From positions 324,710 through 388,709 of the forward strand of contig CAWCIE010000012.1 in NCBI GenBank assembly GCA_963795475.1: 64,000 nucleotides of DNA, written 5' to 3'. The notes below the pieces were generated by a model, which worked only from the letters and a program-made list of their open reading frames with translations, did not search any database and was not told where the DNA came from. The translations under genes and the position numbers were made by a program. Shown in pieces: positions 1 to 64,000 of the stretch. The stretch comes from an uncultured Gammaproteobacteria bacterium. Its GTDB lineage: Bacteria > Pseudomonadota > Gammaproteobacteria > Steroidobacterales > Steroidobacteraceae. Each line of letters starts with the position of its first letter. Within the stretch, counting starts at the first letter, position 1.

Positions 1-589
1 AGGCATGCTCGATGAGCGGCGCATCGATAGGCTCGTTGTCAAAGAACTTGATGATCCATTGCACGCCGCCGATATCGATGAGCGCCTTCGGCTTGGCTCC
101 GCCGAAACTGCCGCCGGCATTCAGCATCTGGCGCTCGACGTTCGTGACCTGCGCCCTCGCGCTGACTTTGTGGACGACTTCGCTGAGTTCCTGCGCTTGT
201 TCCAACCGCGGCAGCGGACTCGTGGTCCGCGGAACGTAAGCATTCCTCGATGTCGACACACCGAGCGCACCAAATCGATCATCTCCCGCGTAGTACAAGT
301 ACTCCATGAGGGAGAGCCGCGCGGGCTTATCGAGATATTGAATGACACGCTCACCCCAGCGATCCGGACGAGCATCGTCAACGGCACCTACAGCCATGCC
401 CTTCCAGCGAGGTAGCTGCTCGATGTCGGTGAGCGGCAGATCTTCGCTCAACGCGAACGCGCCGGCCAGCCATTCGGCGCCATACTGCAAGGAGACACCC
501 TTGCCCGCCTCAACGAGGCGCAACTGGCCAACGTAACGCGGCTCTCGGGGATCAGCGAGAAACCACAGAAAGAGATCGTCGTATCTCAT
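1..589 (-). CDS. hipA: HipA-family type II toxin kinase, N-terminal part (gene runs off the left window edge)
   Basis: The minus strand is open from ATG 589 to the window edge. It is absent from the ORF track because no stop lies in the window. My translation reads MRYDDLFLWFLADPREPRYVGQLRLVEAGKGVSLQYGAEWLAG...ARPDRWGERVIQYL...NAGGSFGGAKPKALIDIGGVQWIIKFFDN, which shows a HipA N-terminal domain and the GGxxPK motif. The ATG overlaps the hipB stop (ATGA at 586-589). Confidence 0.75.
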   Translation of the reverse strand, partial: MRYDDLFLWFLADPREPRYVGQLRLVEAGKGVSLQYGAEWLAGAFALSEDLPLTDIEQLPRWKGMAVGAVDDARPDRWGERVIQYLDKPARLSLMEYLYYAGDDRFGALGVSTSRNAYVPRTTSPLPRLEQAQELSEVVHKVSARAQVTNVERQMLNAGGSFGGAKPKALIDIGGVQWIIKFFDNEPIDAPLIEHA

Positions 590-954
590 GGTCGCCGGGC
601 CGCCCTCTTCAATTTGGCGTGGGCTGTTGCACGCGCGCGGTCCTTGCCCAATATCTCTGCTTCTCGTATATCGAGCTCCAGCGCGCCGCGGTCTTCCTTC
701 GGTGTGGCCAAGACCCCGAGTGCCGCATCGCGGCCGATCAGCCATAGTGCCGTCGCGAGCACACCGAGACTGACACCGGGTTCACCGGCTTCAAGACGGA
801 TCAAGGTCGGGACACTCACCCCGAGGCGTTTCGCCCAGCTCTTGAGCGACTCTTTGCGGCGAAGGCGGGCAACCGCCAGGTCAGCCCCCAACTGTGCGAG
901 CGCCGCGAGAGTGGAGGGCGGCATCTGGGTAAGCGCTGCCGAAGTCTTTGCCAT
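586..954 (-). CDS. hipB: XRE/HipB-like helix-turn-helix antitoxin
   Basis: Track ORF 586..990. The HTH segment is SLKSWAKRLGVSVPTLIRLEAGEPGVSLGVL. I prefer the ATG at 954 (MAKTSAALTQ...) because 956-998 is an AT-rich nested palindrome typical of an operator. The stop overlaps the hipA start. Confidence 0.8.
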   Translation of the reverse strand: MAKTSAALTQMPPSTLAALAQLGADLAVARLRRKESLKSWAKRLGVSVPTLIRLEAGEPGVSLGVLATALWLIGRDAALGVLATPKEDRGALELDIREAEILGKDRARATAHAKLKRAARRP

Positions 955-955
955 A

Positions 956-998
956 ACATATACTTTATCGATATGGCCATATACAGTCAAGTATATGT
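956..998. promoter_or_regulatory. Operator-like nested inverted repeat upstream of hipB
   Basis: ACATATAC (956-963) and GTATATGT (991-998) flank the perfect 12-bp palindrome ATATGGCCATAT (971-982). The stretch is locally AT-rich and sits directly 5' of the preferred hipB start. Confidence 0.45.
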
Positions 999-1029
999 GT
1001 ATGCTATCACGGCTACCCGAAGCGCCGGC

Positions 1030-1386
1030 CTACCCCTCTACGGCATCAATCGCTTCCGGCATCGCTTCGAGCCGTTCCTTCGAAATTGGCCGGCCGCTCG
1101 AGTCGGACAGGCCGTATGTCCCGTCCTCGATTTTCGCCAGCGCCCGCTCCACCTGAGCCAGGCGGCGCAGATCGTGAGCTACCAGTGTTCCTTCCACGTC
1201 GAGCATGGCCAGTTTCTGCGCATCATCCTCAAATTCATTCGGCTCTCCCTGAGACTGGGAGTTGAGACTCGTTTCCTCGGCTTCGCCGGTCCGCGTTGCA
1301 TCTCGTAGTTGCGCGCGCAGCTCCATCAATCGCCGGCGTTGCTTCTGGATGAAGGATTGGTCGAACCGGGATGAGGCTGGACTCAT
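1030..1386 (-). CDS. DksA/TraR-family protein lacking the zinc-finger cysteines
   Basis: The C-terminus ...ERALAKIEDGTYGLSDSSGRPISKERLEAMPEA matches the DksA/TraR finger region in spacing. It reads GLSDSSG where CxxC is expected, and the protein contains no Cys. Confidence 0.65.
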   Translation of the reverse strand: MSPASSRFDQSFIQKQRRRLMELRAQLRDATRTGEAEETSLNSQSQGEPNEFEDDAQKLAMLDVEGTLVAHDLRRLAQVERALAKIEDGTYGLSDSSGRPISKERLEAMPEAIDAVEG

Positions 1387-1422
1387 GACTTTCTCCTCAT
1401 TGGATTTGCAAGCGCCCGCCTA

Positions 1423-2328
1423 TCATTCGGACTTGATCGCATGCCCTCCAAACTGGTTGCGCATGGCGGCGAGCAGCTTGTCCGAGAACGAATCCGAGTC
1501 CTGCGAACCGAATCGGGTGAACAGCGACGAGGTGATCACGAATGCCGGCACGCCGAGCTCGATGGCCTCCGCGGCGGTCCAGCGGCCCTCGCCCGAGTCG
1601 GATACGTAAGGAGCGATGCCTTTCAGCGTCGGATTCTTTTCGAGCGCGCTCGCGGTGAGATCCAGGAGCCACGACCGCACCACGCTACCGTAGCGCCAGA
1701 TCTCGGCCACCTGGTGCAAGTCGAGCTTGAACTCGGCCTTGTGCTGAAGAATGGACAGGCCCTCGGCGTAGGCCTGCATCATGCCGTACTCGATGCCGTT
1801 GTGGATCATCTTGGTGTAGTGCCCCGATCCTACGGGACCGACGTGTCCCCAGCCCTTGTCGGCCGCGGGCGCCAAGGTCTCGAATATCGGGCGGAGTGTC
1901 TCGACCACGGCCTTGTCGCCGCCGATCATCAAACTGTAGCCTTCGGCGAGACCCCATACGCCGCCGCTCGTGCCGGAATCCACGTAATTGATCCGGCGGC
2001 CGGCGACGGCCTTTGCGCGCCGTTGCGTGTCGCGATAGTTGGAATTGCCGCCGTCGATGATGGTATCCCCCGGGGAGAGGAGCGGCGTCAACGAGCCGAT
2101 GGTCGAATCGGTGATCTCGCCCGCGGGCACCATCAGCCAAACCACGCGCGGCGCCTTCAATTTACCGATCATCGCCTCGAGAGAGGCCGCGGATTGACCG
2201 CCCTTCTCCTCGATACCTTTGCGAGCCGCTTCCGCCGGATCGAAGCCGACTACCCGATGACCGCCGCGCAGCAGGCGCTGCGCCATGTTGGCGCCCATTT
2301 TACCGAGACCGATCATCGCAAGTTCCAT
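1423..2328 (-). CDS. gnd: 6-phosphogluconate dehydrogenase (decarboxylating), short ~300-aa Gnd/YqeC type
   Basis: Track ORF 1423..2553, trimmed to the ATG at 2328. The N-terminus MELAMIGLGKMGANMAQRLLRGGHRVVGFD is a Rossmann motif. The body has ...GGNSNYRDT...SGGVWG...GHYTKMIHNGIEYG.... The upstream 75 codons are Arg-rich nonsense. Confidence 0.85.
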   Translation of the reverse strand: MELAMIGLGKMGANMAQRLLRGGHRVVGFDPAEAARKGIEEKGGQSAASLEAMIGKLKAPRVVWLMVPAGEITDSTIGSLTPLLSPGDTIIDGGNSNYRDTQRRAKAVAGRRINYVDSGTSGGVWGLAEGYSLMIGGDKAVVETLRPIFETLAPAADKGWGHVGPVGSGHYTKMIHNGIEYGMMQAYAEGLSILQHKAEFKLDLHQVAEIWRYGSVVRSWLLDLTASALEKNPTLKGIAPYVSDSGEGRWTAAEAIELGVPAFVITSSLFTRFGSQDSDSFSDKLLAAMRNQFGGHAIKSE

Positions 2329-2426
2329 AGTGTTTGCCTCGAAGCCGCGCGAACGCACCGGAAGCCAGTATAGCCCGGCAGGGAGGCAGATCCAGCGTTC
2401 TGATGGGGGCGGCGGGGCGGCCAGTC

Positions 2427-3632
2427 TCAGCGTGGCTTGAGCATCACCATGACGGCAGGACTTCCCACGGGCTCGAACCGGCCGGTGAACGCGAGAGCGC
2501 CGCTTGCGGGGTTGATGCGGAAGGAGGTGATCGAGTCGCCCTTCTGATTGCACGAAAACATCAATTCGCCGCTGGGATCGATGGCGGCGCTGCGCGGAGA
2601 GTCCGCGTGCACCCAGGTCTCGGAGGTCATCTTGAGCTCGCCGTCCGCCGCGACCGCAAACACCGCGAGCGTACTGTGCAGGCGATTGCTGACGTACAGG
2701 AATCTTCCGTCGCGGGAGATCAGGATTTCCCCCGCGAGATTGCTGCCGGCGAATTTCGGGGGCAAGGTGGACACGCTTTGCTTCAGGCGCATGGCGCCCC
2801 GCGATGCGTCGTAATCGTAAACCGCAACCTTCGCGTCGTGTTCGTAGAGATTGTAGAAATATTTGCCGGTCGGATGAAACACGAAATGCCGCGGCGCAGA
2901 GCCCGAGGGCGCCTCGAGGACCGGCATGTCCGAGGGCAGCAAGCGCCCGGCCTGCATGTCGAGCCGCCAGATCAGGGTCAAATCCAGGCCGGCATCGTTG
3001 GCGATGACGTACTGGCCGCTCGGGTCGGAAGCGACCATGTGCACGTGCGGACCCTCGTGATCGCTGACCGCAAATTGTCCGGGCGGGTCGTCGATGGCAT
3101 GCGGGTGATGGCGGGGTCCGACGCTCGGCCGCACGTCGGAGGCCTCGCCGAGCGTTCCGTCCTCGCCGACCGGGAAAACGGCGACGCTCCCGCCGCCGTA
3201 GTTGGCGACGAACACGAACTTGCCCGTCGGGTGCACGCTCACATAGGTGGGGCCGATGCCGCCGGAAGCGACGGCGCCCAGCCGCTTGAGCTCGAAGCTG
3301 GCGGGGTCGATGGCATACGAGACGACGGCGCCGCTCCGTGCTCCCTGGAAATTGTCGATTTCACTGATGGCGTAGAGGCGGGTCTGCGCGGGATTCAGCG
3401 CGAGCCACGAGGGATTGCGGGTATCGTCCACGACCTGCATCTGCATGAGCGCGCCGGAGGCGCGATCGACGCGGAACAGGTAGATCCCGCCGCCGTTCGG
3501 TGTGTACGTCCCGACATAGGCATACACCGTGGAGGGGGCGGCGGGCCAGACCAATGAGGCCGCGAACGGCACGGCCAGCGATGCCGCCGTCCGGCTGATG
3601 AAATCGCGGCGAGTGATTCCGAATTTCAGCAA
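2427..3632 (-). CDS. 7-bladed beta-propeller lactonase (YbhE/Pgl-like family) with twin-arginine signal
   Basis: The N-terminus is MLKFGITRRDFISRTAASLAVPFAA (a Tat motif). It continues ...YAYVGTYTPNGGGIYLFRVD...NPSWLALNP...LYAISE...GPTYVSVHPTGKFVFVANYGGGSVAVF, typical of the lactonase propeller family. The start codon is TTG. Confidence 0.75.
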   Translation of the reverse strand: MLKFGITRRDFISRTAASLAVPFAASLVWPAAPSTVYAYVGTYTPNGGGIYLFRVDRASGALMQMQVVDDTRNPSWLALNPAQTRLYAISEIDNFQGARSGAVVSYAIDPASFELKRLGAVASGGIGPTYVSVHPTGKFVFVANYGGGSVAVFPVGEDGTLGEASDVRPSVGPRHHPHAIDDPPGQFAVSDHEGPHVHMVASDPSGQYVIANDAGLDLTLIWRLDMQAGRLLPSDMPVLEAPSGSAPRHFVFHPTGKYFYNLYEHDAKVAVYDYDASRGAMRLKQSVSTLPPKFAGSNLAGEILISRDGRFLYVSNRLHSTLAVFAVAADGELKMTSETWVHADSPRSAAIDPSGELMFSCNQKGDSITSFRINPASGALAFTGRFEPVGSPAVMVMLKPR

Positions 3633-3717
3633 TGCCCCTTACACTCGATGGCCGTCGGCCTCAGTGTAGCGCGGAGCCTCGACGGCCCGGCGAACATGCC
3701 ACGTTCTTAATTGTTCC

Positions 3718-5775
3718 TTAATTGTTCAACAAGAGCGTGATGCTCGAGGCACTGAAGGTATACGTGTTGGCCGTGTACTGGCCCGTCGCGGTGACGCCGG
3801 TCGCGAGCACGTTGCCGTTCAATTCCGTCTGCAGCTGCGTGACGAACGCGGAATAGGTATCGAAATTCTCGTACGTGCCGCTGACCGCATGCCCGATGGT
3901 GAATATCGTGTTCGTGGCCGAGGCGTTCGGCACGATGATCGGATCGGATGGAATGCCGACGATGTTGACCGTCTGCGCGCCGACCTGGATCTGGTGTCTT
4001 ACGCCGACGGCGCTGTTGCGCGCGTCGAGGACGATTTCCGTCGTGCTGTAGGAAGCGAAGGGGGCGGGCGTGCCCGCGCCGTAATCCATCACCAGCTCCG
4101 CGTTGATGGTCGTGTAATCGAGCAGCGCGGTGCCGCTCAGGTCCCCTACTGTCGAGCTGGCGGTACCGAACGGGATGACGCTTCCGCTCACCTGGACCGG
4201 CGTCCCGGAGGTTGCATTGGTCAATGTCAGATTGGCGGTCGTCACCAGATACGCCGCTGCGCTTGCGTCCTGGCTGGCGGCCGTCCCGGTGCCGGCGAAA
4301 TCGAACGATGCCGCGGACCGGCCGCCCAAGGTCGAGAGATTCAGAGTCAGCGTATCGCCGCCCGTCCCCTGGCCGGTGACGAGGCCTGAGGCCGTTGTCT
4401 GGCCGAGCCGCGCCCGCCCAGCACTCGCATCGAGCGTGACGCTGCTCGAGCTGATCGCACTCGCCGTACCGAACGCATAGACCAGCGATCCGACCGAGAT
4501 GTCGTTCGTGCTGTTGGTCTCGGTGCTGGCGCCGCCGAATTGAGTCACCTGGGTATTGGGACCGATTTTGACGGTGGCCGTCCCGTCGATGAGGGTGTTG
4601 GCGCCCTCGTTGGTGAGGAGCGTGCCCTCGTCGATGGTCAGGGTGTCGCCGCTCCGTCCGGTGACGATGCCCGACACTCGATCGAAGCCCTCTCCCTGCA
4701 CGCTCGACCCCGCGAGGACCTGGCTCGCCGAGAAATTGACCACGGTCGCGGTCAGGCTCCCTCCCGTATCCGAGTTATCCTCGGCGGTGGTGGTGAGGGT
4801 CGAGCCATCCGCGCAGGTGAGAACGCCGGTCGCCCCCGTCACGGGCGTCGTGCCGTCCGAGCAAGTCGAGACGTTGGTCGTGGACGCGGCGGTGTCGGTG
4901 CTGCCGTCGAGGAGCGAGGAGGACGAGCTGCTCGAGGTCGTGAGGGTACCGAACGCCTCCACCATCACACCCGCCTTGAGCGCGGCCATCGCCGTCATGC
5001 CGGCGCTGCCGGTCGACGGGGTTCCGTTGATCTCGAACGTCGTCACCGACTGCGCCGATACGCCCAGCGAGCCGGCGCCCGCGTTGCCGAAGTCGAACGG
5101 AACGATGCCCGACGTGAAGCCGGTGCTGGAGCTGTTGACGCTGCCGAGCGGGCCGCGAATGCGCACCACCTTGCTGTCGAGGGGTTGCGTGCTGGCGGCG
5201 ATCAGCGGCATGACCGTCACGGTTCCATTCGCGACGCTGACGACGTTCGACGCCGCGAGGTTGAAGCCGAGGCTCAGACGCCCCGAGCTGCCGCGCACGA
5301 CGCCGAGATGGTCGCTTGGGTCGAGATACAAGAGCAGCGTGACCTGGCCCATTGCCTGCCCGCTCGCATTGATGGGCGAGAGCGCGAGCCCGTCGACCGT
5401 GCCGTTGTCATAGATGATCTGCGCCGAGCTGTAATCGAGGGTAACCAAGGCCTGGCTGTAATTGCCCTCGGGGAGCGAGGTCTCGCCCACTACCTCGCTC
5501 AAATTCGTGAGGCGCGCCAGATCCACCGTGGTGCCCTTCGGCAACGCACCGCCGGACGTTCGCCCATTCGAGGTCTGCAGCTGGATGGAGACCAGGCCGA
5601 CTCGATAGGCGAGGAACGTGTCCGTCGATGGCGTAGCGGTGAGGGTGACCACCGCAGATCCGTTGCAGGCCGCGAGCGCCGCGAGGAGGAGTACTCCGAA
5701 CGGCATGGCCAGACGGCGCGCCCAGGCGGCGCGGGGGGTCGAACGGGCAAGGGGTGCGGCGGCGGACAACGTCAT
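3718..5775 (-). CDS. Large Ser/Thr/Gly-rich lipoprotein with a DUF4382-like N-terminal domain
   Basis: Track ORF 3718..5805. The lipobox is LLLAALAAC followed by N. From memory, the first ~200 mature residues (VTLTATPSTDTFLAYRVGLVSIQLQT...TVDLARL...EGNYSQALVTLDY) resemble DUF4382 lipoproteins. The start could be 5775 or 5706. Confidence 0.6.
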   Translation of the reverse strand: MTLSAAAPLARSTPRAAWARRLAMPFGVLLLAALAACNGSAVVTLTATPSTDTFLAYRVGLVSIQLQTSNGRTSGGALPKGTTVDLARLTNLSEVVGETSLPEGNYSQALVTLDYSSAQIIYDNGTVDGLALSPINASGQAMGQVTLLLYLDPSDHLGVVRGSSGRLSLGFNLAASNVVSVANGTVTVMPLIAASTQPLDSKVVRIRGPLGSVNSSSTGFTSGIVPFDFGNAGAGSLGVSAQSVTTFEINGTPSTGSAGMTAMAALKAGVMVEAFGTLTTSSSSSSSLLDGSTDTAASTTNVSTCSDGTTPVTGATGVLTCADGSTLTTTAEDNSDTGGSLTATVVNFSASQVLAGSSVQGEGFDRVSGIVTGRSGDTLTIDEGTLLTNEGANTLIDGTATVKIGPNTQVTQFGGASTETNSTNDISVGSLVYAFGTASAISSSSVTLDASAGRARLGQTTASGLVTGQGTGGDTLTLNLSTLGGRSAASFDFAGTGTAASQDASAAAYLVTTANLTLTNATSGTPVQVSGSVIPFGTASSTVGDLSGTALLDYTTINAELVMDYGAGTPAPFASYSTTEIVLDARNSAVGVRHQIQVGAQTVNIVGIPSDPIIVPNASATNTIFTIGHAVSGTYENFDTYSAFVTQLQTELNGNVLATGVTATGQYTANTYTFSASSITLLLNN

Positions 5776-5924
5776 GATGGGAATCTCTCGAGCCGAGGCA
5801 GGCATTGTTGCCTGATTCTACCCGCAGGCGGATTACGGTTTCGGTAAAGATCTGTGAAGTAATCTCGGAACTTACGCGTTCGTCGCGTGCCGGCGACAGC
5901 CCTACGTTGCTAATATGACAACGG

Positions 5925-7250
5925 ATGGCAAATTCCCTGCAATCGGCCGGAGTGGGTGCCCCCAAGACATGGATCAGTTCCGCGGGCGTCGCCCTCGGCG
6001 TTCTCGCCTTCATCAACCTGTTCAATTATCTCGACCGCTACCTGGTCTCGGCGCTGGTCGAGAGCCTGAAGCATTCCGAGCTCGCCCTGACCGATACCCA
6101 GGCGGGATCGCTGATGTCGGGCTTTCTGATCGTGTTCGCGTTGATCGCGCCGATGTTCGGCGCTCTCGGCGATCGGATGTCCCGGCCGCGACTGATCGCC
6201 TTCGGGGTAGGCTGCTGGAGCATCGCGACGGCGCTGTCCGGCGTCGCGTGGAACTTCACCTCGCTGTTCGTGGCCCGTGCGTCGGTCGGCGTGGGCGAAG
6301 CCGCCTACGTCACCATCGGCCCGAGCCTCTTGTCGGATTACTTTCCGCGCAACCAGCGTGGCCGGGTCATGGCGATTTTCTTCTGCGCCATCCCGGTGGG
6401 TTCAGCGCTCGGATACGTGGTCGGCGGTCTGATGGATGCGCACTTCGGCTGGCGCATGGCCTTTTTCGTCGCCGGCATCCCCGGTATCGCGCTGGCGCTT
6501 CTCTGTCTCGGCTTGCATGATCCGCCGCGCGGCAGCCAGGATCACGATACCTCGAGCGCGGCGGCAGAGCGCGCGGCGGCAGAGCGCGCGGCGGCTTCGC
6601 CCAGGTCCGGCGTCCGGCGGCTTTTCGCGCTTTTCTCGCCCTATCTGCAATTGCTGCGCAACAAGCCCTACGTGCTGACGGTACTCGGCTACGTCGCCTA
6701 CACCTTCGCGCTGGGCGGCCTCGCATTCTGGATGCCGGCGTTCCTCGAGCGGATGCGGGGAATCCCGCGTGAGCAGGCGACGGTGAGCTTCGGCACCATC
6801 GTCGTGATCACCGGATTCATCGGAACCTTTGCGGGCGGCTGGCTCGGCGACTATTGCACCCGATACTCGCAGCGCGCCTATCTTTGGATATCGGCGATCG
6901 CAACGTTGATCGCGGCGCCCTTCGCGTGGCTCGCGCTGACGGCACCCTCGCAGACCGTCTACGTGGTGTGCATGGTCGTCGCACAGCTGATGATGTTCCT
7001 GTCCACCGGTCCGATCAACGCCGCGATCGTGAATCTGGTGCTGCCGACGCAACGCGCGTCCGCCAATGCCCTCGGCGTATTCACCATCCATTTGCTGGGG
7101 GACGTGCCTTCGCCCATCATCATCGGAGCGCTATCGGATGCCTCCTCGCTGTCCCAGGCGGTGAAGATCGTCCCGGTGGCCATTCTGATCGCCGCCGCCA
7201 TCTGGGCCGTCGGCGCTCTGGCGCAGCCTAAAGGGCCGAAGTCGACATGA
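5925..7250 (+). CDS. MFS transporter (Spinster-like)
   Basis: 441 aa with multiple hydrophobic helices. It has the N-terminal LFNYLDRY motif and the loop 2-3 motif GALGDRMSRPRLI. Confidence 0.85.
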   Translation: MANSLQSAGVGAPKTWISSAGVALGVLAFINLFNYLDRYLVSALVESLKHSELALTDTQAGSLMSGFLIVFALIAPMFGALGDRMSRPRLIAFGVGCWSIATALSGVAWNFTSLFVARASVGVGEAAYVTIGPSLLSDYFPRNQRGRVMAIFFCAIPVGSALGYVVGGLMDAHFGWRMAFFVAGIPGIALALLCLGLHDPPRGSQDHDTSSAAAERAAAERAAASPRSGVRRLFALFSPYLQLLRNKPYVLTVLGYVAYTFALGGLAFWMPAFLERMRGIPREQATVSFGTIVVITGFIGTFAGGWLGDYCTRYSQRAYLWISAIATLIAAPFAWLALTAPSQTVYVVCMVVAQLMMFLSTGPINAAIVNLVLPTQRASANALGVFTIHLLGDVPSPIIIGALSDASSLSQAVKIVPVAILIAAAIWAVGALAQPKGPKST

Positions 7251-7723
7251 TCCGGATCGCGATCGAGAATCCCGCTCAGGCGGAAGTCGCGGCATTGCTC
7301 GAGGCGAGCGATACCTACATGGCCTCGCTCTATCCTGCCGAAAGCAACCACATGCTGGACATCGCCTCGCTCCAGCGGCCCGAGGTCACATTCCTGGTCG
7401 CGCGGGTCGACGGCCGCGCACTCGGATGCGGAGCGGTGGTGAGCTCCGGGCAAGGTTGGGCGGAAATCAAGCGCATGTTCGTCTCGCCGGCGGCGCGCGG
7501 CCTGAAGCTCGGCAGACGATTGCTCGATGAGATCGAGGCGGTCGCCGCCCGGAGCGGCGAGAGGCTGTTGCGTCTGGAGACCGGCGCGAAGCAGCCCGAG
7601 GCGCTGGCGCTCTACCGCTCGGCCGGCTTCGTCGAGGTCGGGCCGTTCGGCGACTACCGGCCGGACCCCTTGAGCTTGTTCATGGAAAAGCCGCTTGCGG
7701 CGTGCGGCTCATCGCCCGTTTGA
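7247..7723 (+). CDS. GNAT family N-acetyltransferase
   Basis: The acetyl-CoA site is ...IKRMFVSPAARGLKLGRRLLDEIE. The ATG overlaps the MFS stop (ATGA at 7247-7250). Confidence 0.8.
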   Translation: MIRIAIENPAQAEVAALLEASDTYMASLYPAESNHMLDIASLQRPEVTFLVARVDGRALGCGAVVSSGQGWAEIKRMFVSPAARGLKLGRRLLDEIEAVAARSGERLLRLETGAKQPEALALYRSAGFVEVGPFGDYRPDPLSLFMEKPLAACGSSPV

Positions 7724-7738
7724 TCAGTTCAGGTGATC

Positions 7739-7777
7739 CCGCTTCCGGAAGCGGTAGCGCGCTCCCTCGACTCGAGG
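7739..7777. terminator. Two stem-loops between the convergent GNAT and malQ genes (no U-tract)
   Basis: CCGCTTCCGGAAGCGG is a perfect 16-nt palindrome at 7739-7754. CCTCGA-C-TCGAGG lies at 7765-7777. Neither has a clear T-run, so function is uncertain. Confidence 0.3.
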
Positions 7778-7782
7778 CCGGT

Positions 7783-9960
7783 TCAGCGGCCGCGGGCGCG
7801 GCATAGATCCTCGAACCACGCATCGAAATCCCTGCGGGCCGACATGTCCTCCAGATTCGAGGAGAGCTTCCGTTGCCAGTTCGGGTATTCATGGTGAGTG
7901 CCCGGCACGTTCACGGGCTCGGTCATGCCGAGCAGGTCCTCGATTTGTATCGCGGCCAGTACCGCGCTCGAGCGCGCGAGGTAAGTGTGCAAGGCATGCG
8001 CAAGCTCCGGGGTGAATGGGTCGGCAGGGGATGCCGGAGATCCCGGCGCGAGCCCTTCCTCGGCGAGCGCTGCGAGCAAGGCCTCGCGATCCCGGGCGCG
8101 GGCCTCGCGGATGAGTCCCTCGACCTCCGCGGACGGGTACAGATCGAGACGTCGCCTGAGGTCGATGTCGCGTCCCTCCCAGAAGCTGCGCAAGGTCGGC
8201 ATATCGTGTGTGGTGACCGTCGCGAGCGCCTCTCGAACGAATTCCCCGGGGCCCCGGAACCTGCCGTTGTCCTTTTCGAACAGCAGCACCTTATAATGGT
8301 AGAGGCCGAATTCGGGCATGGCCCGGCGCATTTCGTCAGGAACCACGCCGAGATCCTCGCCCACCACCACGCAGGCGCGGCGTGCGCTTTCCAGCGAGAG
8401 CACGGTGAGGAGCTGGTGCAGCGGGTAATGCACGTAGGCGCCTTCCGTCGGCGACCGGCCCGCGGGCACCCACCACAGCCGGAACAGCGACATCACGTGA
8501 TCCAGCCGCAAAGCACCGTAGTAGCGCATGTTGTTGCGGAGCAGGCGCGAGAATCCCTGGAGGCGATCGGACTCCATGGCCGAAGGATCGGGCGCCGGCA
8601 AACCCCAGCCCTGACCTTTGAGGGCCAGTGGATCGGGGGGCGCGCCGACTTCGGCGCCCAGACGGAAGCCCGTCTGATCGACCCACGTCTCCGAGCCCGA
8701 CGGGTGGGTGCCGACCGCATAATCGCCGTACAGGCCGATGGGCATGCCGAGCTCGCGCGCAAGCGCCTGCGCCTCGGCGAGCTGCTCGTGGGCGAGCCAT
8801 TGAAGATACAGATGGAAGTCAATGCGCGAGGCGTTCTGCGCGGCGAACTGCGCCGCCGCCGGGCCCTGCGGATCCTTGAATTCTTGAGGCCAGCAGAGCC
8901 ATCCCGAGGCAGAGCCGTGCGCCGCGCACAGGTGCTCGTCGAGGGCATCGAAGCGGGCATGCAGCTCGAGCGGCGTGCCGCCGGCCGCCACGAAGCTCGC
9001 AAACGCCTCCGCCCGCTCGGTGCCGAGCGCCAGGTGCCGCTTGCGAAATTCTCGAAACAAGAGCTCCAGGATCTCCAATTTCACCTCGGCGACGCCCCGG
9101 TAGTCGACCAGCGGAGTGTCCCGAAGCGCCTGTAATCGGGCCGCAAACGCGGCGTCGCCGACTCGCGCGATCGATTCCGCGCTTTCCCGATACTCCGGCA
9201 CCGCCGGCACCGAGATGTACAGCACATTGAGGAAGTGCCGGTTGGAGGCGCTGTAGGGACTTGCCCTCTCGGGGTCGGCGGGCGCGAGCGCGTGCAGCGG
9301 ATTCAACCCGATGAATCCCGCCCCGTGCGGCGCCAGCCATCGGACCAAACCCTTCAAGTCGCCGAAGTCGCCGATGCCCCAGTTCTCGAGCGACCGCAGG
9401 GTGTACAGCTGTACGGCGACACCCCAGAACCTCCGTCCCTCGTGTATCGCAGGAGGCTCGTAGCACTTGGGAGGCGAAATCACGAGCGCGCAGCGGCTCG
9501 CCGTGCCGGAGCCAATACGCAATTCCAATTCGTGCCGCCCCGGAGGGAGCTCGATCGGCAGCTCGAAACGGCGGCGGGTGATCCACGAGCCGCCGACTTC
9601 GCCGCGCCACAGCTCGGGACAATCCGCCGTCGAATGAGTCCCGCTGCGCCGCCCTCCTTGCTCGACGTTCACGCTCCAGATCAGGCTCGAGCCGAATTCC
9701 CGGGCGCTGATGTTGAGGTCGACGCCGATGCGCGCGCTGTTGGAGGCGGCCACCGGGGGCAGGAGCGCACGCCCCCGCTTGTCCTCCAGGCGGGCGAGCT
9801 CCTCCGCCAGCGCCGCCGCATCGTCCACCGGCGAGCCCATGGCGCGCAAGATCGCCGCCTTGGTCTCGAGCGTGAAATGCTGCAGCTCGCCCCGGTAGTC
9901 GTGATATGCATCACCCACCCCGGAAAGCCTCGCCAAACGCTCGATCAAAGTCGCATTCAC
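7783..9960 (-). CDS. malQ: 4-alpha-glucanotransferase (amylomaltase), long MalQ type
   Basis: Track ORF 7783..10578, trimmed to the GTG at 9960 (VNATLIERLARLSGVGDAYHDYRGE...). The body contains ...WGVAVQLYTLRS..NWGIGDFGDL...GLNPLHA...SPYSASNRHFLN. The longer ORF would overlap glgX. The glgX stop lies 2 nt upstream. Confidence 0.9.
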   Translation of the reverse strand: MNATLIERLARLSGVGDAYHDYRGELQHFTLETKAAILRAMGSPVDDAAALAEELARLEDKRGRALLPPVAASNSARIGVDLNISAREFGSSLIWSVNVEQGGRRSGTHSTADCPELWRGEVGGSWITRRRFELPIELPPGRHELELRIGSGTASRCALVISPPKCYEPPAIHEGRRFWGVAVQLYTLRSLENWGIGDFGDLKGLVRWLAPHGAGFIGLNPLHALAPADPERASPYSASNRHFLNVLYISVPAVPEYRESAESIARVGDAAFAARLQALRDTPLVDYRGVAEVKLEILELLFREFRKRHLALGTERAEAFASFVAAGGTPLELHARFDALDEHLCAAHGSASGWLCWPQEFKDPQGPAAAQFAAQNASRIDFHLYLQWLAHEQLAEAQALARELGMPIGLYGDYAVGTHPSGSETWVDQTGFRLGAEVGAPPDPLALKGQGWGLPAPDPSAMESDRLQGFSRLLRNNMRYYGALRLDHVMSLFRLWWVPAGRSPTEGAYVHYPLHQLLTVLSLESARRACVVVGEDLGVVPDEMRRAMPEFGLYHYKVLLFEKDNGRFRGPGEFVREALATVTTHDMPTLRSFWEGRDIDLRRRLDLYPSAEVEGLIREARARDREALLAALAEEGLAPGSPASPADPFTPELAHALHTYLARSSAVLAAIQIEDLLGMTEPVNVPGTHHEYPNWQRKLSSNLEDMSARRDFDAWFEDLCRARGR

Positions 9961-9962
9961 GG

Positions 9963-11953
<1,991 letters not shown>

Positions 11954-12026
11954 CGACGCATTATGTGAATTCGGCCGGCGGAATCCGTGATCTGCGTCGC
12001 GGGACGACTGGCGCGAGGTTCTTGGG

Positions 12027-14507
12027 TCAAATCACGGGTCTCACGTTCCAAATCCGGTCCGCATACTCGCGGACACTCCGGTCGCTGGAGAAATAGCCCA
12101 TATTCAAGCAATTGAGCACCGCCTTGCGGCTCCATTCGTCCTCTTTGCCGTACAGGCCGTCCGCACGGGCATGGGCGGCCGCGTAGGCGGCGAAATCGGC
12201 GAGCACCAGGAACGGCTCCCCTTCGCTCTTGAGCCGCTGCACCACCGCCTTGGCGTCTTCCCCTCCATCCGTCGAGAAATGCCCGGAGTCGATCATGTCC
12301 AGCGCCGCACGAAGCTCCGGGTTGCCGTCCAGCTCGCGCCAGGGTTGATATCCGGCGGTGCGTCTCGCCGCCGCCTCGTCTGCGGTCAACCCGAAGATGA
12401 AGATGTTCTCCGCGCCGACGTGATCACGGATCTCGATGTTGGCCCCGTCCAGCGTACCGATGGTGAGCGCACCCGAGAGCGCGAGTTTCATGTTGCCGGT
12501 TCCCGAGGCCTCCATGCCGGCCGTGGAGATCTGCTGCGAAAGATCCGCGGCCGGCATGATCTTCTGGGCGAGCGATACGTCGTAATCCGGCAGGAACACC
12601 ACGGTGAGCTTTCCGCGCGCGGCCGGGTCCCCGTTGATCGTGCGCGCCACGTTGTTGATGAGTTTCACCACGGACTTCGCCATCGCATATCCTGGTGCCG
12701 CCTTGCCCGCGAATATGACCGTCCGCGGCACGACATCCGCACCCGGATCCTCGAGGATCCTCAGGTAGCGCGTCACCACGTGCAGGAGATTCAAGAGTTG
12801 CCGCTTGTACTCGTGAATGCGCTTGACCTGCACGTCGAACAGCGAATCGATTCCGATCTCCACACCGGTGCGCCGCCGCACCTCCTCGGCCAATTTCTGC
12901 TTGTTCGAGCGCTTGATGCCTCGGAAATGCCGGCGGAACTCGGGATCATCCGCCGCTCCCAGCAGCCGTCCGATCTCTTCCAGATCGTTCTCCCAGGCGG
13001 AGCCCAAATGCTGCGTGAGCAGCGCCGACAGCCCGGGGTTCGATTGCTTCAGCCAGCGGCGCACCGCGATGCCGTTGGTCACGTTGACGAATCGATCGGG
13101 GCAGACTTCGGCAAAACCCGAAAACACGCTTCGGCGCATGAGCTCGGTGTGCAGCTGCGCGACACCGTTGACGTGATGGCTGCCGATCACGGCGAGATGC
13201 GCCATCCGCACCCGCCGCTCGCCGTCCTCGGTGATGATCGACAGGCGCCGCTCGAGATCCGCATCGCGCCCCCGGCGCGCCGCCAGATCCTGCAGGAAAT
13301 CGCGGTTGATCGCGTAGATGATCTCGAGGTGCCGGGGGAGCAAACGCTCGATCATGGCGACCGGCCATGTCTCCAGCGCTTCGGGAAGCAAGGTATGATT
13401 GGTATAGGCGAACACCCGCGTCGTGATCGACCAGCTCTCCGCCCAGTTGCGGCCGTGCTCGTCGACGAGCAGACGCAGAAGCTCGGGAATCGCCAGCGCG
13501 GGATGCGTATCGTTCAGCTGAATGGCGACCGCATCGGGCAAGGACTCGAGCGTTCGGCCCTCTCCGAGATGGTTCGAGAGAATGTCCTGCAAGCTCGCGC
13601 TCACGAAGAAGTACTGCTGCTTCAGGCGCAGCTCCCGGCCCTGCGGGGTGGAATCGTCGGGGTAGAGAACCCGCGACAGGTTCTTGGCGTCGATTTGTTC
13701 GCGCACGGCGGCGTTGTAGTCGCCCGCGTTGAACGCCTCGATGTGAAACGGCGTGACGGCGCGCCCCGACCAGAGGCGCAGGTGATTGACGGTCGGGCTG
13801 CGGTTGCCCGGGATCAACTGGTCGAAGCCGATGGCGTAGATGTCCTCCGTCCCCACCCATCGATGCGCGTCGGTGACCTTCGCGGAAGCGTCGGCCTCGC
13901 TCCGCCCTCCGAATCGCACCATGTAGCGCACGATGCCGCGCGGCGTCTCCCACACATTCCGGAGCCTGAGCCAGGTGCTCGCGATCTCGCGCTGGCCGCC
14001 GTCCGCCCCGATCACCTGGGTGAAGATCCCATAGTCGTAGCGAATTCCGTACCCGACCGCCGGGTAGCGCAGCGTCGCCATCGAATCGAGGAAACAGGCG
14101 GCGAGCCGGCCCAATCCGCCGTTGCCCAAGCCCGGGTCCGGCTCTTGCGCCTCGATCTCCTCGAAATCGTGGCCCATATCCTTGAGCGTCGCACGCGCCT
14201 CGTGAACGAGGTCGCCGTCGAGGCTGTGCAGCGCGTTCAGCAGCGAGCGGCCGGGCAGGAATTCGACCGAGAGATAGCACACGCGCTTGACACGTGCGTC
14301 CGCGACGCGCCGCTGCGTCGAGAGCCAACGCAGCATCAACTCCTCGCGGACCGCCAAGGAAAGTGCGTCGTAGATATCGCGAGCATCGGCCTGGTGAGGC
14401 GTCTTGCCCAGCGTGCGGGTGAGCCGGTCGACGAGCGCCGCGTACAACCCGCCGGCTTTGAGCGCGACGCCGCGAGCCGCCGCCGACGGAGGATCATATA
14501 CATCCAT
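12027..14507 (-). CDS. glgP: Glycogen/maltodextrin phosphorylase
   Basis: 826 aa. Signatures include ...YLSVEFLPGRSL..., ...GLGNGGLGRLAACFLDS... and the PLP-site region ...EASGTGNMKLALSGALTIGTLDGANIEI. Confidence 0.95.
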   Translation of the reverse strand: MDVYDPPSAAARGVALKAGGLYAALVDRLTRTLGKTPHQADARDIYDALSLAVREELMLRWLSTQRRVADARVKRVCYLSVEFLPGRSLLNALHSLDGDLVHEARATLKDMGHDFEEIEAQEPDPGLGNGGLGRLAACFLDSMATLRYPAVGYGIRYDYGIFTQVIGADGGQREIASTWLRLRNVWETPRGIVRYMVRFGGRSEADASAKVTDAHRWVGTEDIYAIGFDQLIPGNRSPTVNHLRLWSGRAVTPFHIEAFNAGDYNAAVREQIDAKNLSRVLYPDDSTPQGRELRLKQQYFFVSASLQDILSNHLGEGRTLESLPDAVAIQLNDTHPALAIPELLRLLVDEHGRNWAESWSITTRVFAYTNHTLLPEALETWPVAMIERLLPRHLEIIYAINRDFLQDLAARRGRDADLERRLSIITEDGERRVRMAHLAVIGSHHVNGVAQLHTELMRRSVFSGFAEVCPDRFVNVTNGIAVRRWLKQSNPGLSALLTQHLGSAWENDLEEIGRLLGAADDPEFRRHFRGIKRSNKQKLAEEVRRRTGVEIGIDSLFDVQVKRIHEYKRQLLNLLHVVTRYLRILEDPGADVVPRTVIFAGKAAPGYAMAKSVVKLINNVARTINGDPAARGKLTVVFLPDYDVSLAQKIMPAADLSQQISTAGMEASGTGNMKLALSGALTIGTLDGANIEIRDHVGAENIFIFGLTADEAAARRTAGYQPWRELDGNPELRAALDMIDSGHFSTDGGEDAKAVVQRLKSEGEPFLVLADFAAYAAAHARADGLYGKEDEWSRKAVLNCLNMGYFSSDRSVREYADRIWNVRPVI

Positions 14508-14551
14508 GGTGTAGTATAGATTATAGAGTTGTCAGTTCGGCAGGGAACCTC

Positions 14552-15139
14552 GTGCGCGTTAAGTCGGCTTCACTTGCCGAGACCTGGGCCGCGTTCTTGA
14601 CCGCGATCTGGATCGGGATCGCGGGCCTCGCGCTTGCGGGCTGCGCGACGCGGCCGGCGAATACGCCCGTCCCGCCCCCAGGGGCGAGCGTCGGGTCCGC
14701 CGAATCACCGAGCGGCACTCGACCGGCGCCGTCTACGGACGCGACGGACGCGGCGGCCGCGATGGTCGGGAGTGCGACGGCCATGCTCGGTCAACCCTAT
14801 CGATTCGGCGGCGCCGCGCCCGGGGGCTTCGATTGCAGCGGGCTGGTCGACTTTGCGGCGCGAAGTGCCGGTCTCGATCTTCCGCGAACGGCAAAGGACC
14901 AGCTGGCGAGCGGCGTGCATGTCGCGCGCCGCGAGATCGAGCCGGGAGATCTGGTGTTCATGCGCCTCGCCCACAAGGAGCTTCACGTGGGGATCGCAAT
15001 CGGCGGCGAGCGCTTCATTCATGCGCCCGCCAGCGGTGGACACGTGCGCATCGATTCGCTCGCGCGACCCCCCTACTCCGCCGGCTTCATCACCGCCCGG
15101 CGCGTGATCGGCGTCGGCGGCCACGCCTCCGGTCTCTGA
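14552..15139 (+). CDS. NlpC/P60 (C40) peptidoglycan peptidase lipoprotein
   Basis: GTG start. The lipobox is GLALAGC. The catalytic region is YRFGGAAPGGFDCSGLV...GDLVFM...HVGIAIGGERFIHAP. Confidence 0.85.
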   Translation: MRVKSASLAETWAAFLTAIWIGIAGLALAGCATRPANTPVPPPGASVGSAESPSGTRPAPSTDATDAAAAMVGSATAMLGQPYRFGGAAPGGFDCSGLVDFAARSAGLDLPRTAKDQLASGVHVARREIEPGDLVFMRLAHKELHVGIAIGGERFIHAPASGGHVRIDSLARPPYSAGFITARRVIGVGGHASGL

Positions 15140-15182
15140 CTCAAGTTGGTTATACTGCCGTCGCCCCTCAGAAGGAATCCGC

Positions 15183-15788
15183 ATGAAGCTTTATTTCAGT
15201 ACCGGCGCTTGCTCCCTCTCCCCGCGCATCGTCCTCATGGAGGCCGGAATACCCTTCACCGACGAGAAGGTCGATCTCAAATCCAAGAAGACCGCGAGCG
15301 GCGCCGACTTCTTCAGCATCAATTCCAAGGGAGCGGTACCCGCACTCGAATTGGACAACGGCCAGGTGCTGACCGAGGGAACCGCCATCGTTCAGTATCT
15401 GGCGGACCTCAGACCCGACTCGGGGCTGGCACCGCGCGCCGGGAGTTTCGAGCGCTACCGGCTGATGGAGATCTTGAACTTCATCGCTTCCGAGATGCAC
15501 AAGGGCTTCTCGCCGCTGTTCAAGGCCGACACGTCGGCGGACGTCCGCAAGAGCGCCGTCGACGTTCTAGGAAAGAGGCTCGATTGGCTGTCGGCGCATC
15601 TCGCGGGCAAGAAGTTCCTGATGGGTGAAACCTTCACCGTGGCGGATGCCTATCTCTTCACGGTCTTGCGATGGTCGGGGCTGGTGCACGTCGATCTGGC
15701 GCAGTGGCCGGTGCTGACGGCCTACGTCGCGCGGGTCGGCGAACGCCCCAAGGTGAAGGAGGCGCTGCACGCCGAGGGACTCAAGTAA
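15183..15788 (+). CDS. gstA: Glutathione S-transferase, GstA-like (beta class)
   Basis: 201 aa. MKLYFSTGACSLSPRIVLMEAGIPF...NSKGAVPALELDNGQVLTEGTAIVQYLAD closely parallels E. coli GstA as I remember it. Confidence 0.85.
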   Translation: MKLYFSTGACSLSPRIVLMEAGIPFTDEKVDLKSKKTASGADFFSINSKGAVPALELDNGQVLTEGTAIVQYLADLRPDSGLAPRAGSFERYRLMEILNFIASEMHKGFSPLFKADTSADVRKSAVDVLGKRLDWLSAHLAGKKFLMGETFTVADAYLFTVLRWSGLVHVDLAQWPVLTAYVARVGERPKVKEALHAEGLK

Positions 15789-17613
15789 GCGCGGCGTCCG
15801 GCAGAACATCGCCTGGGAGGACATCACTCGGGAGGGCATCGCCGGTAGTCGCCGTGGCGAACTGGAGCGACGCGAGTCGCGCATAGAGCGGGCTTCCCTG
15901 GAGAAGCTCGGCATGGGACCCGACCGCGATCTTGCGGCCGTGATCCATGACGATGATCCGGCCGGCTTTCAACACCGTCGCGAGTCGGTGCGCGATGATG
16001 ATGGTGGTTCGTCCCCGCATCAGCCGCTCGAGCGCCTCCTGCACGAGCCGCTCGGACTCCGCGTCGAGAGAGCTCGTGGCCTCATCCAGCAGGAGAATGG
16101 GCGGATCCTTCAGAATGGCCCTCGCCAACGCGATACGCTGCCGCTGGCCTCCCGAGAGGCGGGTCCCGCGTTCGCCGAGAAAGGTGTCGTACCCCTCGGG
16201 GAGCTTGCGCAGGAAGCCATCGGCGGCCGCGGCCACGGCGGCCGCCTCGACTTCCGCGTCGCCCGCGTCCGGTCGCCCGTAGCGAATGTTCTCGCGCGCC
16301 GTCGCGCCGAACAGCACCGTATCCTGAGGTACCAGGCCGATTTGCGCCCGGATGTCCTCGGGCCGCAACGCCGTCAGCGCGCGATCGTCGATGAGGATCC
16401 GGCCGGAGTTGGGATCGTAGAATCGGAGCAGCAGCTGAAATGCCGTGCTCTTCCCGGCGCCCGACGGCCCGACGAAGGCCACTGTCTCCCCGGGAGACAC
16501 GTCCAGGCTGAAGTTGCCGAGCGCCGCCGTGTCGGGCCGCGATGGATAGTGGAAGCTCACGTTGTCGAAACGAATGGCGCCGCGAATCCGCGGCGGCAAC
16601 TCGAGCGGCAGCGCGGGCGCGGTGATGGCGGGCCGAGCCTCGAGAAGCTCCGTCAGACGCTCCATGGCGCCCGCGGCACGCTGCAGCTCGCCCCACATCT
16701 CGGACAACGCCGCGGCGGAGCTGCCGACGAAGGCGGCGTACAGGATGAACTGGGCGAGCTGCCCCCCGGTCAGGGTTCCCGCGAGCACTTGATGCGCGCC
16801 GAGCCACAGTACGCACGTGATGGCGGTGAATACCATCACGATACCGACCGCGGTCAGCGCCGCGCGCACTCTGGTGCGGCGAACGGCGGCGGCGAAACTC
16901 TCCTCAACCGCCTTGCGATAACGCTCGCTTTGCAGATCCTCGAGTGTGAACGCCTGTACCGTCTGAATCGCGCTCAGGGTTTCGCCGGCGAGGCCGCTCG
17001 TGTCCGCGATGCGATCCTGGGATGCGCGGGACAGCCCGCGCACGCGGCGGCCGATCACGATCAACGGCACGACCACGACGGGCATCAACACCAGGATGAG
17101 TCCGGCGAGCTTGGCACTGGTCAACGTGAGCAGCACCAGCGCACCGATCAGGTTCAGGCCGGATCGAAGGATGATGGAGAGATTGACGCCGCAGATCGCC
17201 TGCACCAGCGTGGTGTCGGTGGTCAGACGCGACAGCACCTCGCCGACCCGGGTGCTCTCGAAGAACAAGGGATCCATTCGCACCACCCGCGAATAGACGG
17301 CGGCGCGAAGATCCGCGACCACCCGCTCCCCCAGCCATGTGACCAGATAGAACCGCAATGCCGCGAACACCGCGAACACCGCGCCCGCGGCGAGAAAGGC
17401 CGCGAAAATTCGATTCGTGGTGCCGGCATCCCTGGCGGCGAGCACGTCGATGACTCGCCGCAGCGCGAAGGGCAGCGCCAGCATGGCGCCGGCCGCCACC
17501 AAGAGCGCGCCGATCGCCGCAGCCGCGATACCCCGGTACGGCCGCATGAACGGCAGCAAGGTTCTGAGCGGAGCGAAGGAATTCGAGCGCGGGCGATCGG
17601 AGGTGCTGGCCAT
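15781..17613 (-). CDS. ABC exporter, fused permease-ATPase (ABCB/MsbA-like)
   Basis: The N-terminal half has six transmembrane segments. Walker A is GPSGAGKST, the signature is LSGGQRQR and Walker B is ILLLDEATSSLD. The C-terminal tail GDALPSDVLPGDVLPDAALT comes from a degenerate 15-nt periodicity. The 3' end overlaps gstA by 8 nt (convergent). Confidence 0.9.
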   Translation of the reverse strand: MASTSDRPRSNSFAPLRTLLPFMRPYRGIAAAAIGALLVAAGAMLALPFALRRVIDVLAARDAGTTNRIFAAFLAAGAVFAVFAALRFYLVTWLGERVVADLRAAVYSRVVRMDPLFFESTRVGEVLSRLTTDTTLVQAICGVNLSIILRSGLNLIGALVLLTLTSAKLAGLILVLMPVVVVPLIVIGRRVRGLSRASQDRIADTSGLAGETLSAIQTVQAFTLEDLQSERYRKAVEESFAAAVRRTRVRAALTAVGIVMVFTAITCVLWLGAHQVLAGTLTGGQLAQFILYAAFVGSSAAALSEMWGELQRAAGAMERLTELLEARPAITAPALPLELPPRIRGAIRFDNVSFHYPSRPDTAALGNFSLDVSPGETVAFVGPSGAGKSTAFQLLLRFYDPNSGRILIDDRALTALRPEDIRAQIGLVPQDTVLFGATARENIRYGRPDAGDAEVEAAAVAAAADGFLRKLPEGYDTFLGERGTRLSGGQRQRIALARAILKDPPILLLDEATSSLDAESERLVQEALERLMRGRTTIIIAHRLATVLKAGRIIVMDHGRKIAVGSHAELLQGSPLYARLASLQFATATTGDALPSDVLPGDVLPDAALT

Positions 17614-17718
17614 GCCGGCATGATCCCATAAGTCGATCGGCGCCGCGCAGACGCCCTGCGGGCCGCATCGTCTCGGACCCGTTTGCGGAAGCGCGTTGGC
17701 GGATCCGCCGGTCGCGGC

Positions 17719-20265
17719 TCAATGGTGATAGGTGAACGTGACGCCGAACGTACGCGGCCGGAACGTATAGCCGCGCAGCAGGCGGCTGTACTCGCTGCCG
17801 TTCGCGGCCGTTAGCGGCACCGACCAGTCGTAGTTGGTCAGCGGATGGGTGTCCGCGAGGTTGTCGATGAAGGGCTCGATGGAAAGATCTCCGAACGACA
17901 TGCCCGCGCGGAAAGACAAGTAGCTGGTCGAAGGCAGGGTGAAGTCGTCCGGATCGTACTGGTCGTTGTTTCTCGGGTCCTGCGTGGGCGGCAGCCATTT
18001 GGAGCGCGCCTGGTATTCCCAGTCCAGACGCGCGAAGGAGTCATGCTGCGCGAGGTGGAAGTGGTATTCCAAGCCTGCGGCGAGGGTGGCCGGCGGATTG
18101 GGCTGGCCGCTCACCCCGGTGATGGCGTCTCCGGACGACGCGAGCACGCCCCCGTCCTGGGGGGATAGGACGGTCTTCGTCAGGCGCGCGTCGGTGTAGC
18201 CGGCGGCCAGCTGGGCGCTGAGCGAGTCGGTGGCTGCCCACTCGATCTGGATGTCGCCGCCTTTTGCCACCGCGTCGCCGAGATTGGTCACGTAGGTGAG
18301 CTCGCACACCGGCACCTCGACGTTCTGTTGGATGCCGCGCCACATGATGTAATACAAGCTGGCGGCGATCCTCAGCCGGCCGGCGATGTTGTCCTTGGTG
18401 CCCACCTCGAAGCTGTCCAGGTGGTCGGAGCCGTAGGTCGCGGGCGTGGTCACGCCCGGCGGGAACTGGCAGGCCGCCGCCGGCAGCGGATTGTTGCCGC
18501 CGCCCGGCCGGAAGCCCTTGGAATAGGTGGCATAGACCATGTCGGCCGGGGTGAACTGGTAGGTGAGGTTGACCTTGGGCGTGAAGGCGTTCTCGGTGGT
18601 GCTGTGATAGTCGGCGGTCGTGGGGGCGAAGAGCTGCGGGCCACCGGTGACCGACTGGATCGAGGCGAACGTGTGCGACTCGCGCAGGCCGACGGTGGCC
18701 TTCAGGGTGTCGGTGAAGGAGTACGTGGCCTCGCCGTACCACGCGTACTGCTTGTCGGTCGCATGGGTGTTCAGGAAGTACGAGTCCGTGGGATAGGCGG
18801 GGTCATAGCCCAGGGGAATGTAGGTATTGCCGCCGTCGAGCGAATAGGAGAAGGCGTTGGGGAAAGTGTCGCCGAACGCCGCCTCCGTGAACTCCTCCAG
18901 CAGCGGATCGTGGATCTGCTCCAGATAGAACTGCCGGTTTTCGGAGAAGAACAGGCCCGTGGTCCATACCAGCGTGGCGTTCGGATCGCTGGAGACCAAG
19001 CGCACCTCTTGGACGATGTTCTCCTGGTCGTTGTCGATCGAGGCCGGCGACCGGTAGTTCTCGGCGCCAGGAGGAAGGTGGATGCCGGTGCCGTCGATGA
19101 AGGGGAAAGGCACGCCCGGCTGCAACGTTTCCCAGCCGCCGGCCTGTAGCGGATTCCCTTTCGAGTCCTGGTACGGGAAGATCGAGTAGAAGCCGAGGTT
19201 GTACTCGGTGCCGTCGTAGCCGGTCTGCTCGTCGCGGTGATAGAACGAGGTGTTGGAGATGAGGCGGAAGGCGCCGAAGTCGCCCTCGATCTTCAGCGAC
19301 GGCAGATAGAACTCGTCCGGCATCTGGCGCAGCGTGGGATCGCCGTTGATAGTACTGGTTGTTCGCGCCGTTCGACGAGTTCACCCAGAAGGCGTCCGTG
19401 TTGTGCCGGTCCAGTTTCTGAAAGTAGATGCTCGGCGTCGCCGACCAGGTATCGTTCAGTGCCCACAGGAACGCCAGCCGCCCGAGGTAGGTGGCATTGT
19501 AATTGGCGTTCGTCTCCGTGATGGCGGGATCGATGGTCGTGGGCGTGGTGGTGTCGATCCAGCCGCCGTCGCGGCGGTACCACAGCGTCAGCGCGCGCAC
19601 CGAGCGCGCCGTCGACCAGCGGGCCGCCCACCGCGGCGCCGGCCTCGTAGCTCGGCGCGCCGCCCTGGGTGTAATCGAATTCGCTGCGCGCATCGATGGA
19701 GGTCTTGGTGAGGCTGGGCTGCGCCGTGATGTAGCGCACCGTACCGCCCTCCGAGCCGGCGCCGAACAGCGTGCCCTGCGGACCGCGCAGCACCTCCACG
19801 CGATCGATGTCGAACATCTTGGGCACCTCCTCGTCCGGGTTGAAGGCGAGGGCGCGCATCTGGATGGGCGTGTCGTCGATGTAGATGCCGGTGGTGCCCG
19901 AGCCGCCGGAGGAGGAGATGCCGCGGATGGAGATGTTGTTCGTGCCCGAGGTGTCGATGGTCAGCCCCGGGCGTGAAGCGGGCGATGCCCTGGATGTCCT
20001 TGATGCCCCTCGTCTCCATGTCGGCGGCGCTGATGGCGGTGATGCTGATGGGCACCTTGCTGGCGCTCTCCTCGCGGCGGGTTGCCGTGACCGTCACTTC
20101 CTGCAGCATCGGGCCCTGGTCCGCGCTGGCAGTTGACGCAGAGGCGTCCGCTGCCAGCGCGGCGGGAATGCGAAGGGCCAAGAGGAACAGCGCGGCGTAC
20201 GCGGCGGCGTACACGGGGCGGCCTGGTCGAGCGTTCGGGGAGGGGCGGGTGTGCGCCGGCATCAT
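17719..20265 (-). pseudogene. TonB-dependent receptor with at least three frame breaks
   Basis: The homology to the intact paralog (21255..23834) runs through four track ORFs in different frames.
- Signal and plug domain (MMPAHTRP...VTVTATRREESASKVPISITA...ARFTPG), up to ~19968, where the plus-strand run is CCCCGGG.
- LTIDTSGTNNISIRG...MRALAFNPDEE...RVEVLRGPQGTLFG, up to ~19595, a (GC)n tract.
- RALTLWYRRDGGWIDTT...FWVNSSNGANNQYY, up to ~19350.
- INGDPTLRQMPDEFYLPSLKIEG...RPRTFGVTFTYHH. Confidence 0.85.
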
Positions 20266-20522
20266 GGATCTCCGCAACGGGCGAAGGAAATGGCGAGGCT
20301 TGGGAAAAGCGATGCTAAGCACTGCGGCACGGTCCGACTCGTGATGCGCGGCGTGTCGCTCTTGGCGCCAAATCGTGGCTTCGCAGACAAGTGCAGCCGG
20401 CAATTGGTGTGCGGCTTTCGTGGTGCCGTTGCATTGTATCCCTTGACGCCTGACGGCTGGTCTGCACGTGGCGCTGCAGCTACCGTAAGGCGCGGCGGCG
20501 GCGCGTGTCAAGCCGGAGCCTC

Positions 20523-20830
20523 TTCCAACGGCATAGGAGGGTGAAGGAGGGGCCGTGTTTCCAACGGCATAGGAGGCTGAGCGAGGGGGGTTTTAGATCG
20601 ATCATCGAAGGATGATCATCGATGAACGAAACGAAGCTCGCGACCCTGGAGCAGATTCGCGAATTTCTGGGGGGGACCTCAGCAATCGGTTCTACATCGA
20701 CGCCGTGAACCCTTACTTGAACTTCCACCGATTCTGTTACTTCGCCGTCGACACCATCGATGCAAAGGGATCGATGCAAAGGGCAAAATTAGAAAGCCCT
20801 GCCCGCACAATCAAATAAAAAAAACCCGGC
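20523..20830 (+). mobile_element. Internally deleted transposase/integrase gene remnant (IS scar) in an AT-rich patch
   Basis: - ATG 20622 gives MNETKLATLEQIREFLGG, and the frame then changes at a G7 run (20669-20675).
- The sequence continues DLSNRFYIDAVNPYLNFHRFCYFAVDTIDAKG. From memory, NPYLNFHRxC is a C-terminal motif of rve-type IS transposases.
- The 18-nt direct repeat TTCCAACGGCATAGGAGG lies at 20523-20540 and 20559-20576.
- TCGATGCAAAGGG(A) is tandemly duplicated at 20757-20783.
- An A8 run lies at 20816-20823.
- No intact transposase is present. Confidence 0.5.
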
Positions 20831-20842
20831 AACAACTGCAAT

Positions 20843-21016
20843 CCAAGTTCGGCGATTGGATGATCGAGGCGTTCTGCGACAATCTCCTCGACAGCCACAC
20901 GGTCACGAACTATGAGTGGTCGATCGACTCCGGGGTCCCGGGGACCTCGCCTGGAGCGGGATTTCACCTTCCGTCCGCGTACCTTCGGGCTCACCTTCAC
21001 ATACCGAGGCAAGTAG
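20843..21016 (+). pseudogene. 3'-terminal fragment of a third TonB-dependent receptor paralog (truncated, one frame break)
   Basis: SKFGDWMIEAFCDNLLDSHTVTNYEWSIDSGVPGTSP runs to ~20951, then a shift gives (E)RDFTFRPRTFGLTFTYRGK*. This aligns with the C-termini of both neighbouring TBDRs (...KFGNWNISAFCDNLFNEHPVLNY...FTFRPRTFGVTATFKM). Confidence 0.7.
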
Positions 21017-21254
21017 ACCCGCCGGAGCCAGAGACCTTCGGAGCAGGTAGCCCACCGTAGGTGCGGCGCAACAGATGGCGCCGCACCTGCCTCGCGCCTG
21101 CGCCGCCGGCCCGGGGCGCGCCTCCGCGCGCTTGCCGGGCGCATTCATTACATGACCATACAACAGCAGCTTTCCAGGTTGCGCCCTTTTTACACCGATG
21201 CTACTGTCGAGCGCGCCGGAATTATCTGACCATATAACAAGCCCTGGGGACGTG

Positions 21255-23834
21255 ATGCCAGCCATTCACTCGAAGCCGCTTCCCGCATTGTTCGACCGCC
21301 GATTGTTGTTTTTATCCATCTCCTTGGCCACCGCCACCCTCGCCGCCGGCGGGGCGGTCGCCAGCGAGGCCAACGGCTCGGATACCGGCAACTCCGCCGG
21401 CGCCGCGGCCAACTCCGGGGCGCTCGAGGAAATCGTGGTCACGGCGACCCGGCGCGAGGAAAGCATCAGCAAGGTGCCCATCTCCATCACCGCCATGAGC
21501 CAGGATATGCTCGATCAAAAGGGCATCCGCGACATCACGGAGCTCGTACGCTTCACGCCCGGCGTCTCGATCGACACCTCCGGCACCAATCAGATCTCCA
21601 TCCGCGGCATCTCCTCGTCGGCGGGCGCCGGTACGACCGGCATTTACATCGACGACACGCCGATCCAGATGCGCGAGCTCGGGTTCAATCCCGACGAGAC
21701 GCTGCCGAAGACCTTCGATCTGGACCGCGTGGAGGTGCTGCGCGGGCCGCAGGGAACGCTGTTCGGCTCGGGCTCCGAGGGCGGCACGATCCGCTACATC
21801 ATGACGCAGCCGAGCGTGTCCGAGGAATCGACCTACGTGCGCAGCGAAGCCTCGTATACCGAGTTCGGCCAGCCGAACGGCGAGGTGGGCATCGCCCACG
21901 GCGGCCCCATCATCGACGGTACGCTCGGCTATCGGGCGAGCATCTGGTACCGCTACGACGGCGGCTGGATCAACCGGGTCGACAACGCCGGCAACATCAC
22001 CGAGGCCAATGCGAACTACGCCAACACCACCGCCGCGCGCTTCGCGCTGCTCTGGGAGCCGAGCGAGAACGTGAAGCTGACCCCGAGCGTCATGTTCCAG
22101 AACAAGCAGCAGCACGACCTCTCGACGTACTGGCCGGCCTACTCCGATCCGGCCGCGGGCCGCTTCAACAACGCGACCCCCGAGCTCATCCCGAATCCGG
22201 ACGAGTACTACCTGCCGGCGATCAAGCTGCAGGTCGACTTCTCGCACCTGACCTTCATCTCGAATACCTCGTATTACCATCGCAACGAGACCGATTCCTA
22301 CCAGGGCACGGGCTACGACCTCGCGTTCTATCAGGGGATCGGCTGGCCATATGCCCTGGGCCCCAGCTACACGACTGCGCTCGGTTGCGGCCCGGCCTCC
22401 ACCACCGCCACCGAACCCTGCTCCTGGTATCCGCTGCTCAACGGCTCAGGCATTCACATGCCGCCCGGATTCGCGAATTACGCGACGCCGAACACCATGA
22501 CGAACGATCAGCGCTCCTGGACGCAGGAGTTTCGGCTGCAGTCGAGCGATCCCGATGCGCGCGTCAAATGGACCGCCGGAATCTTCTGGCAGGTGGCGGA
22601 GGAGCTCTCCGTCGAGCAACTCAACGATCCGCACATCAACAGCCTGTTCCAGGCGCTCTACGGAGTCACCGCGGACAGCATCTTCGGGTCCTACTACAAC
22701 TGCCCGCAGGCGGGCTACACCTCGTCCGAGCCGATTCCGAATTGCGACATCTATTACAACTACAACAAGAGCTATGACCGGCAGATCGCGGGGTTCGGCG
22801 AGGCCAGCGTTCGGCTCACCGACACGCTGTCCCTCACTCTGGGAGCGCGGGAATCGAAGCTCGGCTTCTCGCTGAATCACTTCTCGGACGGCTACGAGAA
22901 CTACGGCCCCGTGCCGGCGGCGGGCAAGGCATCGAACACGGCGTTCACTCCGCGCGTGGGTCTCGACTGGCAGATGGATCAGAACAATCTGTTCTACACG
23001 ACCTATGCCAAGGGCTTCCGGCCCGGCGGCTTCAATCCTCCTCTACCGCCGGTGTTCTGCGGTCCCGGACTCATCGCGGACGGCTTCGCGAACGGTCAAT
23101 CACCGGCGACCTACGGTCCGGACAATACCCAGAGCATCGAGATCGGATCGAAGAACAACGTCGAGAACGTATTCAAGATCGCCACCAGCGTGTACTGGAT
23201 CAAGTGGAACAACATCCAGCAGAACGTGTATATTCCGGGGAATTGCGGCCTGCAGTTCACCGACAACCTGGGCACGGCCATCGCGAAGGGGTTCGACGTG
23301 CAGATCGATGCCAACTTGGGCGCGGGATTCTCGCTCGAGTTCTCGGCCGGCTACACCGATGCCCGCTTCACCAAGGACTCGCTCGGCGGACTCGCGCTTC
23401 GGGGCGAGGCGATTTCGGGCAACGCGGCCATCAACTATGCGCCCGGCACCAGTCCCCCGTGGTCCATCGCCGCGGGTCCGCAGTACAGCTTCCAGGCCTT
23501 CCAGCATGATGCCTTCGTGCGCCTCGACTGGGAGTACACCAGCCGCAATCCCTGGCTCGCCCCCGTGCAGGATCCGGCGAACAATGCCCAGTATGAATAC
23601 GGATACTCCTACACGCTGCCGGCCACCAGCTTCGTGTCCACGCGTGCCGGCATGAAGTTCGGCAACTGGAACATATCGGCCTTCTGCGACAACCTGTTCA
23701 ACGAGCACCCGGTGCTCAACTACGCGCAGACGCAGGTGGACGCCTTCAATCCCGCGGGGCCGCCGACACCGCAGGAGAACGACTTCACATTCCGGCCGAG
23801 AACCTTCGGAGTCACGGCAACATTCAAGATGTGA
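21255..23834 (+). CDS. TonB-dependent outer-membrane receptor (intact)
   Basis: Track ORF 21198..23834, trimmed to MPAIHSKPLP... with a signal peptide. The plug domain reads EEIVVTATRREESISKVPISITA...RVEVLRGPQGTLFGSGSEGG. The C-terminal barrel ends ...FRPRTFGVTATFKM. Confidence 0.9.
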   Translation: MPAIHSKPLPALFDRRLLFLSISLATATLAAGGAVASEANGSDTGNSAGAAANSGALEEIVVTATRREESISKVPISITAMSQDMLDQKGIRDITELVRFTPGVSIDTSGTNQISIRGISSSAGAGTTGIYIDDTPIQMRELGFNPDETLPKTFDLDRVEVLRGPQGTLFGSGSEGGTIRYIMTQPSVSEESTYVRSEASYTEFGQPNGEVGIAHGGPIIDGTLGYRASIWYRYDGGWINRVDNAGNITEANANYANTTAARFALLWEPSENVKLTPSVMFQNKQQHDLSTYWPAYSDPAAGRFNNATPELIPNPDEYYLPAIKLQVDFSHLTFISNTSYYHRNETDSYQGTGYDLAFYQGIGWPYALGPSYTTALGCGPASTTATEPCSWYPLLNGSGIHMPPGFANYATPNTMTNDQRSWTQEFRLQSSDPDARVKWTAGIFWQVAEELSVEQLNDPHINSLFQALYGVTADSIFGSYYNCPQAGYTSSEPIPNCDIYYNYNKSYDRQIAGFGEASVRLTDTLSLTLGARESKLGFSLNHFSDGYENYGPVPAAGKASNTAFTPRVGLDWQMDQNNLFYTTYAKGFRPGGFNPPLPPVFCGPGLIADGFANGQSPATYGPDNTQSIEIGSKNNVENVFKIATSVYWIKWNNIQQNVYIPGNCGLQFTDNLGTAIAKGFDVQIDANLGAGFSLEFSAGYTDARFTKDSLGGLALRGEAISGNAAINYAPGTSPPWSIAAGPQYSFQAFQHDAFVRLDWEYTSRNPWLAPVQDPANNAQYEYGYSYTLPATSFVSTRAGMKFGNWNISAFCDNLFNEHPVLNYAQTQVDAFNPAGPPTPQENDFTFRPRTFGVTATFKM

Positions 23835-23877
23835 GTGAGGGCTGACGCGCGGTGGTTCTGCGCTCGGCGACGATGCG

Positions 23878-23911
23878 AAAACGCCGGCAGTGAGCACTGC
23901 CGGCGTTTTTT
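23878..23911. terminator. Bidirectional Rho-independent terminator between the TBDR gene and gabT
   Basis: The sequence is AAAACGCCGGCAG-TGAGCA-CTGCCGGCGTTTTTT. It forms a 10-12 bp GC-rich stem with an A-run on the left and a T6 run on the right, between convergent genes. Confidence 0.8.
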
Positions 23912-23935
23912 AAGCGGCTTTTTCCGCTCCGCACA

Positions 23936-25237
23936 TCAGGCGACGGCGCGTGCCGACTCCATGCCGCACGCCTCCTTGACCGAGGCGCTGAGAATGCCGA
24001 GGCCCTCCTCGAGCACCGCATCGGGGATGGTGAGCGGCGCGAGCAGCCGCACCACGTTCGCCTCCGTGCCGCAGGATAAGAGGAGCAGGCCGCGCTTCTC
24101 CGCCGCCGCCAATATCGCCGCGGTCACTGCCGCATCCGGCTCCTTGCTCTTCGGATCCTTGACCATCTCGAAAGCCACCATCGCACCGAGCCCGCGCACA
24201 TCGCCGATGGCCGGTATCTCCTTCGCCAGAGACTCCAGATGGGAGCGCATCTTCTGACCGACCCGCGTGGCGCGGGCGCACAGCCCCTCGGATTCGATCA
24301 CATCGAGCACCGCGTGAGCCGCGGCGATGCTCAGCGGATTGCCGCCGTAGGTGCCGCCGAGTCCGCCGACATGCGCGCTGTCCATGATCGCCGCGCGGCC
24401 CGTCACGCCCGACAGCGGAAGGCCTCCGCCCAGACCCTTGGCGACGGCGATGAGATCCGGCGTCACGCCCGAATGCTCGATCGAGAACATCTTGCCGGTA
24501 CGCGCGATGCCGCCTTGCACCTCGTCCGCGATCAGCACGATCCCGTGCTCGTCGCAGATCTTTCGCAGTGCGCGCAGGAAATCATAGGGCGCCACGTTGA
24601 ACCCGCCCTCGCCCTGGACCGGCTCGATCACGATGGCCGCGACGGACTTGGGGTCCACGTCGCCGTGGAAAAGGCGATCCAGGTCGGCGAGAGCCTGTTC
24701 GGTGGTCACACCGCGGTACGGCAGAGGAAACTCGGCATGATAGATCTCGGCAGGGAAAGGCCCGAAGCCCTTCTTGTAGGGCATCACCTTGCCCGTGAGC
24801 GCCATGGTCATGAGCGTGCGGCCGTGGAAGCCGCCGGAAAAGGCGATCACCGCTGAGCGATTGGTGTGGTAGCGGGCGATCTTCACCGCATTCTCGAGCG
24901 CCTCGGCACCCGACGACAGGAAAATGGACTTCTTCGGGAAATCGCCTGGGGCGAGCGAATTCAGGCGCTCCGCCAGCCGCACATACGACTCGTAGGACAC
25001 GACGTGGAAACAGGTGTGCGCGAAGGCCTCGGCCTGCTGCGCAACGGCAGCCATGATCTTGGGATGGCGGTGCCCGGTATTCAGTACCGCGATTCCGGCG
25101 GCAAAATCGATGAAATGCCGGCCGTCGACGTCCCATATCTCAGAATTTTCGGCTTTGACCGCGTAGATCCCCTTGCTCGAGACGCCGTTCGCCACGGCCG
25201 CCGCCTTGCGGGCCTTGAGCTCTGAAGATTTCGACAT
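23936..25237 (-). CDS. gabT: 4-aminobutyrate--2-oxoglutarate transaminase
   Basis: Track ORF trimmed to MSKSSELKARKAAAVANGV.... Signatures include ...DFAAGIAVLNTGHRHPK...AFSGGFHGRT...IVIEPVQGEGGF...LIADEVQGGIARTG...KGLGGGLPLSGVTGRA. It is highly similar to E. coli GabT as I remember it. Confidence 0.9.
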   Translation of the reverse strand: MSKSSELKARKAAAVANGVSSKGIYAVKAENSEIWDVDGRHFIDFAAGIAVLNTGHRHPKIMAAVAQQAEAFAHTCFHVVSYESYVRLAERLNSLAPGDFPKKSIFLSSGAEALENAVKIARYHTNRSAVIAFSGGFHGRTLMTMALTGKVMPYKKGFGPFPAEIYHAEFPLPYRGVTTEQALADLDRLFHGDVDPKSVAAIVIEPVQGEGGFNVAPYDFLRALRKICDEHGIVLIADEVQGGIARTGKMFSIEHSGVTPDLIAVAKGLGGGLPLSGVTGRAAIMDSAHVGGLGGTYGGNPLSIAAAHAVLDVIESEGLCARATRVGQKMRSHLESLAKEIPAIGDVRGLGAMVAFEMVKDPKSKEPDAAVTAAILAAAEKRGLLLLSCGTEANVVRLLAPLTIPDAVLEEGLGILSASVKEACGMESARAVA

Positions 25238-25311
25238 CTGCGTCCCTCCAAAATGCGCTGCTGAACCCGCGAACGGTATCATTGGCCGTCATTTTGAGCA
25301 AAACTTGGCCC

Positions 25312-26208
25312 ATGAGCACCGTGAATCCTTCAGCACCATCCACGTTGGATCGTGCCCTCTCTGCCCAGGCCGGCATCACCGCCGGGACCATGACGGTGCG
25401 GGTGGTTCGAACCAGCCTCCAGCACCGGGCAGAGGAAGACGATCGGGTGGCCGTCGAGGCACCGCTGGAGTTTCAGCTGCATCACCCGGCGATGGGCATG
25501 GAGCCGGTCTCCTTCGGAACCACGATGAGGACGCCGGGCGACGACGAATCGCTCGCCGCGGGGCTGCTCTATGGCGAGGGTGTGATCAATGATGCCTCGG
25601 ACATCGAGGCGATCGAATCGAGCACCCGCAAGCCCAACGTGGTGAACGTGCGGCTGCGTCCGAGCGTGCCGCTCGAGCTGCAGGCGGCGTCGCGGCGCTA
25701 CTCGGCGGGTTCGAGCTGCGGGGTCTGCGGCACCACCGGTCTCGATGCCGCCATCGCGAGAGCCGCCGCCACGCGCATCACGGTGAAGGAAGGCATCGAT
25801 TTGTCGGTGCTGTTCGAATTGCCGCAGCGGATGCGCCGGGAGCAGGCAAGATTCGGCGACACGGGCGGCATTCATGCGTCCGCCTTGTTCGATCTGCAGG
25901 GAAACTTGCTGACGGTGGCCGAGGACGTGGGCCGGCACAACGCCTTCGATAAGCTCGTGGGTGAGAACTTGATGGCCGGGCGCCTGCCTCTCTCGAGCCA
26001 CGCCGCGCTGTTGAGCGGACGGGCGAGCTATGAGCTCGTGCAGAAGGCGCTGCGCGCGGGCGTCGCCGTGCTGGCGGCCATCGGCGCACCTTCGAGCCTC
26101 GCGGTAAACCTCGCCGTCGCCTCGGGACTTACGCTGGTAGGGTTCCTGCGCGATGCCAAGTGCAACGTGTACTCAAATCCCCAGCGTCTTACGGGCACCG
26201 GCCACTAA
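25312..26208 (+). CDS. fdhD: Formate dehydrogenase accessory sulfurtransferase FdhD
   Basis: Signatures include ...SSCGVCGTTGLD..., ...GGIHASALF..., ...EDVGRHNAFDKLVG... and ...LLSGRASYELVQKA.... The start could be ATG 25312 or TTG 25282. Confidence 0.85.
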   Translation: MSTVNPSAPSTLDRALSAQAGITAGTMTVRVVRTSLQHRAEEDDRVAVEAPLEFQLHHPAMGMEPVSFGTTMRTPGDDESLAAGLLYGEGVINDASDIEAIESSTRKPNVVNVRLRPSVPLELQAASRRYSAGSSCGVCGTTGLDAAIARAAATRITVKEGIDLSVLFELPQRMRREQARFGDTGGIHASALFDLQGNLLTVAEDVGRHNAFDKLVGENLMAGRLPLSSHAALLSGRASYELVQKALRAGVAVLAAIGAPSSLAVNLAVASGLTLVGFLRDAKCNVYSNPQRLTGTGH

Positions 26209-26388
26209 ACTGCCGTCGACGAGCAGCCAGGAGGAGGTTTTGGCCGCGCTGTCGCTGAGCCACGCCCGGCCGGCCTGGACGGCCTTGACGACGTTTGGGC
26301 AGGAGGCGGCAGACTGAGCCGCGGCGAGGAACGTGCGCCATTCCCGGGTGTTCAGGAACCTGCTCGTACTCTCGAGGGCAACCGGCAT
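26173..26388 (-). CDS. Hypothetical small protein (71 aa) downstream of the DUF883 gene
   Basis: G/C is strongly preferred at the third codon position. The ORF starts 9 nt after the DUF883 stop. I recognise no family. It overlaps the fdhD 3' end by 36 nt (convergent). Confidence 0.35.
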   Translation of the reverse strand: MPVALESTSRFLNTREWRTFLAAAQSAASCPNVVKAVQAGRAWLSDSAAKTSSWLLVDGSLVAGARKTLGI

Positions 26389-26397
26389 GGCTCGCTC

Positions 26398-26712
26398 CTA
26401 ATCGTCTGTCCAGGTCTCGCTCAGGTGGCGCTGAGAGCCGCGGCGCGACAAGAGGTAGCCGAGCGTCACGCCGAGCATCGCCATCACTCCGAGAGCTTGC
26501 CAGGGATTGTCGCGCACATAGTCATCGGCGCTGCTCACGAAGTCGCGCGCCTTTTGCACCCAATTCTCGGAGGCATCCATCAGCGGATCGATCACGGATG
26601 CGAGAGTGGGAGAGGAGGTCGACCCCAATCCTCCGACGTGCAAATCCTTTTTTGCTGCCGCATTGTTCAGGCTCGCCAACATGAGACCTCCATCACTTGG
26701 ATCTTGTGCCAC
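26398..26712 (-). CDS. DUF883 (ElaB/YqjD/YgaM) family C-tail-anchored stress protein
   Basis: The C-terminus ...DDYVRDNPWQALGVMAMLGVTLGYLLSRR is the family signature. The start may instead be the internal MLASLNNAAAKK. Confidence 0.75.
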   Translation of the reverse strand: MAQDPSDGGLMLASLNNAAAKKDLHVGGLGSTSSPTLASVIDPLMDASENWVQKARDFVSSADDYVRDNPWQALGVMAMLGVTLGYLLSRRGSQRHLSETWTDD

Positions 26713-26868
26713 TTAGACCTGCACCACATGAACCTTGCATCACTCAAAACTGCATCACTCAAAACTCGCTTGCCTCGGATTATCGCGGCGTACGGCTCGG
26801 ATACGCAGCGGCCGACAACGCGGACTTGCGTAGGAATTCACCCACGGGGTCCGGCCGACGGGCGAAGA

Positions 26869-27663
26869 TCAATTGACCTGGTATCCGCGTCCGGTGAGAC
26901 ACGCGGCCATGGCGCGATTGTAGTTGCCATGGGCGCGATCCGCGTCGGCCGGCGATAAGCCGCCGCCGGGTTGGGTCGGATCGAAGCCGGTCTGACCCTT
27001 CGCCCAGTTGTAGCATTCGTATTGATCGGCAGCCTGTTGATCCTTCGATTGCCCGTTCGCGGGGTACACGATCAGATCACTCGGCGCCGCAGGCGGTGGA
27101 GCGGCGTCCGGCTGCATCTGGCCGGGATCGCCGCCGTCCGGGGGCGGAGCACCGTCGGGCGGCGCCACCACGGCATAGCCGTTTTGGTCCGGTTGCCAGG
27201 TGTAATACACATTGTCGGCGTAGTAGTAGGGGACTCCCGCCACCCAAACAGTGGAGTAGTAGCCCGGTAGCGCCGAGATGACCAGGCCCACCGGCGGCGT
27301 CACCACGACGAATGCCCCGGCGCGCGGCGCGTACCATACGCCCCCGCTGAAATAGTACGGTGCCCCGCCGCGGTAGTACGGACGATAGTCGGGAGGCAGG
27401 GTGCGTGCGGCGGTGCCTACCGGCGCGTAGAAACGGCCATGATTGTAGCGCGCATCCATGACTTGCCCGCGCCCGTCCACGATCGGGCGTCCCGGCGCAC
27501 TCGGCTGGAAAGTTGACGGCCGCGCCGGCGCAGGATGCGCCGCCTGAGCCCGGGGAGCCCCCTCGGGTCGAGCCTTCGGCTCTTGTGCAGAGGCACTCTG
27601 CGCGCCCCAAGCCGCGGTCGCCATCATGACCAGAGCCGCCCGCATCATTCGATTGGCATTCAT
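26869..27663 (-). CDS. Secreted Tyr/Pro-rich protein (DUF6515-like region) with a C-terminal Cys-containing module
   Basis: Track ORF trimmed to MNANRMMRAALVMMATAAWGAQSASA (a signal peptide). The middle region reads ...YYRGGAPYYFSGGVWYAP...VWVAGVPYYYADNVYYTWQP. The C-terminal module is VYPANGQSKDQQAADQYECYNWA...NRAMAACLTGRGYQVN. Confidence 0.7.
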   Translation of the reverse strand: MNANRMMRAALVMMATAAWGAQSASAQEPKARPEGAPRAQAAHPAPARPSTFQPSAPGRPIVDGRGQVMDARYNHGRFYAPVGTAARTLPPDYRPYYRGGAPYYFSGGVWYAPRAGAFVVVTPPVGLVISALPGYYSTVWVAGVPYYYADNVYYTWQPDQNGYAVVAPPDGAPPPDGGDPGQMQPDAAPPPAAPSDLIVYPANGQSKDQQAADQYECYNWAKGQTGFDPTQPGGGLSPADADRAHGNYNRAMAACLTGRGYQVN

Positions 27664-27668
27664 GGCGT

Positions 27669-28247
27669 TCAATTGACAGTGTAGCCGCGGCCCTGCAAAC
27701 AGGCGGTCAACGCGCGGCGGTACGAGTCCGCCCGCGCCCGCGAGGCAGCCATCTGTTCCGCGGTCTGCTGGTTGATTTGGTTCTGGGCCTGCCGAGCCTG
27801 GGCCTGCGCATTCGCATCGGCCGCGGAGCCGACGACGGCGCCTGTGGCCGCACCCAGCACGAGGCCTGCACCGGCGTTGCGCGGTCCGGCGAGAATCGAG
27901 CCCAGAATCGCTCCCCCGATCGCTCCGACGGCCACGCCGCTGCCGGGCGGATTCGCCGGCTGAACGACGACCCGCTCCGCGGGCGGAGCGTCCGGACGGC
28001 TTGGGTCGACGCCGGTCTGCTGAACCGCCCAGGTATGGCATTCGTACCGGTCGCGGTCGGTCTGCTCGGCAGACTGCCCGTTGTTGGGATAGACGAATAC
28101 CTTCTGCGGCGGGGGCGGGGGCGGCGCCTGAACCGCGACGACGCGCGGCGGCGGCGTCACGCAGGCGGTCAGGACCAAAGCCGAGGCGAGCATCGCGCCG
28201 GCCCGAATCGCCACCGTCGATCGTCTAGAAAAGTCAAGAATTGTCAT
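27669..28247 (-). CDS. Lipoprotein with the same Cys module, split by a glycine-zipper segment
   Basis: The N-terminus is MTILDFSRRSTVAIRAGAMLASALVLTAC (a lipobox). The module begins VYPNNGQSAEQTDRDRYECHTWA. A glycine zipper follows (GSGVAVGAIGGAILGSILAG...GLVLGAATGAVVG), and the protein ends ...YRRALTACLQGRGYTVN. Confidence 0.7.
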   Translation of the reverse strand: MTILDFSRRSTVAIRAGAMLASALVLTACVTPPPRVVAVQAPPPPPPQKVFVYPNNGQSAEQTDRDRYECHTWAVQQTGVDPSRPDAPPAERVVVQPANPPGSGVAVGAIGGAILGSILAGPRNAGAGLVLGAATGAVVGSAADANAQAQARQAQNQINQQTAEQMAASRARADSYRRALTACLQGRGYTVN

Positions 28248-28316
28248 GAGCTTACAACCTCTGAATCCCTGTTCCATCAACGCAAATCCTGTCGACTAGT
28301 TGACAGCCGGAACGCG

Positions 28317-29099
28317 TCAAGGTTTGACGGGTTTGCGGAATTTCAAGATGAATTGATCGGTGCGGCCGCGGATCGAGGGATCGAACACCTTTGCCGTACG
28401 CGGATCCGATGGCCGGTGCAACAGATTGCTGCTGCCGACGAATTCGAAGCCTGCGGCGAGCACTTCCTGTTTCACCACCTTCGGGTCGATCCTGTGCAAT
28501 GTCGCCGTGACCCCGATCCCAGCCCCCGGCACCGAGGAATGATCCAGGATGAGGTAGATGCCTCCCGGCTTGAGCGCCTCGAATACCATTTGATTGAACA
28601 CCGTGAGATTCAGGCCCGGGAGATTGTGCAGATCGTGATAGTTCTGGGAGGTCCACACCAGATCCACCGGTTCGGGCGTTTTCAACTCGGCGAACGGCTC
28701 GACCACCACGCTGACATTGGAATAGTTGGGGTCCGCGGCAATTGCCTTGACCCGCGCCGCGAAATCCGGGGCATCGGCCGGCGCATCGGGACGCGGCGCC
28801 GGTACGAGCGCATAGACGTGGCCCGTGCTTCCCACGGTCTTGCTGATGATGCGCGTGAAGTATCCGCCGCCCGGCAACAGCTCCGCGACCTTCAGTCCGG
28901 GTTTGAGCCCGGCGAACTCGAGCGTCTCGGCGGGTTTGCGGTTCACGTCGCGCTCGACATCGGCGGCTGGACGGGCGGGATCGGCAACGGCAGCCGTCAG
29001 ATAGTCGGGAAGCGGCGGCGCCTGCGCCGCCGGCACCCGGGCCGCGGCCAGGATGATGCCGGCCAGCAGTGCCGACCGGCCGATCGTATGGCGAATCAT
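28317..29099 (-). CDS. Class I SAM-dependent methyltransferase-fold protein with an N-terminal signal peptide
   Basis: The N-terminus is MIRHTIGRSALLAGIILAAARVPAAQA. The SAM motif I-like segment is KVAELLPGGGYFTRII. Further on it reads ...VDLVWTSQNYHDLHN...LKPGGIYLILDH. Confidence 0.7.
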   Translation of the reverse strand: MIRHTIGRSALLAGIILAAARVPAAQAPPLPDYLTAAVADPARPAADVERDVNRKPAETLEFAGLKPGLKVAELLPGGGYFTRIISKTVGSTGHVYALVPAPRPDAPADAPDFAARVKAIAADPNYSNVSVVVEPFAELKTPEPVDLVWTSQNYHDLHNLPGLNLTVFNQMVFEALKPGGIYLILDHSSVPGAGIGVTATLHRIDPKVVKQEVLAAGFEFVGSSNLLHRPSDPRTAKVFDPSIRGRTDQFILKFRKPVKP

Positions 29100-29201
29100 G
29101 GTCTTCTCCCCGTTGGCGTTGATGGTTTGACGCGAATTCTATCATCAGCGCCCTCCCCCGCAGCCGCGTAGAATTCGGAGTCTCCCTCAAGGAAGGTTCC
29201 C

Positions 29202-30566
<1,365 letters not shown>

Positions 30567-30593
30567 CCCAAATTCGGAAGGCTCCTCGGCCCG

Positions 30594-33350
30594 TCAGCCG
30601 GTCGCCTGCAGGCCCGACGCAATGCCGCTGATGGTCGCGCGCAGCGCGCCGAACATCGCCGGATCCCTGCGATCGGTCGCCCGCCAGCGCTTCAACAGAT
30701 CCACCTGCATCAGATGCATGGGATCGATGTAGGGATTGCGCAGCGTGATCGTACGCTGCAAGGTTGGATCGCTCTCGAGCAGCCGCCCCGCGCCCCGGAG
30801 CGCCAAGACGTGTTTCACCGTCAGCACGTATTCCCGGCGGATGGGATCGGCGTACGCGGTGAGGCCCTCCTCCGCCAGCGCGTCGTAGTGCGCGGCAATA
30901 TCCAGGTCGGTTCGCGCCAACATGGATTCCACGTCATCGAGGAGATGCGAAAAAAAAGGCCACTGCGTCAGCATCTCACGCACGACGCTCTCGCCATGCG
31001 CCGCCATCGCCGCCTCGAGGCCGCTGCCGAACCCGAACCACCCAGGGAGCATGTGCCGGCTCTGCGTCCAGGCGAACACCCAGGGTATGGGGCGCAGCGC
31101 CGCGATACCCTCGCCGCGCGCGCGTACGGCGGGCCGCGAGCCGATGTGCATGCGCTCGATTACATCCAGGGGTGTGACGGCCCGGAAATATTCGGCGAAT
31201 CGCGCACCGTCGAATATCAGCCCGCGATAAGCATCGAAACTCTTCGAGGAGACGGTGCGCATCGCCGCCAGGAACTCGGGCGCCGGCGCGGTGCGCGAGG
31301 CCGCGTGCGCCGTCGCGAGCGCCACCGCGGCGAATGTCCGCTCGAGTGTGCGCATCGCGATGGGCCGAAGGCCGTAGCTCTGGTTCACCACCTCGCCCTG
31401 CTCGGTCAGGCGCAGCACGCCGCGGATGGCGCCGATCGGCGCCGCCTCGACCAAACTCTCGGTCCGTCCGCCGCCTCGCGCCGGGGTACCGCCGCGAGCG
31501 TAAAAGATGGTCAGCGCGAGCGCCGTATCGCGGGCGGCCTCCAGCAGCCGATGCTGCGCGACCTGCAGCGCCCACCGGGACGCCGCAAAGCCCGCCTGCT
31601 TGTTGGTGTCGGAATACCCGATCACGACGGTCTGCCGATTGCCGCGCACCGCGAGATGCCGGCGATACGCCGGCTCCCTGTGCAGCCCGCGCAGCAGCTC
31701 GCCGGCGCTCTCCAGCGCCTCGATCGATTCCAGGAGCGGCGCGACATCGAGCCGGCACTCTCCCGTGCGCTTGTCGGTGGTGTCGGCCCAGCGGGCAAGC
31801 AACAGCACGGCGAGCAAGTCGTCGGCTCCCTCGGCGCCCGCGACGATGTAGCTGCCGATGGCGCGTTCGCCGAACTTGTGCCGGGCATGCGCAATGGTGT
31901 CGAACACCCACAGGAGGCGCCGGCCGGCCGCATCGAGCGGCGTCGTCGGCGAGAGATCGCGGGCCAGGAGCTCCCGCAGGCGCACCAGGCGCTCCGCGCG
32001 GGGCAGCGTCGTCCATTCGGGCATCCCGAGGCCCTGGGCGATCACCTCGTGGTGGACGTGCGCCGACTGAGTCACGTCCATGGTAGCGATATGGAACCCG
32101 AAGGTGCGCACGCGCCGGATGAAACGCCGCACCAGGAAGTATCCCGCGTGCCGCCCCCGGTTGGCGGTCAGGCTGTCCGCCGCGAGTTTCACATCGGTGA
32201 GAAGCTCGTCGCTGTTCTGGTAGGCATTCGGGCGCCCCTCGTAGGTCGCCTTGAGGCGCTCGCCGATCTGACCGAAGAAGATCCGATACGGCATCCGGTC
32301 GTGGCGCGCGGGCGCGAGCGCCTGCGATCCGGGCAGGAGCGAGGTATAGGCCTCGATGCGCTCCGCGAGCGCGGCCGAGATCACCACCCGGCGCGCGCTC
32401 TGGCTCAGCGCTTCCGCCAGCTGCCCGCACTCGTTGAAGTACGTGGACACGATCAGCTGTTGATGCCGGTGCAGCGTCTCGCGGATCGTCTTCGCGTGCA
32501 CGTCGGCGTTGCCGTCCATGTCTCCGCCCACCCAGGAGCCGAACCTGAGAATGCTCCGCACGTTCAGCGATTCGACGGCCACGCCGTAAGCGCGAGCGAG
32601 GGCCCCCTCGATCTCCTCGTAGAAGAGCGGCACCACGCGGTAGAGAATCTCGATCAGGTAGAAGAGCACGTGCTCGCGCTCGTCCGCCACGGTGAGGCCC
32701 TCGCGCGGATGCTCCTCGGTCTGCCAGATGCTGGCGATCTCCAGCCGGACGCGCGACCACAGCGTATCGAGCTCGACGCGCATCAACGCCGGGTTGAGAC
32801 GATCGAGGAGCCCCTGGGCGATGTGCTGCTGCTTGCGCAATACGGTGCGCCGCGTCGACTCCGTGGGGTGGGCGGCGAAGACGGGCTCGATGCTCATCGA
32901 GCCGATGAGCGCCAGCGTCTGCTGCAGCGTGTAGCCGTCGCGCTGCAGGCGCGCGATGCATTCGGCGATGCCCCCGGGCTGCTTGAGGCTGGCGTCGCTC
33001 AGGTATTGGCGCCGGCGGCGCACGCGGTGCACTTTCTCGGCGGTATTGACCGCCTGAAACCAGGTGGAGAACGCCCGGGTCAGATCGGTGGCCAGCGCGG
33101 GCTCGCGCCCGGCAGTTCGTCTCTCGAGCTCTTGGCCGGCGGGAGCCGCTTCGCGCCGCGCGATGGCAGCGCGCCGATCCCCTTCCACGAGATCGAAGAA
33201 TGCCTCGCCTCCCTGATCGCGCAGGATCTCGCCGATGAGATCGCCGAGCGCATGCACGTCCTCACGGAGTCCGGCATCTTTGGGCGGGAATTGAATACCT
33301 TCGCGATACATCATCAGGAGGTCCGTCGATCGGCGGGGCGACATGCCCAC
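30594..33350 (-). CDS. ppc: Phosphoenolpyruvate carboxylase
   Basis: 918 aa. Signatures include ...VFAAHPTESTRRT..., ...FGSWVGGDMDGN..., ...VVIGYSDTNKQAGF... and ...LRNPYIDPMHLMQV...GLQATG at the C-terminus. The start is GTG 33350 or the internal ATG-ATG (MMYREG...). Confidence 0.95.
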   Translation of the reverse strand: MGMSPRRSTDLLMMYREGIQFPPKDAGLREDVHALGDLIGEILRDQGGEAFFDLVEGDRRAAIARREAAPAGQELERRTAGREPALATDLTRAFSTWFQAVNTAEKVHRVRRRRQYLSDASLKQPGGIAECIARLQRDGYTLQQTLALIGSMSIEPVFAAHPTESTRRTVLRKQQHIAQGLLDRLNPALMRVELDTLWSRVRLEIASIWQTEEHPREGLTVADEREHVLFYLIEILYRVVPLFYEEIEGALARAYGVAVESLNVRSILRFGSWVGGDMDGNADVHAKTIRETLHRHQQLIVSTYFNECGQLAEALSQSARRVVISAALAERIEAYTSLLPGSQALAPARHDRMPYRIFFGQIGERLKATYEGRPNAYQNSDELLTDVKLAADSLTANRGRHAGYFLVRRFIRRVRTFGFHIATMDVTQSAHVHHEVIAQGLGMPEWTTLPRAERLVRLRELLARDLSPTTPLDAAGRRLLWVFDTIAHARHKFGERAIGSYIVAGAEGADDLLAVLLLARWADTTDKRTGECRLDVAPLLESIEALESAGELLRGLHREPAYRRHLAVRGNRQTVVIGYSDTNKQAGFAASRWALQVAQHRLLEAARDTALALTIFYARGGTPARGGGRTESLVEAAPIGAIRGVLRLTEQGEVVNQSYGLRPIAMRTLERTFAAVALATAHAASRTAPAPEFLAAMRTVSSKSFDAYRGLIFDGARFAEYFRAVTPLDVIERMHIGSRPAVRARGEGIAALRPIPWVFAWTQSRHMLPGWFGFGSGLEAAMAAHGESVVREMLTQWPFFSHLLDDVESMLARTDLDIAAHYDALAEEGLTAYADPIRREYVLTVKHVLALRGAGRLLESDPTLQRTITLRNPYIDPMHLMQVDLLKRWRATDRRDPAMFGALRATISGIASGLQATG

Positions 33351-33365
33351 CGAGAGGCCCCAATT

Positions 33366-33716
33366 CTAATGGGAATTGAGGAGGACCGTGGTATCGAAGC
33401 TTTCGAAGCTGGTCAGCACCCGCCGGTAGGCGTTCTGCATGATGCGCTCGGCGTTCTTGTCGGCACGGTGGCCCAGCAGCATCCGGATCACCACATCGTC
33501 CGCCGGCCGGGCGGTATCCTCGCTCAGCAGCTGGAAACTGAAACGCGACAGCCGTTGCATGATTTCATTGGAGAACTTGAGACGGGCGAGATCCTGTCCG
33601 TCGCCCGCCCCGACCTTGGCTTCTTCCGCCACCTCGCCGATCAAACGAACGATGAACCGGGCCTTGTCGATCAGGCCCAGATCGCTGAAGAACTCGATTT
33701 CAGATTGAATGTTCAT
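33366..33716 (-). CDS. Hypothetical 116-aa soluble protein, translationally coupled to the TonB-like gene
   Basis: The sequence begins MNIQSEIEFFSDLGLIDKARFIVRLIGEVAEE.... It has no signal peptide or TM segment. Its ATG overlaps the TonB-like stop (ATGA at 33713-33716). I recognise no family. Confidence 0.6.
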   Translation of the reverse strand: MNIQSEIEFFSDLGLIDKARFIVRLIGEVAEEAKVGAGDGQDLARLKFSNEIMQRLSRFSFQLLSEDTARPADDVVIRMLLGHRADKNAERIMQNAYRRVLTSFESFDTTVLLNSH

Positions 33717-34651
33717 CCGGCCGGGAAGAAGTCGATGGGTTTGGTCGCGGTCAGGGTCGCCACATCCTTGGCTTCGAATTTGAACAACCGGATGCGGGCC
33801 AGGAGCTTCGATTCGAACTCGGGGTCGTTCAGATCGCTCGATATCACCCGGGCCGCCGTGATGTCCCCGGATGGAGCGATGGTCAACTCGATCACCACCT
33901 TGCCTTGCAGCGCGGGGTTATCGCGGAGCGCCCGCGCATACATCGCATCGATCGCACCCTTGTTACGGGTGAATACGAGCGCGATCTCGTCGGCGCCGCG
34001 CGAGGCCTTGCCGCTGCCGCCCGCGCGCGTGCTGCCCTGGCTGCCGGTGGCGAGCGTGGGATCCTTGACTTGCGCGGTACGGATGCCGTTCAAGGATCCC
34101 CCGCCGGCGGCCAATCCCGAGCTGGTGGGCGCGCTGATGCCGCCGCTGGTGCCGCCCGCCTTGGAGGTGATGAGAGAACGGGTAACCTCGGTCACGTCGC
34201 CGGGATCGGTGGTCTTCGGTTGGTTCTTGGCCAGTTTGTCCAGATTGATGTCTCGTAGCGCGGCCAGATCGTCCATGCTGGCGAGAAGTCCGCTCTTCGA
34301 GGCCTTGACGCGAGCATCCACCGGCGGCGTCACCGGCTTGGGAGTGACCGGTGCCTTCTCGAGCGGCTTCTCCGGTTTCGGGGGAGGCGGCGGAGGCGGA
34401 GGAGGCGGCGGCTCCAGCACCAGCTGCACCACGCGTTCCGGCAGCGACTCGGTATTCACCACGCGCTCGCGCCTCGGCAGGAACGGAATGATCACCGCGA
34501 TGATCGCAAACGCGATGACGAGATTGCGCAGAATGACGCGGAAGCGCCGCTCCATCTCCTCGGAGGGAGACCAAGGCAGGTCATAGCGTCGAAAATACGG
34601 AACGAGCCCCGACGCCGCGGTGCGCTGAGCGGGATTTGCCGCGGCGGCCAT
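33713..34651 (-). CDS. TonB-family energy transducer with an AgmX/PglI-like C-terminal domain
   Basis: It has one N-terminal TM segment (VILRNLVIAFAIIAVIIPFL) and a Pro-rich rod (EPPPPPPPPPPPKPEKPLEKAPVTPKPVTPP). The C-terminus reads ALVFTRNKGAIDAMYARALRDNPALQGKVVIELTIAPSGDITAARVISSDL...FKFEA...IDFFPAG. Confidence 0.8.
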   Translation of the reverse strand: MAAAANPAQRTAASGLVPYFRRYDLPWSPSEEMERRFRVILRNLVIAFAIIAVIIPFLPRRERVVNTESLPERVVQLVLEPPPPPPPPPPPKPEKPLEKAPVTPKPVTPPVDARVKASKSGLLASMDDLAALRDINLDKLAKNQPKTTDPGDVTEVTRSLITSKAGGTSGGISAPTSSGLAAGGGSLNGIRTAQVKDPTLATGSQGSTRAGGSGKASRGADEIALVFTRNKGAIDAMYARALRDNPALQGKVVIELTIAPSGDITAARVISSDLNDPEFESKLLARIRLFKFEAKDVATLTATKPIDFFPAG

Positions 34652-35146
34652 CAGCTTGCGGCCTTTTCACGCTCGACCACCGCGAACGACACCTTGCCGT
34701 ACTCGGCGTCGCTGCAGGTGAGCATGATTCGTTTCAGAACGCTGTAGGGCAGGCTCTTGTCGCCCATGATGGTGACTTCGCGCTTGGAGATGTCCGCCTG
34801 CCGTTCGCCTCTCAGAATCTTATCGTTCTGTGCCAGCAATGCGGTCCTCAAGGGAGCGAAAACCGGCGCCGGGCTCGCGATGACGTTCGGCCACGGATCC
34901 CACGAGCTGGCCGTCCACGAATACCGAGTCTTTGGTCACCATCACCACCACGGCGGCGCTGGGTTTGCGGTCGGAAAGCGATTGCGGAATCTGAATGTTC
35001 TTGGTGTTCGGCAGGATGTCCACGTCCGCGGTATGGGCGAGCAGGAACACGACCAGAATGGTCATCATGTCGATGAACGGGACCAGCGCGAAATGGCTTG
35101 CGCCGTGCCGCCGCTGCCGGTGCCTTCGAATTCGGTAGGGCGTCAT
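34651..35146 (-). pseudogene. exbD: ExbD/TolR-family protein (second copy), reading frame broken once
   Basis: The N-terminal part is track ORF 34820..35146 (MTPYRIRR...ALVPFIDMMTILVVFLL...VFVDGQLVGSVA). After skipping one nucleotide near 34888, it continues as NVIASPAPVFAPLRTALLAQNDKILRGERQADISKREVTIMGDKSLPYSVLKRIMLTCSDAEYGKVSFAVVE (ORF 34651..34851). The conserved TM Asp is retained. Confidence 0.8.
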
Positions 35147-35649
35147 GTCGGCGCGTCCGCGAGGGAGATGTCCGGGAACAACTCAGCCTTGGAGAACGGC
35201 GGCTCGGGAATCTGGTAGACCCGCACCGTGTCCATGACCTGGACCAGGGTATCGTAGGAGACGTTCGGGCTCGGCAAGATGGTGGCGTCGGTCATCTGCG
35301 GAAATTGCGACTTCACCTTGCGCATGAATTCCGAGAGCCCCTCGAGATCGTAGCCGGTCGCCGTGTTCTCCAAGAGCTTGAGCGGCCCGGAATTGCGGTC
35401 GTTCACCAGCAGATCGTTCGGGCGGATGATCACCTCGAGCTTCAATCCCTTCGGCAAATCCGCCGGAGCGCTCGCGTTCGCCGGGAGGTTCAGCTGCAGG
35501 ATGTTGGTCTTGGAAAAGACCGCCGTGAATATCAAGAAGAACACCAGGATCACCATCATGTCGATCATCGGCACGATGTTCAAATCATCGCGGCCGCGGT
35601 GATAGCGGGCGTGATTGCGCCGGACCATGCTGGCGGATTTGGATTTCAT
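35143..35649 (-). CDS. exbD: ExbD/TolR-family protein (first copy)
   Basis: The TM helix with its conserved Asp reads ...DLNIVPMIDMMVILVFFLIF. A periplasmic domain follows. The stop overlaps the next start (ATGA at 35143-35146). Confidence 0.85.
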   Translation of the reverse strand: MKSKSASMVRRNHARYHRGRDDLNIVPMIDMMVILVFFLIFTAVFSKTNILQLNLPANASAPADLPKGLKLEVIIRPNDLLVNDRNSGPLKLLENTATGYDLEGLSEFMRKVKSQFPQMTDATILPSPNVSYDTLVQVMDTVRVYQIPEPPFSKAELFPDISLADAPT

Positions 35650-35686
35650 GGGCTCAGTACCGTTCGTCCGATCACGATGTCGATGT

Positions 35687-36394
35687 TCAGATGCTGCCTC
35701 TGGCGGCGGCGGGCGCGCGGGTCTGCGCCGCCGGCGCGGCCGGAGTCTGGGGAACGCCGTCGTGCTGGCGCTCGGTAATCGAATTCAGGAATTTCACCGA
35801 CGCGATTTCCAGGCTGTCGATCAGGTTGGTGGTCTTCGACTCGAGGAACATGTGCGAGAGCAGCAGGGTGATGGCGACGCCCAGACCCGAGGCGGTGTTG
35901 TTCATCGCAACCGAGATCGCGGCCGCCAGCAAGCTGGCTTTTTCCGCCGGATTCGCCGTCGCCACGGCGCTGAACGCGCCGATCAGGCCGGTGATGGTGC
36001 CGAGCAAGCCGATCAACAGGCCGACGTTGGCGAGAGACGCGAGGAAGTGGGTGCGCTTCTCGATGCGCGGAATGACCTCGAGCAGGCTCTCGTCCATCGC
36101 CTTCTCGATGTCGTCCCGGCGGCGCGCGCTCGCCACCCGGGCCACTCCGTAATTCAGAATCGTGGCAATCGACGCCTTCGAGTTCTGCGTGAGCGACACC
36201 ACTTGTTTGAAATTACCGGCGCTCAACGCGGGAACGAGATTGTCCCACAGCGTTCGATTGCGGATGGTTTCGCGGGTTAGGTAGACGAATCGCTCGATGG
36301 CGATCGACACGCCCACCACGAATATCAAGGCCAACGGGTACAGAAACAACCCGCCGTCCTTGAAGAAGTTGACGACCGAACTCATGAAATTCAT
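35687..36394 (-). CDS. exbB: MotA/TolQ/ExbB-family proton channel
   Basis: 235 aa with three TM segments. The region ...LANVGLLIGLLGTITGLIGAF...AISVAMNNTASGLGVAI is typical of ExbB/TolQ. Confidence 0.85.
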   Translation of the reverse strand: MNFMSSVVNFFKDGGLFLYPLALIFVVGVSIAIERFVYLTRETIRNRTLWDNLVPALSAGNFKQVVSLTQNSKASIATILNYGVARVASARRRDDIEKAMDESLLEVIPRIEKRTHFLASLANVGLLIGLLGTITGLIGAFSAVATANPAEKASLLAAAISVAMNNTASGLGVAITLLLSHMFLESKTTNLIDSLEIASVKFLNSITERQHDGVPQTPAAPAAQTRAPAAARGSI

Positions 36395-36480
36395 TCTGCG
36401 CTCCTAAAAATCCGACCCGCTAACCTTAAGAGATTCAACCAGATTCCGTAAAATCGGCTATGACTTACTTCTCACCCTCA

Positions 36481-37152
36481 TCACCGTGGGGGGGTCTGGG
36501 GGCCCGCCGGGCCCTTTGCCGCCGCACCATTTTGTGACGCGTCCGCCCGGACGGCCTGGTAATACATCACTTCACGCTTGAATTCGTCCCGGTCGACCGG
36601 CGCCAGGGCCTCATCCAGGAGGCTGTTCATGGGCTTCCCCGACAGATCGCCGATGTCCGACCTCTTCCAGGGAACGATATACATCACCTTGGGCTGTTCC
36701 CGGTCTCCGGTCACGGTAGCCGTCTGTAGCTCCAATCTGTCGACCGCGGCGGATTTCCCGCTTCCCTCGAGCCTGCCCGCACCGTCCGCCTTGCGGGCCG
36801 GCTCGGCCTTGCCGGCGCCCTCGGCCTTGCCGGCGCCCTCGGCCTTGCCGGCGCCCTCGGCCTTGCCGGCGCCCTTTGCCGACTGTGCACGGCGTCCCGT
36901 TCGGGCGGTCTCCTCCTGGGAATCGGCCGCGACGGCCTCCGGGCTGCCGGCGGAGGGAGCATCGGGCGATGTCGCGGCCCGCGGCTCGCCTGCCTCGGAT
37001 TGTGCACTCGAATGTGACGCTGATGTGTCAGGCGCCCCGGCGGGGGCCGGGGGCTGCGTCTGTCCCTCGGACCAGCGCGGTCCGGCAAATCCGGCGATGC
37101 CTATACAAGCCAATGCCGTGAAGCGGATCATCCTCCGGGACGCCATGTTCAT
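36481..37152 (-). CDS. Secreted low-complexity protein with a (GAGKAE)x4 repeat and a short ordered C-terminal domain
   Basis: The signal peptide is MNMASRRMIRFTALACIGIAGFAG. A disordered Ala/Pro/Ser/Glu-rich region follows. The C-terminus reads LELQTATVTGDREQPKVMYIVPWKRSD...DRDEFKREVMYYQAV. The ATG overlaps the upstream stop (ATGA at 37149-37152). Confidence 0.65.
   Translation of the reverse strand: MNMASRRMIRFTALACIGIAGFAGPRWSEGQTQPPAPAGAPDTSASHSSAQSEAGEPRAATSPDAPSAGSPEAVAADSQEETARTGRRAQSAKGAGKAEGAGKAEGAGKAEGAGKAEPARKADGAGRLEGSGKSAAVDRLELQTATVTGDREQPKVMYIVPWKRSDIGDLSGKPMNSLLDEALAPVDRDEFKREVMYYQAVRADASQNGAAAKGPAGPQTPPR
36802..36873. repeat. Perfect 18-bp x 4 tandem repeat (CTCGGCCTTGCCGGCGCC)
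   Basis: Four identical in-frame units at 36802-36819, 36820-36837, 36838-36855 and 36856-36873. They encode GAGKAE x4 on the minus strand. Confidence 0.9.
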
Positions 37153-37931
37153 GCGGGCTCCTTCTTCGCAGCAGGCGCCGGGGCGCCGACGCGCTTGCGT
37201 AGTTCTATCACCCAGCCGGCGACTTGTTTGTTGTCGCCCGCCAGCGTGAGGTAATGCTCGAATTGCTCGAGCGCCTTTTTCGGCTCGCCGAGGTACAAGT
37301 CGTACAGGACGCCCAGGTTGAAATACGCGGGAGCATAGCCGGGCTCGAGCGCAATGGTACGCTGGTAAGCCGCCTCGGCTTCCGGAAATTTTCCGAGCTT
37401 GCGCTCTACGATGCCGAGCTCATCGTTGGCGACGGCGTCGTCCGGATTTCGCTTCAGCGCCGCGTTGAAGGCTGCCTCCGCGTCCCCGAAGCGCGATGCC
37501 CGCAAATACAGAAGACCCAGGTTTACCTCGGGTCCCGCGTAGTCCGGGTAGGCGAGCGCGAGCTGCTTGAGCTCCAGCTCAGCGTCGGTGTTGCGGCCCG
37601 CCTTCATCAGATTCAACGCCTGCGCATATTGCTGCGCTGCGCGTTCGGGCACCGGCGCGGCAGGCACCGCGGGCTTCGCCCCGGGTGCCGTGGGCACCCC
37701 CGCGGCGCCCGGCGAGCCTGGCGTCCCGGACGTTCCACCCTTGGCGGACCCTGCGGCCGCAGGGGCGCTCGCGCCGGCGGGTCCGGATGCCGCAGCGGGC
37801 GCAGCTGCCGCGGGGGGCGCAGCGGGCGCGGGCCGCGGCGGCGCGCTGTGGCAGCCGGCGATCAACGCCAGCGCCGCGGACGCGCTAACGAATCGAATCG
37901 ACTTGCTGCTCACTGATTTCCACCTTGGCAT
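37149..37931 (-). CDS. TPR lipoprotein with an Ala/Pro-rich linker
   Basis: The lipobox is SAALALIAGC. The linker reads PPRPAPAAPPAAAAPAAASG.... TPR units follow (...AQALNLMKAGRNTDAELELKQLALAYPDYAGPEVNLGLLYL...). The start is ATG 37931 or GTG 37913, and both overlap the 3' end of the upstream gene. Confidence 0.75.
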   Translation of the reverse strand: MPRWKSVSSKSIRFVSASAALALIAGCHSAPPRPAPAAPPAAAAPAAASGPAGASAPAAAGSAKGGTSGTPGSPGAAGVPTAPGAKPAVPAAPVPERAAQQYAQALNLMKAGRNTDAELELKQLALAYPDYAGPEVNLGLLYLRASRFGDAEAAFNAALKRNPDDAVANDELGIVERKLGKFPEAEAAYQRTIALEPGYAPAYFNLGVLYDLYLGEPKKALEQFEHYLTLAGDNKQVAGWVIELRKRVGAPAPAAKKEPA

Positions 37932-40704
37932 AGCGCCCCGGGTTGAGTTGTGCCAGTGCCGCGAAACTCTTCTGCACCCACTCGTCGTAAGTGCCGTCTT
38001 TGGCGCGCGCGGTATTGACTTCATGCAGTTGGATCGCCTTCTCCTCGAACGGGAAGGCTTGCTCCTCGAGCAACACGTCGTATTGCTCCATCTCGTCCTT
38101 CGACAGCCCCTTCGGGCGCTCCGAGCTCATCAGATCCTTGCCCAGTTGGCGATAAAGCTCGGCGCTCTCGAAAGTAGCCGCCGTGGTCACCTCCGCCACT
38201 TGGTAGTCGGCCGCCTGGGTATAGGCTTTGAGCGCGGTCTCCATGGCCTTGCGCTTCTCCGCCAGGGACTTCTTGAGGGGCGCGACCAGCTTGACCCGCA
38301 TGAATTCATCGCGCGCCGGCCCCGCCAAGGTCAAGGTCGCTTTCGCCGCGAGCGCCTTGCTGCGATCGGTTCGGGCCGCGCCCGCTGCCCGGTCGGCATT
38401 GATGATCTCCTTGAGCCAATAGTCGCGGCCCGTGTAGTCGCCTGACTTCTGAGCGATCACGCTCAATTTGTTGCGCGCCTCCATCGCGGGGTTCAAGGGC
38501 TGCGGGAAATGCTTCACGAAGGCCTCGAGCATGGCGCGCGACTTCGCGGTGTTGCCGGACTTGTCGTACAGCTCGGCGGCCTGCAGCGTCGCTTCTCTTT
38601 GAACCTCGGGAGTTTCGGCCGGCGACTGAGCAATCATCTCGAACTCGACGGCGGCCTGCCCCGGATGGTTCGATTCCGAATAAGCCACGGCGAGTTTGCG
38701 CGTCACCTCTTCCTGCAGCGGGCTTTGCGGGAAATTGCGGCGGAAGTCCTCCAGCACGACGATGGCCCGGTCCCACTGCTTCTGCGTGATGAGGAGCGCT
38801 CCCGCGTCGAAATCCGCATTGGCGCGCACCTTCGAGGTTGGCGCCAGTTTCGAGACTCTGAGGAAATCGTCCACCGCGCCTGCGCTGTCGCCCGCCTTGT
38901 TCTTCTGCTCGCCCTGCTTGTAGATCGAGGCGGCTAGCCGCTCGACGATGGCCGGCCGTTCAGGGTCGTTCGCCGCCATCAGAGCCTGAGCGCTCGCATA
39001 GCCCGCTTCGGCCTTGTCGAATTGGCCCTGCTCGAAGTTCGAATTGGCGATCACCGTATAGGCGATGCGCTGCTTGCCCGCGTCGACCGGAGGCTGACGC
39101 GCCAGAAGGCTCTGCGCAGCGGCGGTGGCGCGCGCGTAATCCTTGGCGGCATAGAGATCGGAGGCCGCGCGCGTCAATACCTGAGGCACCTCCGGGTGCG
39201 TCGGGAAGGCTTGCGCGAACTTCAAGGAGCTGTCGACTTCCTTGGCGTGAATCTTCGCCTTGGTATCGCCCGAGGAGGTCTCCTCCTCCTTGCCGTACGA
39301 CACCAGCGCCGCGTAGCCCGCTTCCGCGGCCTTGTCGTTCGTTCCGTAGGAATAGGCGGTGTTCTCGTACTGCTGCGCAGCCTCGAGATATTGCTTGCTC
39401 TCGTACAGGGTGCTCGCGAGGAGGAAATTGGTGACTGCCGATTCGGGATCGTCCGGGAACGAGGTCAGGTAGCTGCGGTACCACTTTGCCGCTTCCTGGT
39501 AGTCCGCCACGTTCTTGGTGCGCTGCGCCTCCGCGTGATAGTACTGGGCCACGTCCTTCAGATTGGTCTTGAGCTCGGCGACGACTTTCGGCTCCCCCCT
39601 CGGAGTCCTGCCCTGCCAGAACGGCGTCCCGTAGCTGTAATTCTCGACGAACTCCTTTTTCCCCTGCAGCACGAGATCGGGGAATCCGCCCTTGGAGTAA
39701 GCCTCGATGGCCTGCATCTCGAGAAGCGGGGCTTTCTCGTTGTTGCGGTCCTGGGATACGAAAGCGCGGTAGCTGTCCGCAGCATCCGTGTAGCGTTCCT
39801 TCTCGACGTACAGGTCGCCGAGCCGCGCGTACAACAGGTAGTAGTACGGCCGGGGCCTCCTGTGCTTCACGAACTCATCGATGGACTTCGATCCGTCCAG
39901 ATACGAGAACGTGATGGACATGACGCGGAAGGTGTCCTCGACCAGCTCCCGGTTCGGTTTACTCAGGCTGTCGAGCTCCACCAGCGCTTTCGGATCGCTC
40001 TTCGATACCAGTACCGAATCGAGGACGCCGGAGAAAGACTCGAGGCTCCGCTCGCTTTCGCCCTGCTTGAAAAGCGACCAGCCGTGCTTGTAGAGACTTT
40101 GGTTGTAGAAGCCCGACACGGAGCCGAACTTGATGACCGCTTCGTAGGCGCTTTGGGCCGCTGCATAGGACTTGTTCGAGAACAGTATCTCGCCGCGGCG
40201 GAACTGCGCCTCGTCGATGTAATGGCTCTTCGGATAGCTCGCGACCAGCTTGTCGAGCGTCTCGAGGGCCTTGTCGGGCTGCGCGTTGAGCTCGTAGGCG
40301 CGCGCCAGCTGGTACAGCACCGAGTCGTTGCGCTCGTATTTGGGGTAGGTCTTCAGCAACGCCGAGTAGAGATGAATCGCCTCCGTCGCCCTGAGGCCCT
40401 CGTTGGTCGCCAGTTCGTGCTCGATTCGCTCCGATTCCGAGCTTTCGAGATTCAGATCGCCCAATCGGCGCATGGCCTCCTCGCGCAAGGCGGCGTCTCC
40501 GGCGTTCAGATCGAGAAAACGCTTGTAGCTCTGCATGGTCTTGGTGTTGTCCACCCCCTTGGGCGGATCGGGACTCACGTCGATCTGCTGGCTGTCGAGA
40601 TCCTTGATGGTCTGCGGCTTTTTCTGGGAATCCGCATGAGCCGGCGCGAACGCGGCGCACCATACCGTACCGAAGAGGATCGCGGCTGAGAATCGCAGGC
40701 TCAT
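37885..40704 (-). CDS. Large (939-aa) periplasmic TPR-repeat protein
   Basis: Track ORF 37885..41115, trimmed to MSLRFSAAILFGTVWCAAFAPAHA (a signal peptide). Its ATG overlaps the upstream stop (ATGA at 40701-40704). TPR-like helical repeats run throughout. Confidence 0.8.
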   Translation of the reverse strand: MSLRFSAAILFGTVWCAAFAPAHADSQKKPQTIKDLDSQQIDVSPDPPKGVDNTKTMQSYKRFLDLNAGDAALREEAMRRLGDLNLESSESERIEHELATNEGLRATEAIHLYSALLKTYPKYERNDSVLYQLARAYELNAQPDKALETLDKLVASYPKSHYIDEAQFRRGEILFSNKSYAAAQSAYEAVIKFGSVSGFYNQSLYKHGWSLFKQGESERSLESFSGVLDSVLVSKSDPKALVELDSLSKPNRELVEDTFRVMSITFSYLDGSKSIDEFVKHRRPRPYYYLLYARLGDLYVEKERYTDAADSYRAFVSQDRNNEKAPLLEMQAIEAYSKGGFPDLVLQGKKEFVENYSYGTPFWQGRTPRGEPKVVAELKTNLKDVAQYYHAEAQRTKNVADYQEAAKWYRSYLTSFPDDPESAVTNFLLASTLYESKQYLEAAQQYENTAYSYGTNDKAAEAGYAALVSYGKEEETSSGDTKAKIHAKEVDSSLKFAQAFPTHPEVPQVLTRAASDLYAAKDYARATAAAQSLLARQPPVDAGKQRIAYTVIANSNFEQGQFDKAEAGYASAQALMAANDPERPAIVERLAASIYKQGEQKNKAGDSAGAVDDFLRVSKLAPTSKVRANADFDAGALLITQKQWDRAIVVLEDFRRNFPQSPLQEEVTRKLAVAYSESNHPGQAAVEFEMIAQSPAETPEVQREATLQAAELYDKSGNTAKSRAMLEAFVKHFPQPLNPAMEARNKLSVIAQKSGDYTGRDYWLKEIINADRAAGAARTDRSKALAAKATLTLAGPARDEFMRVKLVAPLKKSLAEKRKAMETALKAYTQAADYQVAEVTTAATFESAELYRQLGKDLMSSERPKGLSKDEMEQYDVLLEEQAFPFEEKAIQLHEVNTARAKDGTYDEWVQKSFAALAQLNPGRYAKVEISEQQVDSIR

Positions 40705-42680
40705 GGGTGGGCCTTGGACGGGTCGCTCGGCGGGTTCCCGGTGCCGCCGGGGTTCCCGGTGCCGGGTTTCCCGTTGCCGGACTTCTCGTTGCCGGGCTTC
40801 TCGCTCGGGTTCGCGGTCTTGTCGTAGATGGCCGCCAGCTCGAAGCGCGCCTGAACTTGATAGGTCTCGATACGCTGCTTCTGGCGCCCGAGCTCCTCGA
40901 TCGCGATGTCCTCGAGATAGCGGCTCTGCTTGTCGGTCAGCGCGGTCAACCGCCCCTGCAGCCCGTCCATCCGCGCGCGCATCGCGCCGACCCGGTTCGC
41001 GAAGGCGCCGGTATTCGCGGGCATGCCGCTGCGCGCCTGTCTCACCAGGACCGCGCGCTTTTGCGTCTCGATCAGCGAGGCCTCCAGCTCCTTCACCGAT
41101 CGGCGCTCGTTCCATAGCCTCGCCCGGAAGCTCTCCGAAAGCCGCCAGTACATGACCCCTTTCATGAGACGCAGCTTCTCGCGCATCTCGGCAAGATCGG
41201 GATCGTCGGGATGCATGGCGAGATAGTCCTCGATGCGCTTGAGCCGGGCCCAGGTGCGCTGTTCCTCGGGCGTGCCGAGCGCCGCCACGTCGTTGGACTT
41301 TTCGATGGCATTGAGCCTCGATTCGAAATCGACCCGCTTCTGCGTCAGTGCGTCGAGATCCGTCGCCGCCATCACCGCGTCGGCTTTGGGAACCTCTTCG
41401 TTATAGGCGCGCTGCCGCGTATCGAGCATGCTGTCGTAGGCACCCAGCACCTCGCGCCAGTCGTCGAGGTTCTTGCTCATGAACTTGAGCTCGCGGTAAT
41501 TCTTCAATCCTTCCTGGAACTCGTTGGTGGCGAGCAGGTGATACAGGTACCGTGACTCCGGCGCGTCGGGCAGCGTTTTCAGCTGCCAATACCACGTCAG
41601 CGTGTCCTTCTTGTCGTCGTTCAGCAGCCGGTCGAGCAGATCGCCGCTCCTGATCTCCCCGATGGACTCGTCGATGCGCCTTTGTTCGGCGTCGAAGGAG
41701 TCGATGGCGGAGCTGTAATATTCGGCCGCCTGTCCGCGCGCGCCCAGCTGGTTGTAGGCATACGGCACCGTGAGATATGCCTCTTGCACGGCCGAGTCGA
41801 GGAGATCGCGCTTTCTGAGCGCCGTCCAGGGTACCAACGCCTTCTTGAACTCTCCGAGCGAGGAATCCGCCCAGCCGTCGCCGAGCAGCGCCATGCTCGA
41901 GAAAGGCCCCTCCAGACGCACGCGCTCCAGGATCGGCCTCGCGTCCGCGGGACGCTGCGCCTGCAGATAGGCGAATCCCAGCGCGAGATTCGCCTTGTCC
42001 TTGAGCGACAGCAGCTCCTCGTCGCGGGTCTCCATCCTGCCCACGTGATCCAGATAGCCGACCGCCTCGGGAAGCCGCCCCTTGCGAACCAGAGCCACGC
42101 CCAGGTTGAATTGCGCGTACGCGGTCCAGTCGGGCGCTCCGTGCCACGCGGAGAGGGCCGCGATCGCGTCGTCATAGCGGCCCTGGCGGAGCATCAGCTG
42201 CGCGAGCAGCATGTATCGCTCGGCGCTGATGCGCGGCTGAATCTTGTCCGAGACCTGTCTCAACGCGCGCTCGGACTCCTGCAGGTAACCGCGCTGGTAC
42301 CACACCTTGCCCAGATAGAACCACGCCTTGTTGCGCACGGCCTCGGAGACCTTGCCCGCGAGCAGCGCCTCGAAAATCTTGCCGGCCTCGACGTGTTCAC
42401 CCAGCGATAGATACAGCCCGCCCAGCAACAGTTCGGCCTCGCCTTCGGTATGAGGGAGCCGCTCGAGCTGCTGCGCGGCGAGGAGCCGGGTGATCGAGTC
42501 GAAGTAGTCGTCCTGATAGAAGTAGAACAGCACGTCGCCGTAATGCAGATCCCGGACGTCGTGGGGCGGCAGCCCGTCGGGATCGGGCTTGACGTTCTTC
42601 GCGGCAGCCGGCAGCAGCGCGAGCGCCGAGAGGAGTCCCGCGAAGACGATCGGGCGCAGCTTGACTCTTAGACCCCGCAC
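40701..42680 (-). CDS. Secreted TPR plus long coiled-coil protein (659 aa) with a Gly/Pro/Asn-rich tail
   Basis: GTG start. The signal peptide is MRGLRVKLRPIVFAGLLSALALLPAAA. The N-terminal half is TPR. The C-terminal ~250 aa are heptad-like (…LEASLIETQKRAVLVRQ...RLTALTDKQSRYLEDIAIEELGRQKQRIETYQVQARFELA). The tail is KPGNEKSGNGKPGTGNPGGTGNPP. Confidence 0.75.
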   Translation of the reverse strand: MRGLRVKLRPIVFAGLLSALALLPAAAKNVKPDPDGLPPHDVRDLHYGDVLFYFYQDDYFDSITRLLAAQQLERLPHTEGEAELLLGGLYLSLGEHVEAGKIFEALLAGKVSEAVRNKAWFYLGKVWYQRGYLQESERALRQVSDKIQPRISAERYMLLAQLMLRQGRYDDAIAALSAWHGAPDWTAYAQFNLGVALVRKGRLPEAVGYLDHVGRMETRDEELLSLKDKANLALGFAYLQAQRPADARPILERVRLEGPFSSMALLGDGWADSSLGEFKKALVPWTALRKRDLLDSAVQEAYLTVPYAYNQLGARGQAAEYYSSAIDSFDAEQRRIDESIGEIRSGDLLDRLLNDDKKDTLTWYWQLKTLPDAPESRYLYHLLATNEFQEGLKNYRELKFMSKNLDDWREVLGAYDSMLDTRQRAYNEEVPKADAVMAATDLDALTQKRVDFESRLNAIEKSNDVAALGTPEEQRTWARLKRIEDYLAMHPDDPDLAEMREKLRLMKGVMYWRLSESFRARLWNERRSVKELEASLIETQKRAVLVRQARSGMPANTGAFANRVGAMRARMDGLQGRLTALTDKQSRYLEDIAIEELGRQKQRIETYQVQARFELAAIYDKTANPSEKPGNEKSGNGKPGTGNPGGTGNPPSDPSKAHP

Positions 42681-42681
42681 G

Positions 42682-43359
42682 TCACTCCCAGTCTTTTATG
42701 AGGAACTCTGGTTGATGCTTGACGACCTTGTCGGTGATCTTGAGCTCGAGATACTTGGCGCCCACGCCCTTGTCGAAATTGACGGTGGCGCCCCGCCGGT
42801 AGTCGCGCTCCACGGGGCCCTTGCCCGTGAAGAACGCGACGAGCTCGTGCTTGCCGACTTTGAGGTTGCCGAGATACAGCTGCTGCACGCCGCCTTTCAG
42901 CAGGGCATCGGCCTCGCGCGCGGTGTAGAGGTAATTCTTGACCTCTTTGTTGTCGATCTTGAGGGTGACAGAGTCCAGGGCGAAGAAGGTGCCCACGTCC
43001 ATCGACACGTAAACGGCAACCTGGGTATTTGCCGGGAACAGCAGTTCCTCCTCGAGAACGAACAGGTCCTTGTTGAGATCGATCACGTCCTTCTTCATAC
43101 CCTGCACTTCTTGATCCAGGGTCTTGAAGTCCGAAGCCGAGCCGTCGGCGGGGGTGCCCGGCGCGCCGGCTGCGCCTGCATCGGCGGGGGCGCTTGCGCC
43201 GGCCGAGGCGGCCGGCTGGGCCGGTGCTGCCGCGGATGCAGGGGCTGCGGACGGCGCCGTATCGGCGGAGGCGGCCAGTGCCGATCCGGCGGCATATGCC
43301 CCCCCCGCCAGGAGCAACGCGCAGGCGATGATCGACCCAACTCTAGACTTGAGATTCAT
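42682..43359 (-). CDS. Secreted 225-aa protein of unknown function (Ala/Pro linker plus beta-rich domain)
   Basis: Track ORF trimmed to MNLKSRVGSIIACALLLAGGAYAAGSA (a signal peptide). The domain reads ...VAVYVSMDVGTFFALDSVTLKIDNKEVKNYLYTAREADALLKGGVQQLYLGNLKVGKHELVAFFTGKG.... The next start lies 1 nt after its stop. Confidence 0.7.
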   Translation of the reverse strand: MNLKSRVGSIIACALLLAGGAYAAGSALAASADTAPSAAPASAAAPAQPAASAGASAPADAGAAGAPGTPADGSASDFKTLDQEVQGMKKDVIDLNKDLFVLEEELLFPANTQVAVYVSMDVGTFFALDSVTLKIDNKEVKNYLYTAREADALLKGGVQQLYLGNLKVGKHELVAFFTGKGPVERDYRRGATVNFDKGVGAKYLELKITDKVVKHQPEFLIKDWE

Positions 43360-43373
43360 ATCGGACCTATCGG

Positions 43374-43880
43374 TTACTCGCGAAGCAGCTCGCGTATTTG
43401 TTCGAGGTACATGCGATCGTCGCCGCGCTTGAACCCGACGTGGGAGAAGCGCACCACCCCCGAGCGATCGACCAGAACCGTCATGGGCATTTTCGCCAAT
43501 TGATAATCCCGCCCGATCTCCGAACCCGTATCGAACATGACGGGGTAGGAGACCTTCATCGAGTCGGCGAACTCCTGTGCGCGGCGCAAGTCCTCGTCGA
43601 TGGAAACGCCGAGCACCACCAGGCCGGCGCGCTCGTACGTCGTGTTGATCTTGTCGAGAGCCCGCATTTCGCGGTGGGTGTCGCCCGCCCAGCGCGCCCA
43701 GAAATTCACCAGCACCACCTGGCCGCGAAACTCCGACAGTCGAAGATTGGTGCCGTCGTTCGCCTTCAATACGAAGTCGGGCGCTTCCTTGCCGACCAGG
43801 GACTGCGGCTCCGCGGCGGACGCCGGCAGGTTCCACGAGACGGCGAGCATCGCGCCGCAAAGAATCAGTATGCTACGCAT
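43374..43880 (-). CDS. TlpA-like thioredoxin-fold protein with a signal peptide and the CxxC motif lost
   Basis: The signal peptide is MRSILILCGAMLAVSWNLPASA. The protein is collinear with TlpA/ResA (...APDFVLKANDGTNLRLSEFRGQVVLVNFWARWAGDTHREM...). It reads W-A-G-D-T where the paralog at 54407..54910 has W-C-G-P-C. Confidence 0.8.
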   Translation of the reverse strand: MRSILILCGAMLAVSWNLPASAAEPQSLVGKEAPDFVLKANDGTNLRLSEFRGQVVLVNFWARWAGDTHREMRALDKINTTYERAGLVVLGVSIDEDLRRAQEFADSMKVSYPVMFDTGSEIGRDYQLAKMPMTVLVDRSGVVRFSHVGFKRGDDRMYLEQIRELLRE

Positions 43881-44266
43881 GCAGCCATGCCTTCACCGCA
43901 CCGCTCGCGGGCGAGTCATATGGAAGCCGCTGCCACGACACGGTCGCGAATCAATCACGCTGGTAACCCCGCTGTCCAGGTTCATGTCCTGGGCTCGAAT
44001 TCCCGGGACTGGACCGGAAGCTTTGCGCCCTCGTCTTGCAACGAGTTTGCCCTGATCAGACCTTATGCAAAATCGCACACTGCACGCCGGAGTGTCAACG
44101 CGCGGGGCTTTGCTTTGCGGAGTAATCAGTATGACTTGGCGCACATTCGTGGAAATTTTCCGCCATACGCAATGGCGATCGCATGGGAGAGTCGGAGCTT
44201 CGCGCCGCGTAACGCGTCGCCGCTGTCTCCGCCTTGAGACAGTGTTCGCGCGCCGAAGCGCCGGAG

Positions 44267-44295
44267 CTCCGTTCCGGCGCGAAGCCGGAACGGAG
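44267..44295 (-). terminator. 12-bp stem-loop directly after the DUF1501-like gene (no U-tract)
   Basis: CTCCGTTCCGGC-GCGAA-GCCGGAACGGAG begins 17 nt downstream of the inferred stop at 44312. It is followed by a ~390-nt region that looks non-coding. Confidence 0.35.
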
Positions 44296-44311
44296 GTGCG
44301 CAGACCGAGCG

Positions 44312-45977
44312 TCAGCCGGGTACTTTGCCGTTCACCAGGCTCGCGAGCGGGTTGTACATGATGAGCGGATCGAGAACGCGTCGCGCCGGACCCGAGGGTA
44401 TTGTTGGTCGGCGTGTTCGGCCAAAGGTTGGGCCACAAGGAAACAGCCGACGTGCCGTGCAGTGCCATGTAATTGAGCACGACCATCTGCACCAGATTCG
44501 GCACGTTGTTGCCGGCCGGGCTCGAGGTCGTGTTCTGCGAGCCGTCCGGATTGAAGTACCCGAGCTGCAGGCTCATCTCGGGATTGGTTTGTGCGGGCGT
44601 CGGCTTCGCCTTGGGGTCGTAAACCAGGAAGTAGGTGGCCGCGACGTTCTGATTGTCGGCGGTCCACACGCCTTTGCCGCGTCCGCCGACGGAACTGTCG
44701 ATGGTGCCGTCGCTCGCGAGCGAGCCGTCGCTGAATATGTAGATCATCACGGGTTTGCCCTGGATGGCCGCGTACTGAAGCACGGCGCCGATACACTGGC
44801 CGGCGGAGAAATCGCGGGCCTCGCCGGTCGCGCGCTCGCCCGTGTGGTAATCGAAGCCCCCGAGCTCGATGGTGCCGGCGGCGGCATCGCCGTCGACCAC
44901 GAGCTTCATGACGGCGGCGGTCTTCTGGAAATCGCTGCTCCCTTGATATTCCGCCGTCTGGAAGATGCCGCTCGAGCCGACGATATTCGGATCCAAGTCC
45001 GGATCGACCGCCCCGGGGCTCGGATACCGGTTCAGCAGATAGGCCGCCTTGGTGTAGGCGCAAGTCTGGGCCTGGACCGCGGCGGCCTGCAACGCCGCTC
45101 CGTTCGGAATCGAGCTCGCGTAGGCCGACACGCCGGAGTACTTGGCATCGCTGATCCGCTTCATGGATTCGAGCACGTTGGTCACGTCAGTCGTCTGCGT
45201 CTCCGGGTTCGGCGGATTGGGGAGCAATGTGCTCAATTGACCCGTGCTGACGAGCCCGGAAGTATCGGCGCCGCTGTCGATCGTGCTCGGCTGCGCCGCC
45301 ACGTTGATCATGCCGGGAGGCGACATGGAGTTCCCACCCGAAACCGAGCTGTCGGTGCCGATGAGATCGAGCAGCGCTCCGCGCGCGCCCGCCTGCCAGA
45401 TGCCGTACATCGGATTGTGCGGATTGGTGTTGGTGTCGTTCTGCGAGAGCGCGGGAATGATCGTTCCCGTGACCTTGGCGGCCGCGGCGGCGTTGGTGAA
45501 CTTGGTCTTGATGCCGCGCAGCTGCGCGCTGTCGGAATGGTAGCGCAGCCCGAGGGTCGCGTCGACGAAGCTCGCGGCGCTGCTGTTGGGCACCATGGAG
45601 CCCGGCAACCCCAGCTTGCTGTAACCGGCGACGCTCAGGAAGTCGAGCTGGCCGTTCGGACCGCCGACCAGAACGTTCGAGCCGGCGATATTGGCGCCGC
45701 CCGACAGGTCGAAGCAGATGAAGGGAATCATTCCGGCACCCGCCGTGATGCCGCAGGCGGTGACCGCGGTCTGGATGTCGCCAACCAGCGGCGGCTGCGC
45801 CTGCGCAATCCGCGGATTCGCCATCAGGCTGAACACCGAGGGGAGCAGCACCGAGGCGCCGCCTGTCATGAACCCCTGGGCGAGGAACTCACGGCGCGTC
45901 CTCGGCCTCGGATGATCGGGGTGACGAAGCGGCTCATTGCGGCCGAGGCCCTTGGGGATCTTGCGAATAATGCGCAT
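44312..45977 (-). CDS. Tat-exported protein distantly resembling DUF1501; a frame break near the 3' end is inferred
   Basis: - The N-terminus has a twin-arginine signal: MRIIRK...RPRTRREFLAQGFMTGGASVLLP.
- ...IPFICFDLSGGANIAGSNVLVGG and ...IELGGFDYHTGERATG recall the DUF1501 motifs (GGxD... and GGFDTH).
- Track ORF 43893..45977 turns into Arg-rich nonsense after ...NNTLGSG.
- A neighbouring frame reads (A)RRVLDPLIMYNPLASLVNGKVPG* and ends at 44312. Confidence 0.65.
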
Positions 45978-46021
45978 AGTTGAAAACCTCTACGATTCCT
46001 TGGACTTGACTCGGTCGGTAC

Positions 46022-48538
46022 TCAATCGATCATCACGTTGGCGTTGCCGAGCGCCGCGGCGCAGGCCCCGACGGTCACTGCGCTGACGCGCGCCGAATTG
46101 TTGCAGGGAAGACTTCCGCTACAGAGTGTATTCACGAGATTTCCCAGCTCAGTTGTCACCGCCGTGCCCTGGGCGCTCCCGACATTGGCGGTGCCCACCG
46201 CGAGCGCGGTCAGCGGACCTGTGATCGAGGCGGCACCGCTGGGCAGGCTCAAGGTGCTGAAATTGACCCCCGGGAAGATTTTGGCCTGCAGGGTCGAACT
46301 CAGCATCACCTGATTGCAGTACTGAACCGCCAGCTGAGCGACGCCGACCTGATTCGCGGACGAATAGGCCTCGATGGTATTCACCGCCGGCAGCTGTTCT
46401 TGGACGCTTTGATACGTCGTCACCACCGACGCGTTCGAGGTCAGCACCCCGGTGAGCTGCGAGAAGGTCGAATTGACCTGCGCGAAGCTGCGCACGCCGA
46501 AGTCCGCCGCGGGCGGCCCGAGCGCCAGCGTCGCCGGTTGCGGTGTCGCCTCGACGATCACGTCGTGCGCGGTGCCGAGCGTATCGAACTGCAGGAAGAA
46601 CTGATCCGTCAGCGGGCCGTTCTCGAGCGCGATCACCGTGCCGACGGCCGACAGGATGTCGCCCGATGTCGCGGAGTAATTAGCCGCCGTGATCGTGGTG
46701 TTGAGCGGAATGTATGCCTGGCCCACCAGCGGAATCGTTCCGTTGATGCCGATGCGCATGCCGCTCACGGGGATGCTGGTCGGCTTCGCGGTCGAATCCA
46801 GGGAGATGAACGTGGGCTGGTAGAACAGGTAGCTGTAGTTGTCGTACTGGCTCACCGTGAACATCATATAAGCCTGATTGACGTTCACGCCGGGCACGCT
46901 CGAGATGTTGAAGAGCAGGTAATAGCGCTGTCCGACGCCTGCATTGAAGTTCTGCAGCACCTGCGCGGCGGAGAGCGCGCGGCTATGGACCGCGAGGAAC
47001 TTGATCTCGCCCTGGAACGCGTTGTCGCCCGATACCTCGCTGCCGAGAACCAGCGCGAAAGTGCTGTCCCAGTTCGAGATGGTGCCGCCCTTCTGCGGAT
47101 CCGGGATGTTCTGGTTGACGCCGTTTACAAAAATCTGGCGGCCGTTGACCGGATCGTAGGTCAACACCACGTGCTGAAGGGACGCTTGCAGTGCCATGGT
47201 GGCATCCGGGGTCTGCAACTGCGGCGAGCCGTTCAAATTCGAATTGGAGCTGCGCAACGAAAAGTCATAGTCCTGGTTGGTCTGCGCGAGAGTCACGTTG
47301 CGCAGGGTATCGCCGCCCGAATAGCTGACGATGTCGGACAGGTTCGTGGCCACGACCGCGGGGGCAACCCAGGCCTCGATCGAGAACTCGCCGGTCGCCT
47401 GGATGAGCGTGTTCAGCTTGGAGCTCGCTTGTACGGTCGCCTGCGCCTTGCCGCCGCCGGCGAGGAAAATGAGTCCCCAGCTGCCGTCGAACTGGTAGTG
47501 GCCGGTCAGCGTCAGGTCCGCGGAAGGGTCGATGCCGCTGGTGTCGTACGCCATCGTCGAGCCCGCTCCCTCTGAGAACATGTACTTGGCGATGGTGTCG
47601 GCGTCGTAACGATTGGCGCCGCTGGCCACCGTGCCGTCCGTCAAGTGGAGGGCCTTGCTGACGACCAGGTTTGGATCGAGGCTGGTCGGCGTCGCCATCT
47701 TCGCGTAGGCCTGAATCTGGGCAAGCATGAGCCCCGCATCCACGGAACACGTGCTCCAGCAATTGTGCAGATCGGTGGCGAGCCGCTGATAGAAGCGCGA
47801 ATTCGTGCCGCAAGCGCCCGGACCGCTCCCGGCGACGAACGGTAAGCAGCCCGTGAAGTCGATTTTAGGGATCGCTGCCTGGTACGCAGTGACGATGTTC
47901 GGGTCCGCGAAGTACGGTGTTTGCGCGTTGGCCGGGCTCGCTTGCGAGCTATGACACTTGGAACACCACTGGCTGGTGATGTTGTTGTAGATCGTCGTCT
48001 GATACGCGGCCTGGGCCGCGCCGGTGGATGAGAAGTTCAAGCTCTGTCCCGCCGATTGCACCGGCGGAGCCACCAGCTGGACCTGCGTCGCCGATGCGGC
48101 GCCCGTGGCATTCGCCCAGTTGCTGATCCACGTGGTCAAGATCTGGCCGCAGGCGCTCGGATCGGCGAGCCAGCAGTTGTGCCCGCCGCTCACCTTCACC
48201 ACCATTTCGGAGGTGGAGGGCTGCGCGAGGTTGACCACCGTATTGGCCTGCGCGTAGGCGAGGTTCACATTGTCGCTGCGCGCGAAGTTCGGCATCTGCG
48301 CCGGCGTCGTCGCGTTGTGGCACTGACCGCAGCGGTTCTGGGTACGGATGTTGTTCCAGAGGTTGACTTCGAAGGCCTGCACGTCCGCCGTCGCCGGCGC
48401 GGGTCCCGTATAGGCGTCGGCGCTGCTGGTGGGAGCGACCGTGGGCAACGCAGAGTTGCCGGCGCCGCCGCCGCCGCAGGCGGCGAGGCCCAACGAGGCC
48501 GCGAGAATCATCATCCCGAGTAATTGTTTGGCGTTCAT
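46022..48538 (-). CDS. Lipoprotein with two CxxCH motifs (planctomycete-cytochrome-like) and a central LamG/ConA-like domain
   Basis: The N-terminus is MNAKQLLGMMILAASLGLAAC (a lipobox). The motifs are NRCGQCHNATTPAQMPNFA and WCSKCHSSQ. The LamG-like region reads ...GEFSIEAWVAP...HVVLTYDPVNGRQIFVNGV...FQGEIKFLAVHSRALSAAQV. The ATG lies 2 nt after the upstream stop. Confidence 0.75.
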   Translation of the reverse strand: MNAKQLLGMMILAASLGLAACGGGGAGNSALPTVAPTSSADAYTGPAPATADVQAFEVNLWNNIRTQNRCGQCHNATTPAQMPNFARSDNVNLAYAQANTVVNLAQPSTSEMVVKVSGGHNCWLADPSACGQILTTWISNWANATGAASATQVQLVAPPVQSAGQSLNFSSTGAAQAAYQTTIYNNITSQWCSKCHSSQASPANAQTPYFADPNIVTAYQAAIPKIDFTGCLPFVAGSGPGACGTNSRFYQRLATDLHNCWSTCSVDAGLMLAQIQAYAKMATPTSLDPNLVVSKALHLTDGTVASGANRYDADTIAKYMFSEGAGSTMAYDTSGIDPSADLTLTGHYQFDGSWGLIFLAGGGKAQATVQASSKLNTLIQATGEFSIEAWVAPAVVATNLSDIVSYSGGDTLRNVTLAQTNQDYDFSLRSSNSNLNGSPQLQTPDATMALQASLQHVVLTYDPVNGRQIFVNGVNQNIPDPQKGGTISNWDSTFALVLGSEVSGDNAFQGEIKFLAVHSRALSAAQVLQNFNAGVGQRYYLLFNISSVPGVNVNQAYMMFTVSQYDNYSYLFYQPTFISLDSTAKPTSIPVSGMRIGINGTIPLVGQAYIPLNTTITAANYSATSGDILSAVGTVIALENGPLTDQFFLQFDTLGTAHDVIVEATPQPATLALGPPAADFGVRSFAQVNSTFSQLTGVLTSNASVVTTYQSVQEQLPAVNTIEAYSSANQVGVAQLAVQYCNQVMLSSTLQAKIFPGVNFSTLSLPSGAASITGPLTALAVGTANVGSAQGTAVTTELGNLVNTLCSGSLPCNNSARVSAVTVGACAAALGNANVMID

Positions 48539-48540
48539 GA

Positions 48541-49824
48541 TCAATTTCCCATGCAATACGCGGCGGCGGCGGCGAAGACCTGCCGCAACGAGTAGTTGCT
48601 CGATTGGAATGTCTGGACCAGCGTGTTGATTTCGTTCGCGTCGCTCGTGGCGTAGCCACTCGCGGCGCCGTTATTGGCGGAAGCCGGCGCGCGGAAGCAG
48701 ACCGTCTTGAAGACTCTCGTCACCTGACAGGTGTTGAACGCCGCGGTGCTCTCGAGCTCCTGGCCGAGAGACTTGGCCCCGCTCCCGGAGCCAGGGAGCG
48801 ATGGGCTCCAGCCGAGCACCTGATTCGGCCCCGTACGCCAGCGGTTGTTCCAGCTGTCATCCGGGGTGTTGAACCCTTGGGGGAAATTGGTGTTGTTGAT
48901 GTGGTATTTCGGCTGCGTCTGGCCGGCGGTGTACACGATCTGGCCGATGGGCCACGCCGTCGCACCGATCTCGCTCGCCGGGTACGAGAAGTTGTAGTAC
49001 GCGAACGCCTGAGCCATCGGGTCCATGCCGCTATGGCAGCCGATGCAGTTGGTCAAGAACAAGGTGCTGACGCCGCCCGGGCTCCTCGTCACATCCTGGC
49101 GGATGCGGTCGGGGGGCCGGGTGGTGTCCATCACCGTGGGCAGGTCGTTGCACAAGTGATTGATCATGGTGAAGCGGAACATCGCGCGGTTCGTACCGTT
49201 CACGAAGAACGCGCTGGCGGCGCCGCGGGTGGTCAGCACGCCGGCGGTGGCGGTCGAAGGGATGCCGGTGACCGAGGATTGAGTGGTTTGCTTCAAGTGC
49301 AAGCTCAGATCGACGTTATTGTCGTCGAGCGTCTGATACATGTTGTTGTTATCCGGTGAATAGGCACCCTCTCCGGAGGTCCCGTCGCCGACGAAAAGAA
49401 TGTCGGCGCTGAGGATGGTATTGAACGGGATGTCGTGCTGAACCATTCCGATCACGGTGGCGGTGTAGTCGTTCAACGGCACGAACACCGACTGATCGCG
49501 GTTGGTCCAGGGCGCCGCCATGTTGCGGATGGTGTCGTTGAGGAACTTGGGATCGTTGGTCGCGATGAGCGCGGCAGCCACCGGCGACTGTCCCACCATT
49601 TGCGCCAGCTCGGCCGCGGTGGGCGGTATGCCCGCGATGCGGTTGTAGATGCGCGCCGCCTGACTGGCGTTGACGACCTGTGCGTCCGCGTTGGCACCGA
49701 ACAATGCCAGCGCGCCGGCGCATGCAGTCGCGGCGAGTGCGAGCTTGACGAGGCGCGGCATCGCCGTGCAGCGGTTGATATCGCTCATTGAATTTTCCAT
49801 CCCGTACTTCATGTTCACATCCAC
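48541..49824 (-). CDS. Secreted DUF1588/DUF1585-like protein with one CxxCH motif
   Basis: The signal peptide is ...MPRLVKLALAATACAGALALFGANADA, and the likely start is 49761 or 49788. ...FLTNCIGCHSGMDPMAQAFAYYNF matches the C..CH..DP signature I remember from DUF1585-type planctomycete proteins. Confidence 0.65.
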   Translation of the reverse strand: MDVNMKYGMENSMSDINRCTAMPRLVKLALAATACAGALALFGANADAQVVNASQAARIYNRIAGIPPTAAELAQMVGQSPVAAALIATNDPKFLNDTIRNMAAPWTNRDQSVFVPLNDYTATVIGMVQHDIPFNTILSADILFVGDGTSGEGAYSPDNNNMYQTLDDNNVDLSLHLKQTTQSSVTGIPSTATAGVLTTRGAASAFFVNGTNRAMFRFTMINHLCNDLPTVMDTTRPPDRIRQDVTRSPGGVSTLFLTNCIGCHSGMDPMAQAFAYYNFSYPASEIGATAWPIGQIVYTAGQTQPKYHINNTNFPQGFNTPDDSWNNRWRTGPNQVLGWSPSLPGSGSGAKSLGQELESTAAFNTCQVTRVFKTVCFRAPASANNGAASGYATSDANEINTLVQTFQSSNYSLRQVFAAAAAYCMGN

Positions 49825-50134
49825 TTGCGCGAGTTGTGATTTGGACCGGCGCCAATATAAGCATCAAGCAAGTCCGCAAATAATGTCTCATCCGAACAAC
49901 GTCGGTGTTTCGCGACAGTACCGACCGCCAACTACGCACCCTTATCCTGAGCCGCGATTTGCGAGACTTCGCTCCGAATTGTTCAAGGAAAACGGATGTG
50001 GCGAAGTTCTTCTGTGAGTGCGTTAACAGATTGCACATGCACACCCGATCGAAGATGCAGTTATGAGATCATTAAGTTCAATGACTCGAAACTCACCTGC
50101 ATCCGGGTCTCGGGAGCAAGGGTAGGTATTCGAC
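49825..50134. promoter_or_regulatory. 310-bp comparatively AT-rich divergent intergenic region
   Basis: It separates the two divergently transcribed CxxCH-protein operons. No credible ORF is present. GC is visibly lower than the flanks (for example AATATAAGCATCAAGCAAG and TTATGAGATCATTAAGTTCAATGAC). Confidence 0.5.
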
Positions 50135-52966
50135 ATGAACAAATTTCGCCTTCGTGACTCACGTCACGGTCTCTCGGAGCTTCGCCGAATCATCCGGGCT
50201 GCGTCCCTCGCATTGCCCGCCGCGTTGCTGTTCGCCTGCAGCAGCGCGCCGACCGGGAACGCTCCCGGCGTTGCGGGCGGTCAATCATTGACGCCCGGCA
50301 TCACCAACTACCCGATGGGCTATATCAAGCAGCCGGTACTCGCGGTGAACACCGACAAGCAGAACAAGGCGGCGACTCCGACCGACATCAACGTCGAGGA
50401 CCTCATCACCTCCATCACCGGGAGCGACCTCTACGTGCGCGAGACTGCAAGCGCCTCGAGCCCGGAGGTGAACGTCACCTTCCCGATCACCGGCGGGAAG
50501 GGCGCCGTGCGCGATCTCGACGTGTCGCCGGACGGCACGAAGATCGTGTTCTCGTTGCGCCTGCCGCTTGATCCCACGCTCAAGAACACCGACCCCAAGC
50601 AGCCGAACTGGAAGATCTACCAGTACGATGCGAAGGCCAAGACGGTGACCCAGCTCACCAACGACAGCATCACCAGCGGCCACGACGTGGGCGCCCACTA
50701 TCTGCCGGACGGGCGGATCGTGTTCGCCTCCACGCGCCAGCTCGCGACCCAGGCCATCCTGCTCGACGAGGGCCGTCCCCAGTACCAGGCCGTGACCACC
50801 AATCAGCAGCAGGCGATATTTCTATTGCATGTCATGAACGGCGACGGCTCGAACATGCATCAGATATCGTTCAACACCAATCACGACTTCGCGCCCTCGG
50901 TGCTCGCGAACGGGCAGATCGTGTTCTCGCGCTGGGAGGTGACCAACGGCCAGGACCAGATCAGCCTGTACGTGACCAACCCGGACGGCACGGGCCTGCA
51001 GCTTTACTATGGTGCGAACAGCCACGCCACCGGCGCCAACATCGCGGGTACCAACAATAACGTGATTCAGTTCCTAGGTGCGCGGCAGCGCGCCGACGGG
51101 AAGCTGCTCTCGATCGTCCGGCCCGTGCTGGGAACCCAGCTCGGCGGCGATATAGAGCTGATCGACGCGTCCAACTTCGTGGAAATCAACCAGCCGAGCT
51201 CGCCGACGACGGCCACGGGCGCATCCGGAACCGCGCCGGCCGCGGTGGGGCAAACGGAGGCGACCACGCTCGGCGTGACCACGGACGCCAACATGCCGTC
51301 CGCGGGCGGGCGCTTCTACTCTCTTTATCCGCTGTACGACGGCACCAACCGGATGCTGGTGAGCTGGGCACCCTGCTTGATCCAGACCACCACCGGTACC
51401 ACCGAAGTCTGCAACAGCTCCAATACGACCGGCGCCAACGTGACCCAGGCTCCGCCGCAGTACACGGTCTGGATCTATGACTTCAGCGCCGGCACCTTGA
51501 GTCCGCTGCTCTCGGCGGAGCAGGGCATGGAAGTGGTCGAGGCGGTGGTCTTGCAGGCGCGAACACCCTTGCCGACGTACATCCCGGACTTCATTCCGAC
51601 CACCCCTGCCCAGGAGGCCTTGGTCAACGGTCAGGTCGGCATTCTGAATATCTCGAGCGTGTACGATTACGATGGGATCGATACGGCGAAGCCGGACATC
51701 GCCACCCAGGCGAACCCGGCGCAGGCGAGCTTCTACGCCCGGCCCGCGCGCTTCGTGCGCATCGAAAAAGCGGTCGAAATCCCGCCGAAGACGGTGCGCA
51801 AGCTCGATCAGGCCGATTTTGGGCCCGCCGGCATGGGCATGCGGGAGATCTTGGGCTATGCGCCGGTCCAGCCGGACGGCTCGGTCCAGATTCAGGTGCC
51901 CGCGGAGGTTCCGTTCGTCATCGATGTTCTCGACTTGAATGGCCGGCGTATCACGGCGCAGCACACGAGCTGGATGCAGGTCATGCCGGGCGAGACCAAG
52001 AGCTGCAACGGCTGCCACACGGCCGGCAACCTGAAGACCCCCTCGCACGGGCGCAGCGGCTTGACGGTCGCAGTCAACCAGGGTGCACCGACCACCGGGG
52101 AACCCTTCCCCGGCACCTACAGCGCCTTGTTCGCCAACGCCGGCGAGACCATGGCACAAACGCTCGAGCGCATCAGCTGCGAAACCGGCAGCGCGCTCGC
52201 CGGCCTGCCCGTGCCTTACACTCAGCCCTGCTCGCAAATTCTCGCCACGGATGTGATCTACGCGCCGATCTGGACCGATACCGTCACCACGCCGCAGGCG
52301 GACGTGCTGAATGTGGTCGCGGGAGCGAACGTCTTCAGCTACCCCTATGGTGGCACCTCCGGCATCCCGAGCACGCCTCCCACCAACGGGAGCTGCGCAC
52401 CTTGGAGCGCGCAGTGCCGTATCACCATCCATTACGCGAACCCGGCCTCGAACCCGACGCAGCTTTACATCCAAAATTTGTGGAACGATACGTCGCGGGT
52501 CGCCACGGTGAACGGCGTCGCCAATACTTCGATCACCTGCACGCTCTGTCACAACCCGCTCAGCGCGCAGAATAAGGTCCAAGTACCTGCCGGGCAGCTC
52601 GACTTGACCGGCGTCGCGTCGAGCGGGGCCACAGGCGACAATGACGTGACCCACGTGCAATCGTACGAAGAAGTCTTGTTTTCTCATGACGAACTCACGC
52701 TTAATATGGGCGTGCTGCAGGATTTGACGGTCACCGACCCGGGCCCGCCGCCGACGCAGGTGCCGGTGATGCTGGCGGCGCCGATGGCGGCCGGCGATGC
52801 GGCGGCATCGACTGCCTTCTTGCGAATATTCGATGGGAGCTTCCATGACCCAGTGCTCGATCACACGGGGTTCTTGACGATCGGGGAGATGCGGTTGATC
52901 TCGGAATGGTTGGACATCGGCGGCCAGTACTACAACGATCCGTTCGTCGCCCCGGCTGCGAACTGA
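50135..52966 (+). CDS. 943-aa lipoprotein: PD40/TolB-like propeller plus hydrazine-synthase-alpha-middle-like domain, two CxxCH motifs
   Basis: The lipobox is ALLFAC followed by S. PD40-like repeats include DVSPDGTKIVFS, YLPDGRIVFAS and LANGQIVFSRW. ...ILGYAPVQPDGSVQIQVPAEVPFVIDVLDLNGRRI...WMQVMPGETKSCNGCHT matches the HZS_alpha-type domain as I remember it. The second motif is ITCTLCHNP. Confidence 0.7.
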   Translation: MNKFRLRDSRHGLSELRRIIRAASLALPAALLFACSSAPTGNAPGVAGGQSLTPGITNYPMGYIKQPVLAVNTDKQNKAATPTDINVEDLITSITGSDLYVRETASASSPEVNVTFPITGGKGAVRDLDVSPDGTKIVFSLRLPLDPTLKNTDPKQPNWKIYQYDAKAKTVTQLTNDSITSGHDVGAHYLPDGRIVFASTRQLATQAILLDEGRPQYQAVTTNQQQAIFLLHVMNGDGSNMHQISFNTNHDFAPSVLANGQIVFSRWEVTNGQDQISLYVTNPDGTGLQLYYGANSHATGANIAGTNNNVIQFLGARQRADGKLLSIVRPVLGTQLGGDIELIDASNFVEINQPSSPTTATGASGTAPAAVGQTEATTLGVTTDANMPSAGGRFYSLYPLYDGTNRMLVSWAPCLIQTTTGTTEVCNSSNTTGANVTQAPPQYTVWIYDFSAGTLSPLLSAEQGMEVVEAVVLQARTPLPTYIPDFIPTTPAQEALVNGQVGILNISSVYDYDGIDTAKPDIATQANPAQASFYARPARFVRIEKAVEIPPKTVRKLDQADFGPAGMGMREILGYAPVQPDGSVQIQVPAEVPFVIDVLDLNGRRITAQHTSWMQVMPGETKSCNGCHTAGNLKTPSHGRSGLTVAVNQGAPTTGEPFPGTYSALFANAGETMAQTLERISCETGSALAGLPVPYTQPCSQILATDVIYAPIWTDTVTTPQADVLNVVAGANVFSYPYGGTSGIPSTPPTNGSCAPWSAQCRITIHYANPASNPTQLYIQNLWNDTSRVATVNGVANTSITCTLCHNPLSAQNKVQVPAGQLDLTGVASSGATGDNDVTHVQSYEEVLFSHDELTLNMGVLQDLTVTDPGPPPTQVPVMLAAPMAAGDAAASTAFLRIFDGSFHDPVLDHTGFLTIGEMRLISEWLDIGGQYYNDPFVAPAAN

Positions 52967-53020
52967 CTCAGCCGTAAGCGTATGAACTGATGCGACGTTC
53001 TGCTTGGGCTCATTCTGCTG

Positions 53021-53728
53021 TTGCAGGCGTTGCACCTAGGTGTCGCGGAGGCCGCGAAACGTCCGTTATTGCAGCTGGTGGTGACGGCGCCGTACCTCGA
53101 GATGCACTCGGGACCGGGGCGCGGATTCCCGGTGGTGTACGTGATCGGCCGGGACGAGATCGTCACGGTGCTCTACAGCAGGACCGACTGGTACAAGGTG
53201 CGCGCGCCGCAGGGCGCGGAAGGCTGGGCGCGGCGGCAGGATCTCGCGACCACGAAGCTGGCCGACGGCGAACCGGCACCGATACCGCCCTACCCCGATT
53301 TCGCCAGCCATCGCTGGGAGGTGGGCGCGGGATACGGTGTGTACAACCGGCAGAATTTGGTGACCGCGTATGGCGATTTCGGACTCACGGACAGCATCGA
53401 TGTCGAGGCGGTGCTGCAACAGGCGCTCGGCACGCTCGATAACCGCGTCATCGCGACCATCGGTCTGCGCCACACCTTCATTCCGGAATGGAAATGGTTT
53501 TCGCCCACGGCCGGCCTCGGCACGGGCTATCAGCACATCGTCGACAAGGTGCCGCCGGCCCCCTTGGAGAGCAACAACGAGATGGCCTACGTGTCCCTTG
53601 GCGCCCGCGGCTTCATCACCCGCCGCTTCATGTGGCGCGCCGACTGGCGTCACTACGTGGTCTTCAACAACTTGAACGTATACGAGGATCTAGAAGAATG
53701 GAAAGTCGGCTTTGCAGTGTTCTTTTAG
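53021..53728 (+). CDS. SH3b domain fused to a small outer-membrane beta-barrel (start unresolved)
   Basis: The SH3-like region is ...YLEMHSGPGRGFPVVYVIGRDEIVTVLYSRTDWYKVRAPQGAEGWARRQDL. The barrel ends ...WKVGFAVFF. A good signal peptide (MRR-VLLGLILLLQALHLGVAEA) appears only if ATG 52990 is joined to this frame by a 1-nt shift. Confidence 0.65.
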   Translation: MQALHLGVAEAAKRPLLQLVVTAPYLEMHSGPGRGFPVVYVIGRDEIVTVLYSRTDWYKVRAPQGAEGWARRQDLATTKLADGEPAPIPPYPDFASHRWEVGAGYGVYNRQNLVTAYGDFGLTDSIDVEAVLQQALGTLDNRVIATIGLRHTFIPEWKWFSPTAGLGTGYQHIVDKVPPAPLESNNEMAYVSLGARGFITRRFMWRADWRHYVVFNNLNVYEDLEEWKVGFAVFF

Positions 53729-54369
53729 CGGCGGCTCTGCTGTCCGGCTGCGGCTGGTTCCATCGAGGGGACAAGAAGCCCGTTCAGGTGTCCGCCGAGG
53801 ATCCCGGAGCGGAGCCCACCATCGTGGAACCGCAGGTCACGCGGCGCGAGGTGAAGACCCCCAAGATCAAGGCCAAGGACTTCGAGATGGGAGCGTACTT
53901 CGGGGCGCTCAGCATCGAGGATTTCGGCACCAATCCGGTCTATGGCATCCGGGCGGCCTACCATGTCACCGAGGATTTCTTCCTCGAGGGTTTTCTGGCG
54001 CGGGCGAAGGCCGGGCAGAGCAGCCTCGAAGAGGTGTTCCCGGAGATCACGGTGCTCAGCAACTCTGGGAGACAGTTCACGTACTACGATTTGGACGTGG
54101 GCTACAACATCCTGCCCGGAGAGGTGTTTCTGGGAAGGGGACGGGCCTTCAATACGGCGCTCTACGTCACGGCCGGCATGGGTGACGTGAAATTCGCGGA
54201 CCAGGATCAGTTCGCGCTGAATTTCGGCGTGGGCACGCGGATTTTGATCACCGATTGGCTCGCGCTGCATTTGGACGTGAGGGACCACGTGTTCGAGTCC
54301 AGCCTGTTCGGAGTCGACAAGAACGTACACAACATAGAAGGGACCGTGGGGTTGACGACGTTTTTCTGA
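53698..54369 (+). CDS. Small outer-membrane beta-barrel lipoprotein
   Basis: Track ORF trimmed to MESRLCSVLLAAALLSGC (a lipobox). It has alternating beta-strand patterning and the C-terminus ...NIEGTVGLTTFF. Confidence 0.7.
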   Translation: MESRLCSVLLAAALLSGCGWFHRGDKKPVQVSAEDPGAEPTIVEPQVTRREVKTPKIKAKDFEMGAYFGALSIEDFGTNPVYGIRAAYHVTEDFFLEGFLARAKAGQSSLEEVFPEITVLSNSGRQFTYYDLDVGYNILPGEVFLGRGRAFNTALYVTAGMGDVKFADQDQFALNFGVGTRILITDWLALHLDVRDHVFESSLFGVDKNVHNIEGTVGLTTFF

Positions 54370-54406
54370 GTTGTCTCTGTCAATGGACCAGTATCAGGAG
54401 ATTTTC

Positions 54407-54910
54407 ATGCATAGCTCCAAAGCAAAGTTCCTCACTCGCTGCGCGATGACGGCCATCGTCGCCGCCTCCGCAGCCTTCGCCGGCGATGCCGCCGGCCCCG
54501 CGCCGGCGTTCACGCTGTCCGAGCTCGACGGCAGCCAGGGCGCGCTCGCGCAGTACAAAGGTCAAGTCGTGATGGTGAATTTCTGGGCGACCTGGTGCGG
54601 TCCCTGCCAGCAGGAAATGCCGCTCCTCGACCAGATGTACAGGAAGTACAAGCCCGCCGGATTCACGCTGATCGGGGTAAACGTCGACAAGGAGGCGCCG
54701 CCGGTGAAGGCGCTCCTCGAGCGCAAGCCCGTGAGCTTCCCCGTGATGCTCGATCCCGCGAATCAGGTGTCGAAGGCCTACCACGTGGACGAGATGCCGA
54801 GCTCGGTGATCATCGACCGCAAGGGCGAGATCCGCTACATCCATCGCGGCTACAAGCCGGGCGACGAGAACGAATACCAGGATCGCATTCGCCAGTTGAT
54901 TCGGGAGTAG
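54407..54910 (+). CDS. TlpA/ResA-family periplasmic thiol:disulfide oxidoreductase (canonical CxxC)
   Basis: The signal peptide is MHSSKAKFLTRCAMTAIVAASAAFA. The active site reads ...GQVVMVNFWATWCGPCQQEMPLL. Confidence 0.85.
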   Translation: MHSSKAKFLTRCAMTAIVAASAAFAGDAAGPAPAFTLSELDGSQGALAQYKGQVVMVNFWATWCGPCQQEMPLLDQMYRKYKPAGFTLIGVNVDKEAPPVKALLERKPVSFPVMLDPANQVSKAYHVDEMPSSVIIDRKGEIRYIHRGYKPGDENEYQDRIRQLIRE

Positions 54911-54912
54911 CC

Positions 54913-55158
54913 ATGCCGTCCCTCCGCCGTTCCATCCAATGGGCGGGCGCCGCCCTCATCGCAGGCTCCGGGCTCCTGAGCTCCGCCTGCACCATCCAGC
55001 CCTGGGTGAAGCCGTATGAGCGGGACCGCCTTGCCGATCCCATCATGGCCTGGGATCGCGACGCCATCTCTTCCGCCTACCTGGATCACATCCGCGAGTC
55101 CCGCGAGGGTTCGCGGGGCGCCAGCGGAAGCGCGGGCGGCGGTTGCGGCTGCAATTGA
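54913..55158 (+). CDS. DUF4266 small lipoprotein
   Basis: The N-terminus is MPSLRRSIQWAGAALIAGSGLLSSAC (a lipobox). It continues ...QPWVKPYERDRLADPIMAWDRD.... The C-terminal GGGCGCN is the DUF4266 signature as I remember it. Confidence 0.75.
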   Translation: MPSLRRSIQWAGAALIAGSGLLSSACTIQPWVKPYERDRLADPIMAWDRDAISSAYLDHIRESREGSRGASGSAGGGCGCN

Positions 55159-56363
55159 TGATGAAGGTGTCCGCGCAGCGTATCGTCGGCCGGATGGCGG
55201 TGATTTTCACCGCCCTGCTGCTGGTCCGGGCTACCTGCGCGGATGTCCTGCCCGATGATCGGGCGGACCTCTTTTACAGCAAGTATTCGGGCGGCGGCAT
55301 GGACATCACCGGGGAATCGGTGCTGGTACGCAAGAAATTCACCGAGAATTTCGCGGTCGAAGCCAATTATTTCGTGGACAAGGTCTCGGGCGCGTCGATC
55401 GACGTTCTGAGCCAGGCCAGCCAGATCAAGGACGAGCGCAAGCAGAAGAGCGGCACGGTCGAGTACGTCCACGACAAGACCACCTACACGGCCTCGTTCA
55501 TCAACTCGGTGGAGCGCGACTACAAGTCCGATACCGGAAGCTTCTCCTTGAAACAGGACATGTTCGGCGATCTGACCACGCTGTCGCTCGCCTTCTCGAA
55601 CACGAACGACACGGTCGGCGAGAACAACGGCACGGCATTCGTGCCGGTGATAACCTGGCTCGGGCATGCGGAAAGCCGCAGCTACGACATCGACCTCTCT
55701 CAGATCCTCACCAAGAACTTCATTGCGGGCGTGAATTTCAACGTCATCACCGATCAGGGCTACCTCGCGAATCCCTACCGGTCGGTGCGCTACCTCGATC
55801 CGAGCAACGCCAAGGGCTATTCGCTGGCAAGCCAGGTCTATCCCGACACCCGGACCAGCACGGCGATTCAGGTGGAGGGCAAGTACTACCTGCCCTACCG
55901 CGCGGCGATCACCGCATCGTATCGATACTTCCGCGACACATGGGACATCGTGGGCAATACCTACGAGCTCGACTACACCCACCCCATCAGCAACATCTGG
56001 ATCCTGGAAGGCCGGTTCCGCTATTACAAGCAGAATCACGCGAACTTCTACAGCGATTTGTTCGCGTACGCCGATGAATACCGCTTCGAAGGCCGCGACC
56101 AGGATCTCGCGGCCCAGGAAAATTACACCATCGGCGCGAAGGCGACCTATGCGTTCCTTCCGAACGGCTGGAAGATGTTCAAGCGGGCGACCGTCACGCT
56201 GGACGTGAGCCGCGTGACCTTTCACTATCTGGATTTCACCAACATCAAGTATTACGGCATACAGAGCGGACCAGGAGTGATAGGAGGCTACCAGCCGGGC
56301 AGCGAACCGCTGTATCAGTTCAACGCCACGGTCTTCCAGCTCTATATGTCGATGTTCTTCTGA
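55158..56363 (+). CDS. DUF3570 outer-membrane beta-barrel-like protein
   Basis: The N-terminus is MMKVSAQRIVGRMAVIFTALLLVRATCA (a signal peptide). ...DLFYSKYSGGGMDITGESVLVRKKF...ANYFVDKVSGASIDV... fits my memory of DUF3570. The start overlaps the DUF4266 stop (TGATG). Confidence 0.7.
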   Translation: MMKVSAQRIVGRMAVIFTALLLVRATCADVLPDDRADLFYSKYSGGGMDITGESVLVRKKFTENFAVEANYFVDKVSGASIDVLSQASQIKDERKQKSGTVEYVHDKTTYTASFINSVERDYKSDTGSFSLKQDMFGDLTTLSLAFSNTNDTVGENNGTAFVPVITWLGHAESRSYDIDLSQILTKNFIAGVNFNVITDQGYLANPYRSVRYLDPSNAKGYSLASQVYPDTRTSTAIQVEGKYYLPYRAAITASYRYFRDTWDIVGNTYELDYTHPISNIWILEGRFRYYKQNHANFYSDLFAYADEYRFEGRDQDLAAQENYTIGAKATYAFLPNGWKMFKRATVTLDVSRVTFHYLDFTNIKYYGIQSGPGVIGGYQPGSEPLYQFNATVFQLYMSMFF

Positions 56364-56752
56364 CCGGATGCGACGACGCCGCGCCACCAGACCAGCAGCA
56401 TGGGGGCGAGGGCGGCAATGATGGCGATGGTATCCGCCACCCAATCCCAAAAATCCCGGTCGCGGTGCACGATGTCGAGTCCCTGAACGATCTCGATGAG
56501 TGCGCCGAACGCCGACAACAGCGCGCCCAGGACGAAGAGATTGCGCCTCGGAAACCCCGCCACGGCAAGCCCCGTCAGCGCGTAGAAAGCGATGAAGTGT
56601 TCCGCCTTGTCCCAAGGGGCGAGTTGCAGGGCCTCTTTCGGCGGAATGATCGCGCTGTAAAAAGTGAAAATCAGCGCCGCGAAGAACGCGACCTGTGCGA
56701 GACGAATCAGCAAGGAGACTCGGAGCACGGGACATCCAAAAACCGAGAGCAT
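56342..56752 (-). CDS. VanZ-like family membrane protein
   Basis: It has four hydrophobic segments. The VanZ-type motifs are ...WDKAEHFIAFYALTGLA... and ...DFWDWVADT. Confidence 0.65.
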   Translation of the reverse strand: MLSVFGCPVLRVSLLIRLAQVAFFAALIFTFYSAIIPPKEALQLAPWDKAEHFIAFYALTGLAVAGFPRRNLFVLGALLSAFGALIEIVQGLDIVHRDRDFWDWVADTIAIIAALAPMLLVWWRGVVASGQKNIDI

Positions 56753-56841
56753 AGCAAATAGCTCTCTCGCTCCCCGGGGAAGCCGCCGCGCGCGTGGCCG
56801 CCGGGAGTGACGCCGCCGGAATTATTCTGCATATTAACGGC

Positions 56842-57192
56842 ATGCCGAAACCTCACCGACCGGCCCGCCGCCCGCTGTCCCGCCGCGATGTGCTCAAGAC
56901 ACTGGCGCTCGGGGCCGCAGCCGCGGTCGGCCTCGAGACGCAGCGGTCGCGCGGCGCCGAATCCGGGCAGAAACTCGATGTCCATGACCCGGCCGCCGTG
57001 AGGCTAGGCTACGTGGAAAATGCCGGCCAGGTCGACACCAAGAAATTCCCGCAGTTCGTGCCCGGGTCGAATTGCGATAACTGCCTGCAATTGCAGGGCA
57101 AGCCCGGCGACAACTACCGGCCGTGCAGCTTGTTTCCCGGCAAGCTGGTGTCGGTGAGCGGCTGGTGCTCGGGCTGGACGGCGGAGATGTAG
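56842..57192 (+). CDS. High-potential iron-sulfur protein (HiPIP) with a Tat signal
   Basis: The Tat signal is MPKPHRPARRPLSRRDVLKTLALGAAAAVG. The four cluster cysteines have HiPIP spacing: ...SNCDNCLQLQG...YRPCSLFPGKLVSVSGWCSGW. Confidence 0.85.
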   Translation: MPKPHRPARRPLSRRDVLKTLALGAAAAVGLETQRSRGAESGQKLDVHDPAAVRLGYVENAGQVDTKKFPQFVPGSNCDNCLQLQGKPGDNYRPCSLFPGKLVSVSGWCSGWTAEM

Positions 57193-57214
57193 ACCGAGCC
57201 CCGGACCACCGCTC

Positions 57215-58180
57215 TCATGAACGTTTCCGCGGAAACGCCTCACGGGAGCGGTCCGCAAACCTGTTCCTGACCAGCACGCCGATGGCGGGAAAATCCACGA
57301 AGAACCCATCGATACCGCGCGCGAGGTAGCGCTCTATTTCAGCCGGCAGGTCGCCATGCGCGGCAGGGTCCGTTCCGGATTTGAGGTCGTCGGGCAGGAA
57401 TTCGTTCTCCGCCCGGAATGTCCAAACGTGCACCGCCATCCCCGCCTCATGGGCCGCAGCTACGTTCTCCGGGGTGGCGAGCGATTTGGCCACACCGATG
57501 GCATCGGCATACCTCGCCACTCCCGCGATATCCTCGACCTCGTGCTCGAGCAACTGCACGAGCGGCAAGCGCGTCATGCCCCTGAATTGCTTCAAGTTAT
57601 TCGGATCGAATGATTGGATGAACACCGGCGAGCCCGGTGCGGCGTAGCCAAAACGCCCCAGGGTCTCGAGAACAGCCGCTTCCTGGGGCAATCCCAGCGA
57701 TTGGAAATGCGCCGGATGCTTGGTCTCCGGATACACGCCGATCCTGGGCTGACCCTGGCGCAGGCGGTTGGTGTCGACCGCCAGCTGCATGATCTCGTCG
57801 AAGGTCGGCACCTGGAATTGGCCGTCGAACACGGTGTTCGCAGGCCGCAGTGTCGGCAGCCGCTCCCGCGCGCGCAAGGTTTTCAGCTCGGCGAGGGTGA
57901 AGTCCTCGGTAAACCAGCCGTTCATCGTTTCGCCGTCGACGGCCTGCGTACGGCGCCGGCTCGCGAACTCCGGATGGTCCGCCACATCCGTCGTTCCGCC
58001 GATCTCGGGTTCGTGGCGCGCCACCAGTACCCCATCGCGCGTCATGACCAGATCGGGCTCGATGTAGTCGGCACCCTGCTCGATGGCACGCTGGTAGCTT
58101 GCGAGAGTGTGCTCGGGACGCTCGCCGCTCGCGCCGCGGTGAGCGATGACGATTACTGTTGTCGGACGATTGTCGGGCAC
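57215..58180 (-). CDS. Glycerophosphodiester phosphodiesterase (GDPD family)
   Basis: Signatures include ...VIAHRGASGERPEHTLASYQRAIEQGADYIEPDLVMTRDGVLVARHE... and ...WTF. No signal peptide is evident. Confidence 0.85.
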   Translation of the reverse strand: MPDNRPTTVIVIAHRGASGERPEHTLASYQRAIEQGADYIEPDLVMTRDGVLVARHEPEIGGTTDVADHPEFASRRRTQAVDGETMNGWFTEDFTLAELKTLRARERLPTLRPANTVFDGQFQVPTFDEIMQLAVDTNRLRQGQPRIGVYPETKHPAHFQSLGLPQEAAVLETLGRFGYAAPGSPVFIQSFDPNNLKQFRGMTRLPLVQLLEHEVEDIAGVARYADAIGVAKSLATPENVAAAHEAGMAVHVWTFRAENEFLPDDLKSGTDPAAHGDLPAEIERYLARGIDGFFVDFPAIGVLVRNRFADRSREAFPRKRS

Positions 58181-58291
58181 GGAGCACCTGGCGGCAGCCT
58201 TCGCCCTAGTCTAGCTTACGCGCACAGCCGAGGCTCCCCGTGGGAGGAGCCTCGGACACCGCGGGGGCGCGCACCGGCGGCCCCGCGCTTG

Positions 58292-58486
58292 TTACTGTGG
58301 CGGCGCGACCGGCAACGTACTCGTCTCGTACGCAGCCATCACACCATTCGTTCCCGGCGCCCAGCTCGGGCGTTCGATCAGCGCGCTGCTGTCTCTATCC
58401 GCACGTACCGAGACCGGTTGGGCCGCAAATGCCGCTCCAATGGCAAAAGCAGCGACGCCCACGACTACTGCTTTGCGACGGTTCAT
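58292..58486 (-). CDS. Hypothetical 64-aa secreted protein
   Basis: The signal peptide is MNRRKAVVVGVAAFAIGAAFAAQP. The ORF begins 9 nt after the repeat-protein stop. I recognise no family. Confidence 0.45.
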   Translation of the reverse strand: MNRRKAVVVGVAAFAIGAAFAAQPVSVRADRDSSALIERPSWAPGTNGVMAAYETSTLPVAPPQ

Positions 58487-58495
58487 GACGCTACC

Positions 58496-58870
58496 TCACG
58501 CCACGTACGGCGGGTTCGAGCCCGGATCATCGGTCAGCGCCAGGTACGGCGGGTTCGAGCCCGGATCATCGGTCAGCGCCAGGTACGGCGGGTTCGAGCC
58601 CGGATCATCGGTCAGCGCCAGGTACGGCGGGTTCGAGCCCGGATCATCGGTCAGCGCCAGGCATGGCGGGTTCGAGCCCGGATCATCGGTCAGCGCCAGG
58701 CATGGCGGGTTCGAGCCCGGATCATCGGTCAGCGCCAGGTATGGCGGGTTCGAGCCTGGATCATCGGTCAGCGCCAGGTATGGCGGGTTCGAGCCCGGAT
58801 CATCGGCCAGCGCGAAAGCGGCACTGGACACTGCGCAGGCTGCGAACAAAGCGATTAGACTTGCCTTCAT
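58496..58870 (-). CDS. Secreted protein built almost entirely from eight 13-residue tandem repeats (LALTDDPGSNPP[Y/C])
   Basis: The signal peptide is MKASLIALFAACAVSSAAFA. It is followed by 8 x DDPGSNPP(Y/C)LALT. G/C is preferred at the third codon position. Confidence 0.75.
   Translation of the reverse strand: MKASLIALFAACAVSSAAFALADDPGSNPPYLALTDDPGSNPPYLALTDDPGSNPPCLALTDDPGSNPPCLALTDDPGSNPPYLALTDDPGSNPPYLALTDDPGSNPPYLALTDDPGSNPPYVA
58505..58816. repeat. 39-bp x 8 tandem repeat (coding)
   Basis: Units begin at 58505, 58544, 58583, 58622, 58661, 58700, 58739 and 58778. Units 1-4 are identical (GTACGGCGGGTTCGAGCCCGGATCATCGGTCAGCGCCAG). Units 5-6 start GCATGG. Units 7-8 start GTATGG, and unit 7 also has CCTGGA. 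The 3' part of unit 8 diverges. Confidence 0.95.
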
Positions 58871-59036
58871 TTGATTTCTCCGTTATGGTGGTTGACGGGC
58901 CGCCGAAATAACGGCCTCGGCGGTAAAGCGACAATAAGTTGAAATTCCCCTCATGGTGCAGCGCGACATCGATTCATATGCGGCGAACCCTGAGGGATTC
59001 TGTACGGGAACGGCTGAGTAGGGCGGACGATCGGCG

Positions 59037-59601
59037 ATGTTAGTCCCCTCCAATTTCACGCAACTCCTGACCGAGTGGCGCGAGGGCCATCCCCAGGCGC
59101 TGGAGCGCCTGACGCCGTTGGTTTATGACGAGTTGCGCCGTCTCGCGCGTAATTACATGAAGAGGGAGCGGGGCAGATCACACGCTCCAAGCCACCGCGG
59201 TCGTGCACGAGGCGTTCTTGCGGCTCATTCAAGCCAACGTAGCCCTGCAGGATCGCGCTCATTTCTTCGCGCTCGCGTCGCGGCTGATGCGGCGGGTGTT
59301 GGTGGACCACGCGAAGTCACGGGCGCGCATCAAGCGCGGACCGGGGATTCGGGAGCCCGCCACGGAGGACACCATTCCGCCGGCTGCCAGCATCGACGTG
59401 ATTGCGCTCGACGAAGCGCTCGAGGGTCTTCAACAGATGGAGCCTAGATTGGCCCAGGTGATCGAGCTGCATTATTTCGGGGGACTGACCTACGATCAGA
59501 TTGCCGCGGCCGGCGGTGCGTCGGCCGCGACCGTTCATCGCGATATTCGGCTTGCCCGGGCCTGGTTGCTCAACGAGATCGCCGGTCAGCGCTCGACATG
59601 A
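59037..59601 (+). pseudogene. ECF sigma-70 factor (TIGR02999/ECF43-like), one frame break at a G4 run
   Basis: Frame 1 reads [45 protein letters not shown]. At GGGG (59170-59173) the homology moves to (A)[21 protein letters not shown]...[33 protein letters not shown]...ATVHRDIRLARAWL, which is track ORF 59203..59601. Confidence 0.8.
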
Positions 59602-62307
59602 TCCCGCGCACCCGCTGGCAGCGAATTCAGTCGCTCTTCGAGGAGGTCGTCGACGTGCCTGCGCCGGAACGCGCGAGCGTCTTGCGGATTCCTGCGGCGG
59701 CGACGCCGATCTCCAGCGCTCGGTAGAATCGCTGCTCGCATCGGACGAGAGAACCGCGGATCCCTTGATGAACGCGATCAGCGAAGCAGCGGAGTCGCTG
59801 CTCATCGACCATCAGGATCGGCTGGTCGGGACTCGCATCGGACACTACCGCATCGTGTCTGTTCTCGGACAGGGCGGCATGAGCACGGTGTATAGAGGCG
59901 AGAGGGACGACGCACAATACCGGCAAACCGTGGCGATCAAGGTGCTGCATCACACTGCCTTGCACCCCAGGCTCCGAAACCGCCTGCACAGCGAGCGTCA
60001 TATCCTTGCGACGTTGGCGCATCCCTCGATCGCGCGCCTGATAGACAGCGGCGAGCTCGACGACGGCACGCCATACCTGGTGATGGAGCACGTCGATGGC
60101 GAGGCGATCGACTCCTATTGCGACAGCCGCACGCTGTTCATACGCGAACGGCTGGAGATCTTCGTTCAGGTTTGCGCGGCGGTGCAATTCGCGCACCGGA
60201 ACCTGGTCGTGCATCGCGACATCAAGGCCGCGAACATCCTGGTGAAAGGCGACGGCATGCCGAAGCTCCTCGACTTCGGCATCGCGAAATTACTGGCACC
60301 CGAGAGCCTGTCGCACACCGTGCCCGTGACGCGGCTGCAGGAACGCATACTGACCCCCGAGAACGCGGCTCCCGAGCAGGTCCTGGGCCGGCCCATCACC
60401 ACGGCGACCGACATCTACGGCCTCGGCGTGTTGCTGTATCAGCTCTTGACCGGCCGGTCGCCCTATAGATTGCTGAGCTACAGTCAATTGCAGCTCGAGC
60501 GCGCGATCTGCATGGACGATCCGATGCGGCCGAGCCAGATGGTCGTCGCCAAGCTGGGCAACGAGACCGATGCCGATCGAAGCCGCATCTCCGATCGGCG
60601 CGGTCTCTCGCCGCCGCGCCTGCGCGCGAGGTTGAGCGGCGACCTGGATGCCATCGTGTCGATGGCGATGCGCAAGGAGCCGGACCGCCGCTACCCTTCC
60701 GTCGAGGCTCTCGCCGACGATTTGAATCGCCACTTGCAAGGCCAGCCCGTGCGCGCCCGTCAGGGAGACTGGCGATACAACAGCTCCAAATTCATGCGCC
60801 GGCACTTGCTGCCGGTTTTGGCGGTCGGCGCGGCGTTCCTCGGCCTGGCGGTCATCGCGGGGGTGACCTTGTGGCAGAACCATCGGATCGAACTGGCGCG
60901 CGAGGCCACGGCCCAGGAGCGCGATCGCGCTCAGCAAGTTTCAGCGTTCCTGGTGGATGTGTTTTCCGAGGCCGACCCGTTCAAGGCGCAAGGTCACGAG
61001 GCCACCGCCCGGGAGCTGCTCGATCGCGGCGCCGCGAAAATCATCGATAACTCTGCGTTGCAGCCTGAGGTCCGGGCGCAGCTTCTGGAAAGCATCGGGC
61101 TCGCCTATCGCCGCAAAGGCGACAGCGATCGCGCCATTCCGCTGTTCGAGCGAGCCGTGGCTATCCGCCGTTCCGAGCATCCGATGGACAGCCATCGCAC
61201 CGCCGCCGCGCTCGCCAATCTCGCCCGCGCATTGACCGACGGTGGAAATCTGGTCTCGGCGGAGGGGTATCTTCAGCAGGCGCTCGATCTTTCGAAGAAC
61301 GGCGATTCCTCGCCCTCGGTCGAGACCGCGGACATCCTGGTGCAATACGCCCAATTCGAGCTGAGCGCGAAGAGCGATCCGCCGCGCGCCACAAGGCTGT
61401 TCACCGAAGCGCTCGGCATTTACCGCAGTGCATTGGGAAACCAGCACCTTTCGGTCGCCGTGACGCTTGAGCGGTCTTGCATCGGCGGCCCTATGGACGA
61501 ACGATTATGCCTCCGCGGAGCAATACGAGCGGCAGGCAATCGAGATCTTCCAGGCGACGGTGAGCCGCAACTATCCCGACCACGCGGTCGCGTTGGCGAC
61601 CTTGGGCTACGTCCTCACGGAGCGCGGCCAGTACCGCGAGGCGGAGCAGGTGCTCACCGAAGCGTTTCAAATCGAGCGCGCCGTGTTCGGAGAGAACAAC
61701 GACCTGCTCGCGCAGACCGATGCGCAATTTCAGCCTGCTCTACGACCGGCAAGGCGACGAGGCTCGCGCGATCAAGGCGATACGGGATGCGATCGCGATC
61801 GAGGTCAAGGTGCATGGTCCCGACCACTTCTTGACCGGCTACTATCTTGATGGTCTCGCCAATCTCTATCTGAAAACCGGCGATCTTCCGCGGGCCGAGG
61901 ACACCGTACGCCAAAGTTTGGCGGCGCTCACGACCTCCTTGCCGGGCCAGCATCTGTATATCGCCTCCGCGCGGCAGACCCTCGGCGAAGTGCTGTTGAG
62001 CCGCGGGGCGCTCGCGGCCGCAGAGACCGAATTGCGGGCCGCAGTCGATATCAACACCAATCTCGTCGGCGCGGATCATTGGCGCACCGCTCGAAGCGCC
62101 GCGAGCTTGGGCTGGGCGCTGATCAAGAATGACAGGGCCGCCGAAGGCGAGCCGATGCTGGTGAATGCGCGCACGCGGCTCCTCGCGACCGTGGGGCCGA
62201 GTGATCCGGCGACGCAATTGGCCACCGCCCGCCTGGCAGAATACTATCGATCCCGACACCGCGATGCCGAGGCAATGAAGGTTCTCGCGGGCTCCGACAA
62301 GAGGTAA
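59598..62307 (+). pseudogene. Ser/Thr protein kinase with TM segment and C-terminal TPR domain, three frame breaks
   Basis: The ATG overlaps the sigma stop (ATGA). The homology runs as follows.
- MIPRTRWQRIQSLFEEVVDVPAPERASVL, then a shift near 59684.
- ADSCGGDADLQRSVESLL...HYRIVSVLGQGGMSTVY...VAIKVL...HRDIKAANILV...DFGIAKLL..., a TM segment and TPRs, up to ~61466.
- SGLASAALWTNDYASAEQYERQAIEIF..., up to ~61722.
- NFSLLYDRQGDEARAIKAIRDAI... through to the stop at 62307. Confidence 0.8.
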
Positions 62308-62398
62308 GCTTGCGGAACTAAGCGCTCGGCGCGGGGTCCGCTTCGCTAGAACCGGAAATCCGCGCCAATCGAGCAATCCAGCCACGCCGGGAGTCATA

Positions 62399-63232
62399 AT
62401 GATCATTGGAAAAAAGGCCGCTCCGAAACTCGTCGCAGCGGCCGTCCTGACGGCAACGTCCATCATTGCAAATAATTCATTTGCGGGCGCCGCGCGAGAG
62501 GAAGGAAGACTATTGACCGCAACCGAAGTGCTGGACGACGTTCAGGGCATGCCGGATCAACGGCTGCCCGACACGCTTCTCGCACACGCGTACGGAATCG
62601 CAGTGATCCCCGACGTGACCAAGATTGCGTTCTTCTTCGGCGGCCGCCACGGCAATGGCGTGCTGACGGTGCGCGACACGCTCACCTCGCCCTGGAGCAA
62701 TCCCGTGTTCATCGCGCTGACCGGAGGAAGTTGGGGCCTTCAGGCTGGAGCGCAATCCTCGGACATCATTCTTGTGTTCACCACCAAGAGCGGGATCGAG
62801 GGCATCACCGGCGGCAAGCTCACCCTCGGCGCCGACGCCTCGGTAGCTGCCGGTCCCGTCGGGCGCCAGGGCTCGGCCGCGACCGATGTGTCGCTCGCGG
62901 AGATCTATTCCTATGCCCGGACGCGCGGACTCTTCGGCGGCATCGCCGTCGACGGCAGCGTGATCGCGATCGACAAGTCGGCGAACGAGGATCTTTACGG
63001 CAAGAAGGGTGTGACCGCGACCGAGATCTTCTCGGGCAAGGCACCGGCACCGCCGGAGACCGCGCAACGATTCCTCGCAAGACTGGATCAAGCGACGCAC
63101 ACTGGGGCGCGATCGTCGCCCGCGCCCCAGGCGGAAGCGCCGGCTGCAACCGCGCAGACCCCGCCTTCGCCTGCGGCCCCGGCGCCCGAGGCCCCTCGCA
63201 CGTACCCGCTCGAGAATCAGAGCCCGAACTGA
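62399..63232 (+). CDS. SYLF (DUF500/Ysc84-like) lipid-binding domain protein with a signal peptide and Pro/Ala tail
   Basis: Signatures include ...LLAHAYGIAVIPDVTKIAFFFGGRHGNGVL...WSNPVFIALTGGSWGLQAGAQSSDIILVF...GKLTLGADASVAAGPVGR...YSYARTRGLFGGIAVDGSVI. Confidence 0.8.
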   Translation: MIIGKKAAPKLVAAAVLTATSIIANNSFAGAAREEGRLLTATEVLDDVQGMPDQRLPDTLLAHAYGIAVIPDVTKIAFFFGGRHGNGVLTVRDTLTSPWSNPVFIALTGGSWGLQAGAQSSDIILVFTTKSGIEGITGGKLTLGADASVAAGPVGRQGSAATDVSLAEIYSYARTRGLFGGIAVDGSVIAIDKSANEDLYGKKGVTATEIFSGKAPAPPETAQRFLARLDQATHTGARSSPAPQAEAPAATAQTPPSPAAPAPEAPRTYPLENQSPN

Positions 63233-63326
63233 TCCTGCGGCGCCGCATCTAACTCCCGCTGCACCGCACCGAACAAGGCGCCCGGCGGGTTCGTCGAATC
63301 CGGCTTGAAATGTTACCCTGACCCTT

Positions 63327-64000
63327 ATGACACCTGATCCCGTTGCGGGGGGAACCCGGACCGAGGGAGATTCCAACGTCAGCCAGGTCTGGCTGGACGC
63401 CCTCGCGCGCGGCAGTTGCGACGAGGAAGGCTTCCTCCGTGCGATCCAGATGCTCACGCGGCGGTCGCCCGAGGCGGCGTGGGACTCGTTGGCGCTCCTC
63501 GATCAGTACTATCGCCGCGGCAAGATCCGGGCGGAGGTGTTCAAACGGGTCAAATCGCGGCTGGGAGCCCAGTTGCTCGGACCGGCCCTTGGGGAACTCA
63601 GCGTCCCCCTGAAGCGGCAGGGTAAGACGCTCCGCGGTCATGGTCCCGGTCCCACCGACCGCAACTCCACCGACCGCAACTCCACCGGCTGCGACCCACG
63701 GCTGCGACTCCATCGGCCGCGGTCCCACCGTCCGCAACTCAGCCGGCCGCAACTCAGCCGTCCGCAGCTCGACCGACCGCGGCTCGGCCGTCCGCGGTTC
63801 CGCCGGCCGCAGCTCGGCCAGCCGCAGCTCCATCGGCCGCGGCTCCCCCGACCGCGGCTCGGCCGGCCGCAGCTCCCCCGGCCGCAGCTCCCCCGGCCGC
63901 AGCTCCCCCGGCCGCAGCTCCCCCGGCCGCAGCTCCCCCGGCCGCAGCTCCCCCGGCCGCAGTGACGCCCGTGCCTGCGCCGCCATTTTCCCCGGCGACT
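63327..64000 (+). CDS. Protein with a ~95-aa ordered N-terminal domain followed by a Pro/Ala-rich pentapeptide-repeat region; frame in the repeat is ambiguous and the gene probably continues past the window
   Basis: The N-terminal domain reads ...SQVWLDALARGSCDEEGFLRAIQMLTRRSPEAAWDSLALLDQYYRRGKIRAEVFKRVKSRLGAQLLG. The track ORF reads the repeat as RPQLP and stops at 63965. The frame reading AAAPP (...AAAPPAAAPPAAVTPVPAPPFSPAT) stays open to the window end. Confidence 0.5.
63656..63962. repeat. 15-nt periodic tandem repeat, degenerate then six perfect copies (GCCGCAGCTCCCCCG at 63866-63955)
   Basis: About 20 consecutive 15-nt units are present. The last six are identical and are followed by a partial seventh unit. 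Confidence 0.9.

Follow-up and report, generated by a model that had tools for sequence, protein, structure and literature searches.

The gene cluster described here (Table 1) probably represents, in a gammaproteobacterium of the Steroidobacteraceae, the orthologous counterpart of the Agl-Glt "core complex", encoded by an operon led by a c-di-GMP-I riboswitch. Gene content, gene order, protein families and conservation across genomes are observed here, as is a riboswitch aptamer that is itself conserved. Located in a window of 64,000 nucleotides (the whole stretch of DNA analysed), the region looks, from its sequence, like a single operon in which ten genes are conserved and the eleventh is lineage-restricted, with the riboswitch in front. 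The original prediction listed eleven minus-strand ORFs; ten are as described, but gene 9 (P9) is not a single ORF. The overlaps it reported between neighbouring genes are exact (ATGA at 40701-40704, 37149-37152, 35143-35146 and 33713-33716; TGATG at 34649-34653). At the remaining junctions, P4 and P5 overlap by 29 nt and the other genes are separated by 14, 1, 86 and 37 nt; no strong-stem intrinsic terminator-like site is found on the coding strand within the unit. An internal promoter could lie in the 86 nt that separate P6 from P7.

Table 1. Features of the cluster and its conserved surroundings (positions within the window).
Feature	Coordinates	Strand	Size and sequence features	Description
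c-di-GMP-I (GEMM-I) aptamer	43959-44061	-	5' leader, 78 nt upstream of P1 ATG	Riboswitch aptamer, RF01051
P1	43374-43880	-	168 aa	Secreted TlpA/ResA-like thioredoxin-fold protein, degenerate active site
P2	42682-43359	-	225 aa	Secreted, no known family
P3	40701-42680	-	659 aa, GTG start	GltC-like periplasmic TPR protein
P4	37885-40704	-	939 aa	GltD-like periplasmic TPR protein
P5	37149-37913	-	254 aa, lipobox LIAGC; alternative starts 37931, 38024	GltE-like TPR outer-membrane lipoprotein
P6	36481-37152	-	223 aa	Corresponds to the extra gene clustered with the core complex
18-nt tandem repeat	36764-36875	-	Within P6	GAGKAE-coding
P7	35687-36394	-	235 aa	AglR-like TolQ/ExbB-family proton-channel subunit
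P8	35143-35649	-	168 aa	AglQ-like TolR/ExbD paralogue 1
P9	34651-35146	-	Split by 1-nt insertion in the window	AglS-like TolR/ExbD paralogue 2
P10	33713-34651	-	312 aa	GltG-like TonB-type force transducer
P11	33366-33716	-	116 aa, no signal peptide	No known family
U1-U3	44312-49824	-		Co-oriented upstream neighbours
U2	46022-48556	-	Two CxxCH motifs	Lipoprotein, LamG (Pfam Laminin_G_3)
U3	48541-49824	-	427 aa	
V1-V4	50135-54910	+		Divergent neighbours
V3	53488-54369	+	TIGR04565, 156 bits (cut-off 60)	OMP_myx_plus outer-membrane beta-barrel
V4	54371-54910	+	Intact WCGPC	TlpA-like redoxin

The core complex of Luciano et al. (2011) comprises seven genes (aglR, aglQ, aglS, gltC, gltD, gltE and gltG) that cluster with one extra gene and whose function is stated as unknown; it occurs in several Gammaproteobacteria, Geobacter, Fibrobacter and one betaproteobacterium (PMC3169522). 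The comparative work invoked in the original prediction, on related core clusters of undefined function in non-gliding beta- and gammaproteobacteria, exists and fits. In the window, P3-P10 (659, 939, 254, 223, 235, 168, 164 and 312 aa) follow the order of Methylibium Mpe_A1224-A1231, whose products are of 634, 941, 243, 217, 170, 163 and 371 aa, with no size listed for the fourth, A1227 (PMC3169522). Mpe_A1224 was assigned to MXAN_2541/GltC and Mpe_A1225 to MXAN_4870/GltD, and their counterparts by position and size are P3 and P4; P5 corresponds in the same way to Mpe_A1226. The proposed parallel to the Agl-Glt core therefore holds gene for gene in order and size, and the family tests agree: in Pfam and NCBIfam the cluster yields MotA_ExbB, two ExbD, three TPR and one redoxin assignment, along with the C-terminal domain of AgmX/PglI type. 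Published phylogenies also group the homologues with Agl-Glt. GltC is a binding partner of the barrels GltA and GltB in Myxococcus xanthus, where an interaction between AglR and GltG is also reported.

The names ExbB and ExbD, first given to the motor subunits, stand at the Pfam level, where P7 matches MotA_ExbB (1.7e-23), P8 matches ExbD (9e-17) and an intact version of P9, from the near-identical contig L002, matches ExbD (5.3e-14). They fail at the equivalog level: tried as ExbB, ExbD, TolQ or TolR, P7-P9 fall far under every cut-off. P7 scores 53 bits for TolQ (cut-off 221) and 25.9 bits for ExbB (cut-off 206), while the TolR equivalog gives 38 bits against a cut-off of 127 and the ExbD equivalogs at most 33 bits against cut-offs of 123-216 bits. 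The solved structures closest to P7 are those of TolQ, not ExbB, and on such sequence comparisons the motor proteins are closer to TolQ/TolR than to ExbB/ExbD. The transmembrane Asp is kept in P8 (PMIDMM) and, in close relatives, in P9 (PFIDMM).

The second ExbD-like gene had been taken as intact. In the window an extra A splits it, so that the N-terminal piece of 108 codons (34820-35146) and the C-terminal piece of 66 codons (34651-34851) do not share a frame. When near-identical metagenome contigs are aligned (mean column identity 99%), the surplus base falls at about 34886/34887 (GCCGAACGTC in the window, GCCGACGTC in the contigs); L001, L002 and L006 lack it and encode an intact 164-aa ExbD. 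The indel is probably an assembly error, because the near-identical contigs bear further scattered single-base indels (P4 is split in L001 and has an extra C in L003); if real, it could leave the machine crippled in this strain. The GAGKAE repeat of P6 (period 18, 6.2 copies by TRF) likewise varies among contigs, with four units in the window and L002, three in L001 and two in L003.

In P10, a cytoplasmic motif at the N-terminus is followed by a single transmembrane helix lacking His, a poly-Pro rod and a C-terminal domain that is, as predicted, of the AgmX/PglI type (NF033768, 62.2 bits, cut-off 40). This score lies above those of the TonB C-terminal models (TIGR01352, 31 bits, cut-off 27.1; Pfam TonB_C, under cut-off), and the GltG model NF033760 gives 39 bits. 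Unlike TonB and TolA, P10 has no His/SHLS motor-contact motif and, unlike myxobacterial GltG, no FHA domain. Overall, it does not behave as a canonical TonB.

For the three TPR proteins, the GltC, GltD and GltE assignments rely on synteny, on protein size and on the published table. TPR families cover residues 85-255 of P3, the C-terminal half of which is helical and charged and belongs to no family. Some proteins of about 1500 aa (e.g., in L087) join P3 and the P4 homologue in one chain, and the occurrence of such fusions supports a physical GltC-GltD association. P4 carries TPR modules of YbgF/CpoB type and BamD type (TIGR02795, 108 bits, cut-off 90.1; YfiO/BamD also match); at E<1e-30 its family comprises 1344 cluster representatives (50% identity), and JGI labels homologues "TolA-binding protein". 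P5 matches TPR families and scores 47 bits with the GltE model NF033758, whose cut-off is 225; the PrsT model scores equally.

Among the accessory proteins, P1 matches Pfam AhpC-TSA (1.5e-24) and Redoxin (1.1e-22) and indeed lacks CxxC (FWARWAGDTHRE), with WAGDT in place of WCxxC. This loss is limited to the clade of the window; more remote orthologues that occupy this position keep WCxxC. In P2, a signal peptide and an Ala/Pro-rich linker precede a strongly conserved domain, about 150 aa long and predicted to be a helix plus a beta-sandwich. The protein has no Pfam match and, in NCBIfam, only a weak sub-threshold one (FEA1_rel_lipo, 18.9 vs 250 bits); its AlphaFold2 model, with a poor pLDDT of 54, gives a generic beta-sandwich only. 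With 52-95% identity across loci it is the best-conserved non-motor protein. P6 sits between gltE and aglR in all loci; its signal or anchor sequence is combined with a low-complexity linker, in which the GAGKAE repeat varies, and with a conserved motif at the C-terminus, about 65 aa long (TGDREQPKVMYIVPWK in the window; TGN[RQ]ELPKV[LM]YIVPWK in most orthologues). Its AlphaFold2 model is poor and of low confidence. Neither P6 nor P11 matches a family in Pfam or NCBIfam. The products that fitted no family do have many homologues (more than 8000 for P2 and 794 for P6). P11 is translationally coupled to P10. Of the loci searched, 63 have a P10 orthologue and 41 a P11 orthologue, the latter being absent from Woeseiaceae-type loci and from more distant ones. 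By this distribution it is an accessory gene of Steroidobacteraceae-type loci only.

Conservation extends well beyond exbB-exbD-tonB. The order and strand of P1-P10 are shared by practically all of about 70 gammaproteobacterial loci with enough flank, down to 45% GltD identity, which is beyond what chance would produce. The order is unchanged in three more distant loci (36-43% identity), and P2-P10 are complete in two of them (L087 and L088). Upstream, U1, U2 and U3 adjoin the cluster in Steroidobacteraceae loci and in the distant L087 and L089. U1, the end of which is uncertain, has a Tat signal and a conserved part of about 530-545 aa; its 694-aa ORF was rejected as a read-through artefact. 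The divergent neighbours include V1, a 943-aa PD40/HZS_alpha beta-propeller with weak TolB matches, V2 (150 aa) and V3, a candidate GltA/B-like partner. In L087 and L088, V1-V4 share the strand of P2-gltC and immediately precede it.

The aptamer scores 57.1 bits against Rfam RF01051 (gathering score 35, E 1.6e-8) and shows GGCAAA, CGCAAAG, UUACC and a GCAA tetraloop. Orthologous leaders reach 56.7-81.3 bits, including that of the cultured Peristeroidobacter agariperforans KA5-B. A purpose-built covariance model places it at the same position in 27 of 76 related loci, immediately upstream of P1 except in L084, and three pairs of its hairpin show compensatory changes. In L085, a tandem paralogous cluster is headed by a P2 paralogue (P2') with its own aptamer directly before it. 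The same model does not find the aptamer in about two thirds of the related loci, including all of the Woeseiaceae type, and the predicted c-di-GMP control is therefore lineage-specific. Both the riboswitch and the wider conserved neighbourhood had been missed in the original prediction.

Could the cluster instead be a second Tol-Pal-like envelope system, in which a TolQ/TolR/TolA-like motor, CpoB-like TPR proteins, the TolB-like V1 and the outer-membrane protein V3 act to stabilise the outer membrane or to remodel it, for instance in biofilm growth, rather than transport or display cargo? This is unlikely, although the motor proteins score nearest TolQ and TolR, P4 passes the YbgF/CpoB model, its homologues bear the TolA-binding name at JGI, and V1, with its PD40 repeats, recurs with V3 beside the cluster. 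The Tol scores are nevertheless far under the equivalog cut-offs, a Pal-type peptidoglycan-binding lipoprotein and a ybgC gene are lacking, and the published phylogenies place the homologues with Agl-Glt. Moreover, a canonical ybgC-tolQRA operon adjoins the cluster in L088; the cluster is therefore an additional system and not Tol-Pal itself. The mechanism overlaps that of an Agl-Glt core and only the output differs.

Quite improbable is a specialised Ton system, with ExbB-ExbD-ExbD-TonB powering uptake via a TonB-dependent receptor encoded elsewhere and the TPR proteins as accessories, like those of TtpD type in Vibrio TonB2 clusters. The Pfam assignments of P7-P9, the passing TIGR01352 score of P10 and a TonB-dependent receptor gene about 10 kb downstream of the cluster in source contigs agree with it; against it stand the ExbB and ExbD equivalog scores, the TolQ structures nearest P7, and a P10 that fits the AgmX/PglI domain best, lacks the helix His and falls under the TonB_C cut-off. 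In agreement with the original prediction, Pfam and NCBIfam scans find no TonB-dependent receptor, siderophore or Tol-Pal gene inside the unit, and receptor, siderophore and iron genes are absent from the conserved ten-gene unit in every locus. Still less credible is a working machine with which the bacterium glides like Myxococcus: the common core parts list, a nearby OMP_myx_plus barrel of GltA/B size and a c-di-GMP control that suits surface behaviour would be in keeping with it, but the core genes are insufficient for motility (Luciano et al., 2011; PMC3169522), GltF, H, I, J, K, AglZ and MglA are unmatched among the proteins scanned (window 30.6-61.8 kb), and P10 lacks the FHA domain.

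How would an Agl-Glt core of this kind operate? We infer that TolQ-like P7 and TolR-like P8 and P9 assemble into a proton-driven inner-membrane stator of 5:2 type, in line with the membrane Asp kept in both paralogues. The stator would act on the single transmembrane helix of P10, whose poly-proline rod would cross the periplasm and whose AgmX/PglI-type domain may engage a periplasmic, outer-membrane-anchored TPR scaffold. This scaffold would consist of GltC-like P3, GltD-like P4 with its CpoB/YbgF-type TolA-binding modules and the GltE-like lipoprotein P5, with TlpA-like P1, P2 and P6 as putative conserved periplasmic accessories. Inner-membrane energy would thereby reach an outer-membrane or surface component, the presumed cargo or output, and the riboswitch would couple production of the machine to c-di-GMP.

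The system is already known and its role still unsolved; added here are its Steroidobacteraceae member and the c-di-GMP riboswitch. The cluster would thus be the Steroidobacteraceae copy of an uncharacterised proton-driven envelope machine ancestral to the myxobacterial gliding motors. As c-di-GMP is a signal for surface-attached versus free-living life, the riboswitch offers a first testable clue to the purpose of this machine.

The run of minus-strand genes at 33366-43880 belongs to a family described around the gliding machinery of Myxococcus xanthus. Luciano et al. (2011; PLoS Genet 7:e1002268, PMC3169522) sorted the 14 gliding genes in two: Group A occurs in Myxococcales and Bdellovibrionales alone, and Group B forms the core complex (aglR, aglQ, aglS, gltC, gltD, gltE and gltG, plus one extra gene), whose hosts are given as several Gammaproteobacteria, Geobacter, Fibrobacter and one betaproteobacterium. 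Steroidobacteraceae are absent from that genome set. Eight of the eleven genes (P3-P10, numbered from the 5' end) follow the order of the Methylibium petroleiphilum core genes Mpe_A1224-A1231, taken from Table S3 of the same paper, and their products are nearly alike in size; for P3-P5, TPR content, size and position all match Mpe_A1224-A1226. As in the published core complex, one TolQ-like gene is accompanied by two TolR-like ones, three products are TPR proteins, the TonB-like protein is of the short GltG type, and an extra gene separates gltE from aglR. The Methylibium tag numbering skips A1227 exactly at the position of this extra gene, P6, which is the published "additional gene" of the core complex. 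The original prediction had proposed an Agl-Glt-core-like set of parts and pointed to published core clusters in non-gliding bacteria, and the shared gene order supports both. The locus adds a member to a published system whose function is unsolved; the kind of system is not new. The papers found, dated 2011 to 2020, give the function of the core in non-gliding bacteria as unknown, and later ones speculate on basal transport or secretion.

The genes form one cluster, gltC-gltD-gltE-P6-aglR-aglQ-aglS-gltG, joined by overlaps or short gaps. A six-frame ORF list places the run where it had been claimed, the start/stop overlaps proposed from the sequence are exact, and within the unit a consensus scan of the coding strand detects no strong-stemmed site resembling a terminator. 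The second ExbD (P9), originally taken as one ORF, is split over two frames in the window by one extra A (GCCGAACGTC vs GCCGACGTC). Five copies of the gene from near-identical metagenome contigs (99% mean column identity) were compared: in L001, L002 and L006 the extra base is absent and the gene is intact, its product being an ExbD-family protein of 164 aa; the L003 copy carries an additional C. Further single-base indels split P4 in L001 and break several genes in L004. Because such indels fall randomly in near-identical contigs, the P9 frameshift is read as a probable assembly error; alternatively, it may mark a strain-specific pseudogene. Programmed frameshifting is rejected because near-identical contigs do without the extra base. 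Overall, the cluster is real and had been correctly interpreted.

Features of the cluster and its surroundings, with Methylibium petroleiphilum counterparts
Feature	Position in window (strand)	Content	Length (aa)	M. petroleiphilum counterpart	Junction to next gene
c-di-GMP-I aptamer	43959-44061 (-)	RF01051			
P1		TlpA-like			14-nt gap
P1 degenerate site	about 43680-43700	residues about 60-68			
P2					1-nt gap
P3		GltC-like	659	Mpe_A1224, 634 aa, GltC	
P3 tandem repeat	40746-40800	in-frame, 15-nt period, low-complexity GN/GT-rich C-terminus			
P4		GltD-like	939	Mpe_A1225, 941 aa, GltD	29-nt overlap
P5		GltE-like	254	Mpe_A1226, 243 aa, GltE	
P6			223	A1227, size not listed, tag skipped in table	86-nt gap
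P6 repeat	36764-36875	18-nt repeat encoding GAGKAE			
P7		AglR-like	235	Mpe_A1228, 217 aa, AglR	37-nt gap
P8		AglQ-like	168	Mpe_A1229, 170 aa, AglQ	
P9	34820-35146 and 34651-34851 (two frames)	AglS-like	164 (intact form)	Mpe_A1230, 163 aa, AglS	
P9 extra A	about 34886/34887				
P10		GltG-like	312	Mpe_A1231, 371 aa, GltG	
P10 tandem repeat	34379-34411	in-frame, 9-nt period, encodes poly-Pro run			
P10 lost Cys	about 33851-33853	Ala267 in window			
P11			116		51-nt gap (to ppc)
ATGA overlaps	40701-40704, 37149-37152, 35143-35146, 33713-33716				
TGATG overlap	34649-34653				
U1 ORF	43893-45977 (-)	upstream, same strand; Tat signal	694		
U2	within 46022-49824 (-)	upstream, same strand; lipoprotein, LamG and two CxxCH			
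U3	within 46022-49824 (-)	upstream, same strand	427		
V1	within 50135-54910 (+)	divergent; PD40/HZS_alpha beta-propeller	943		
V2	(+)	divergent	150		
V3	(+)	divergent; outer-membrane barrel, TIGR04565 "OMP_myx_plus" 156 vs 60 bits	293		
V4	(+)	divergent; TlpA-like redoxin, intact WCGPC			
ncS037 match	44191-44287 (+)	sub-threshold, Burkholderia sRNA			
Glycerophosphodiester phosphodiesterase gene	57215-58180 (-)	few kb beyond neighbourhood			
Ser/Thr protein kinase	59501-61834 (+)	C-terminal TPR region; few kb beyond neighbourhood	777		

How far does this arrangement extend? The family of P4, the GltD-like protein, comprises 1344 representatives of 50%-identity clusters (E<1e-30), many of them full-length at 37-80% identity, and a genome scan finds a relative in at least 593 genomes. 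In NCBI, close homologues are listed under Steroidobacteraceae MAGs. The 80 closest loci, compared by tblastn with all window proteins, are labelled mainly Steroidobacteraceae, Woeseiaceae and unclassified Gammaproteobacteria/Proteobacteria, and include that of the cultured Peristeroidobacter agariperforans KA5-B (L058). By these labels the host is a gammaproteobacterium and not a myxobacterium. On every contig of sufficient length, P1-P10 keep their order and strand, down to 45% GltD identity, and conservation thus reaches beyond exbB-exbD-tonB. P2 is the best-conserved non-motor protein of these 80 loci (52-95% identity) and is integral to the system rather than a passenger. An orthologue of P11 is present in 41 of them, all Steroidobacteraceae-type, vs 63 for P10, which makes it an accessory gene, and linkage of the downstream ppc to the cluster is inconsistent. 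At 36-43% GltD identity, three distant loci (L087, L088 and L089) keep the order P2-gltC-gltD-gltE-P6-aglR-aglQ-aglS-gltG; the run is complete in L087 and L088, and in L089 it ends after gltD and P6. In L087 (8038-9409), genes for DUF4266 and DUF3570 lie between the TlpA-like gene and P2, the DUF3570 product being a possible outer-membrane barrel with a faint Porin_4 match; the thioredoxin/DUF4266/DUF3570 trio appears inserted into the cluster. Set against the published core complex, the locus adds a leader with a c-di-GMP-I riboswitch, a pair of conserved genes ahead of gltC (the TlpA-like P1 and the beta-sandwich protein P2), the accessory P11 and a recurrent neighbourhood of OMP_myx_plus barrel, beta-propeller, LamG-CxxCH lipoprotein and Tat-signal protein, none of them described in the accessible parts of the survey (PMC3169522).

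The c-di-GMP-I riboswitch had not been seen in the original prediction. It is the sole match above gathering score in an Rfam scan of the window (57.1 vs 35 bits), is full-length (model positions 1-87 of 87) and precedes the start codon of P1 by 78 nt. As with Vc2, the Vibrio cholerae type, the aptamer sits in a 5' leader and has a GNRA tetraloop (GCAA); it departs from the c-di-GMP-I consensus in a long variable insertion in the distal P2 hairpin of the riboswitch (33 nt vs 17 consensus positions). The segments GGCAAA, CGCAAAG and UUACC are kept in the window and invariant in 18 orthologous leaders; presumably they hold the ligand contacts G20, A47 and C92 of the Vc2 crystal structures. In the alignment of these leaders 96.8% of cells are paired, and three pairs of the first hairpin have compensatory double changes. 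A covariance model built from them detects the element in 27 of 76 loci (E<1e-7), directly upstream of P1 in all but one (L084) and including loci whose GltD is 47-50% identical. Orthologous leaders score 56.7-81.3 bits against RF01051, with KA5-B (L058), L054 and L055 at 77-81. The same model finds no aptamer in the Woeseiaceae-type loci and one Steroidobacteraceae subclade among the 76, suggesting that the control is lineage-specific. The GGC-variant riboswitch RF03167 is rejected for the window (56.2 vs 59 bits), where the canonical A occupies the variant position and RF01051 is passed; some orthologous leaders score slightly better with the variant model despite the canonical A. In L085 (16576-22200), a tandem paralogous cluster, P2'-gltC'-gltD', follows right after the first, and a second aptamer (16576-16662, 79.9 bits) directly precedes P2'. 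This is a second, independent association of a c-di-GMP-I riboswitch with a Glt-core-type operon.

The ORF of the upstream neighbour U1, with a Tat-type signal (RREFLAQG), overlaps the aptamer as called. Its conserved part ends near residue 531-545, placing the aptamer in an intergenic position; the remaining tail is Arg-rich and junk-like, and four near-identical contigs differ by small indels at the U1 end (about 44310-44380). The full-length ORF is a read-through artefact in which the stop was missed, apparently through an assembly indel as in P9. Just past the probable U1 end, a GC-rich inverted repeat overlaps the match to ncS037 (22 vs 112 bits, E 0.16), which in all likelihood reflects no more than a hairpin of terminator type. 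By minimum free energy, the leader folds no differently from shuffled sequences (z = -0.03). In short downstream folds and the leader alignment, neither a terminator nor an anti-Shine-Dalgarno structure recurs consistently, although some orthologues have a GC-rich hairpin followed by a weak U-run. Through the riboswitch, c-di-GMP would act on all genes of the unit. Within an incomplete coverage of the literature, we found neither a paper linking a c-di-GMP riboswitch to Glt-core clusters nor a report of a Glt-core-type operon among c-di-GMP-I targets.

The motor proteins had been named ExbB and ExbD. The names stand at the Pfam level (MotA_ExbB 1.7e-23 for P7; ExbD 9e-17 for P8 and 5.3e-14 for the intact form of P9) but not at the equivalog level, where every score is below its cut-off: 25.9 vs 206 bits for ExbB TIGR02797, at most 33 vs 123-216 for the ExbD models and, as the best-scoring equivalogs, 53.4 vs 221 for TolQ and 38.2 vs 127 for TolR (NCBIfam). 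In a PDB search, the sole solved relatives of P7 are TolQ. Since the curated scores fall so far short, with Tol best and P7 nearest TolQ, the P7-P9 motor is a separate subfamily nearer TolQR, as the literature describes AglRQS. The membrane Asp, read from the sequence, is kept in both TolR/ExbD paralogues (PMIDMM in P8, PFIDMM in P9). P10 comprises a single transmembrane helix, a poly-Pro run of 11 residues and a C-terminal domain, which passes the AgmX/PglI model NF033768 (62.2 vs 40 bits), the type originally suggested for it. Its match to the GltG equivalog (39 bits) is confined to the C-terminus; TIGR01352, the general model for TonB C-termini, is a borderline pass (31 vs 27.1 bits) and Pfam TonB_C stays under its cut-off (20.7 vs 24.6). 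P10 and its orthologues share an N-terminal R..LPW motif (YYRxY[DE]LPW in many). A PDB sequence search with P10 returned nothing meaningful, and a scan at E up to 10 found no GltC-, GltD- or AglRQS-specific NCBIfam models.

The TPR proteins P3, P4 and P5 would make up the scaffold. P4 passes the YbgF/CpoB TPR model (108 vs 90.1 bits), with a BamD match also, and its homologues include GltC-GltD fusions of ~1500 aa. P5 has a lipobox and scores 47 vs 225 bits with the GltE model, no better than with other TPR models. P2, P6 and P11 match no Pfam or NCBIfam model above its cut-off. For P2, an AlphaFold2 model from a shallow alignment (pLDDT 54) retrieves only generic Ig-like or CBM-like beta-sandwiches from the PDB by Foldseek (E above 0.01) and is uninformative as a predicted structure; a P2-family profile search of the PDB gave no match. 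The C-terminal domain of P6 is modelled mostly as coil plus one helix (AlphaFold2, pLDDT 58; not usable). In the linker of this periplasmic protein, the GAGKAE repeat is of variable number, with four copies in the window and in L002, three in L001 and two in L003.

TolQR, ExbBD and AglRQS motors are 5:2 stators. By homology with them, P7, P8 and P9 would use the flow of protons to move the transmembrane helix of P10, and the poly-Pro rod of P10 would carry this movement across the periplasm. Its C-terminal domain would then engage the TPR scaffold, most obviously, given the CpoB-TolA analogy, through the CpoB-like modules of P4, and GltC-GltD fusions and the lipoprotein P5 would tie the scaffold to the outer membrane. 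These steps are drawn from family membership and synteny. Most likely, the machine uses the proton flow to act on a component of the outer membrane or the cell surface while the cell lives in association with surfaces; surface display specifically is a minority possibility.

What might the outer-membrane component be? Genes of the U and V type, flanking the cluster upstream and divergently, recur beside the Glt-core clusters of L087, L088 and L089; in L087 and L088 the order, on one strand, is propeller, SH3 protein, barrel, (redoxin), P2, gltC onward. This neighbourhood may belong to the same machine. In M. xanthus, GltA and GltB are OmpA-like barrels of 256 and 275 aa that bind GltC (PMC4488436), which makes the barrel V3, similar to them in size and not listed by the 2011 survey, a candidate outer-membrane partner by analogy. 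A broader reading, which we hold to be doubtful, takes the operon as only the energising half of a ~20-gene, c-di-GMP-controlled machine that displays, secretes or moves neighbour-encoded envelope proteins via V3. Cargo may then be U2 (a LamG/di-haem lipoprotein), U1 and V1, and the TlpA-like oxidoreductase may have as its target the one Cys conserved in the C-terminal domain of GltG, both being lost together in the window's clade. P1 is a secreted AhpC-TSA/Redoxin protein of TlpA/ResA type, and the lack of CxxC ascribed to it is borne out. WCxxC is kept in all P1 orthologues outside the window's clade, whose members share at least 63% GltD identity with the window; this clade has lost CxxC and also the Cys of P10 (TIAPSGEVTxC[RE]VVSSEL). 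Most other lineages keep both, and L039, L044 and L056 keep CxxC with the Cys absent. The co-loss is essentially one phylogenetic event and only a lead for a thiol-based link, not evidence for one. V4, the second TlpA-like gene, lies 10.5 kb away. If true, this broader reading would supply the long-sought ancestral non-motility role of the gliding machinery, as proton-driven surface display of an adhesin or redox protein.

Less likely than the preferred reading is a Tol-Pal-like envelope-stabilising paralogue, which shares its mechanism and differs only in output. Several parts are alike: among solved structures and curated families, the motor is nearest to TolQ and TolR, P4 has CpoB/YbgF-type TPR modules and P10 is a TolA/TonB-like transducer with a proline-rich spacer. 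However, the TolQ and TolR scores are far below the equivalog cut-offs, the unit has two TolR paralogues and no Pal, TolB or YbgC, and canonical tol genes lie elsewhere in relatives. In L088 (17094-22847) the Glt-core cluster is followed by yebC-ruvCAB and then by a canonical ybgC-tolQ-tolR-tolA operon, so that there the Glt-core motor is additional to Tol-Pal.

True gliding is also unlikely. The locus shares with M. xanthus Agl-Glt a proton-driven TolQR-type motor with two TolR paralogues, large TPR proteins and a TonB-like transducer with an AgmX/PglI C-terminal domain, and in M. xanthus AglR interacts with GltG, according to the accessible part of PMC3169522. However, Group A genes are missing from the operon, as is AglZ/MglA coupling: among the proteins scanned over 30.6-61.8 kb, none corresponds to gltA, B, F, H, I, J, K or AglZ/MglA, the sole candidate being V3. 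As far as the accessible text of Luciano et al. (2011, PMC3169522) goes, the core is not sufficient for motility. The window also differs in having a single cluster, vs three loci (G1, G2 and M1) in M. xanthus, and shorter proteins (GltD 939 vs about 1218 aa; GltE 254 vs about 475-500; GltG 312 vs about 640-680, here without FHA). A canonical Ton energiser is contradicted by the ExbB/ExbD equivalog scores far under cut-off, by the AgmX/PglI type of the P10 C-terminal domain, by a transmembrane helix without a His (cf. SHLS of TonB) in P10 and 63 orthologues, and by a conserved unit in which, as first noted, there is no TonB-dependent receptor. P10 does not behave like a canonical TonB.

In evolution, the core complex gave rise both to the gliding machine of myxobacteria and to the Nfs machine of the spore coat. 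The riboswitch would provide a regulatory input that ties the machine to the change between surface-attached and planktonic life. The parts list is enlarged by the TlpA-like protein, P2, P6 and neighbours including the OMP_myx_plus barrel, a possible candidate for the missing partner in the outer membrane. P. agariperforans KA5-B carries riboswitch and cluster, offering a cultured host for deletions, reporters and surface proteomics. The value of the locus is that it joins a conserved riboswitch to a larger set of conserved genes, and that both can be tested in a cultured host; as the GltD-like family has more than 1300 representatives of 50%-identity clusters, any function found would apply widely among soil and sediment Gammaproteobacteria.

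What the first reader, a model, noticed from the sequence alone, without database searches (positions are those of the whole stretch)
44312..49824. Three-gene operon of exported proteins with planctomycete-type CxxCH modules, a LamG domain and a Tat-exported DUF1501-like partner
The operon lies on the minus strand and is tightly packed, with the first two genes separated by 2 nt.
- Gene 1 is a secreted protein with ...NCIGCHSGMDPMAQAF..., resembling DUF1585/DUF1588.
- Gene 2 is an 838-aa lipoprotein with CGQCH and CSKCH plus a LamG-like core.
- Gene 3 is a twin-arginine protein with GGxN.../GGFDYH motifs reminiscent of DUF1501.

From memory, pairing of a PSCyt/PSD-type protein with a Tat-exported DUF1501-type protein is well known in Planctomycetes and Verrucomicrobia, and its function is still unassigned. 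Here a three-component variant sits in a proteobacterial-looking chromosome, next to a Ton-like motor and thiol-oxidoreductases.
Basis: partly seen in the sequence, partly recalled or inferred. Interest (0 to 1): 0.7.

Follow-up and report, generated by a model that had tools for sequence, protein, structure and literature searches.

The report
Diverged heme-protein / Tat-enzyme operon
Three tightly packed genes for exported proteins (a one-heme protein, a two-heme lipoprotein with a lectin-like domain, and a Tat-exported enzyme-like protein) form a very widespread, unnamed gammaproteobacterial relative of the planctomycete "PSCyt + DUF1501" gene pairs, whose function nobody knows.

Summary
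The operon is real. It lies on the minus strand: g1 48541-49761, g2 46022-48538 and g3 44312-45977. There are 2 nt between g1 and g2.

g3 carries a +1-nt frameshift about 24 codons before its stop. This is probably an assembly error.

- **Conservation:** The order g1-g2-g3 is kept wherever enough flank was held among 80 loci from different gammaproteobacterial species. All three CxxCH motifs are invariant.
- **g1:** It is a remote homolog of planctomycete PSCyt3/PSD2 (DUF1588/DUF1585) proteins.
- **g2:** It is a lipoprotein with two generic "CxxCH...HNCW...C" heme modules, a Laminin_G_3 domain and an unnamed C-terminal domain. It is not PSCyt-type.
- **g3:** It is a Tat protein of a family with no Pfam or NCBIfam model. 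The family is distantly related to DUF1501 (hhalign 86%), and its fold resemblance to alkaline phosphatases is weak.
- **Distant lineages:** The same parts occur there as a four-gene operon in which the g2 domains are split.

Function remains unknown. A periplasmic heme/metalloenzyme complex is the best guess. I rate it a new variant of a known kind, of moderate interest.

The parts
48541..49761 (-). g1: exported one-heme protein, a compact PSCyt3/PSD2 (DUF1588/DUF1585)-like protein. The ORF extends to GTG 49824. The likely start is ATG 49761 or 49788.
49033..49047 (-). g1 CIGCH heme-attachment motif (aa 239-243), inside the invariant stretch NCIGCHSGMDPMAQAF.
   Evidence: C239, C242 and H243 are 100% conserved in 66 sequences. 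The motif is also present in 6 distant g1-like proteins.
46022..48538 (-). g2: 838-aa lipoprotein with two heme modules, a Laminin_G_3 domain and a C-terminal domain.
48476..48487 (-). g2 lipobox LAAC (Cys21).
   Evidence: C21 is 100% conserved in 66 sequences.
48170..48331 (-). g2 heme module 1: CGQCH (48317-48331) through HNCW (48170-48181). C130 follows downstream, just outside these coordinates.
   Evidence: C70, C73, H74, H120, C122 and C130 are 100% conserved.
47756..47965 (-). g2 heme module 2: CSKCH (47951-47965) through HNCW (47756-47767). C264 follows downstream, just outside these coordinates.
   Evidence: C192, C195, H196, H258, C260 and C264 are 100% conserved. The same module is the N-terminus of separate proteins in distant operons, E 1e-18 to 1e-21.
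46958..47434 (-). g2 Laminin_G_3 (LamG/concanavalin-like) domain, aa 369-527.
   Evidence: Pfam E 5.5e-17. Found in 43 of 43 orthologs. The closest solved relatives are sialidase lectin domains, E 0.0012.
46025..46606 (-). g2 C-terminal domain (about aa 645-838), with no Pfam model. It is a separate small lipoprotein gene in distant operons.
   Evidence: hmmsearch of the g2 profile, positions about 643-815, gives E 1e-8 to 1e-35 in L203-L208. C741 and C826 are invariant.
44312..45977 (-). g3: Tat-exported protein of about 554 aa from an unnamed family distantly related to DUF1501. In the window it is interrupted by a +1-nt frameshift.
44378..44390 (-). Approximate site of the 1-nt insertion that shifts the g3 frame 24 codons before its stop.
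   Evidence: Three-frame reading and alignment to L003. Homolog C-termini are shown.
45882..45899 (-). g3 twin-arginine motif TRREFL. It is preceded by a conserved N-region (H22, P25).
   Evidence: R28 and R29 are invariant in 66 diverse members. Some members give Tat-signal Pfam/NCBIfam hits.
44652..44861 (-). g3 conserved core motifs: GGFDYH (44844-44861), FSDGS (44721-44735) and TADN (44652-44663).
   Evidence: D376, Y377, H378, D417, G418 and D441 are invariant. They align to GGFDTH, SEFG and DHG of DUF1501. They sit at the C-terminal ends of predicted beta strands.
49762..50134 (.). Divergent intergenic region between g1 and the HzsA-like gene. It holds a conserved inverted repeat, TCTGTGAGTGCGTTAACAGA, at 50011-50030.
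   Evidence: Alignment of 14 related intergenic regions, with blocks conserved at 80% or more.
50135..52966 (+). Divergently transcribed HzsA-related lipoprotein: PD40 propeller, HZS_alpha middle domain, and two CxxCH motifs at 52004-52018 and 52538-52552. It is a conserved neighbour in this clade only.
   Evidence: Pfam HZS_alpha E 3.3e-18. Present in every gammaproteobacterial locus with enough flank. Absent near the distant operons.
53021..54369 (+). SH3-domain gene (53021-53728) and OMP beta-barrel gene (about 53700-54369). They are conserved neighbours downstream of the HzsA-like gene.
   Evidence: Pfam. Synteny.
43958..44060 (-). c-di-GMP-I-GGC-type riboswitch aptamer in the gap after g3. 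It marks the start of a separate downstream unit (Trx-like, lipoprotein, TPR proteins, ExbB/ExbD/TonB).
   Evidence: Rfam RF03167, 56.2 bits (gathering score 59), E 1.6e-11. Above the gathering score at the same place in L004 and L027.

Best explanation
g1-g2-g3 is a strongly diverged, unnamed gammaproteobacterial version of the planctomycete/verrucomicrobial module in which a cytochrome-like PSCyt/PSD protein is paired with a Tat-exported DUF1501-type protein.

Shown:
- g1 is a Sec-exported one-CxxCH protein homologous to the PSCyt3-PSD2 part of such proteins.
- g2 is a lipoprotein with two CxxCH...HNCW...C modules, a LamG domain and a C-terminal domain.
- g3 is a Tat substrate of a family of about 1,300 clusters with no Pfam or NCBIfam model, remotely related to DUF1501.
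- The three genes, or their split parts, travel together across deep divergence.

Inferred:
- The three proteins form one periplasmic complex, tethered to a membrane by g2's lipid anchor. The Gly at position +2 suggests the outer membrane.
- g3 is the catalytic metalloenzyme. Its acidic and His residues sit at beta-strand ends, as in the alkaline-phosphatase superfamily, and it folds or takes up its cofactor before Tat export.
- The three c-type hemes of g1 and g2 carry electrons to or from g3.
- The LamG domain holds a glycan or protein substrate.
- In this clade the divergent HzsA-like di-heme lipoprotein, and perhaps the nearby Redoxin-DUF4266-DUF3570 set, would connect the complex to other extracytoplasmic electron carriers.

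The substrate is unknown.
For: - **Synteny:** g1-g2-g3 is in the same order in every one of 80 loci from different species that holds enough flank. These include cultured Microbulbifer and Gilvimarinus.
- **Distant operons:** Six distant loci (27-36% identity) carry g1-like, g2-C-terminal-domain-like, g3-like and g2-heme-module genes in one operon.
- **Conserved residues:** All CxxCH, HxC...C and lipobox Cys residues are 100% conserved.
- **g1 homology:** PSD2 hits in 38 of 43 orthologs and PSCyt3 hits in 18 of 43. The Microbulbifer ortholog scores 26.1 bits against a cut-off of 25.8 and is named a DUF1585 protein. hhalign gives 89% over 228 columns and 82% against Pfam-confirmed PSCyt3/PSD partners that sit directly upstream of Pfam-confirmed DUF1501 genes.
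- **g3 homology:** hhalign against 45 confirmed DUF1501 proteins gives 86%, E 5e-6. The match is collinear from the RR motif through GG(N), GGFD[YT]H, S[DE]xG and D[NH]G.
- **g3 fold:** The AF2 model has pLDDT 87. Its 50 best PDB matches are all alkaline-phosphatase-superfamily enzymes.
- **Tat export:** The Tat motif is invariant.
- **Literature:** The PSCyt+DUF1501 module is described with a Tat signal, Laminin_G_3 inserts and a proposed electron-transfer role (PMC3542564; PMC5615132).
Against: - No profile-profile probability reaches 90%, and the window's own g1 and g3 pass no Pfam cut-off.
- The Foldseek matches are weak: best E 0.008, TM 0.1-0.3, none at E <= 0.001.
- The DUF1501 alignment was collected through the GGFDTHANQ motif. 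This inflates the weight of that motif.
- g3 lacks DUF1501's invariant R352 and H364 equivalents, reading SDGS and DN instead of SEFGRR and DHG.
- No redox enzyme is known in the alkaline-phosphatase superfamily (my own knowledge).
- Heme binding by PSCyt-type or g2-type modules has never been shown.
- g3 is frameshifted in this window.
- Complex formation and electron flow are pure inference.
Confidence: 0.6

Rival explanations
1. The triad is not an autonomous enzyme. It would be the periplasmic part of a larger envelope-spanning machine that also includes the HzsA-like lipoprotein, the SH3/OMP barrels, the Redoxin-DUF4266-DUF3570 electron-transfer set, and the riboswitch-controlled Trx-like/TPR/ExbB-ExbD-TonB motor cluster.
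For: - HzsA-like, SH3 and OMP genes sit divergently next to g1 in every gammaproteobacterial locus with enough flank.
- The Trx-like-lipoprotein-TPR-TPR-ExbB cluster follows g3 in most loci.
- Redoxin, DUF4266 and DUF3570 lie beyond the OMP genes. They are a known flavinylation-associated system (PMC8238504).
- ApbE follows g3 in Microbulbifer and a few other loci.
Against: - The motor cluster is absent from the 8-kb flank in at least a dozen loci with full flank, for example L047, L049, L050, L058, L060 and L064.
- A riboswitch and a gap of about 430 nt separate the motor cluster from g3.
- Six distant operons keep the g1, g2-part and g3 genes but have no HzsA-like, SH3, OMP or Trx-like neighbours.
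- ApbE is absent from the 64-kb window.
Confidence: 0.25
2. g3 is a plain hydrolase or transferase of the alkaline-phosphatase superfamily (phosphatase-, sulfatase- or phosphoethanolamine-transferase-like). g1 and g2 would be binding or scaffold proteins, with CxxCH motifs that are structural or bind metal rather than carry electrons.
For: - The best structural matches are alkaline phosphatases, sulfatases, phosphoglycerate mutases, MCR-1 and NPP.
- The LamG domain resembles sialidase lectin modules.
- All known members of that superfamily are non-redox enzymes (my own knowledge).
- Heme binding is untested.
Against: - Three CxxCH motifs are invariant, each with a conserved downstream His (H120, H258) or Met (M246). 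Weak but recurrent cytochrome c profile hits occur in 35 of 43 g2 orthologs.
- The neighbours are heme, thioredoxin-fold and flavinylated proteins.
- No sulfatase or phosphatase Pfam model matches any of 66 members.
Confidence: 0.2
3. In this particular genome the system is decaying. The g3 frameshift is genuine and the operon is a pseudogenised remnant.
For: - There is a 1-nt insertion relative to all homologs, giving a tail of about 140 aa that looks like nonsense.
- The neighbouring Trx-like protein has lost its CxxC motif.
Against: - Only the last 24 codons are affected.
- A 99%-identical protein from another assembly (P0008) carries a different frameshift. This is typical of long-read indel errors.
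- g1, g2 and the rest of g3 are intact and 87-99% identical to intact homologs.
- Loss of the CxxC is shared by the whole Steroidobacteraceae-like clade, so it is not recent decay.
Confidence: 0.1
4. g3 is a type II secretion protein, GspF, as NCBI names some family members.
For: Two GenBank MAG proteins in g3-family clusters are named 'general secretion pathway protein GspF'.
Against: - No T2SS or other Pfam or NCBIfam model matches any of 66 members.
- The protein has a Tat signal and a soluble alpha/beta fold rather than a polytopic membrane fold.
- No T2SS genes are nearby.
Confidence: 0.01

Closest known systems
PSCyt/PSD protein + DUF1501 module of Planctomycetes, Verrucomicrobia and Lentisphaerae (Kamneva et al. 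2012, PMC3542564; Studholme 2004 domains)
   Same: - An exported CxxCH protein lies directly upstream of a twin-arginine protein.
- A Laminin_G_3 domain is present in the module.
- g3 shares collinear motifs with DUF1501 (RR, GG-N, GGFD-x-H, S-D/E-x-G, D-N/H-G).
- g1 aligns to PSCyt3/PSD partners of genuine DUF1501 genes.
- The function is unknown in both.
   Different: - No Pfam DUF1501 match in 66 members.
- The SEFGRR and GTDHG signatures are replaced.
- g3 is about 120 aa longer.
- A third gene (g2) lies between the partners. Its heme modules are not PSCyt-type.
- The host is Gammaproteobacteria, and only one locus per genome appears among the 80 listed. In PVC genomes the modules are described as duplicated many times (PMC3542564).
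- In this clade there is a fixed association with an HzsA-like gene and outer-membrane protein genes.
PSCyt3/PSD2-5 (DUF1588/1585/1587/1592/1595) proteins with their neighbouring unknown family
   Same: - g1 shows the PSCyt3-then-PSD2 order with the CxxCH in PSCyt3.
- A Tat-type partner lies downstream.
   Different: - g1 has only about 400 aa and lacks the N-terminal PSD domains.
- No DUF1552 match for any g3 member.
- I could not fetch DUF1552 sequences for a profile-profile test.
DUF1800 + DUF1501 pairs (common in the DUF1501 metagenomic loci fetched here)
   Same: - A helical partner gene of about 500 aa lies directly upstream of a Tat DUF1501 gene.
- There is a weak local similarity between the PSD2-like end of g1 and a DUF1800 segment.
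   Different: - DUF1800 has no CxxCH motif.
- The similarity to g1 is not significant (17% probability).
Alkaline-phosphatase superfamily enzymes (alkaline phosphatase, sulfatases, cofactor-independent phosphoglycerate mutase, MCR-1)
   Same: - They are the only structural matches of the g3 model.
- Conserved Asp and His residues sit at the C-terminal ends of parallel strands.
   Different: - The matches are weak (TM 0.1-0.3).
- There is no sequence-profile match.
- No nucleophile motif can be assigned.
- A heme-protein partner is unknown for this superfamily.
Hydrazine synthase alpha subunit relatives (HzsA-related proteins)
   Same: The divergent neighbour has a propeller, the HZS_alpha middle domain and two CxxCH motifs.
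   Different: - It is only a neighbour, not part of the triad.
- Non-anammox homologs have no known function and lack the key residues (PMC12758564).

Membership tests
Pfam PSD2 (DUF1585) / PSCyt3 (DUF1588), tested on g1 | Score above the Pfam gathering cut-off. | tested here: inconclusive
   The window g1 hits only PSCyt3, at 12.6 bits against a cut-off of 27, and has no PSD2 hit at E <= 0.1. The Microbulbifer ortholog hits PSD2 at 26.1 against 25.8. At E <= 0.1, 38 of 43 orthologs hit PSD2 and 18 of 43 hit PSCyt3.
Pfam PSD2 (DUF1585) / PSCyt3 (DUF1588), tested on g1 | A CxxCH motif inside the PSCyt3 region, followed by PSD2 at the C-terminus. | tested here: met
   The PSCyt3 hit covers the CxxCH (aa 238-262) and PSD2 covers aa 337-395 in L046. 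The CxxCH is invariant.
Pfam PSD2 (DUF1585) / PSCyt3 (DUF1588), tested on g1 | Profile-profile homology to bona fide members. | tested here: inconclusive
   hhalign gives 89% (228 columns) against L134 and 82% against L130. Both are Pfam-confirmed PSCyt3/PSD proteins. Both values are below the usual 95% comfort level.
Pfam DUF1501 (PF07394), tested on g3 | Match to the Pfam model. | tested here: not met
   0 of 66 diverse family members match at E <= 1. The window protein has no hit.
Pfam DUF1501 (PF07394), tested on g3 | Twin-arginine signal peptide. | tested here: met
   TRREFL is present, and R28 and R29 are invariant.
Pfam DUF1501 (PF07394), tested on g3 | Signature motifs GGND, RSHF, GGFDTH, SEFGRR and GTDHG. 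These are the invariant columns of 45 confirmed members. | tested here: not met
   Only GGFD-x-H and the acidic residues of the last two motifs are kept. g3 reads GGAN, GGFDYH, FSDGS and TADN. The R352 and H364 equivalents are absent.
Pfam DUF1501 (PF07394), tested on g3 | Profile-profile homology (superfamily level). | tested here: inconclusive
   hhalign of A3 against A7 gives 86%, E 5e-6. The firm core is 74 columns, extending collinearly to 405 columns at low stringency.
Pfam DUF1501 (PF07394), tested on g3 | A cytochrome-like or DUF1800 partner gene directly upstream. | tested here: met
   A g1-like gene lies in the same operon in all 80 + 6 loci with enough flank. Here g2, or its C-terminal domain gene, is interposed.
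Pfam DUF1552, tested on g3 | Match to the Pfam model. | tested here: not met
   0 of 66 members match. No profile-profile test was possible because no DUF1552 sequences were at hand.
PSCyt1 / PSCyt2 / PSD1, tested on g2 | Match to the Pfam models. | tested here: not met
   0 of 43 g2 orthologs match at E <= 0.1.
Laminin_G_3 (PF13385), tested on g2 | Match above the cut-off. | tested here: met
   62.7 bits against a cut-off of 27.6. 43 of 43 orthologs match.
c-type cytochrome, tested on g1 and g2 | A conserved CxxCH motif in an exported protein. | tested here: met
   All three motifs are invariant in 66 sequences. A Sec signal and a lipobox are present.
c-type cytochrome, tested on g1 and g2 | Covalently bound heme. 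| not testable with these tools
   This needs heme staining or mass spectrometry.
Alkaline-phosphatase superfamily fold, tested on g3 | Significant structural similarity of the core. | tested here: inconclusive
   All top-50 Foldseek PDB hits belong to the superfamily. However, the best E is 0.008 and TM is 0.1-0.3. No AlphaFold DB library was available.
T2SS GspF, tested on g3 | T2SSF domain and a polytopic membrane protein. | tested here: not met
   There is no such Pfam or NCBIfam hit. The model is a soluble alpha/beta fold.

The most novel reading that the evidence does not exclude
The triad would be the catalytic core of a previously unrecognised extracytoplasmic redox machine of aerobic Gammaproteobacteria. 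In it, a Tat-exported member of the alkaline-phosphatase/DUF1501 superfamily acts as a redox enzyme, which would be unprecedented for that fold. Three c-type hemes would wire it to an HzsA-like di-heme lipoprotein, outer-membrane barrels and the flavinylated DUF3570/thioredoxin-like chain. A second-messenger riboswitch and a TonB-like motor cluster would coordinate it. Because only one locus per genome appears among those listed, and cultured hosts such as Microbulbifer carry it, it would also reveal what the massively duplicated PSCyt-DUF1501 modules of Planctomycetes do.
Probability: 0.15. Interest if true: 0.85.

Novelty: new variant of a known kind. Interest (0 to 1): 0.55.

Why it matters
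PSCyt/PSD + DUF1501-type modules have been known since 2004-2012. They are among the most expanded gene sets in Planctomycetes and Verrucomicrobia, and their function is still unknown. Their many paralogs and poorly tractable hosts make them hard to study.

This finding shows a diverged relative in at least about 590 gammaproteobacterial species, and only one locus per genome appears among the 80 listed. The g3 family has roughly 1,300 clusters at 50% identity. Cultured genera such as Microbulbifer and Gilvimarinus carry it.

The finding also defines three families or domains with no Pfam or NCBIfam model:
- the g3 family;
- the CxxCH...HNCW...C heme module;
- the g2 C-terminal domain.

Their fusion and fission pattern is strong evidence that the parts work together. 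If the redox-complex reading is right, it offers a practical genetic and biochemical entry to a long-standing unknown.

Tried and rejected
- **AF2 on a shallow alignment:** The first AF2 run on g3 used 19 sequences and failed, with pLDDT 34. I repeated it with 66 diverse sequences.
- **Locus search with A3:** I redid it with A4.
- **PDB sequence searches:** Searches with g1, g2, g3 and DUF1501 profiles found no meaningful relatives, apart from weak sialidase-lectin hits for the LamG domain.
- **Plasmid search:** tblastn of g3 against plasmids gave only noise.
- **g1 against g2:** hhalign shows no relationship beyond the CxxCH motif, at 2%. So g1 and g2 are not duplicates.
- **g1 against DUF1800:** hhalign gives 17%, which is not significant.
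- **Promoters and terminators:** The sigma-70 and terminator scan found nothing above shuffled expectation and no clear terminator after g3.
- **NCBIfam:** No model matches g1 or g3.
- **GspF naming:** I rejected it as misannotation.
- **ApbE in the window:** None was found by tblastn.
- **Literature:** Searches for DUF1585/1588/1552/1592 found no functional study of these families. A search for the riboswitch variant listed three papers, each mentioning it once; I did not read them.

Full report
**1. What is in the sequence**

The minus strand between 44312 and 49824 holds three consecutive genes.

- **g1:** The ORF is 48541-49824. The likely start is ATG 49761 or 49788. It has a Sec-type signal peptide ending ANADA|Q and one CxxCH motif (CIGCH, 49033-49047) inside NCIGCHSGMDPMAQAF.
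- **g2:** It spans 46022-48538 and encodes 838 aa. It starts 2 nt after the g1 stop (TGA-TC-ATG). It has a lipobox (LAAC, Cys21) and two CxxCH motifs (CGQCH and CSKCH), each followed 50-62 residues later by HNCW and a further Cys. It also has a Laminin_G_3 domain (Pfam E 5.5e-17).
- **g3:** It starts 44 nt after g2, at 45977. It carries the Tat motif TRREFL and the motifs FDLSGG, NDTNTNPHNP, GGFDYH, FSDGS and TADN.

The window has no intact g3 ORF ending at 44312. The frame runs on to 43893 with a nonsense-like tail. Homologs end ...VLDPLIMYNPLASLVNGKVPG. That sequence is the +1 frame of the window, ending at TGA 44312. Alignment to locus L003 shows one extra base near 44378-44390.

A 99%-identical protein from another assembly (P0008) has a different frameshift. 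I therefore read these as assembly indels rather than gene decay, though I cannot prove it.

**2. Organism and abundance**

The window has 61-69% G+C. The closest homologs come from soil and peat metagenome-assembled genomes named Steroidobacteraceae.

Each of the three proteins has thousands of clusters at 90% identity. A profile of g3 finds 1,324 clusters at 50% identity among 1.84 billion representatives at E <= 0.001, and 932 at E <= 1e-10. This is a mid-sized family that does not merge with the DUF1501 family.

The best 80 are all Gammaproteobacteria. They include Steroidobacteraceae, Nevskiaceae, Chromatiaceae, Sedimenticola, Cellvibrionaceae, Oleiphilaceae, and cultured Microbulbifer flavimaris, M. 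harenosus and Gilvimarinus algae.

**3. Co-occurrence**

In every one of those loci with enough flank, g1, g2 and g3 are adjacent in the same order, down to about 40-50% identity. In this clade a further block is equally constant on the other strand: an HzsA-related lipoprotein, an SH3-domain gene and an OMP beta-barrel gene.

Downstream of g3, most loci carry a thioredoxin-fold gene, a very conserved lipoprotein of about 220 aa, two large TPR proteins and ExbB/ExbD/TonB-like genes. At least a dozen loci with full flank lack these within 8 kb.

Beyond the OMP genes lie Redoxin, DUF4266 and DUF3570. This is the flavinylation-associated set described by Meheust et al. 2021 (PMC8238504). ApbE follows g3 in Microbulbifer and a few other loci but is not in this window.

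**4. Deep conservation and domain fission**

Six distant g3-family members have 27-36% identity and come from loci with 34-53% G+C. They sit in four-gene operons, made up of:

- a g1-like protein (E 1e-92 to 1e-110 against the g1 profile, with the CxxCH kept);
- a lipoprotein of about 215-260 aa that matches only the C-terminal domain of g2 (E 1e-8 to 1e-35);
- the g3-like gene;
- a protein of about 290-1,375 aa whose N-terminus is the g2 heme module (E 1e-18 to 1e-21). This fourth gene is seen in five of the six loci, because the L206 contig ends just after g3.

None of these loci has the HzsA-like, SH3, OMP or Trx-like neighbours.

g2 of the window is therefore a fusion of heme modules, LamG and the C-terminal domain. 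The true conserved core is g1 + g2 parts + g3. Fusion and fission of this kind is strong evidence that the parts act together.

**5. What the proteins are**

*g1.* The window protein has only a sub-threshold PSCyt3 hit. Among 43 diverse orthologs, 38 hit PSD2/DUF1585, 18 hit PSCyt3/DUF1588 and 3 hit PSCyt2.

The Microbulbifer ortholog passes the PSD2 cut-off, and RefSeq names it a DUF1585 domain-containing protein. In metagenomic loci fetched through a DUF1501 motif, three Pfam-confirmed DUF1501 genes are directly preceded by proteins with PSCyt3, PSD4 and PSD2 domains. The g1 profile aligns to two of them with hhalign probabilities of 89% (228 columns) and 82%.

*g2.* Laminin_G_3 is present in 43 of 43 orthologs. 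The heme modules give only weak generic cytochrome c hits, and none to PSCyt or PSD. The lipobox Cys, both CxxCH motifs, H120/C122/C130 and H258/C260/C264 are invariant. The LamG profile is nearest to sialidase lectin domains in the PDB, at E 0.0012. g1 and g2 are not related to each other.

*g3.* No Pfam or NCBIfam model matches any of 66 diverse members, apart from Tat-signal models. An AlphaFold2 model built on those 66 sequences is confident, with pLDDT 87. Its PDB matches are weak (best E 0.008, TM 0.1-0.3), but all 50 listed are alkaline-phosphatase-superfamily enzymes.

Against 45 Pfam-confirmed DUF1501 proteins, hhalign gives 86% and E 5e-6 over the helix-strand-GGFD[YT]H-helix-strand-S[DE]xG core. 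At low stringency the alignment is collinear from the RR motif to the C-terminus.

Several DUF1501 signature residues are absent (SEFGRR becomes FSDGS, and DHG becomes DN). The invariant Asp and His residues of g3 sit at the C-terminal ends of predicted parallel strands, where such folds place their active sites.

**6. Comparison with what is known**

Kamneva et al. 2012 (PMC3542564) described modules of DUF1501 with PSCyt1/PSCyt2/PSD1 proteins. These have Tat motifs and sometimes Laminin_G_3 domains. The authors proposed an electron-transport role, and the function is unknown.

He et al. 2017 (PMC5615132) noted that PSCyt2 and PSCyt3 genes each sit next to a different unknown family. The present operon works like these modules in its layout. 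It fails the membership tests for DUF1501, DUF1552 and PSCyt1/2/PSD1, and only borders on membership for PSD2/PSCyt3. I therefore file it as a new variant of that kind, not as a member.

**7. Mechanism**

The shown parts are export routes, conserved heme-attachment motifs, remote homologies and obligatory co-occurrence.

The inferred parts are as follows. The proteins form a periplasmic complex tethered by g2's lipid anchor. g3 is the catalytic metalloenzyme. The three hemes shuttle electrons. LamG binds the substrate.

The main rivals are that the triad is only a piece of a larger envelope machine, or that g3 is a non-redox hydrolase.

**8. Boundary of the unit**

The gap of about 430 nt after g3 contains a c-di-GMP-I-GGC-type riboswitch aptamer at 43958-44060, with 56.2 bits and E 1.6e-11. 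The same element scores above its gathering cut-off at the same place in L004 and L027. The downstream Trx-like/TPR/ExbBD cluster therefore has its own leader, and g1-g3 is a separate unit.

The divergent region upstream of g1 holds a conserved inverted repeat at 50011-50030.

**9. Verdict**

The finding is a widespread, unnamed variant of a known but functionally unsolved system, present in cultured bacteria. I rate it of moderate interest.

Noticed in passing
window 43958-44060 (-); L004 9940-10020; L027 10008-10092: A c-di-GMP-I-GGC variant riboswitch aptamer (Rfam RF03167) sits between g3 and the Trx-like/lipoprotein/TPR/ExbB-ExbD-TonB cluster. It scores 56.2 bits in the window, just under the gathering score of 59, and 62.7 and 65.1 bits in two related loci. 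I believe the ligand of this variant class is not established.
   Followed up: partly
window 43374-43880 (-): The ResA/TlpA-like thioredoxin-fold protein downstream of g3 has lost its CxxC. It reads WARWAGDTH here and WARWAGDSR in the Steroidobacteraceae-like clade. More distant loci keep WxSWCGxC. It is a redox-dead thioredoxin fold conserved across a clade.
   Followed up: partly
window 42682-43341 (-): A lipoprotein-like protein of about 219 aa has an Ala/Pro-rich linker, and its conserved C-terminal domain has no Pfam model. It is the most conserved protein of the whole region: 95% identity in the nearest locus (above every other gene there) and still 51-56% in Microbulbifer.
   Followed up: no
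window 50135-52966 (+): The HzsA-related lipoprotein has invariant C624/C627/H628, C802/C805/H806, H638, H910 and two further invariant Cys pairs (C414 and C426; C754 and C761) in 61 sequences. Non-anammox HzsA homologs have no known function (PMC12758564).
   Followed up: partly
window 54371-56363 (+): Redoxin (54371-54910), DUF4266 (about 54907-55158) and DUF3570 (55143-56363) form the flavinylation-associated DsbD/DUF3570 set of Meheust et al. 2021. tblastn finds no ApbE anywhere in the 64-kb window.
   Followed up: partly
window 50011-50030: A conserved inverted repeat, TCTGTGAGTGCGTTAACAGA (TCTGT-N10-ACAGA), lies in the divergent intergenic region between g1 and the HzsA-like gene. It is kept in at least 80% of 14 related loci and is a candidate operator. 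Other conserved blocks lie nearby.
   Followed up: partly
proteins P0532, P0534 (g3 family): GenBank names two g3-family MAG proteins 'general secretion pathway protein GspF'. No profile or fold evidence supports this, so it is probably a propagated misannotation.
   Followed up: yes
g3, aa 1-30 (window 45888-45977): The N-region of the Tat signal is unusually conserved (…EPLRHxDHPRPxTRREFL, with H22 and P25 invariant or nearly so across 66 diverse members). This may reflect a dedicated Tat chaperone.
   Followed up: no
L050 9745-9848 and 15055-15218: The Gilvimarinus algae locus has two TwoAYGGAY RNA matches flanking the region downstream of g3.
   Followed up: no
L083-L202 (metagenome loci): Most DUF1501 genes carrying GGFDTHANQ are preceded by a DUF1800 protein. 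Three are preceded by PSCyt3/PSD4/PSD2 proteins, so PSCyt3-type proteins also pair with DUF1501. L120 also has a Laminin_G_3 gene that matches the g2 LamG region at E 8e-38.
   Followed up: partly
window 33713-38024 (-): A TonB-like gene, ExbD, ExbB, a 223-aa protein with no family match, and a 291-aa TPR protein follow the two large TPR genes. Related loci have two ExbD genes. The function of this motor cluster is unknown.
   Followed up: no
window 57215-63232: Unrelated genes lie at the far end of the window: a GDPD phosphodiesterase (57215-58180, -), a Ser/Thr kinase with TPR repeats (59501-61834, +) and a Ysc84-domain protein (62399-63232, +).
   Followed up: no

Follow-up and report, generated by a model that had tools for sequence, protein, structure and literature searches.

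A soil-transcribed operon for a tandem-repeat secreted peptide and a conserved small partner protein in Steroidobacteraceae, encoded next to an ECF43-type sigma factor and a Hanks-type kinase

Here, we describe a two-gene operon that is transcribed in soil and belongs to an undescribed family confined to the Steroidobacteraceae. It lies in a stretch of DNA of 64,000 nucleotides (hereafter the window) and encodes a secreted precursor built of short repeated units, followed by a conserved small protein which is exported or membrane-anchored. Genomes of 43 Steroidobacteraceae species, all of them metagenome-assembled (MAGs), carry this gene pair at the equivalent location. We further propose, with a rough probability of 0.4, that the divergently encoded ECF43 sigma factor controls the operon and that the exported peptides act on the TPR sensor of the adjacent kinase. 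The features on which this analysis rests are collected in Table 1.

Table 1. Features of the operon and its surroundings, in window coordinates.
Feature	Position	Strand	Basis
Terminator-like, G+C-rich 12-bp hairpin past the partner gene, no U tract	58228..58255	-	RNA fold
Partner gene, 64 aa: N-terminal signal/transmembrane helix, then a tail of ~40 aa	58292..58486	-	40 homologous clusters; alignment A1
Repeat-peptide precursor gene, 124 aa: signal peptide and 8 units	58496..58870	-	ORF; homologues P0001 and P0002; equivalent gene at this position in 43 species
Array of 8 x 39-bp units encoding DDPGSNPP(Y/C)LALT; last unit 33 bp plus stop codon	58496..58804	-	Tandem Repeats Finder and unit-by-unit dissection
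Signal peptide MKASLIALFAACAVSSAAFA	58811..58870	-	Alignments A2-A4
Shine-Dalgarno sequence GGAG, 7 nt before the ATG	58878..58881	-	'GGAGcAatca..ATG' conserved in 44/44 loci
5'-UTR stem-loop just downstream of the promoter motif, 9-bp stem CCGCCGAGG / UUUCGGCGG	58900..58923	-	RNA fold, -17.1 kcal/mol
Bipartite promoter-like motif TGAGGGGAAT-N11-GTCGCTT, ECF-like, not sigma-70-like	58926..58953	-	Aligned upstream regions of 44 loci
ECF43-type sigma factor gene, one extra base at 59174	59037..59601	+	PF07638 on both halves
Hanks-type Ser/Thr kinase gene: cytoplasmic kinase domain, one transmembrane segment, ~450-aa periplasmic TPR domain	59598..62307	+	Pkinase and TPR_12/TPR_10 matches
Neighbour genes: GDPD, HiPIP, VanZ-like membrane protein, DUF3570, DUF4266, redoxin, outer-membrane barrel protein, Ysc84, sigma/kinase pair			

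Results

The precursor gene and its repeat array

Tandem Repeats Finder called the array at 58499-58813 with a period of 39, 8.1 copies, 97% matches and a score of 567. The minus-strand frame translates as MKASLIALFAACAVSSAAFA-LA-(DDPGSNPPYLALT)x2-(DDPGSNPPCLALT)x2-(DDPGSNPPYLALT)x3-DDPGSNPPYVA*, which bears out the initial annotation in describing a Sec-type signal followed by a mature part of repeats alone. At the DNA level, the 39-bp units are 95-100% identical and vary at three sites only. Unit position 9 (CCG or CCA, silent) sets unit 2 apart, position 24 is CCA in units 1-4 and CCG in units 5-8, again a silent difference, and position 26 turns TAC into TGC in units 3-4. The identical run comprises protein units 5-7, not units 1-4 as had been stated, while unit 8 is truncated and ends differently. 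The Tyr codon is TAC throughout the array, and the alternation of TAC with TAT that had been described comes from CCA-TAC having been misread on the opposite strand.

Two open reading frames on the plus strand (58440..58874 and 57614..58858) were rejected, as conservation and the excess of silent changes both track the minus-strand frame. Across the variable sites within arrays, 87 silent changes were counted versus 52 amino-acid-changing ones, and this dominance of silent changes supports the minus-strand coding frame. The possibility that the opposite-strand frames represent the true coding sequence was thereby settled in favour of the minus strand. It is hardly credible that the whole array is an artefact of misassembly or that the true gene lies on the other strand. 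Such a view could draw on the long open frames of the plus strand, on the 1-nt indels scattered over the window and on the breaks of short-read contigs within the array; assembled contigs of public runs do break there, and the depths of the multiply placed pieces cannot be converted to a copy count. However, dozens of independent assemblies contain arrays of 4-12 units at this location, among them MAGs with contigs of hundreds of kb to 2.5 Mb. In addition, the signal peptide and the core motif are preserved family-wide in the minus-strand frame, along with its silent excess, and RNA contigs cover the operon.

An unannotated family with a short functional unit

The family comprises about 170 metagenomic protein clusters, none of them annotated and, where named at all, always as 'hypothetical'. 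A profile search of 1.84 billion representative proteins returned 29 representative clusters at 50% identity and no relatives beyond the family. Scans of both small proteins with Pfam and NCBIfam gave nothing but a sub-threshold match to Beta-APP (PF03494), which covers 8 residues, reaches 21.3 bits where the cut-off is 25 and was dismissed as spurious. The statement that no family with this repeat is known therefore holds for the curated libraries (Pfam, NCBIfam), but not overall, given this unannotated family. The absence from these libraries can be attributed to the tiny size of the genes and to arrays that break short-read assemblies. A search of the literature on tandem-repeat secreted peptides in Steroidobacteraceae and Proteobacteria likewise yielded nothing relevant.

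In about 42 of 45 loci, the precursor architecture lies directly upstream of the partner gene. Members consist of a conserved signal peptide and 1-12 copies of a unit of 10-16 residues with the core D-x-P-(P/G)-x-x-P-P-x, in which D1, P3, P7 and P8 are nearly invariant and positions 2, 5, 6 and 9 are free. A single copy is found in 16 of 42 loci, where the mature peptides measure about 13-22 aa. Since many species carry only one copy, the functional part is the unit itself, and the product is better understood as one short peptide motif than as a repeat protein per se, as it was first presented.

The Tyr/Cys site of the window corresponds to position 9 of the unit, the most variable position of the family (H, R, K, Q, N, D, S, Y, W or C, mostly His or Arg). 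Accordingly, the Tyr/Cys alternation does not mark a special site of modification, a possibility that the initial annotation had raised. The presence of His at position 9 in about 70% of unit types, with Met often flanking the units, could also be read as the mark of a periplasmic metal or redox peptide whose His and Met residues bind metal, in keeping with the nearby HiPIP and redoxin genes. This reading is very unlikely, considering that position 9 also accepts the nine other residues listed above, that each unit holds one His at most, and that the neighbouring genes are separate transcription units, some of them on the other strand.

A comparison of the window with a close relative (locus L003) showed amino-acid identities of 54% for the units, 90% for the signal peptide, 97% for the partner and 98% for the kinase domain. 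Between close species, the divergence of the units far outpaces that of the signal peptide, the partner and the neighbouring genes. Copy number also differs between close relatives, so that the array behaves as a variable-number tandem repeat between species: 3 units in L041 versus 5 in L044, with signal peptides identical in DNA and protein; 5 in L038 versus 4 in L045; and 6 in L022 versus 9 in L026 by motif count, again with identical signal peptides. Thus, arrays expand and contract by duplication and loss of units and are homogenised within a genome, while the non-core positions, the Tyr/Cys site included, turn over quickly between species. The ongoing slippage or gene conversion suspected from the near-identical units agrees with this combination of identity within the array, divergence between species and differing copy number.

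The signal peptide

The signal of the window precursor is of the Sec type and 20-22 residues long, with the layout MK / ASLIALFAACAV / SSAAFA, i.e. a positively charged n-region, a hydrophobic h-region and small residues at -3/-1, a pattern kept across the family. By rule of thumb, which is the only basis on which the Sec signal and its cleavage were judged, candidate signal peptidase I sites follow SSA(A) or AFA. Alignments A2-A4 revealed M1, S4, L5, L8 and A13 as invariant and K2, A7, C12, S16 and F19 as nearly invariant. A plain Sec signal leaves the conservation of Cys12 unexplained.

Cys12 is present in more than 90% of members and stands in a lipobox-like context, many of the members matching the lipobox [LVI][ASTVI][GAS]C (e.g. 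LIAGC, LVTGC or ITAC). Proline-rich repeats suit extended spacers. The product might thus be an envelope lipoprotein or tether, a small lipid-anchored polyproline-II spacer, variable in length, that resides in the periplasm or on the outer membrane and would not be diffusible. We consider this unlikely. Only 11 residues precede the Cys, fewer than is usual for a lipoprotein signal, N occupies -3 in some members (NTAC), and the Cys is missing from the signal peptides of L021 and L043. Furthermore, a textbook signal peptidase I c-region (SSA/AFA) comes after Cys12, and the single-copy members would leave a spacer of about 25 residues only.

The partner gene

In the window, the partner starts 9 nt past the stop codon of the precursor, and one metatranscriptome contig runs across the gene junction; the small signal-bearing ORF reported at this place is therefore confirmed and co-transcribed. 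Alignment A1 showed a conserved W-x-PGTNGVMAAYE motif and a C-terminal APP(Q/R) in the tail of the protein. AlphaFold2 predicted a helix at residues 2-21, with a block mean pLDDT of 92-94, and the remainder at low confidence.

The gap between the two genes amounts to 4-21 nt in most loci, with the ribosome-binding site overlapping the stop codon. Together with the consecutive prolines in every unit, this spacing would suit a regulatory upstream ORF, whereby proline-rich translation (PP-x, EF-P-dependent and possibly Sec-force-sensitive) sets the translation of the partner and the peptide itself is functionless. That explanation appears highly improbable: members have anywhere from 1 to 12 copies, both the complete signal peptide and the unit in its entirety are under selection, and, in contrast to known Sec-monitoring arrest peptides, no secretion component is encoded downstream.

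It is also quite unlikely that the operon produces a competition peptide, that is, secreted antimicrobial or interference units released from an apidaecin-like multi-copy precursor, with the partner as immunity protein or export helper. The combination of a small secreted peptide with a small membrane-helix protein in one operon and the quick diversification between species are compatible with such a role, and the I-P-x-x-x-P-P-H of some units presumably recalls proline-rich antimicrobial peptides, a resemblance that we take as a lead only. However, the units are acidic or neutral instead of cationic, no dedicated exporter or modifying enzyme is encoded nearby, and the partner stays 97% conserved while the peptide diverges, which differs from a matched toxin/immunity pair.

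Promoter, leader and expression

The motif TGAGGGGAAT-N11-GTCGCTT was invariant in nearly all aligned loci, with one copy per locus and a single occurrence in the 64-kb window; no copy was detected ahead of the sigma gene or of any other gene. A sigma-70 promoter scan of 58100-59100 did not detect any candidate. The 5'-UTR hairpin recurs at the same place in nearly all loci with differing stem sequences, and no Rfam match was obtained for the operon or its leader. A simple terminator scan made no call on the hairpin behind the partner gene. When metagenome contigs were scanned for the promoter motif, about 48 of the 80 loci examined turned out to be family loci, and the remaining ones resemble chance hits, some of which came up repeatedly in unrelated low-GC organisms; no second regulon member was recognised among these 80 loci. 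The ECF43 literature examined offers no target promoter consensus for comparison.

In four soil or rhizosphere metatranscriptomes, contigs covered positions 58224-58883 only, and none was specific to the flanking genes. The contig of run X28 ends at 58224, near the terminator-like hairpin, and one contig covers both operon genes. Expression of the ORF, a point raised by the initial annotation, is thus supported by soil RNA for precursor and partner alike.

The divergent sigma factor and kinase

The initial annotation placed the pair opposite an ECF sigma factor and a kinase. Both were found, as a PF07638 sigma factor and a kinase with a TPR domain, but the frameshifts in the two window genes had been overlooked. 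The extra base of the sigma gene, judged against L003 and runs X1-X3 and X6, sits just upstream of the motif equivalent to DAED, and the kinase gene, compared with L003 and runs X1-X3, shows 1-nt indels at 59678/9, 61465 and 61726. Altogether, four frame-breaking indels, either real or due to sequencing error, fall into the sigma and kinase genes of the window while the peptide operon is intact, an observation which speaks against the mechanism discussed below.

Intact orthologues exist in related loci. The sigma factor of L001 scores 191.9 bits with TIGR02999 (cut-off 126), while that of L003 has 187 aa and the kinase of L003 has 902 aa. ECF43 factors are defined by QTTA/STTA replacing DAED in region 2.2 (PMC13147305, PMC8999054). 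The L003 orthologue has QATA where DAED stands in other ECF sigma factors, and hence carries the uncharged Thr motif that is the hallmark of this group. The first 4 nt of the kinase gene overlap the end of the sigma gene, no anti-sigma gene is present, and the divergent arrangement is kept in every locus with enough flank. At the same time, synteny is kept over more than 8 kb across the whole clade, and therefore adjacency alone is weak evidence of a functional link.

The kinase has a cytoplasmic N-terminus and a single transmembrane segment, and the TPR domain, lying beyond this segment, is thus placed in the periplasm. Its closest relatives in the PDB are the TPRs of kinesin light chain (E = 1e-14). 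Kinesin light chain TPRs bind short linear peptides. Between the window and L003, this domain is 96% identical, in contrast to the units given above; binding, if any, must therefore rest on the invariant core of the unit.

Discussion

A working model

The operon is transcribed divergently from the sigma/kinase pair and has an invariant ECF-like promoter of its own, which makes it a plausible regulon target, in agreement with the initial proposal; we infer this from arrangement and promoter. In our model, the Hanks kinase would activate the ECF43 sigma factor by phosphorylation, and this factor would read the invariant promoter. The exported peptides, whole or cut into units, would then work in the periplasm or outside the cell, where they would most likely bind the periplasmic TPR domain of the kinase and close a feedback or cell-to-cell loop. 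Extra copies of the unit may raise dose or valency.

A bolder version of this model has a small yet appreciable chance of being right. The system would be the first extracytoplasmic peptide ligand system for an ECF43/Hanks kinase, in which units of 10-13 residues, free or as a multivalent chain, bind the kinesin-light-chain-like periplasmic TPR domain. It would operate as an autocrine or quorum-type loop, with the fast-evolving positions setting lineage specificity.

Comparison with known systems

The sigma/kinase pair resembles EcfK-PknS of Xanthomonas citri and EcfP-PknT of Vibrio parahaemolyticus, sharing a PF07638/TIGR02999 sigma factor, QATA for DAED, the overlapping kinase gene and the lack of an anti-sigma gene (PMC13147305, PMC8999054). 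As in PknS, a cytoplasmic kinase domain is joined by one transmembrane segment to periplasmic TPRs, but the TPR domain here spans about 450 aa, compared with three repeats in PknS. In the PknS/EcfK pair, the periplasmic TPR domain is required for signalling, while the signal is unknown (PMC13147305). The studied ECF43 pairs are known to control a type VI secretion system and polymyxin resistance. None of these pairs has been described with an adjacent gene for a secreted peptide, and here the only conserved promoter of the divergent region drives the mini-peptide operon.

The logic, though not the sequence, recalls the RRNPP systems (Rap/Phr, PlcR/PapR, NprR/NprX), in which a small Sec-exported precursor lies beside a TPR regulator and the short peptide evolves fast and is species-specific. 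However, RRNPP receptors reside in the cytoplasm and sense a peptide that has been re-imported, whereas the TPR domain described here is periplasmic, fused to a Hanks kinase and found in a Gram-negative organism; RRNPP precursors are also not tandem arrays, and the two share no sequence similarity. RRNPP-type signalling was set aside, given a periplasmic TPR domain and no linked oligopeptide permease.

A further comparison is with MgrB-PhoQ and CpxP-CpxA, where a small protein that is exported or sits in the membrane, and whose expression the pathway controls, acts back on the periplasmic side of the sensor. Those systems are not homologous to the present one; they are two-component systems without repeats instead of an ECF43 factor with a Ser/Thr kinase. 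A feedback of the MgrB or CpxP kind fits the partner, with its helix and short tail, as well as the peptide.

The precursor layout, a signal peptide followed by tandem short proline-containing peptides in variable copy number, is shared with yeast alpha-factor, plant CLE/CEP peptides and insect apidaecin. The dibasic or dipeptidyl processing sites of those eukaryotic precursors are absent here, and no processing protease was identified. The G-x-N-P and P-P-H of the units bear what we take to be a loose resemblance to eukaryotic multi-copy peptides. Mimicry of plant CLE/CEP was set aside, as only the loose G-x-N-P resemblance, with a register shift, speaks for it. Similarly, bufferins and multi-core RiPPs have small precursors with a Sec signal, sometimes several cores, and some lie next to ECF sigma factors. 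Unlike in those cases, no MNIO/DUF692, radical SAM, YcaO or similar gene was found within about 10 kb, in the window or at related loci, and a RiPP reading was rejected because no modifying enzyme is nearby.

Significance

If the link to the kinase fails, the precursor would be one more small secreted protein, restricted to its lineage and without an assigned function. It is also a rare bacterial example of a Sec-exported precursor with variable copies of one short peptide, for which the single-copy relatives define the functional unit. Which cues act on the periplasmic sensor domains of ECF43-linked Ser/Thr kinases has yet to be established, and for PknS the signal is explicitly stated to be unknown (PMC13147305). 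The conserved peptide described here is expressed in soil, its gene lies only a few hundred bases away from such a sensor and is preceded by an invariant promoter of the alternative-sigma type, and it is a concrete candidate for a signal of this kind.

The repeat array and its partner

The minus-strand locus is a real transcribed operon that encodes an exported precursor, with 1-12 copies of a short proline-rich motif across the family, and a conserved small partner; we have little doubt that the gene and its family are real. Tandem Repeats Finder detected a single array in the window, and translation gave MKASLIALFAACAVSSAAFA-LA followed by eight DDPGSNPP(Y/C)LALT units, the final one ending ...PPYVA before the stop codon. 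The secreted repeat protein with a small ORF just downstream, as described in the initial annotation, was thus confirmed, with corrections. The units differ from one another at just three sites: a CCG/CCA change in unit 2 and a site with CCA in units 1-4 and CCG in units 5-8 are both silent, whereas at the third site units 3 and 4 have TGC in place of TAC. Tyr is always encoded by TAC, and the alternation with TAT claimed earlier came from misreading CCA-TAC. The variants fall into blocks of adjacent units (1-2, 3-4 and 5-8), as expected if neighbouring units duplicate locally.

Positions of the operon, its surroundings and small insertions or deletions in the window
Feature	Position	Strand	Description
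Hairpin past partner gene	58228-58255		12-bp, G+C
Partner ORF	58292..58486	-	64 aa; starts 9 nt past the repeat-gene stop codon
Repeat gene	58496..58870	-	signal peptide and eight units
Repeat array	58499-58813		period 39, 8.1 copies, 97% matches
Codon 12 of repeat gene	58835-58837	-	Cys
Leader hairpin	58900-58923	-	directly past GTCGCTT box
Bipartite motif	58953-58926	-	candidate promoter
Sigma gene	59037..59601	+	ECF43-type
Kinase gene	59598..62307	+	Hanks kinase-TPR
Indel, sigma gene	59174		one extra base
Indel, kinase gene	59678/9		one missing base
Indel, kinase gene	61465		one extra base
Indel, kinase gene	61726		one extra base
Indel near end of gene 43893..45977 (-)	44378		extra frame-breaking base vs X1
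Further single-base indels	43933, 52998, 58262, 58884-58886
Envelope cluster	50135-56363		conserved
Insertion, DUF3570 gene	56268-56285		18 nt, in frame, vs L003 and X1

Coding strand and evolution of the units

Among the rival readings are a regulatory upstream ORF and an artefact, both very improbable. Across 22 arrays, 87 within-array variable sites were silent and 52 lay in amino-acid-changing codons, a strong excess of silent changes for the minus-strand frame. The possibility that the opposite strand carries the true coding sequence therefore did not hold. Long plus-strand ORFs across the array were rejected as by-products of the G+C-rich repeat, since the silent-change excess follows the minus-strand frame.

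DNA identity among the units of one genome is 87-97% for most arrays and 95-100% for that of the window, whereas units of close species are far less alike. Between the window and L003, a close relative with intact sigma and kinase genes, amino acid identity is 97% for the partner, 98% for the kinase domain, 96% for the TPR domain and 90% for the signal peptide, and falls to 54% for the repeat unit. Copy number also differs between close species (3 in L041 vs 5 in L044, with an identical signal peptide; 5 in L038 vs 4 in L045). The ongoing slippage or gene conversion proposed initially fits these comparisons, which indicate concerted evolution of a variable-number array whose non-core positions change fast.

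The Tyr/Cys position is the most variable of the family: His predominates there, Arg comes second, and Lys, Gln, Asn, Asp, Ser, Tyr, Trp and Cys occur as well. Among close relatives of the window, it is Tyr in protein cluster P0133 and in contigs of the soil metagenome X1, Trp in P0121 and a contig of metagenome X2 (window 58699-58700; DDPGSNPPWLALT), and His in loose ends of X2 and of a third metagenome, X3. The position cycles among aromatics, Cys and His in this sub-clade, as the Trp of X2 and P0121 illustrates. The suggestion of a special modification site found no sign in its favour, the position simply being the most variable. No peptide-modifying enzyme is encoded near the operon in the window or related loci. 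A metal-binding peptide is a further alternative for the product.

Promoter, leader and transcription

In an alignment of the 200 nt before the start codon at 44 loci, the bipartite motif TGAGGG(G)AAT-N11-GTCGCTT is invariant; it lies ~60-80 nt ahead of the ATG, with a variable leader and a conserved GGAG in between. Each locus has a single copy of the motif, as does the whole 64-kb window, and a scan of the operon region showed no sigma-70-like promoter. The form of the motif resembles that of an alternative (ECF-type) promoter; no published ECF43 promoter consensus was found for comparison. Nearly every one of the loci L001-L045 carries the leader hairpin, whose stem sequences differ between clades at the same place, which looks like covariation. 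This hairpin matches no Rfam family and may stabilise the 5' end or have a regulatory role. In the single-copy clade (L010-L031), conserved near-palindromes, AGGGCTTTCCCCT and CATTG-N5-CAATG, lie ~20-60 nt upstream of the promoter motif, adjoining its -35-like box in the short stretch that the operon has in common with the divergent sigma gene; they may serve as binding sites for a regulator or as the promoter of the sigma gene itself.

Operon words are present in more than 20 soil and rhizosphere metatranscriptomes. When four of these were mapped onto 57900-59500, contigs covered only 58224-58883, an interval comprising the repeat gene, its partner and a few leader bases. Within the mapped stretch, no contig covered the sigma/kinase side, and the GDPD side yielded only a short conserved patch continuing into unrelated sequence. 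One 301-nt contig spans the partner into the array, so that both genes are co-transcribed, and one RNA contig stops at 58224, just beyond the downstream hairpin. These contigs count against the possibility, raised initially, that the ORF is not expressed. Although contig depth is a poor gauge of level, this operon-restricted coverage argues for real RNA and expression above the neighbours.

A narrow family of exported peptides

A word-indexed search with the repeat protein recovered only three relatives. Two share the signal peptide, followed by five DDPGV(N/S)PPR(V/L)ALA or four more divergent units, and both are flanked by an ECF sigma gene on one side and a 64-aa ORF homologue on the other. 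Partner homologues, easier to detect, form 40 clusters. Scanning one genome per species gave 43 loci, all in metagenome-assembled genomes labelled Steroidobacteraceae or else mostly uncultured Gammaproteobacteria. At ~42 of 45 loci a family-type ORF precedes the partner, in most ending 4-21 nt before it, with the signal consensus MK-x-SL-x-AL-x-x-AC-AV-(A/S)-SS-AF-A and one to 12 tandem units, 10-16 residues long and most often of 13 or 11, around the core D-x-P-(P/G)-x-x-P-P-x. Multi-copy examples are L003 (5 copies of DDPGTAPPHVILA), L004 (12 of DDPGTAPPRxALA), L026 (9 of DDPGMNVPRL(T/K)), L030 (11 of DITGVNAPRLT) and L035 (6 of MDTPPTSPPHASV); 16 loci are single-copy, such as MNFSLAALITASAITSSAFG-FDFPPINPPHAAA.

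A family profile retrieved 172 clusters at 90% identity, none with a Pfam domain and every name given being "hypothetical". When 1.84 billion representative proteins were searched exhaustively with a profile, no more than 29 clusters at 50% identity came up, each of this same kind, and neither Pfam nor NCBIfam holds a model. We conclude that the family is real and narrow and has escaped annotation; the earlier statement that the repeat belongs to no known family is correct for Pfam and NCBIfam, but an unannotated family of 172 clusters exists. A further sequence, P0003 (GCA_015689235.1, 845-bp contig), is a predicted 121-aa protein with a PD40/Tricorn_N-like N-terminus running into two units (…LTDDPAVNPPRLALTDDPGVNPPRYR), which may stem from a chimeric assembly or reflect a shared LTDDPG motif.

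Since the mature peptide of single-copy members is only ~13-22 residues long, the proline-rich motif itself would be the working part, and arrays would raise its dose or valency. Less likely, the product could be a competition peptide that the partner helps, or a lipid-anchored envelope spacer, a reading prompted by the nearly invariant Cys12.

The signal peptide is unusually conserved overall. Cys12 lies in its middle and is nearly invariant across ~200 family members, in a lipobox-like context (e.g. LIAGC, LVTGC, ITAC), yet just 11 residues from the N-terminus. AlphaFold2 modelled the partner as an N-terminal helix with a low-confidence tail. Its conserved W-x-P-G-T-N-G resembles the unit start D-D-P-G-(T/S)-N, and the signal regions of both proteins end in AAFA; it is possible that the partner arose long ago as a copy of the peptide gene and has since diverged.

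The neighbouring sigma factor and kinase

The divergent gene encodes an ECF sigma factor of the PF07638/TIGR02999 type by profile matches, and its intact orthologue carries QATA at the place occupied by DAED in ordinary ECF sigma factors. Such a replacement is the hallmark of ECF43, in which a Thr is phosphorylated by the neighbouring Hanks kinase (PMC13147305, PMC8999054). The neighbouring sensor thus has the features of ECF43 systems. The kinase gene overlaps the sigma stop codon, and in its intact 902-aa orthologue the kinase domain is followed by a positively charged stretch, then by one transmembrane segment (LLPVLAVGAAFLGLAVIAGVTLW) and lastly by ~450 residues of TPR_12/TPR_10 repeats. 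By sequence, the closest solved relatives of the TPR domain are those of kinesin light chain (E = 1e-14), which bind short linear peptides. Following the kinase domain and a single transmembrane segment, the TPR domain should lie in the periplasm, like that of Xanthomonas citri PknS, which is required for signalling and whose signal is unknown (PMC13147305).

The gene order kinase-sigma, then divergently peptide-partner-GDPD-HiPIP-small membrane protein-DUF3570, is kept at every locus with enough flank, so that adjacency weighs less than in a shuffled neighbourhood. In every related genome with enough flank, synteny with the peptide locus extends to the envelope cluster, which encodes a large HZS_alpha/PD40 protein, an outer-membrane barrel protein, a redoxin, DUF4266 and DUF3570; the DUF3570 insertion lies amid a substitution cluster.

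Compared with L003 and contigs of three or four independent soil metagenomes, four indels break the sigma and kinase frames in the window, while its other indels vs L003 are in-frame or non-coding. The X1 strain, whose units are Tyr-type, lacks them in this region. Dropping base 44378 restores a natural C-terminus. As the assembly carries scattered 1-nt indels, the four are probably assembly errors too; the alternative is strain-specific decay. Even so, four frame-breaking indels in 3.3 kb vs one in the ~20 kb compared with X1 is an enrichment.

A possible peptide signal for the kinase

The chance that operon transcription depends on the adjacent ECF43 sigma factor, which would read the promoter, is about even. 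The peptide, the partner or both would act on the periplasmic TPR domain as feedback or a cell-to-cell signal, although TPR binding by the products seems rather unlikely. The operon is alike in logic to TPR-sensed peptide signals of Gram-positive bacteria, to MgrB and CpxP, small feedback peptides of envelope kinases, and to eukaryotic multi-copy propeptides, but shares no sequence with them, and it lacks the defining features of RRNPP and RiPP systems. We give a probability of roughly one in five to the product being a periplasmic peptide ligand for an ECF43 kinase. We infer that the product is a small secreted peptide whose gene lies next to that of its probable sensor.
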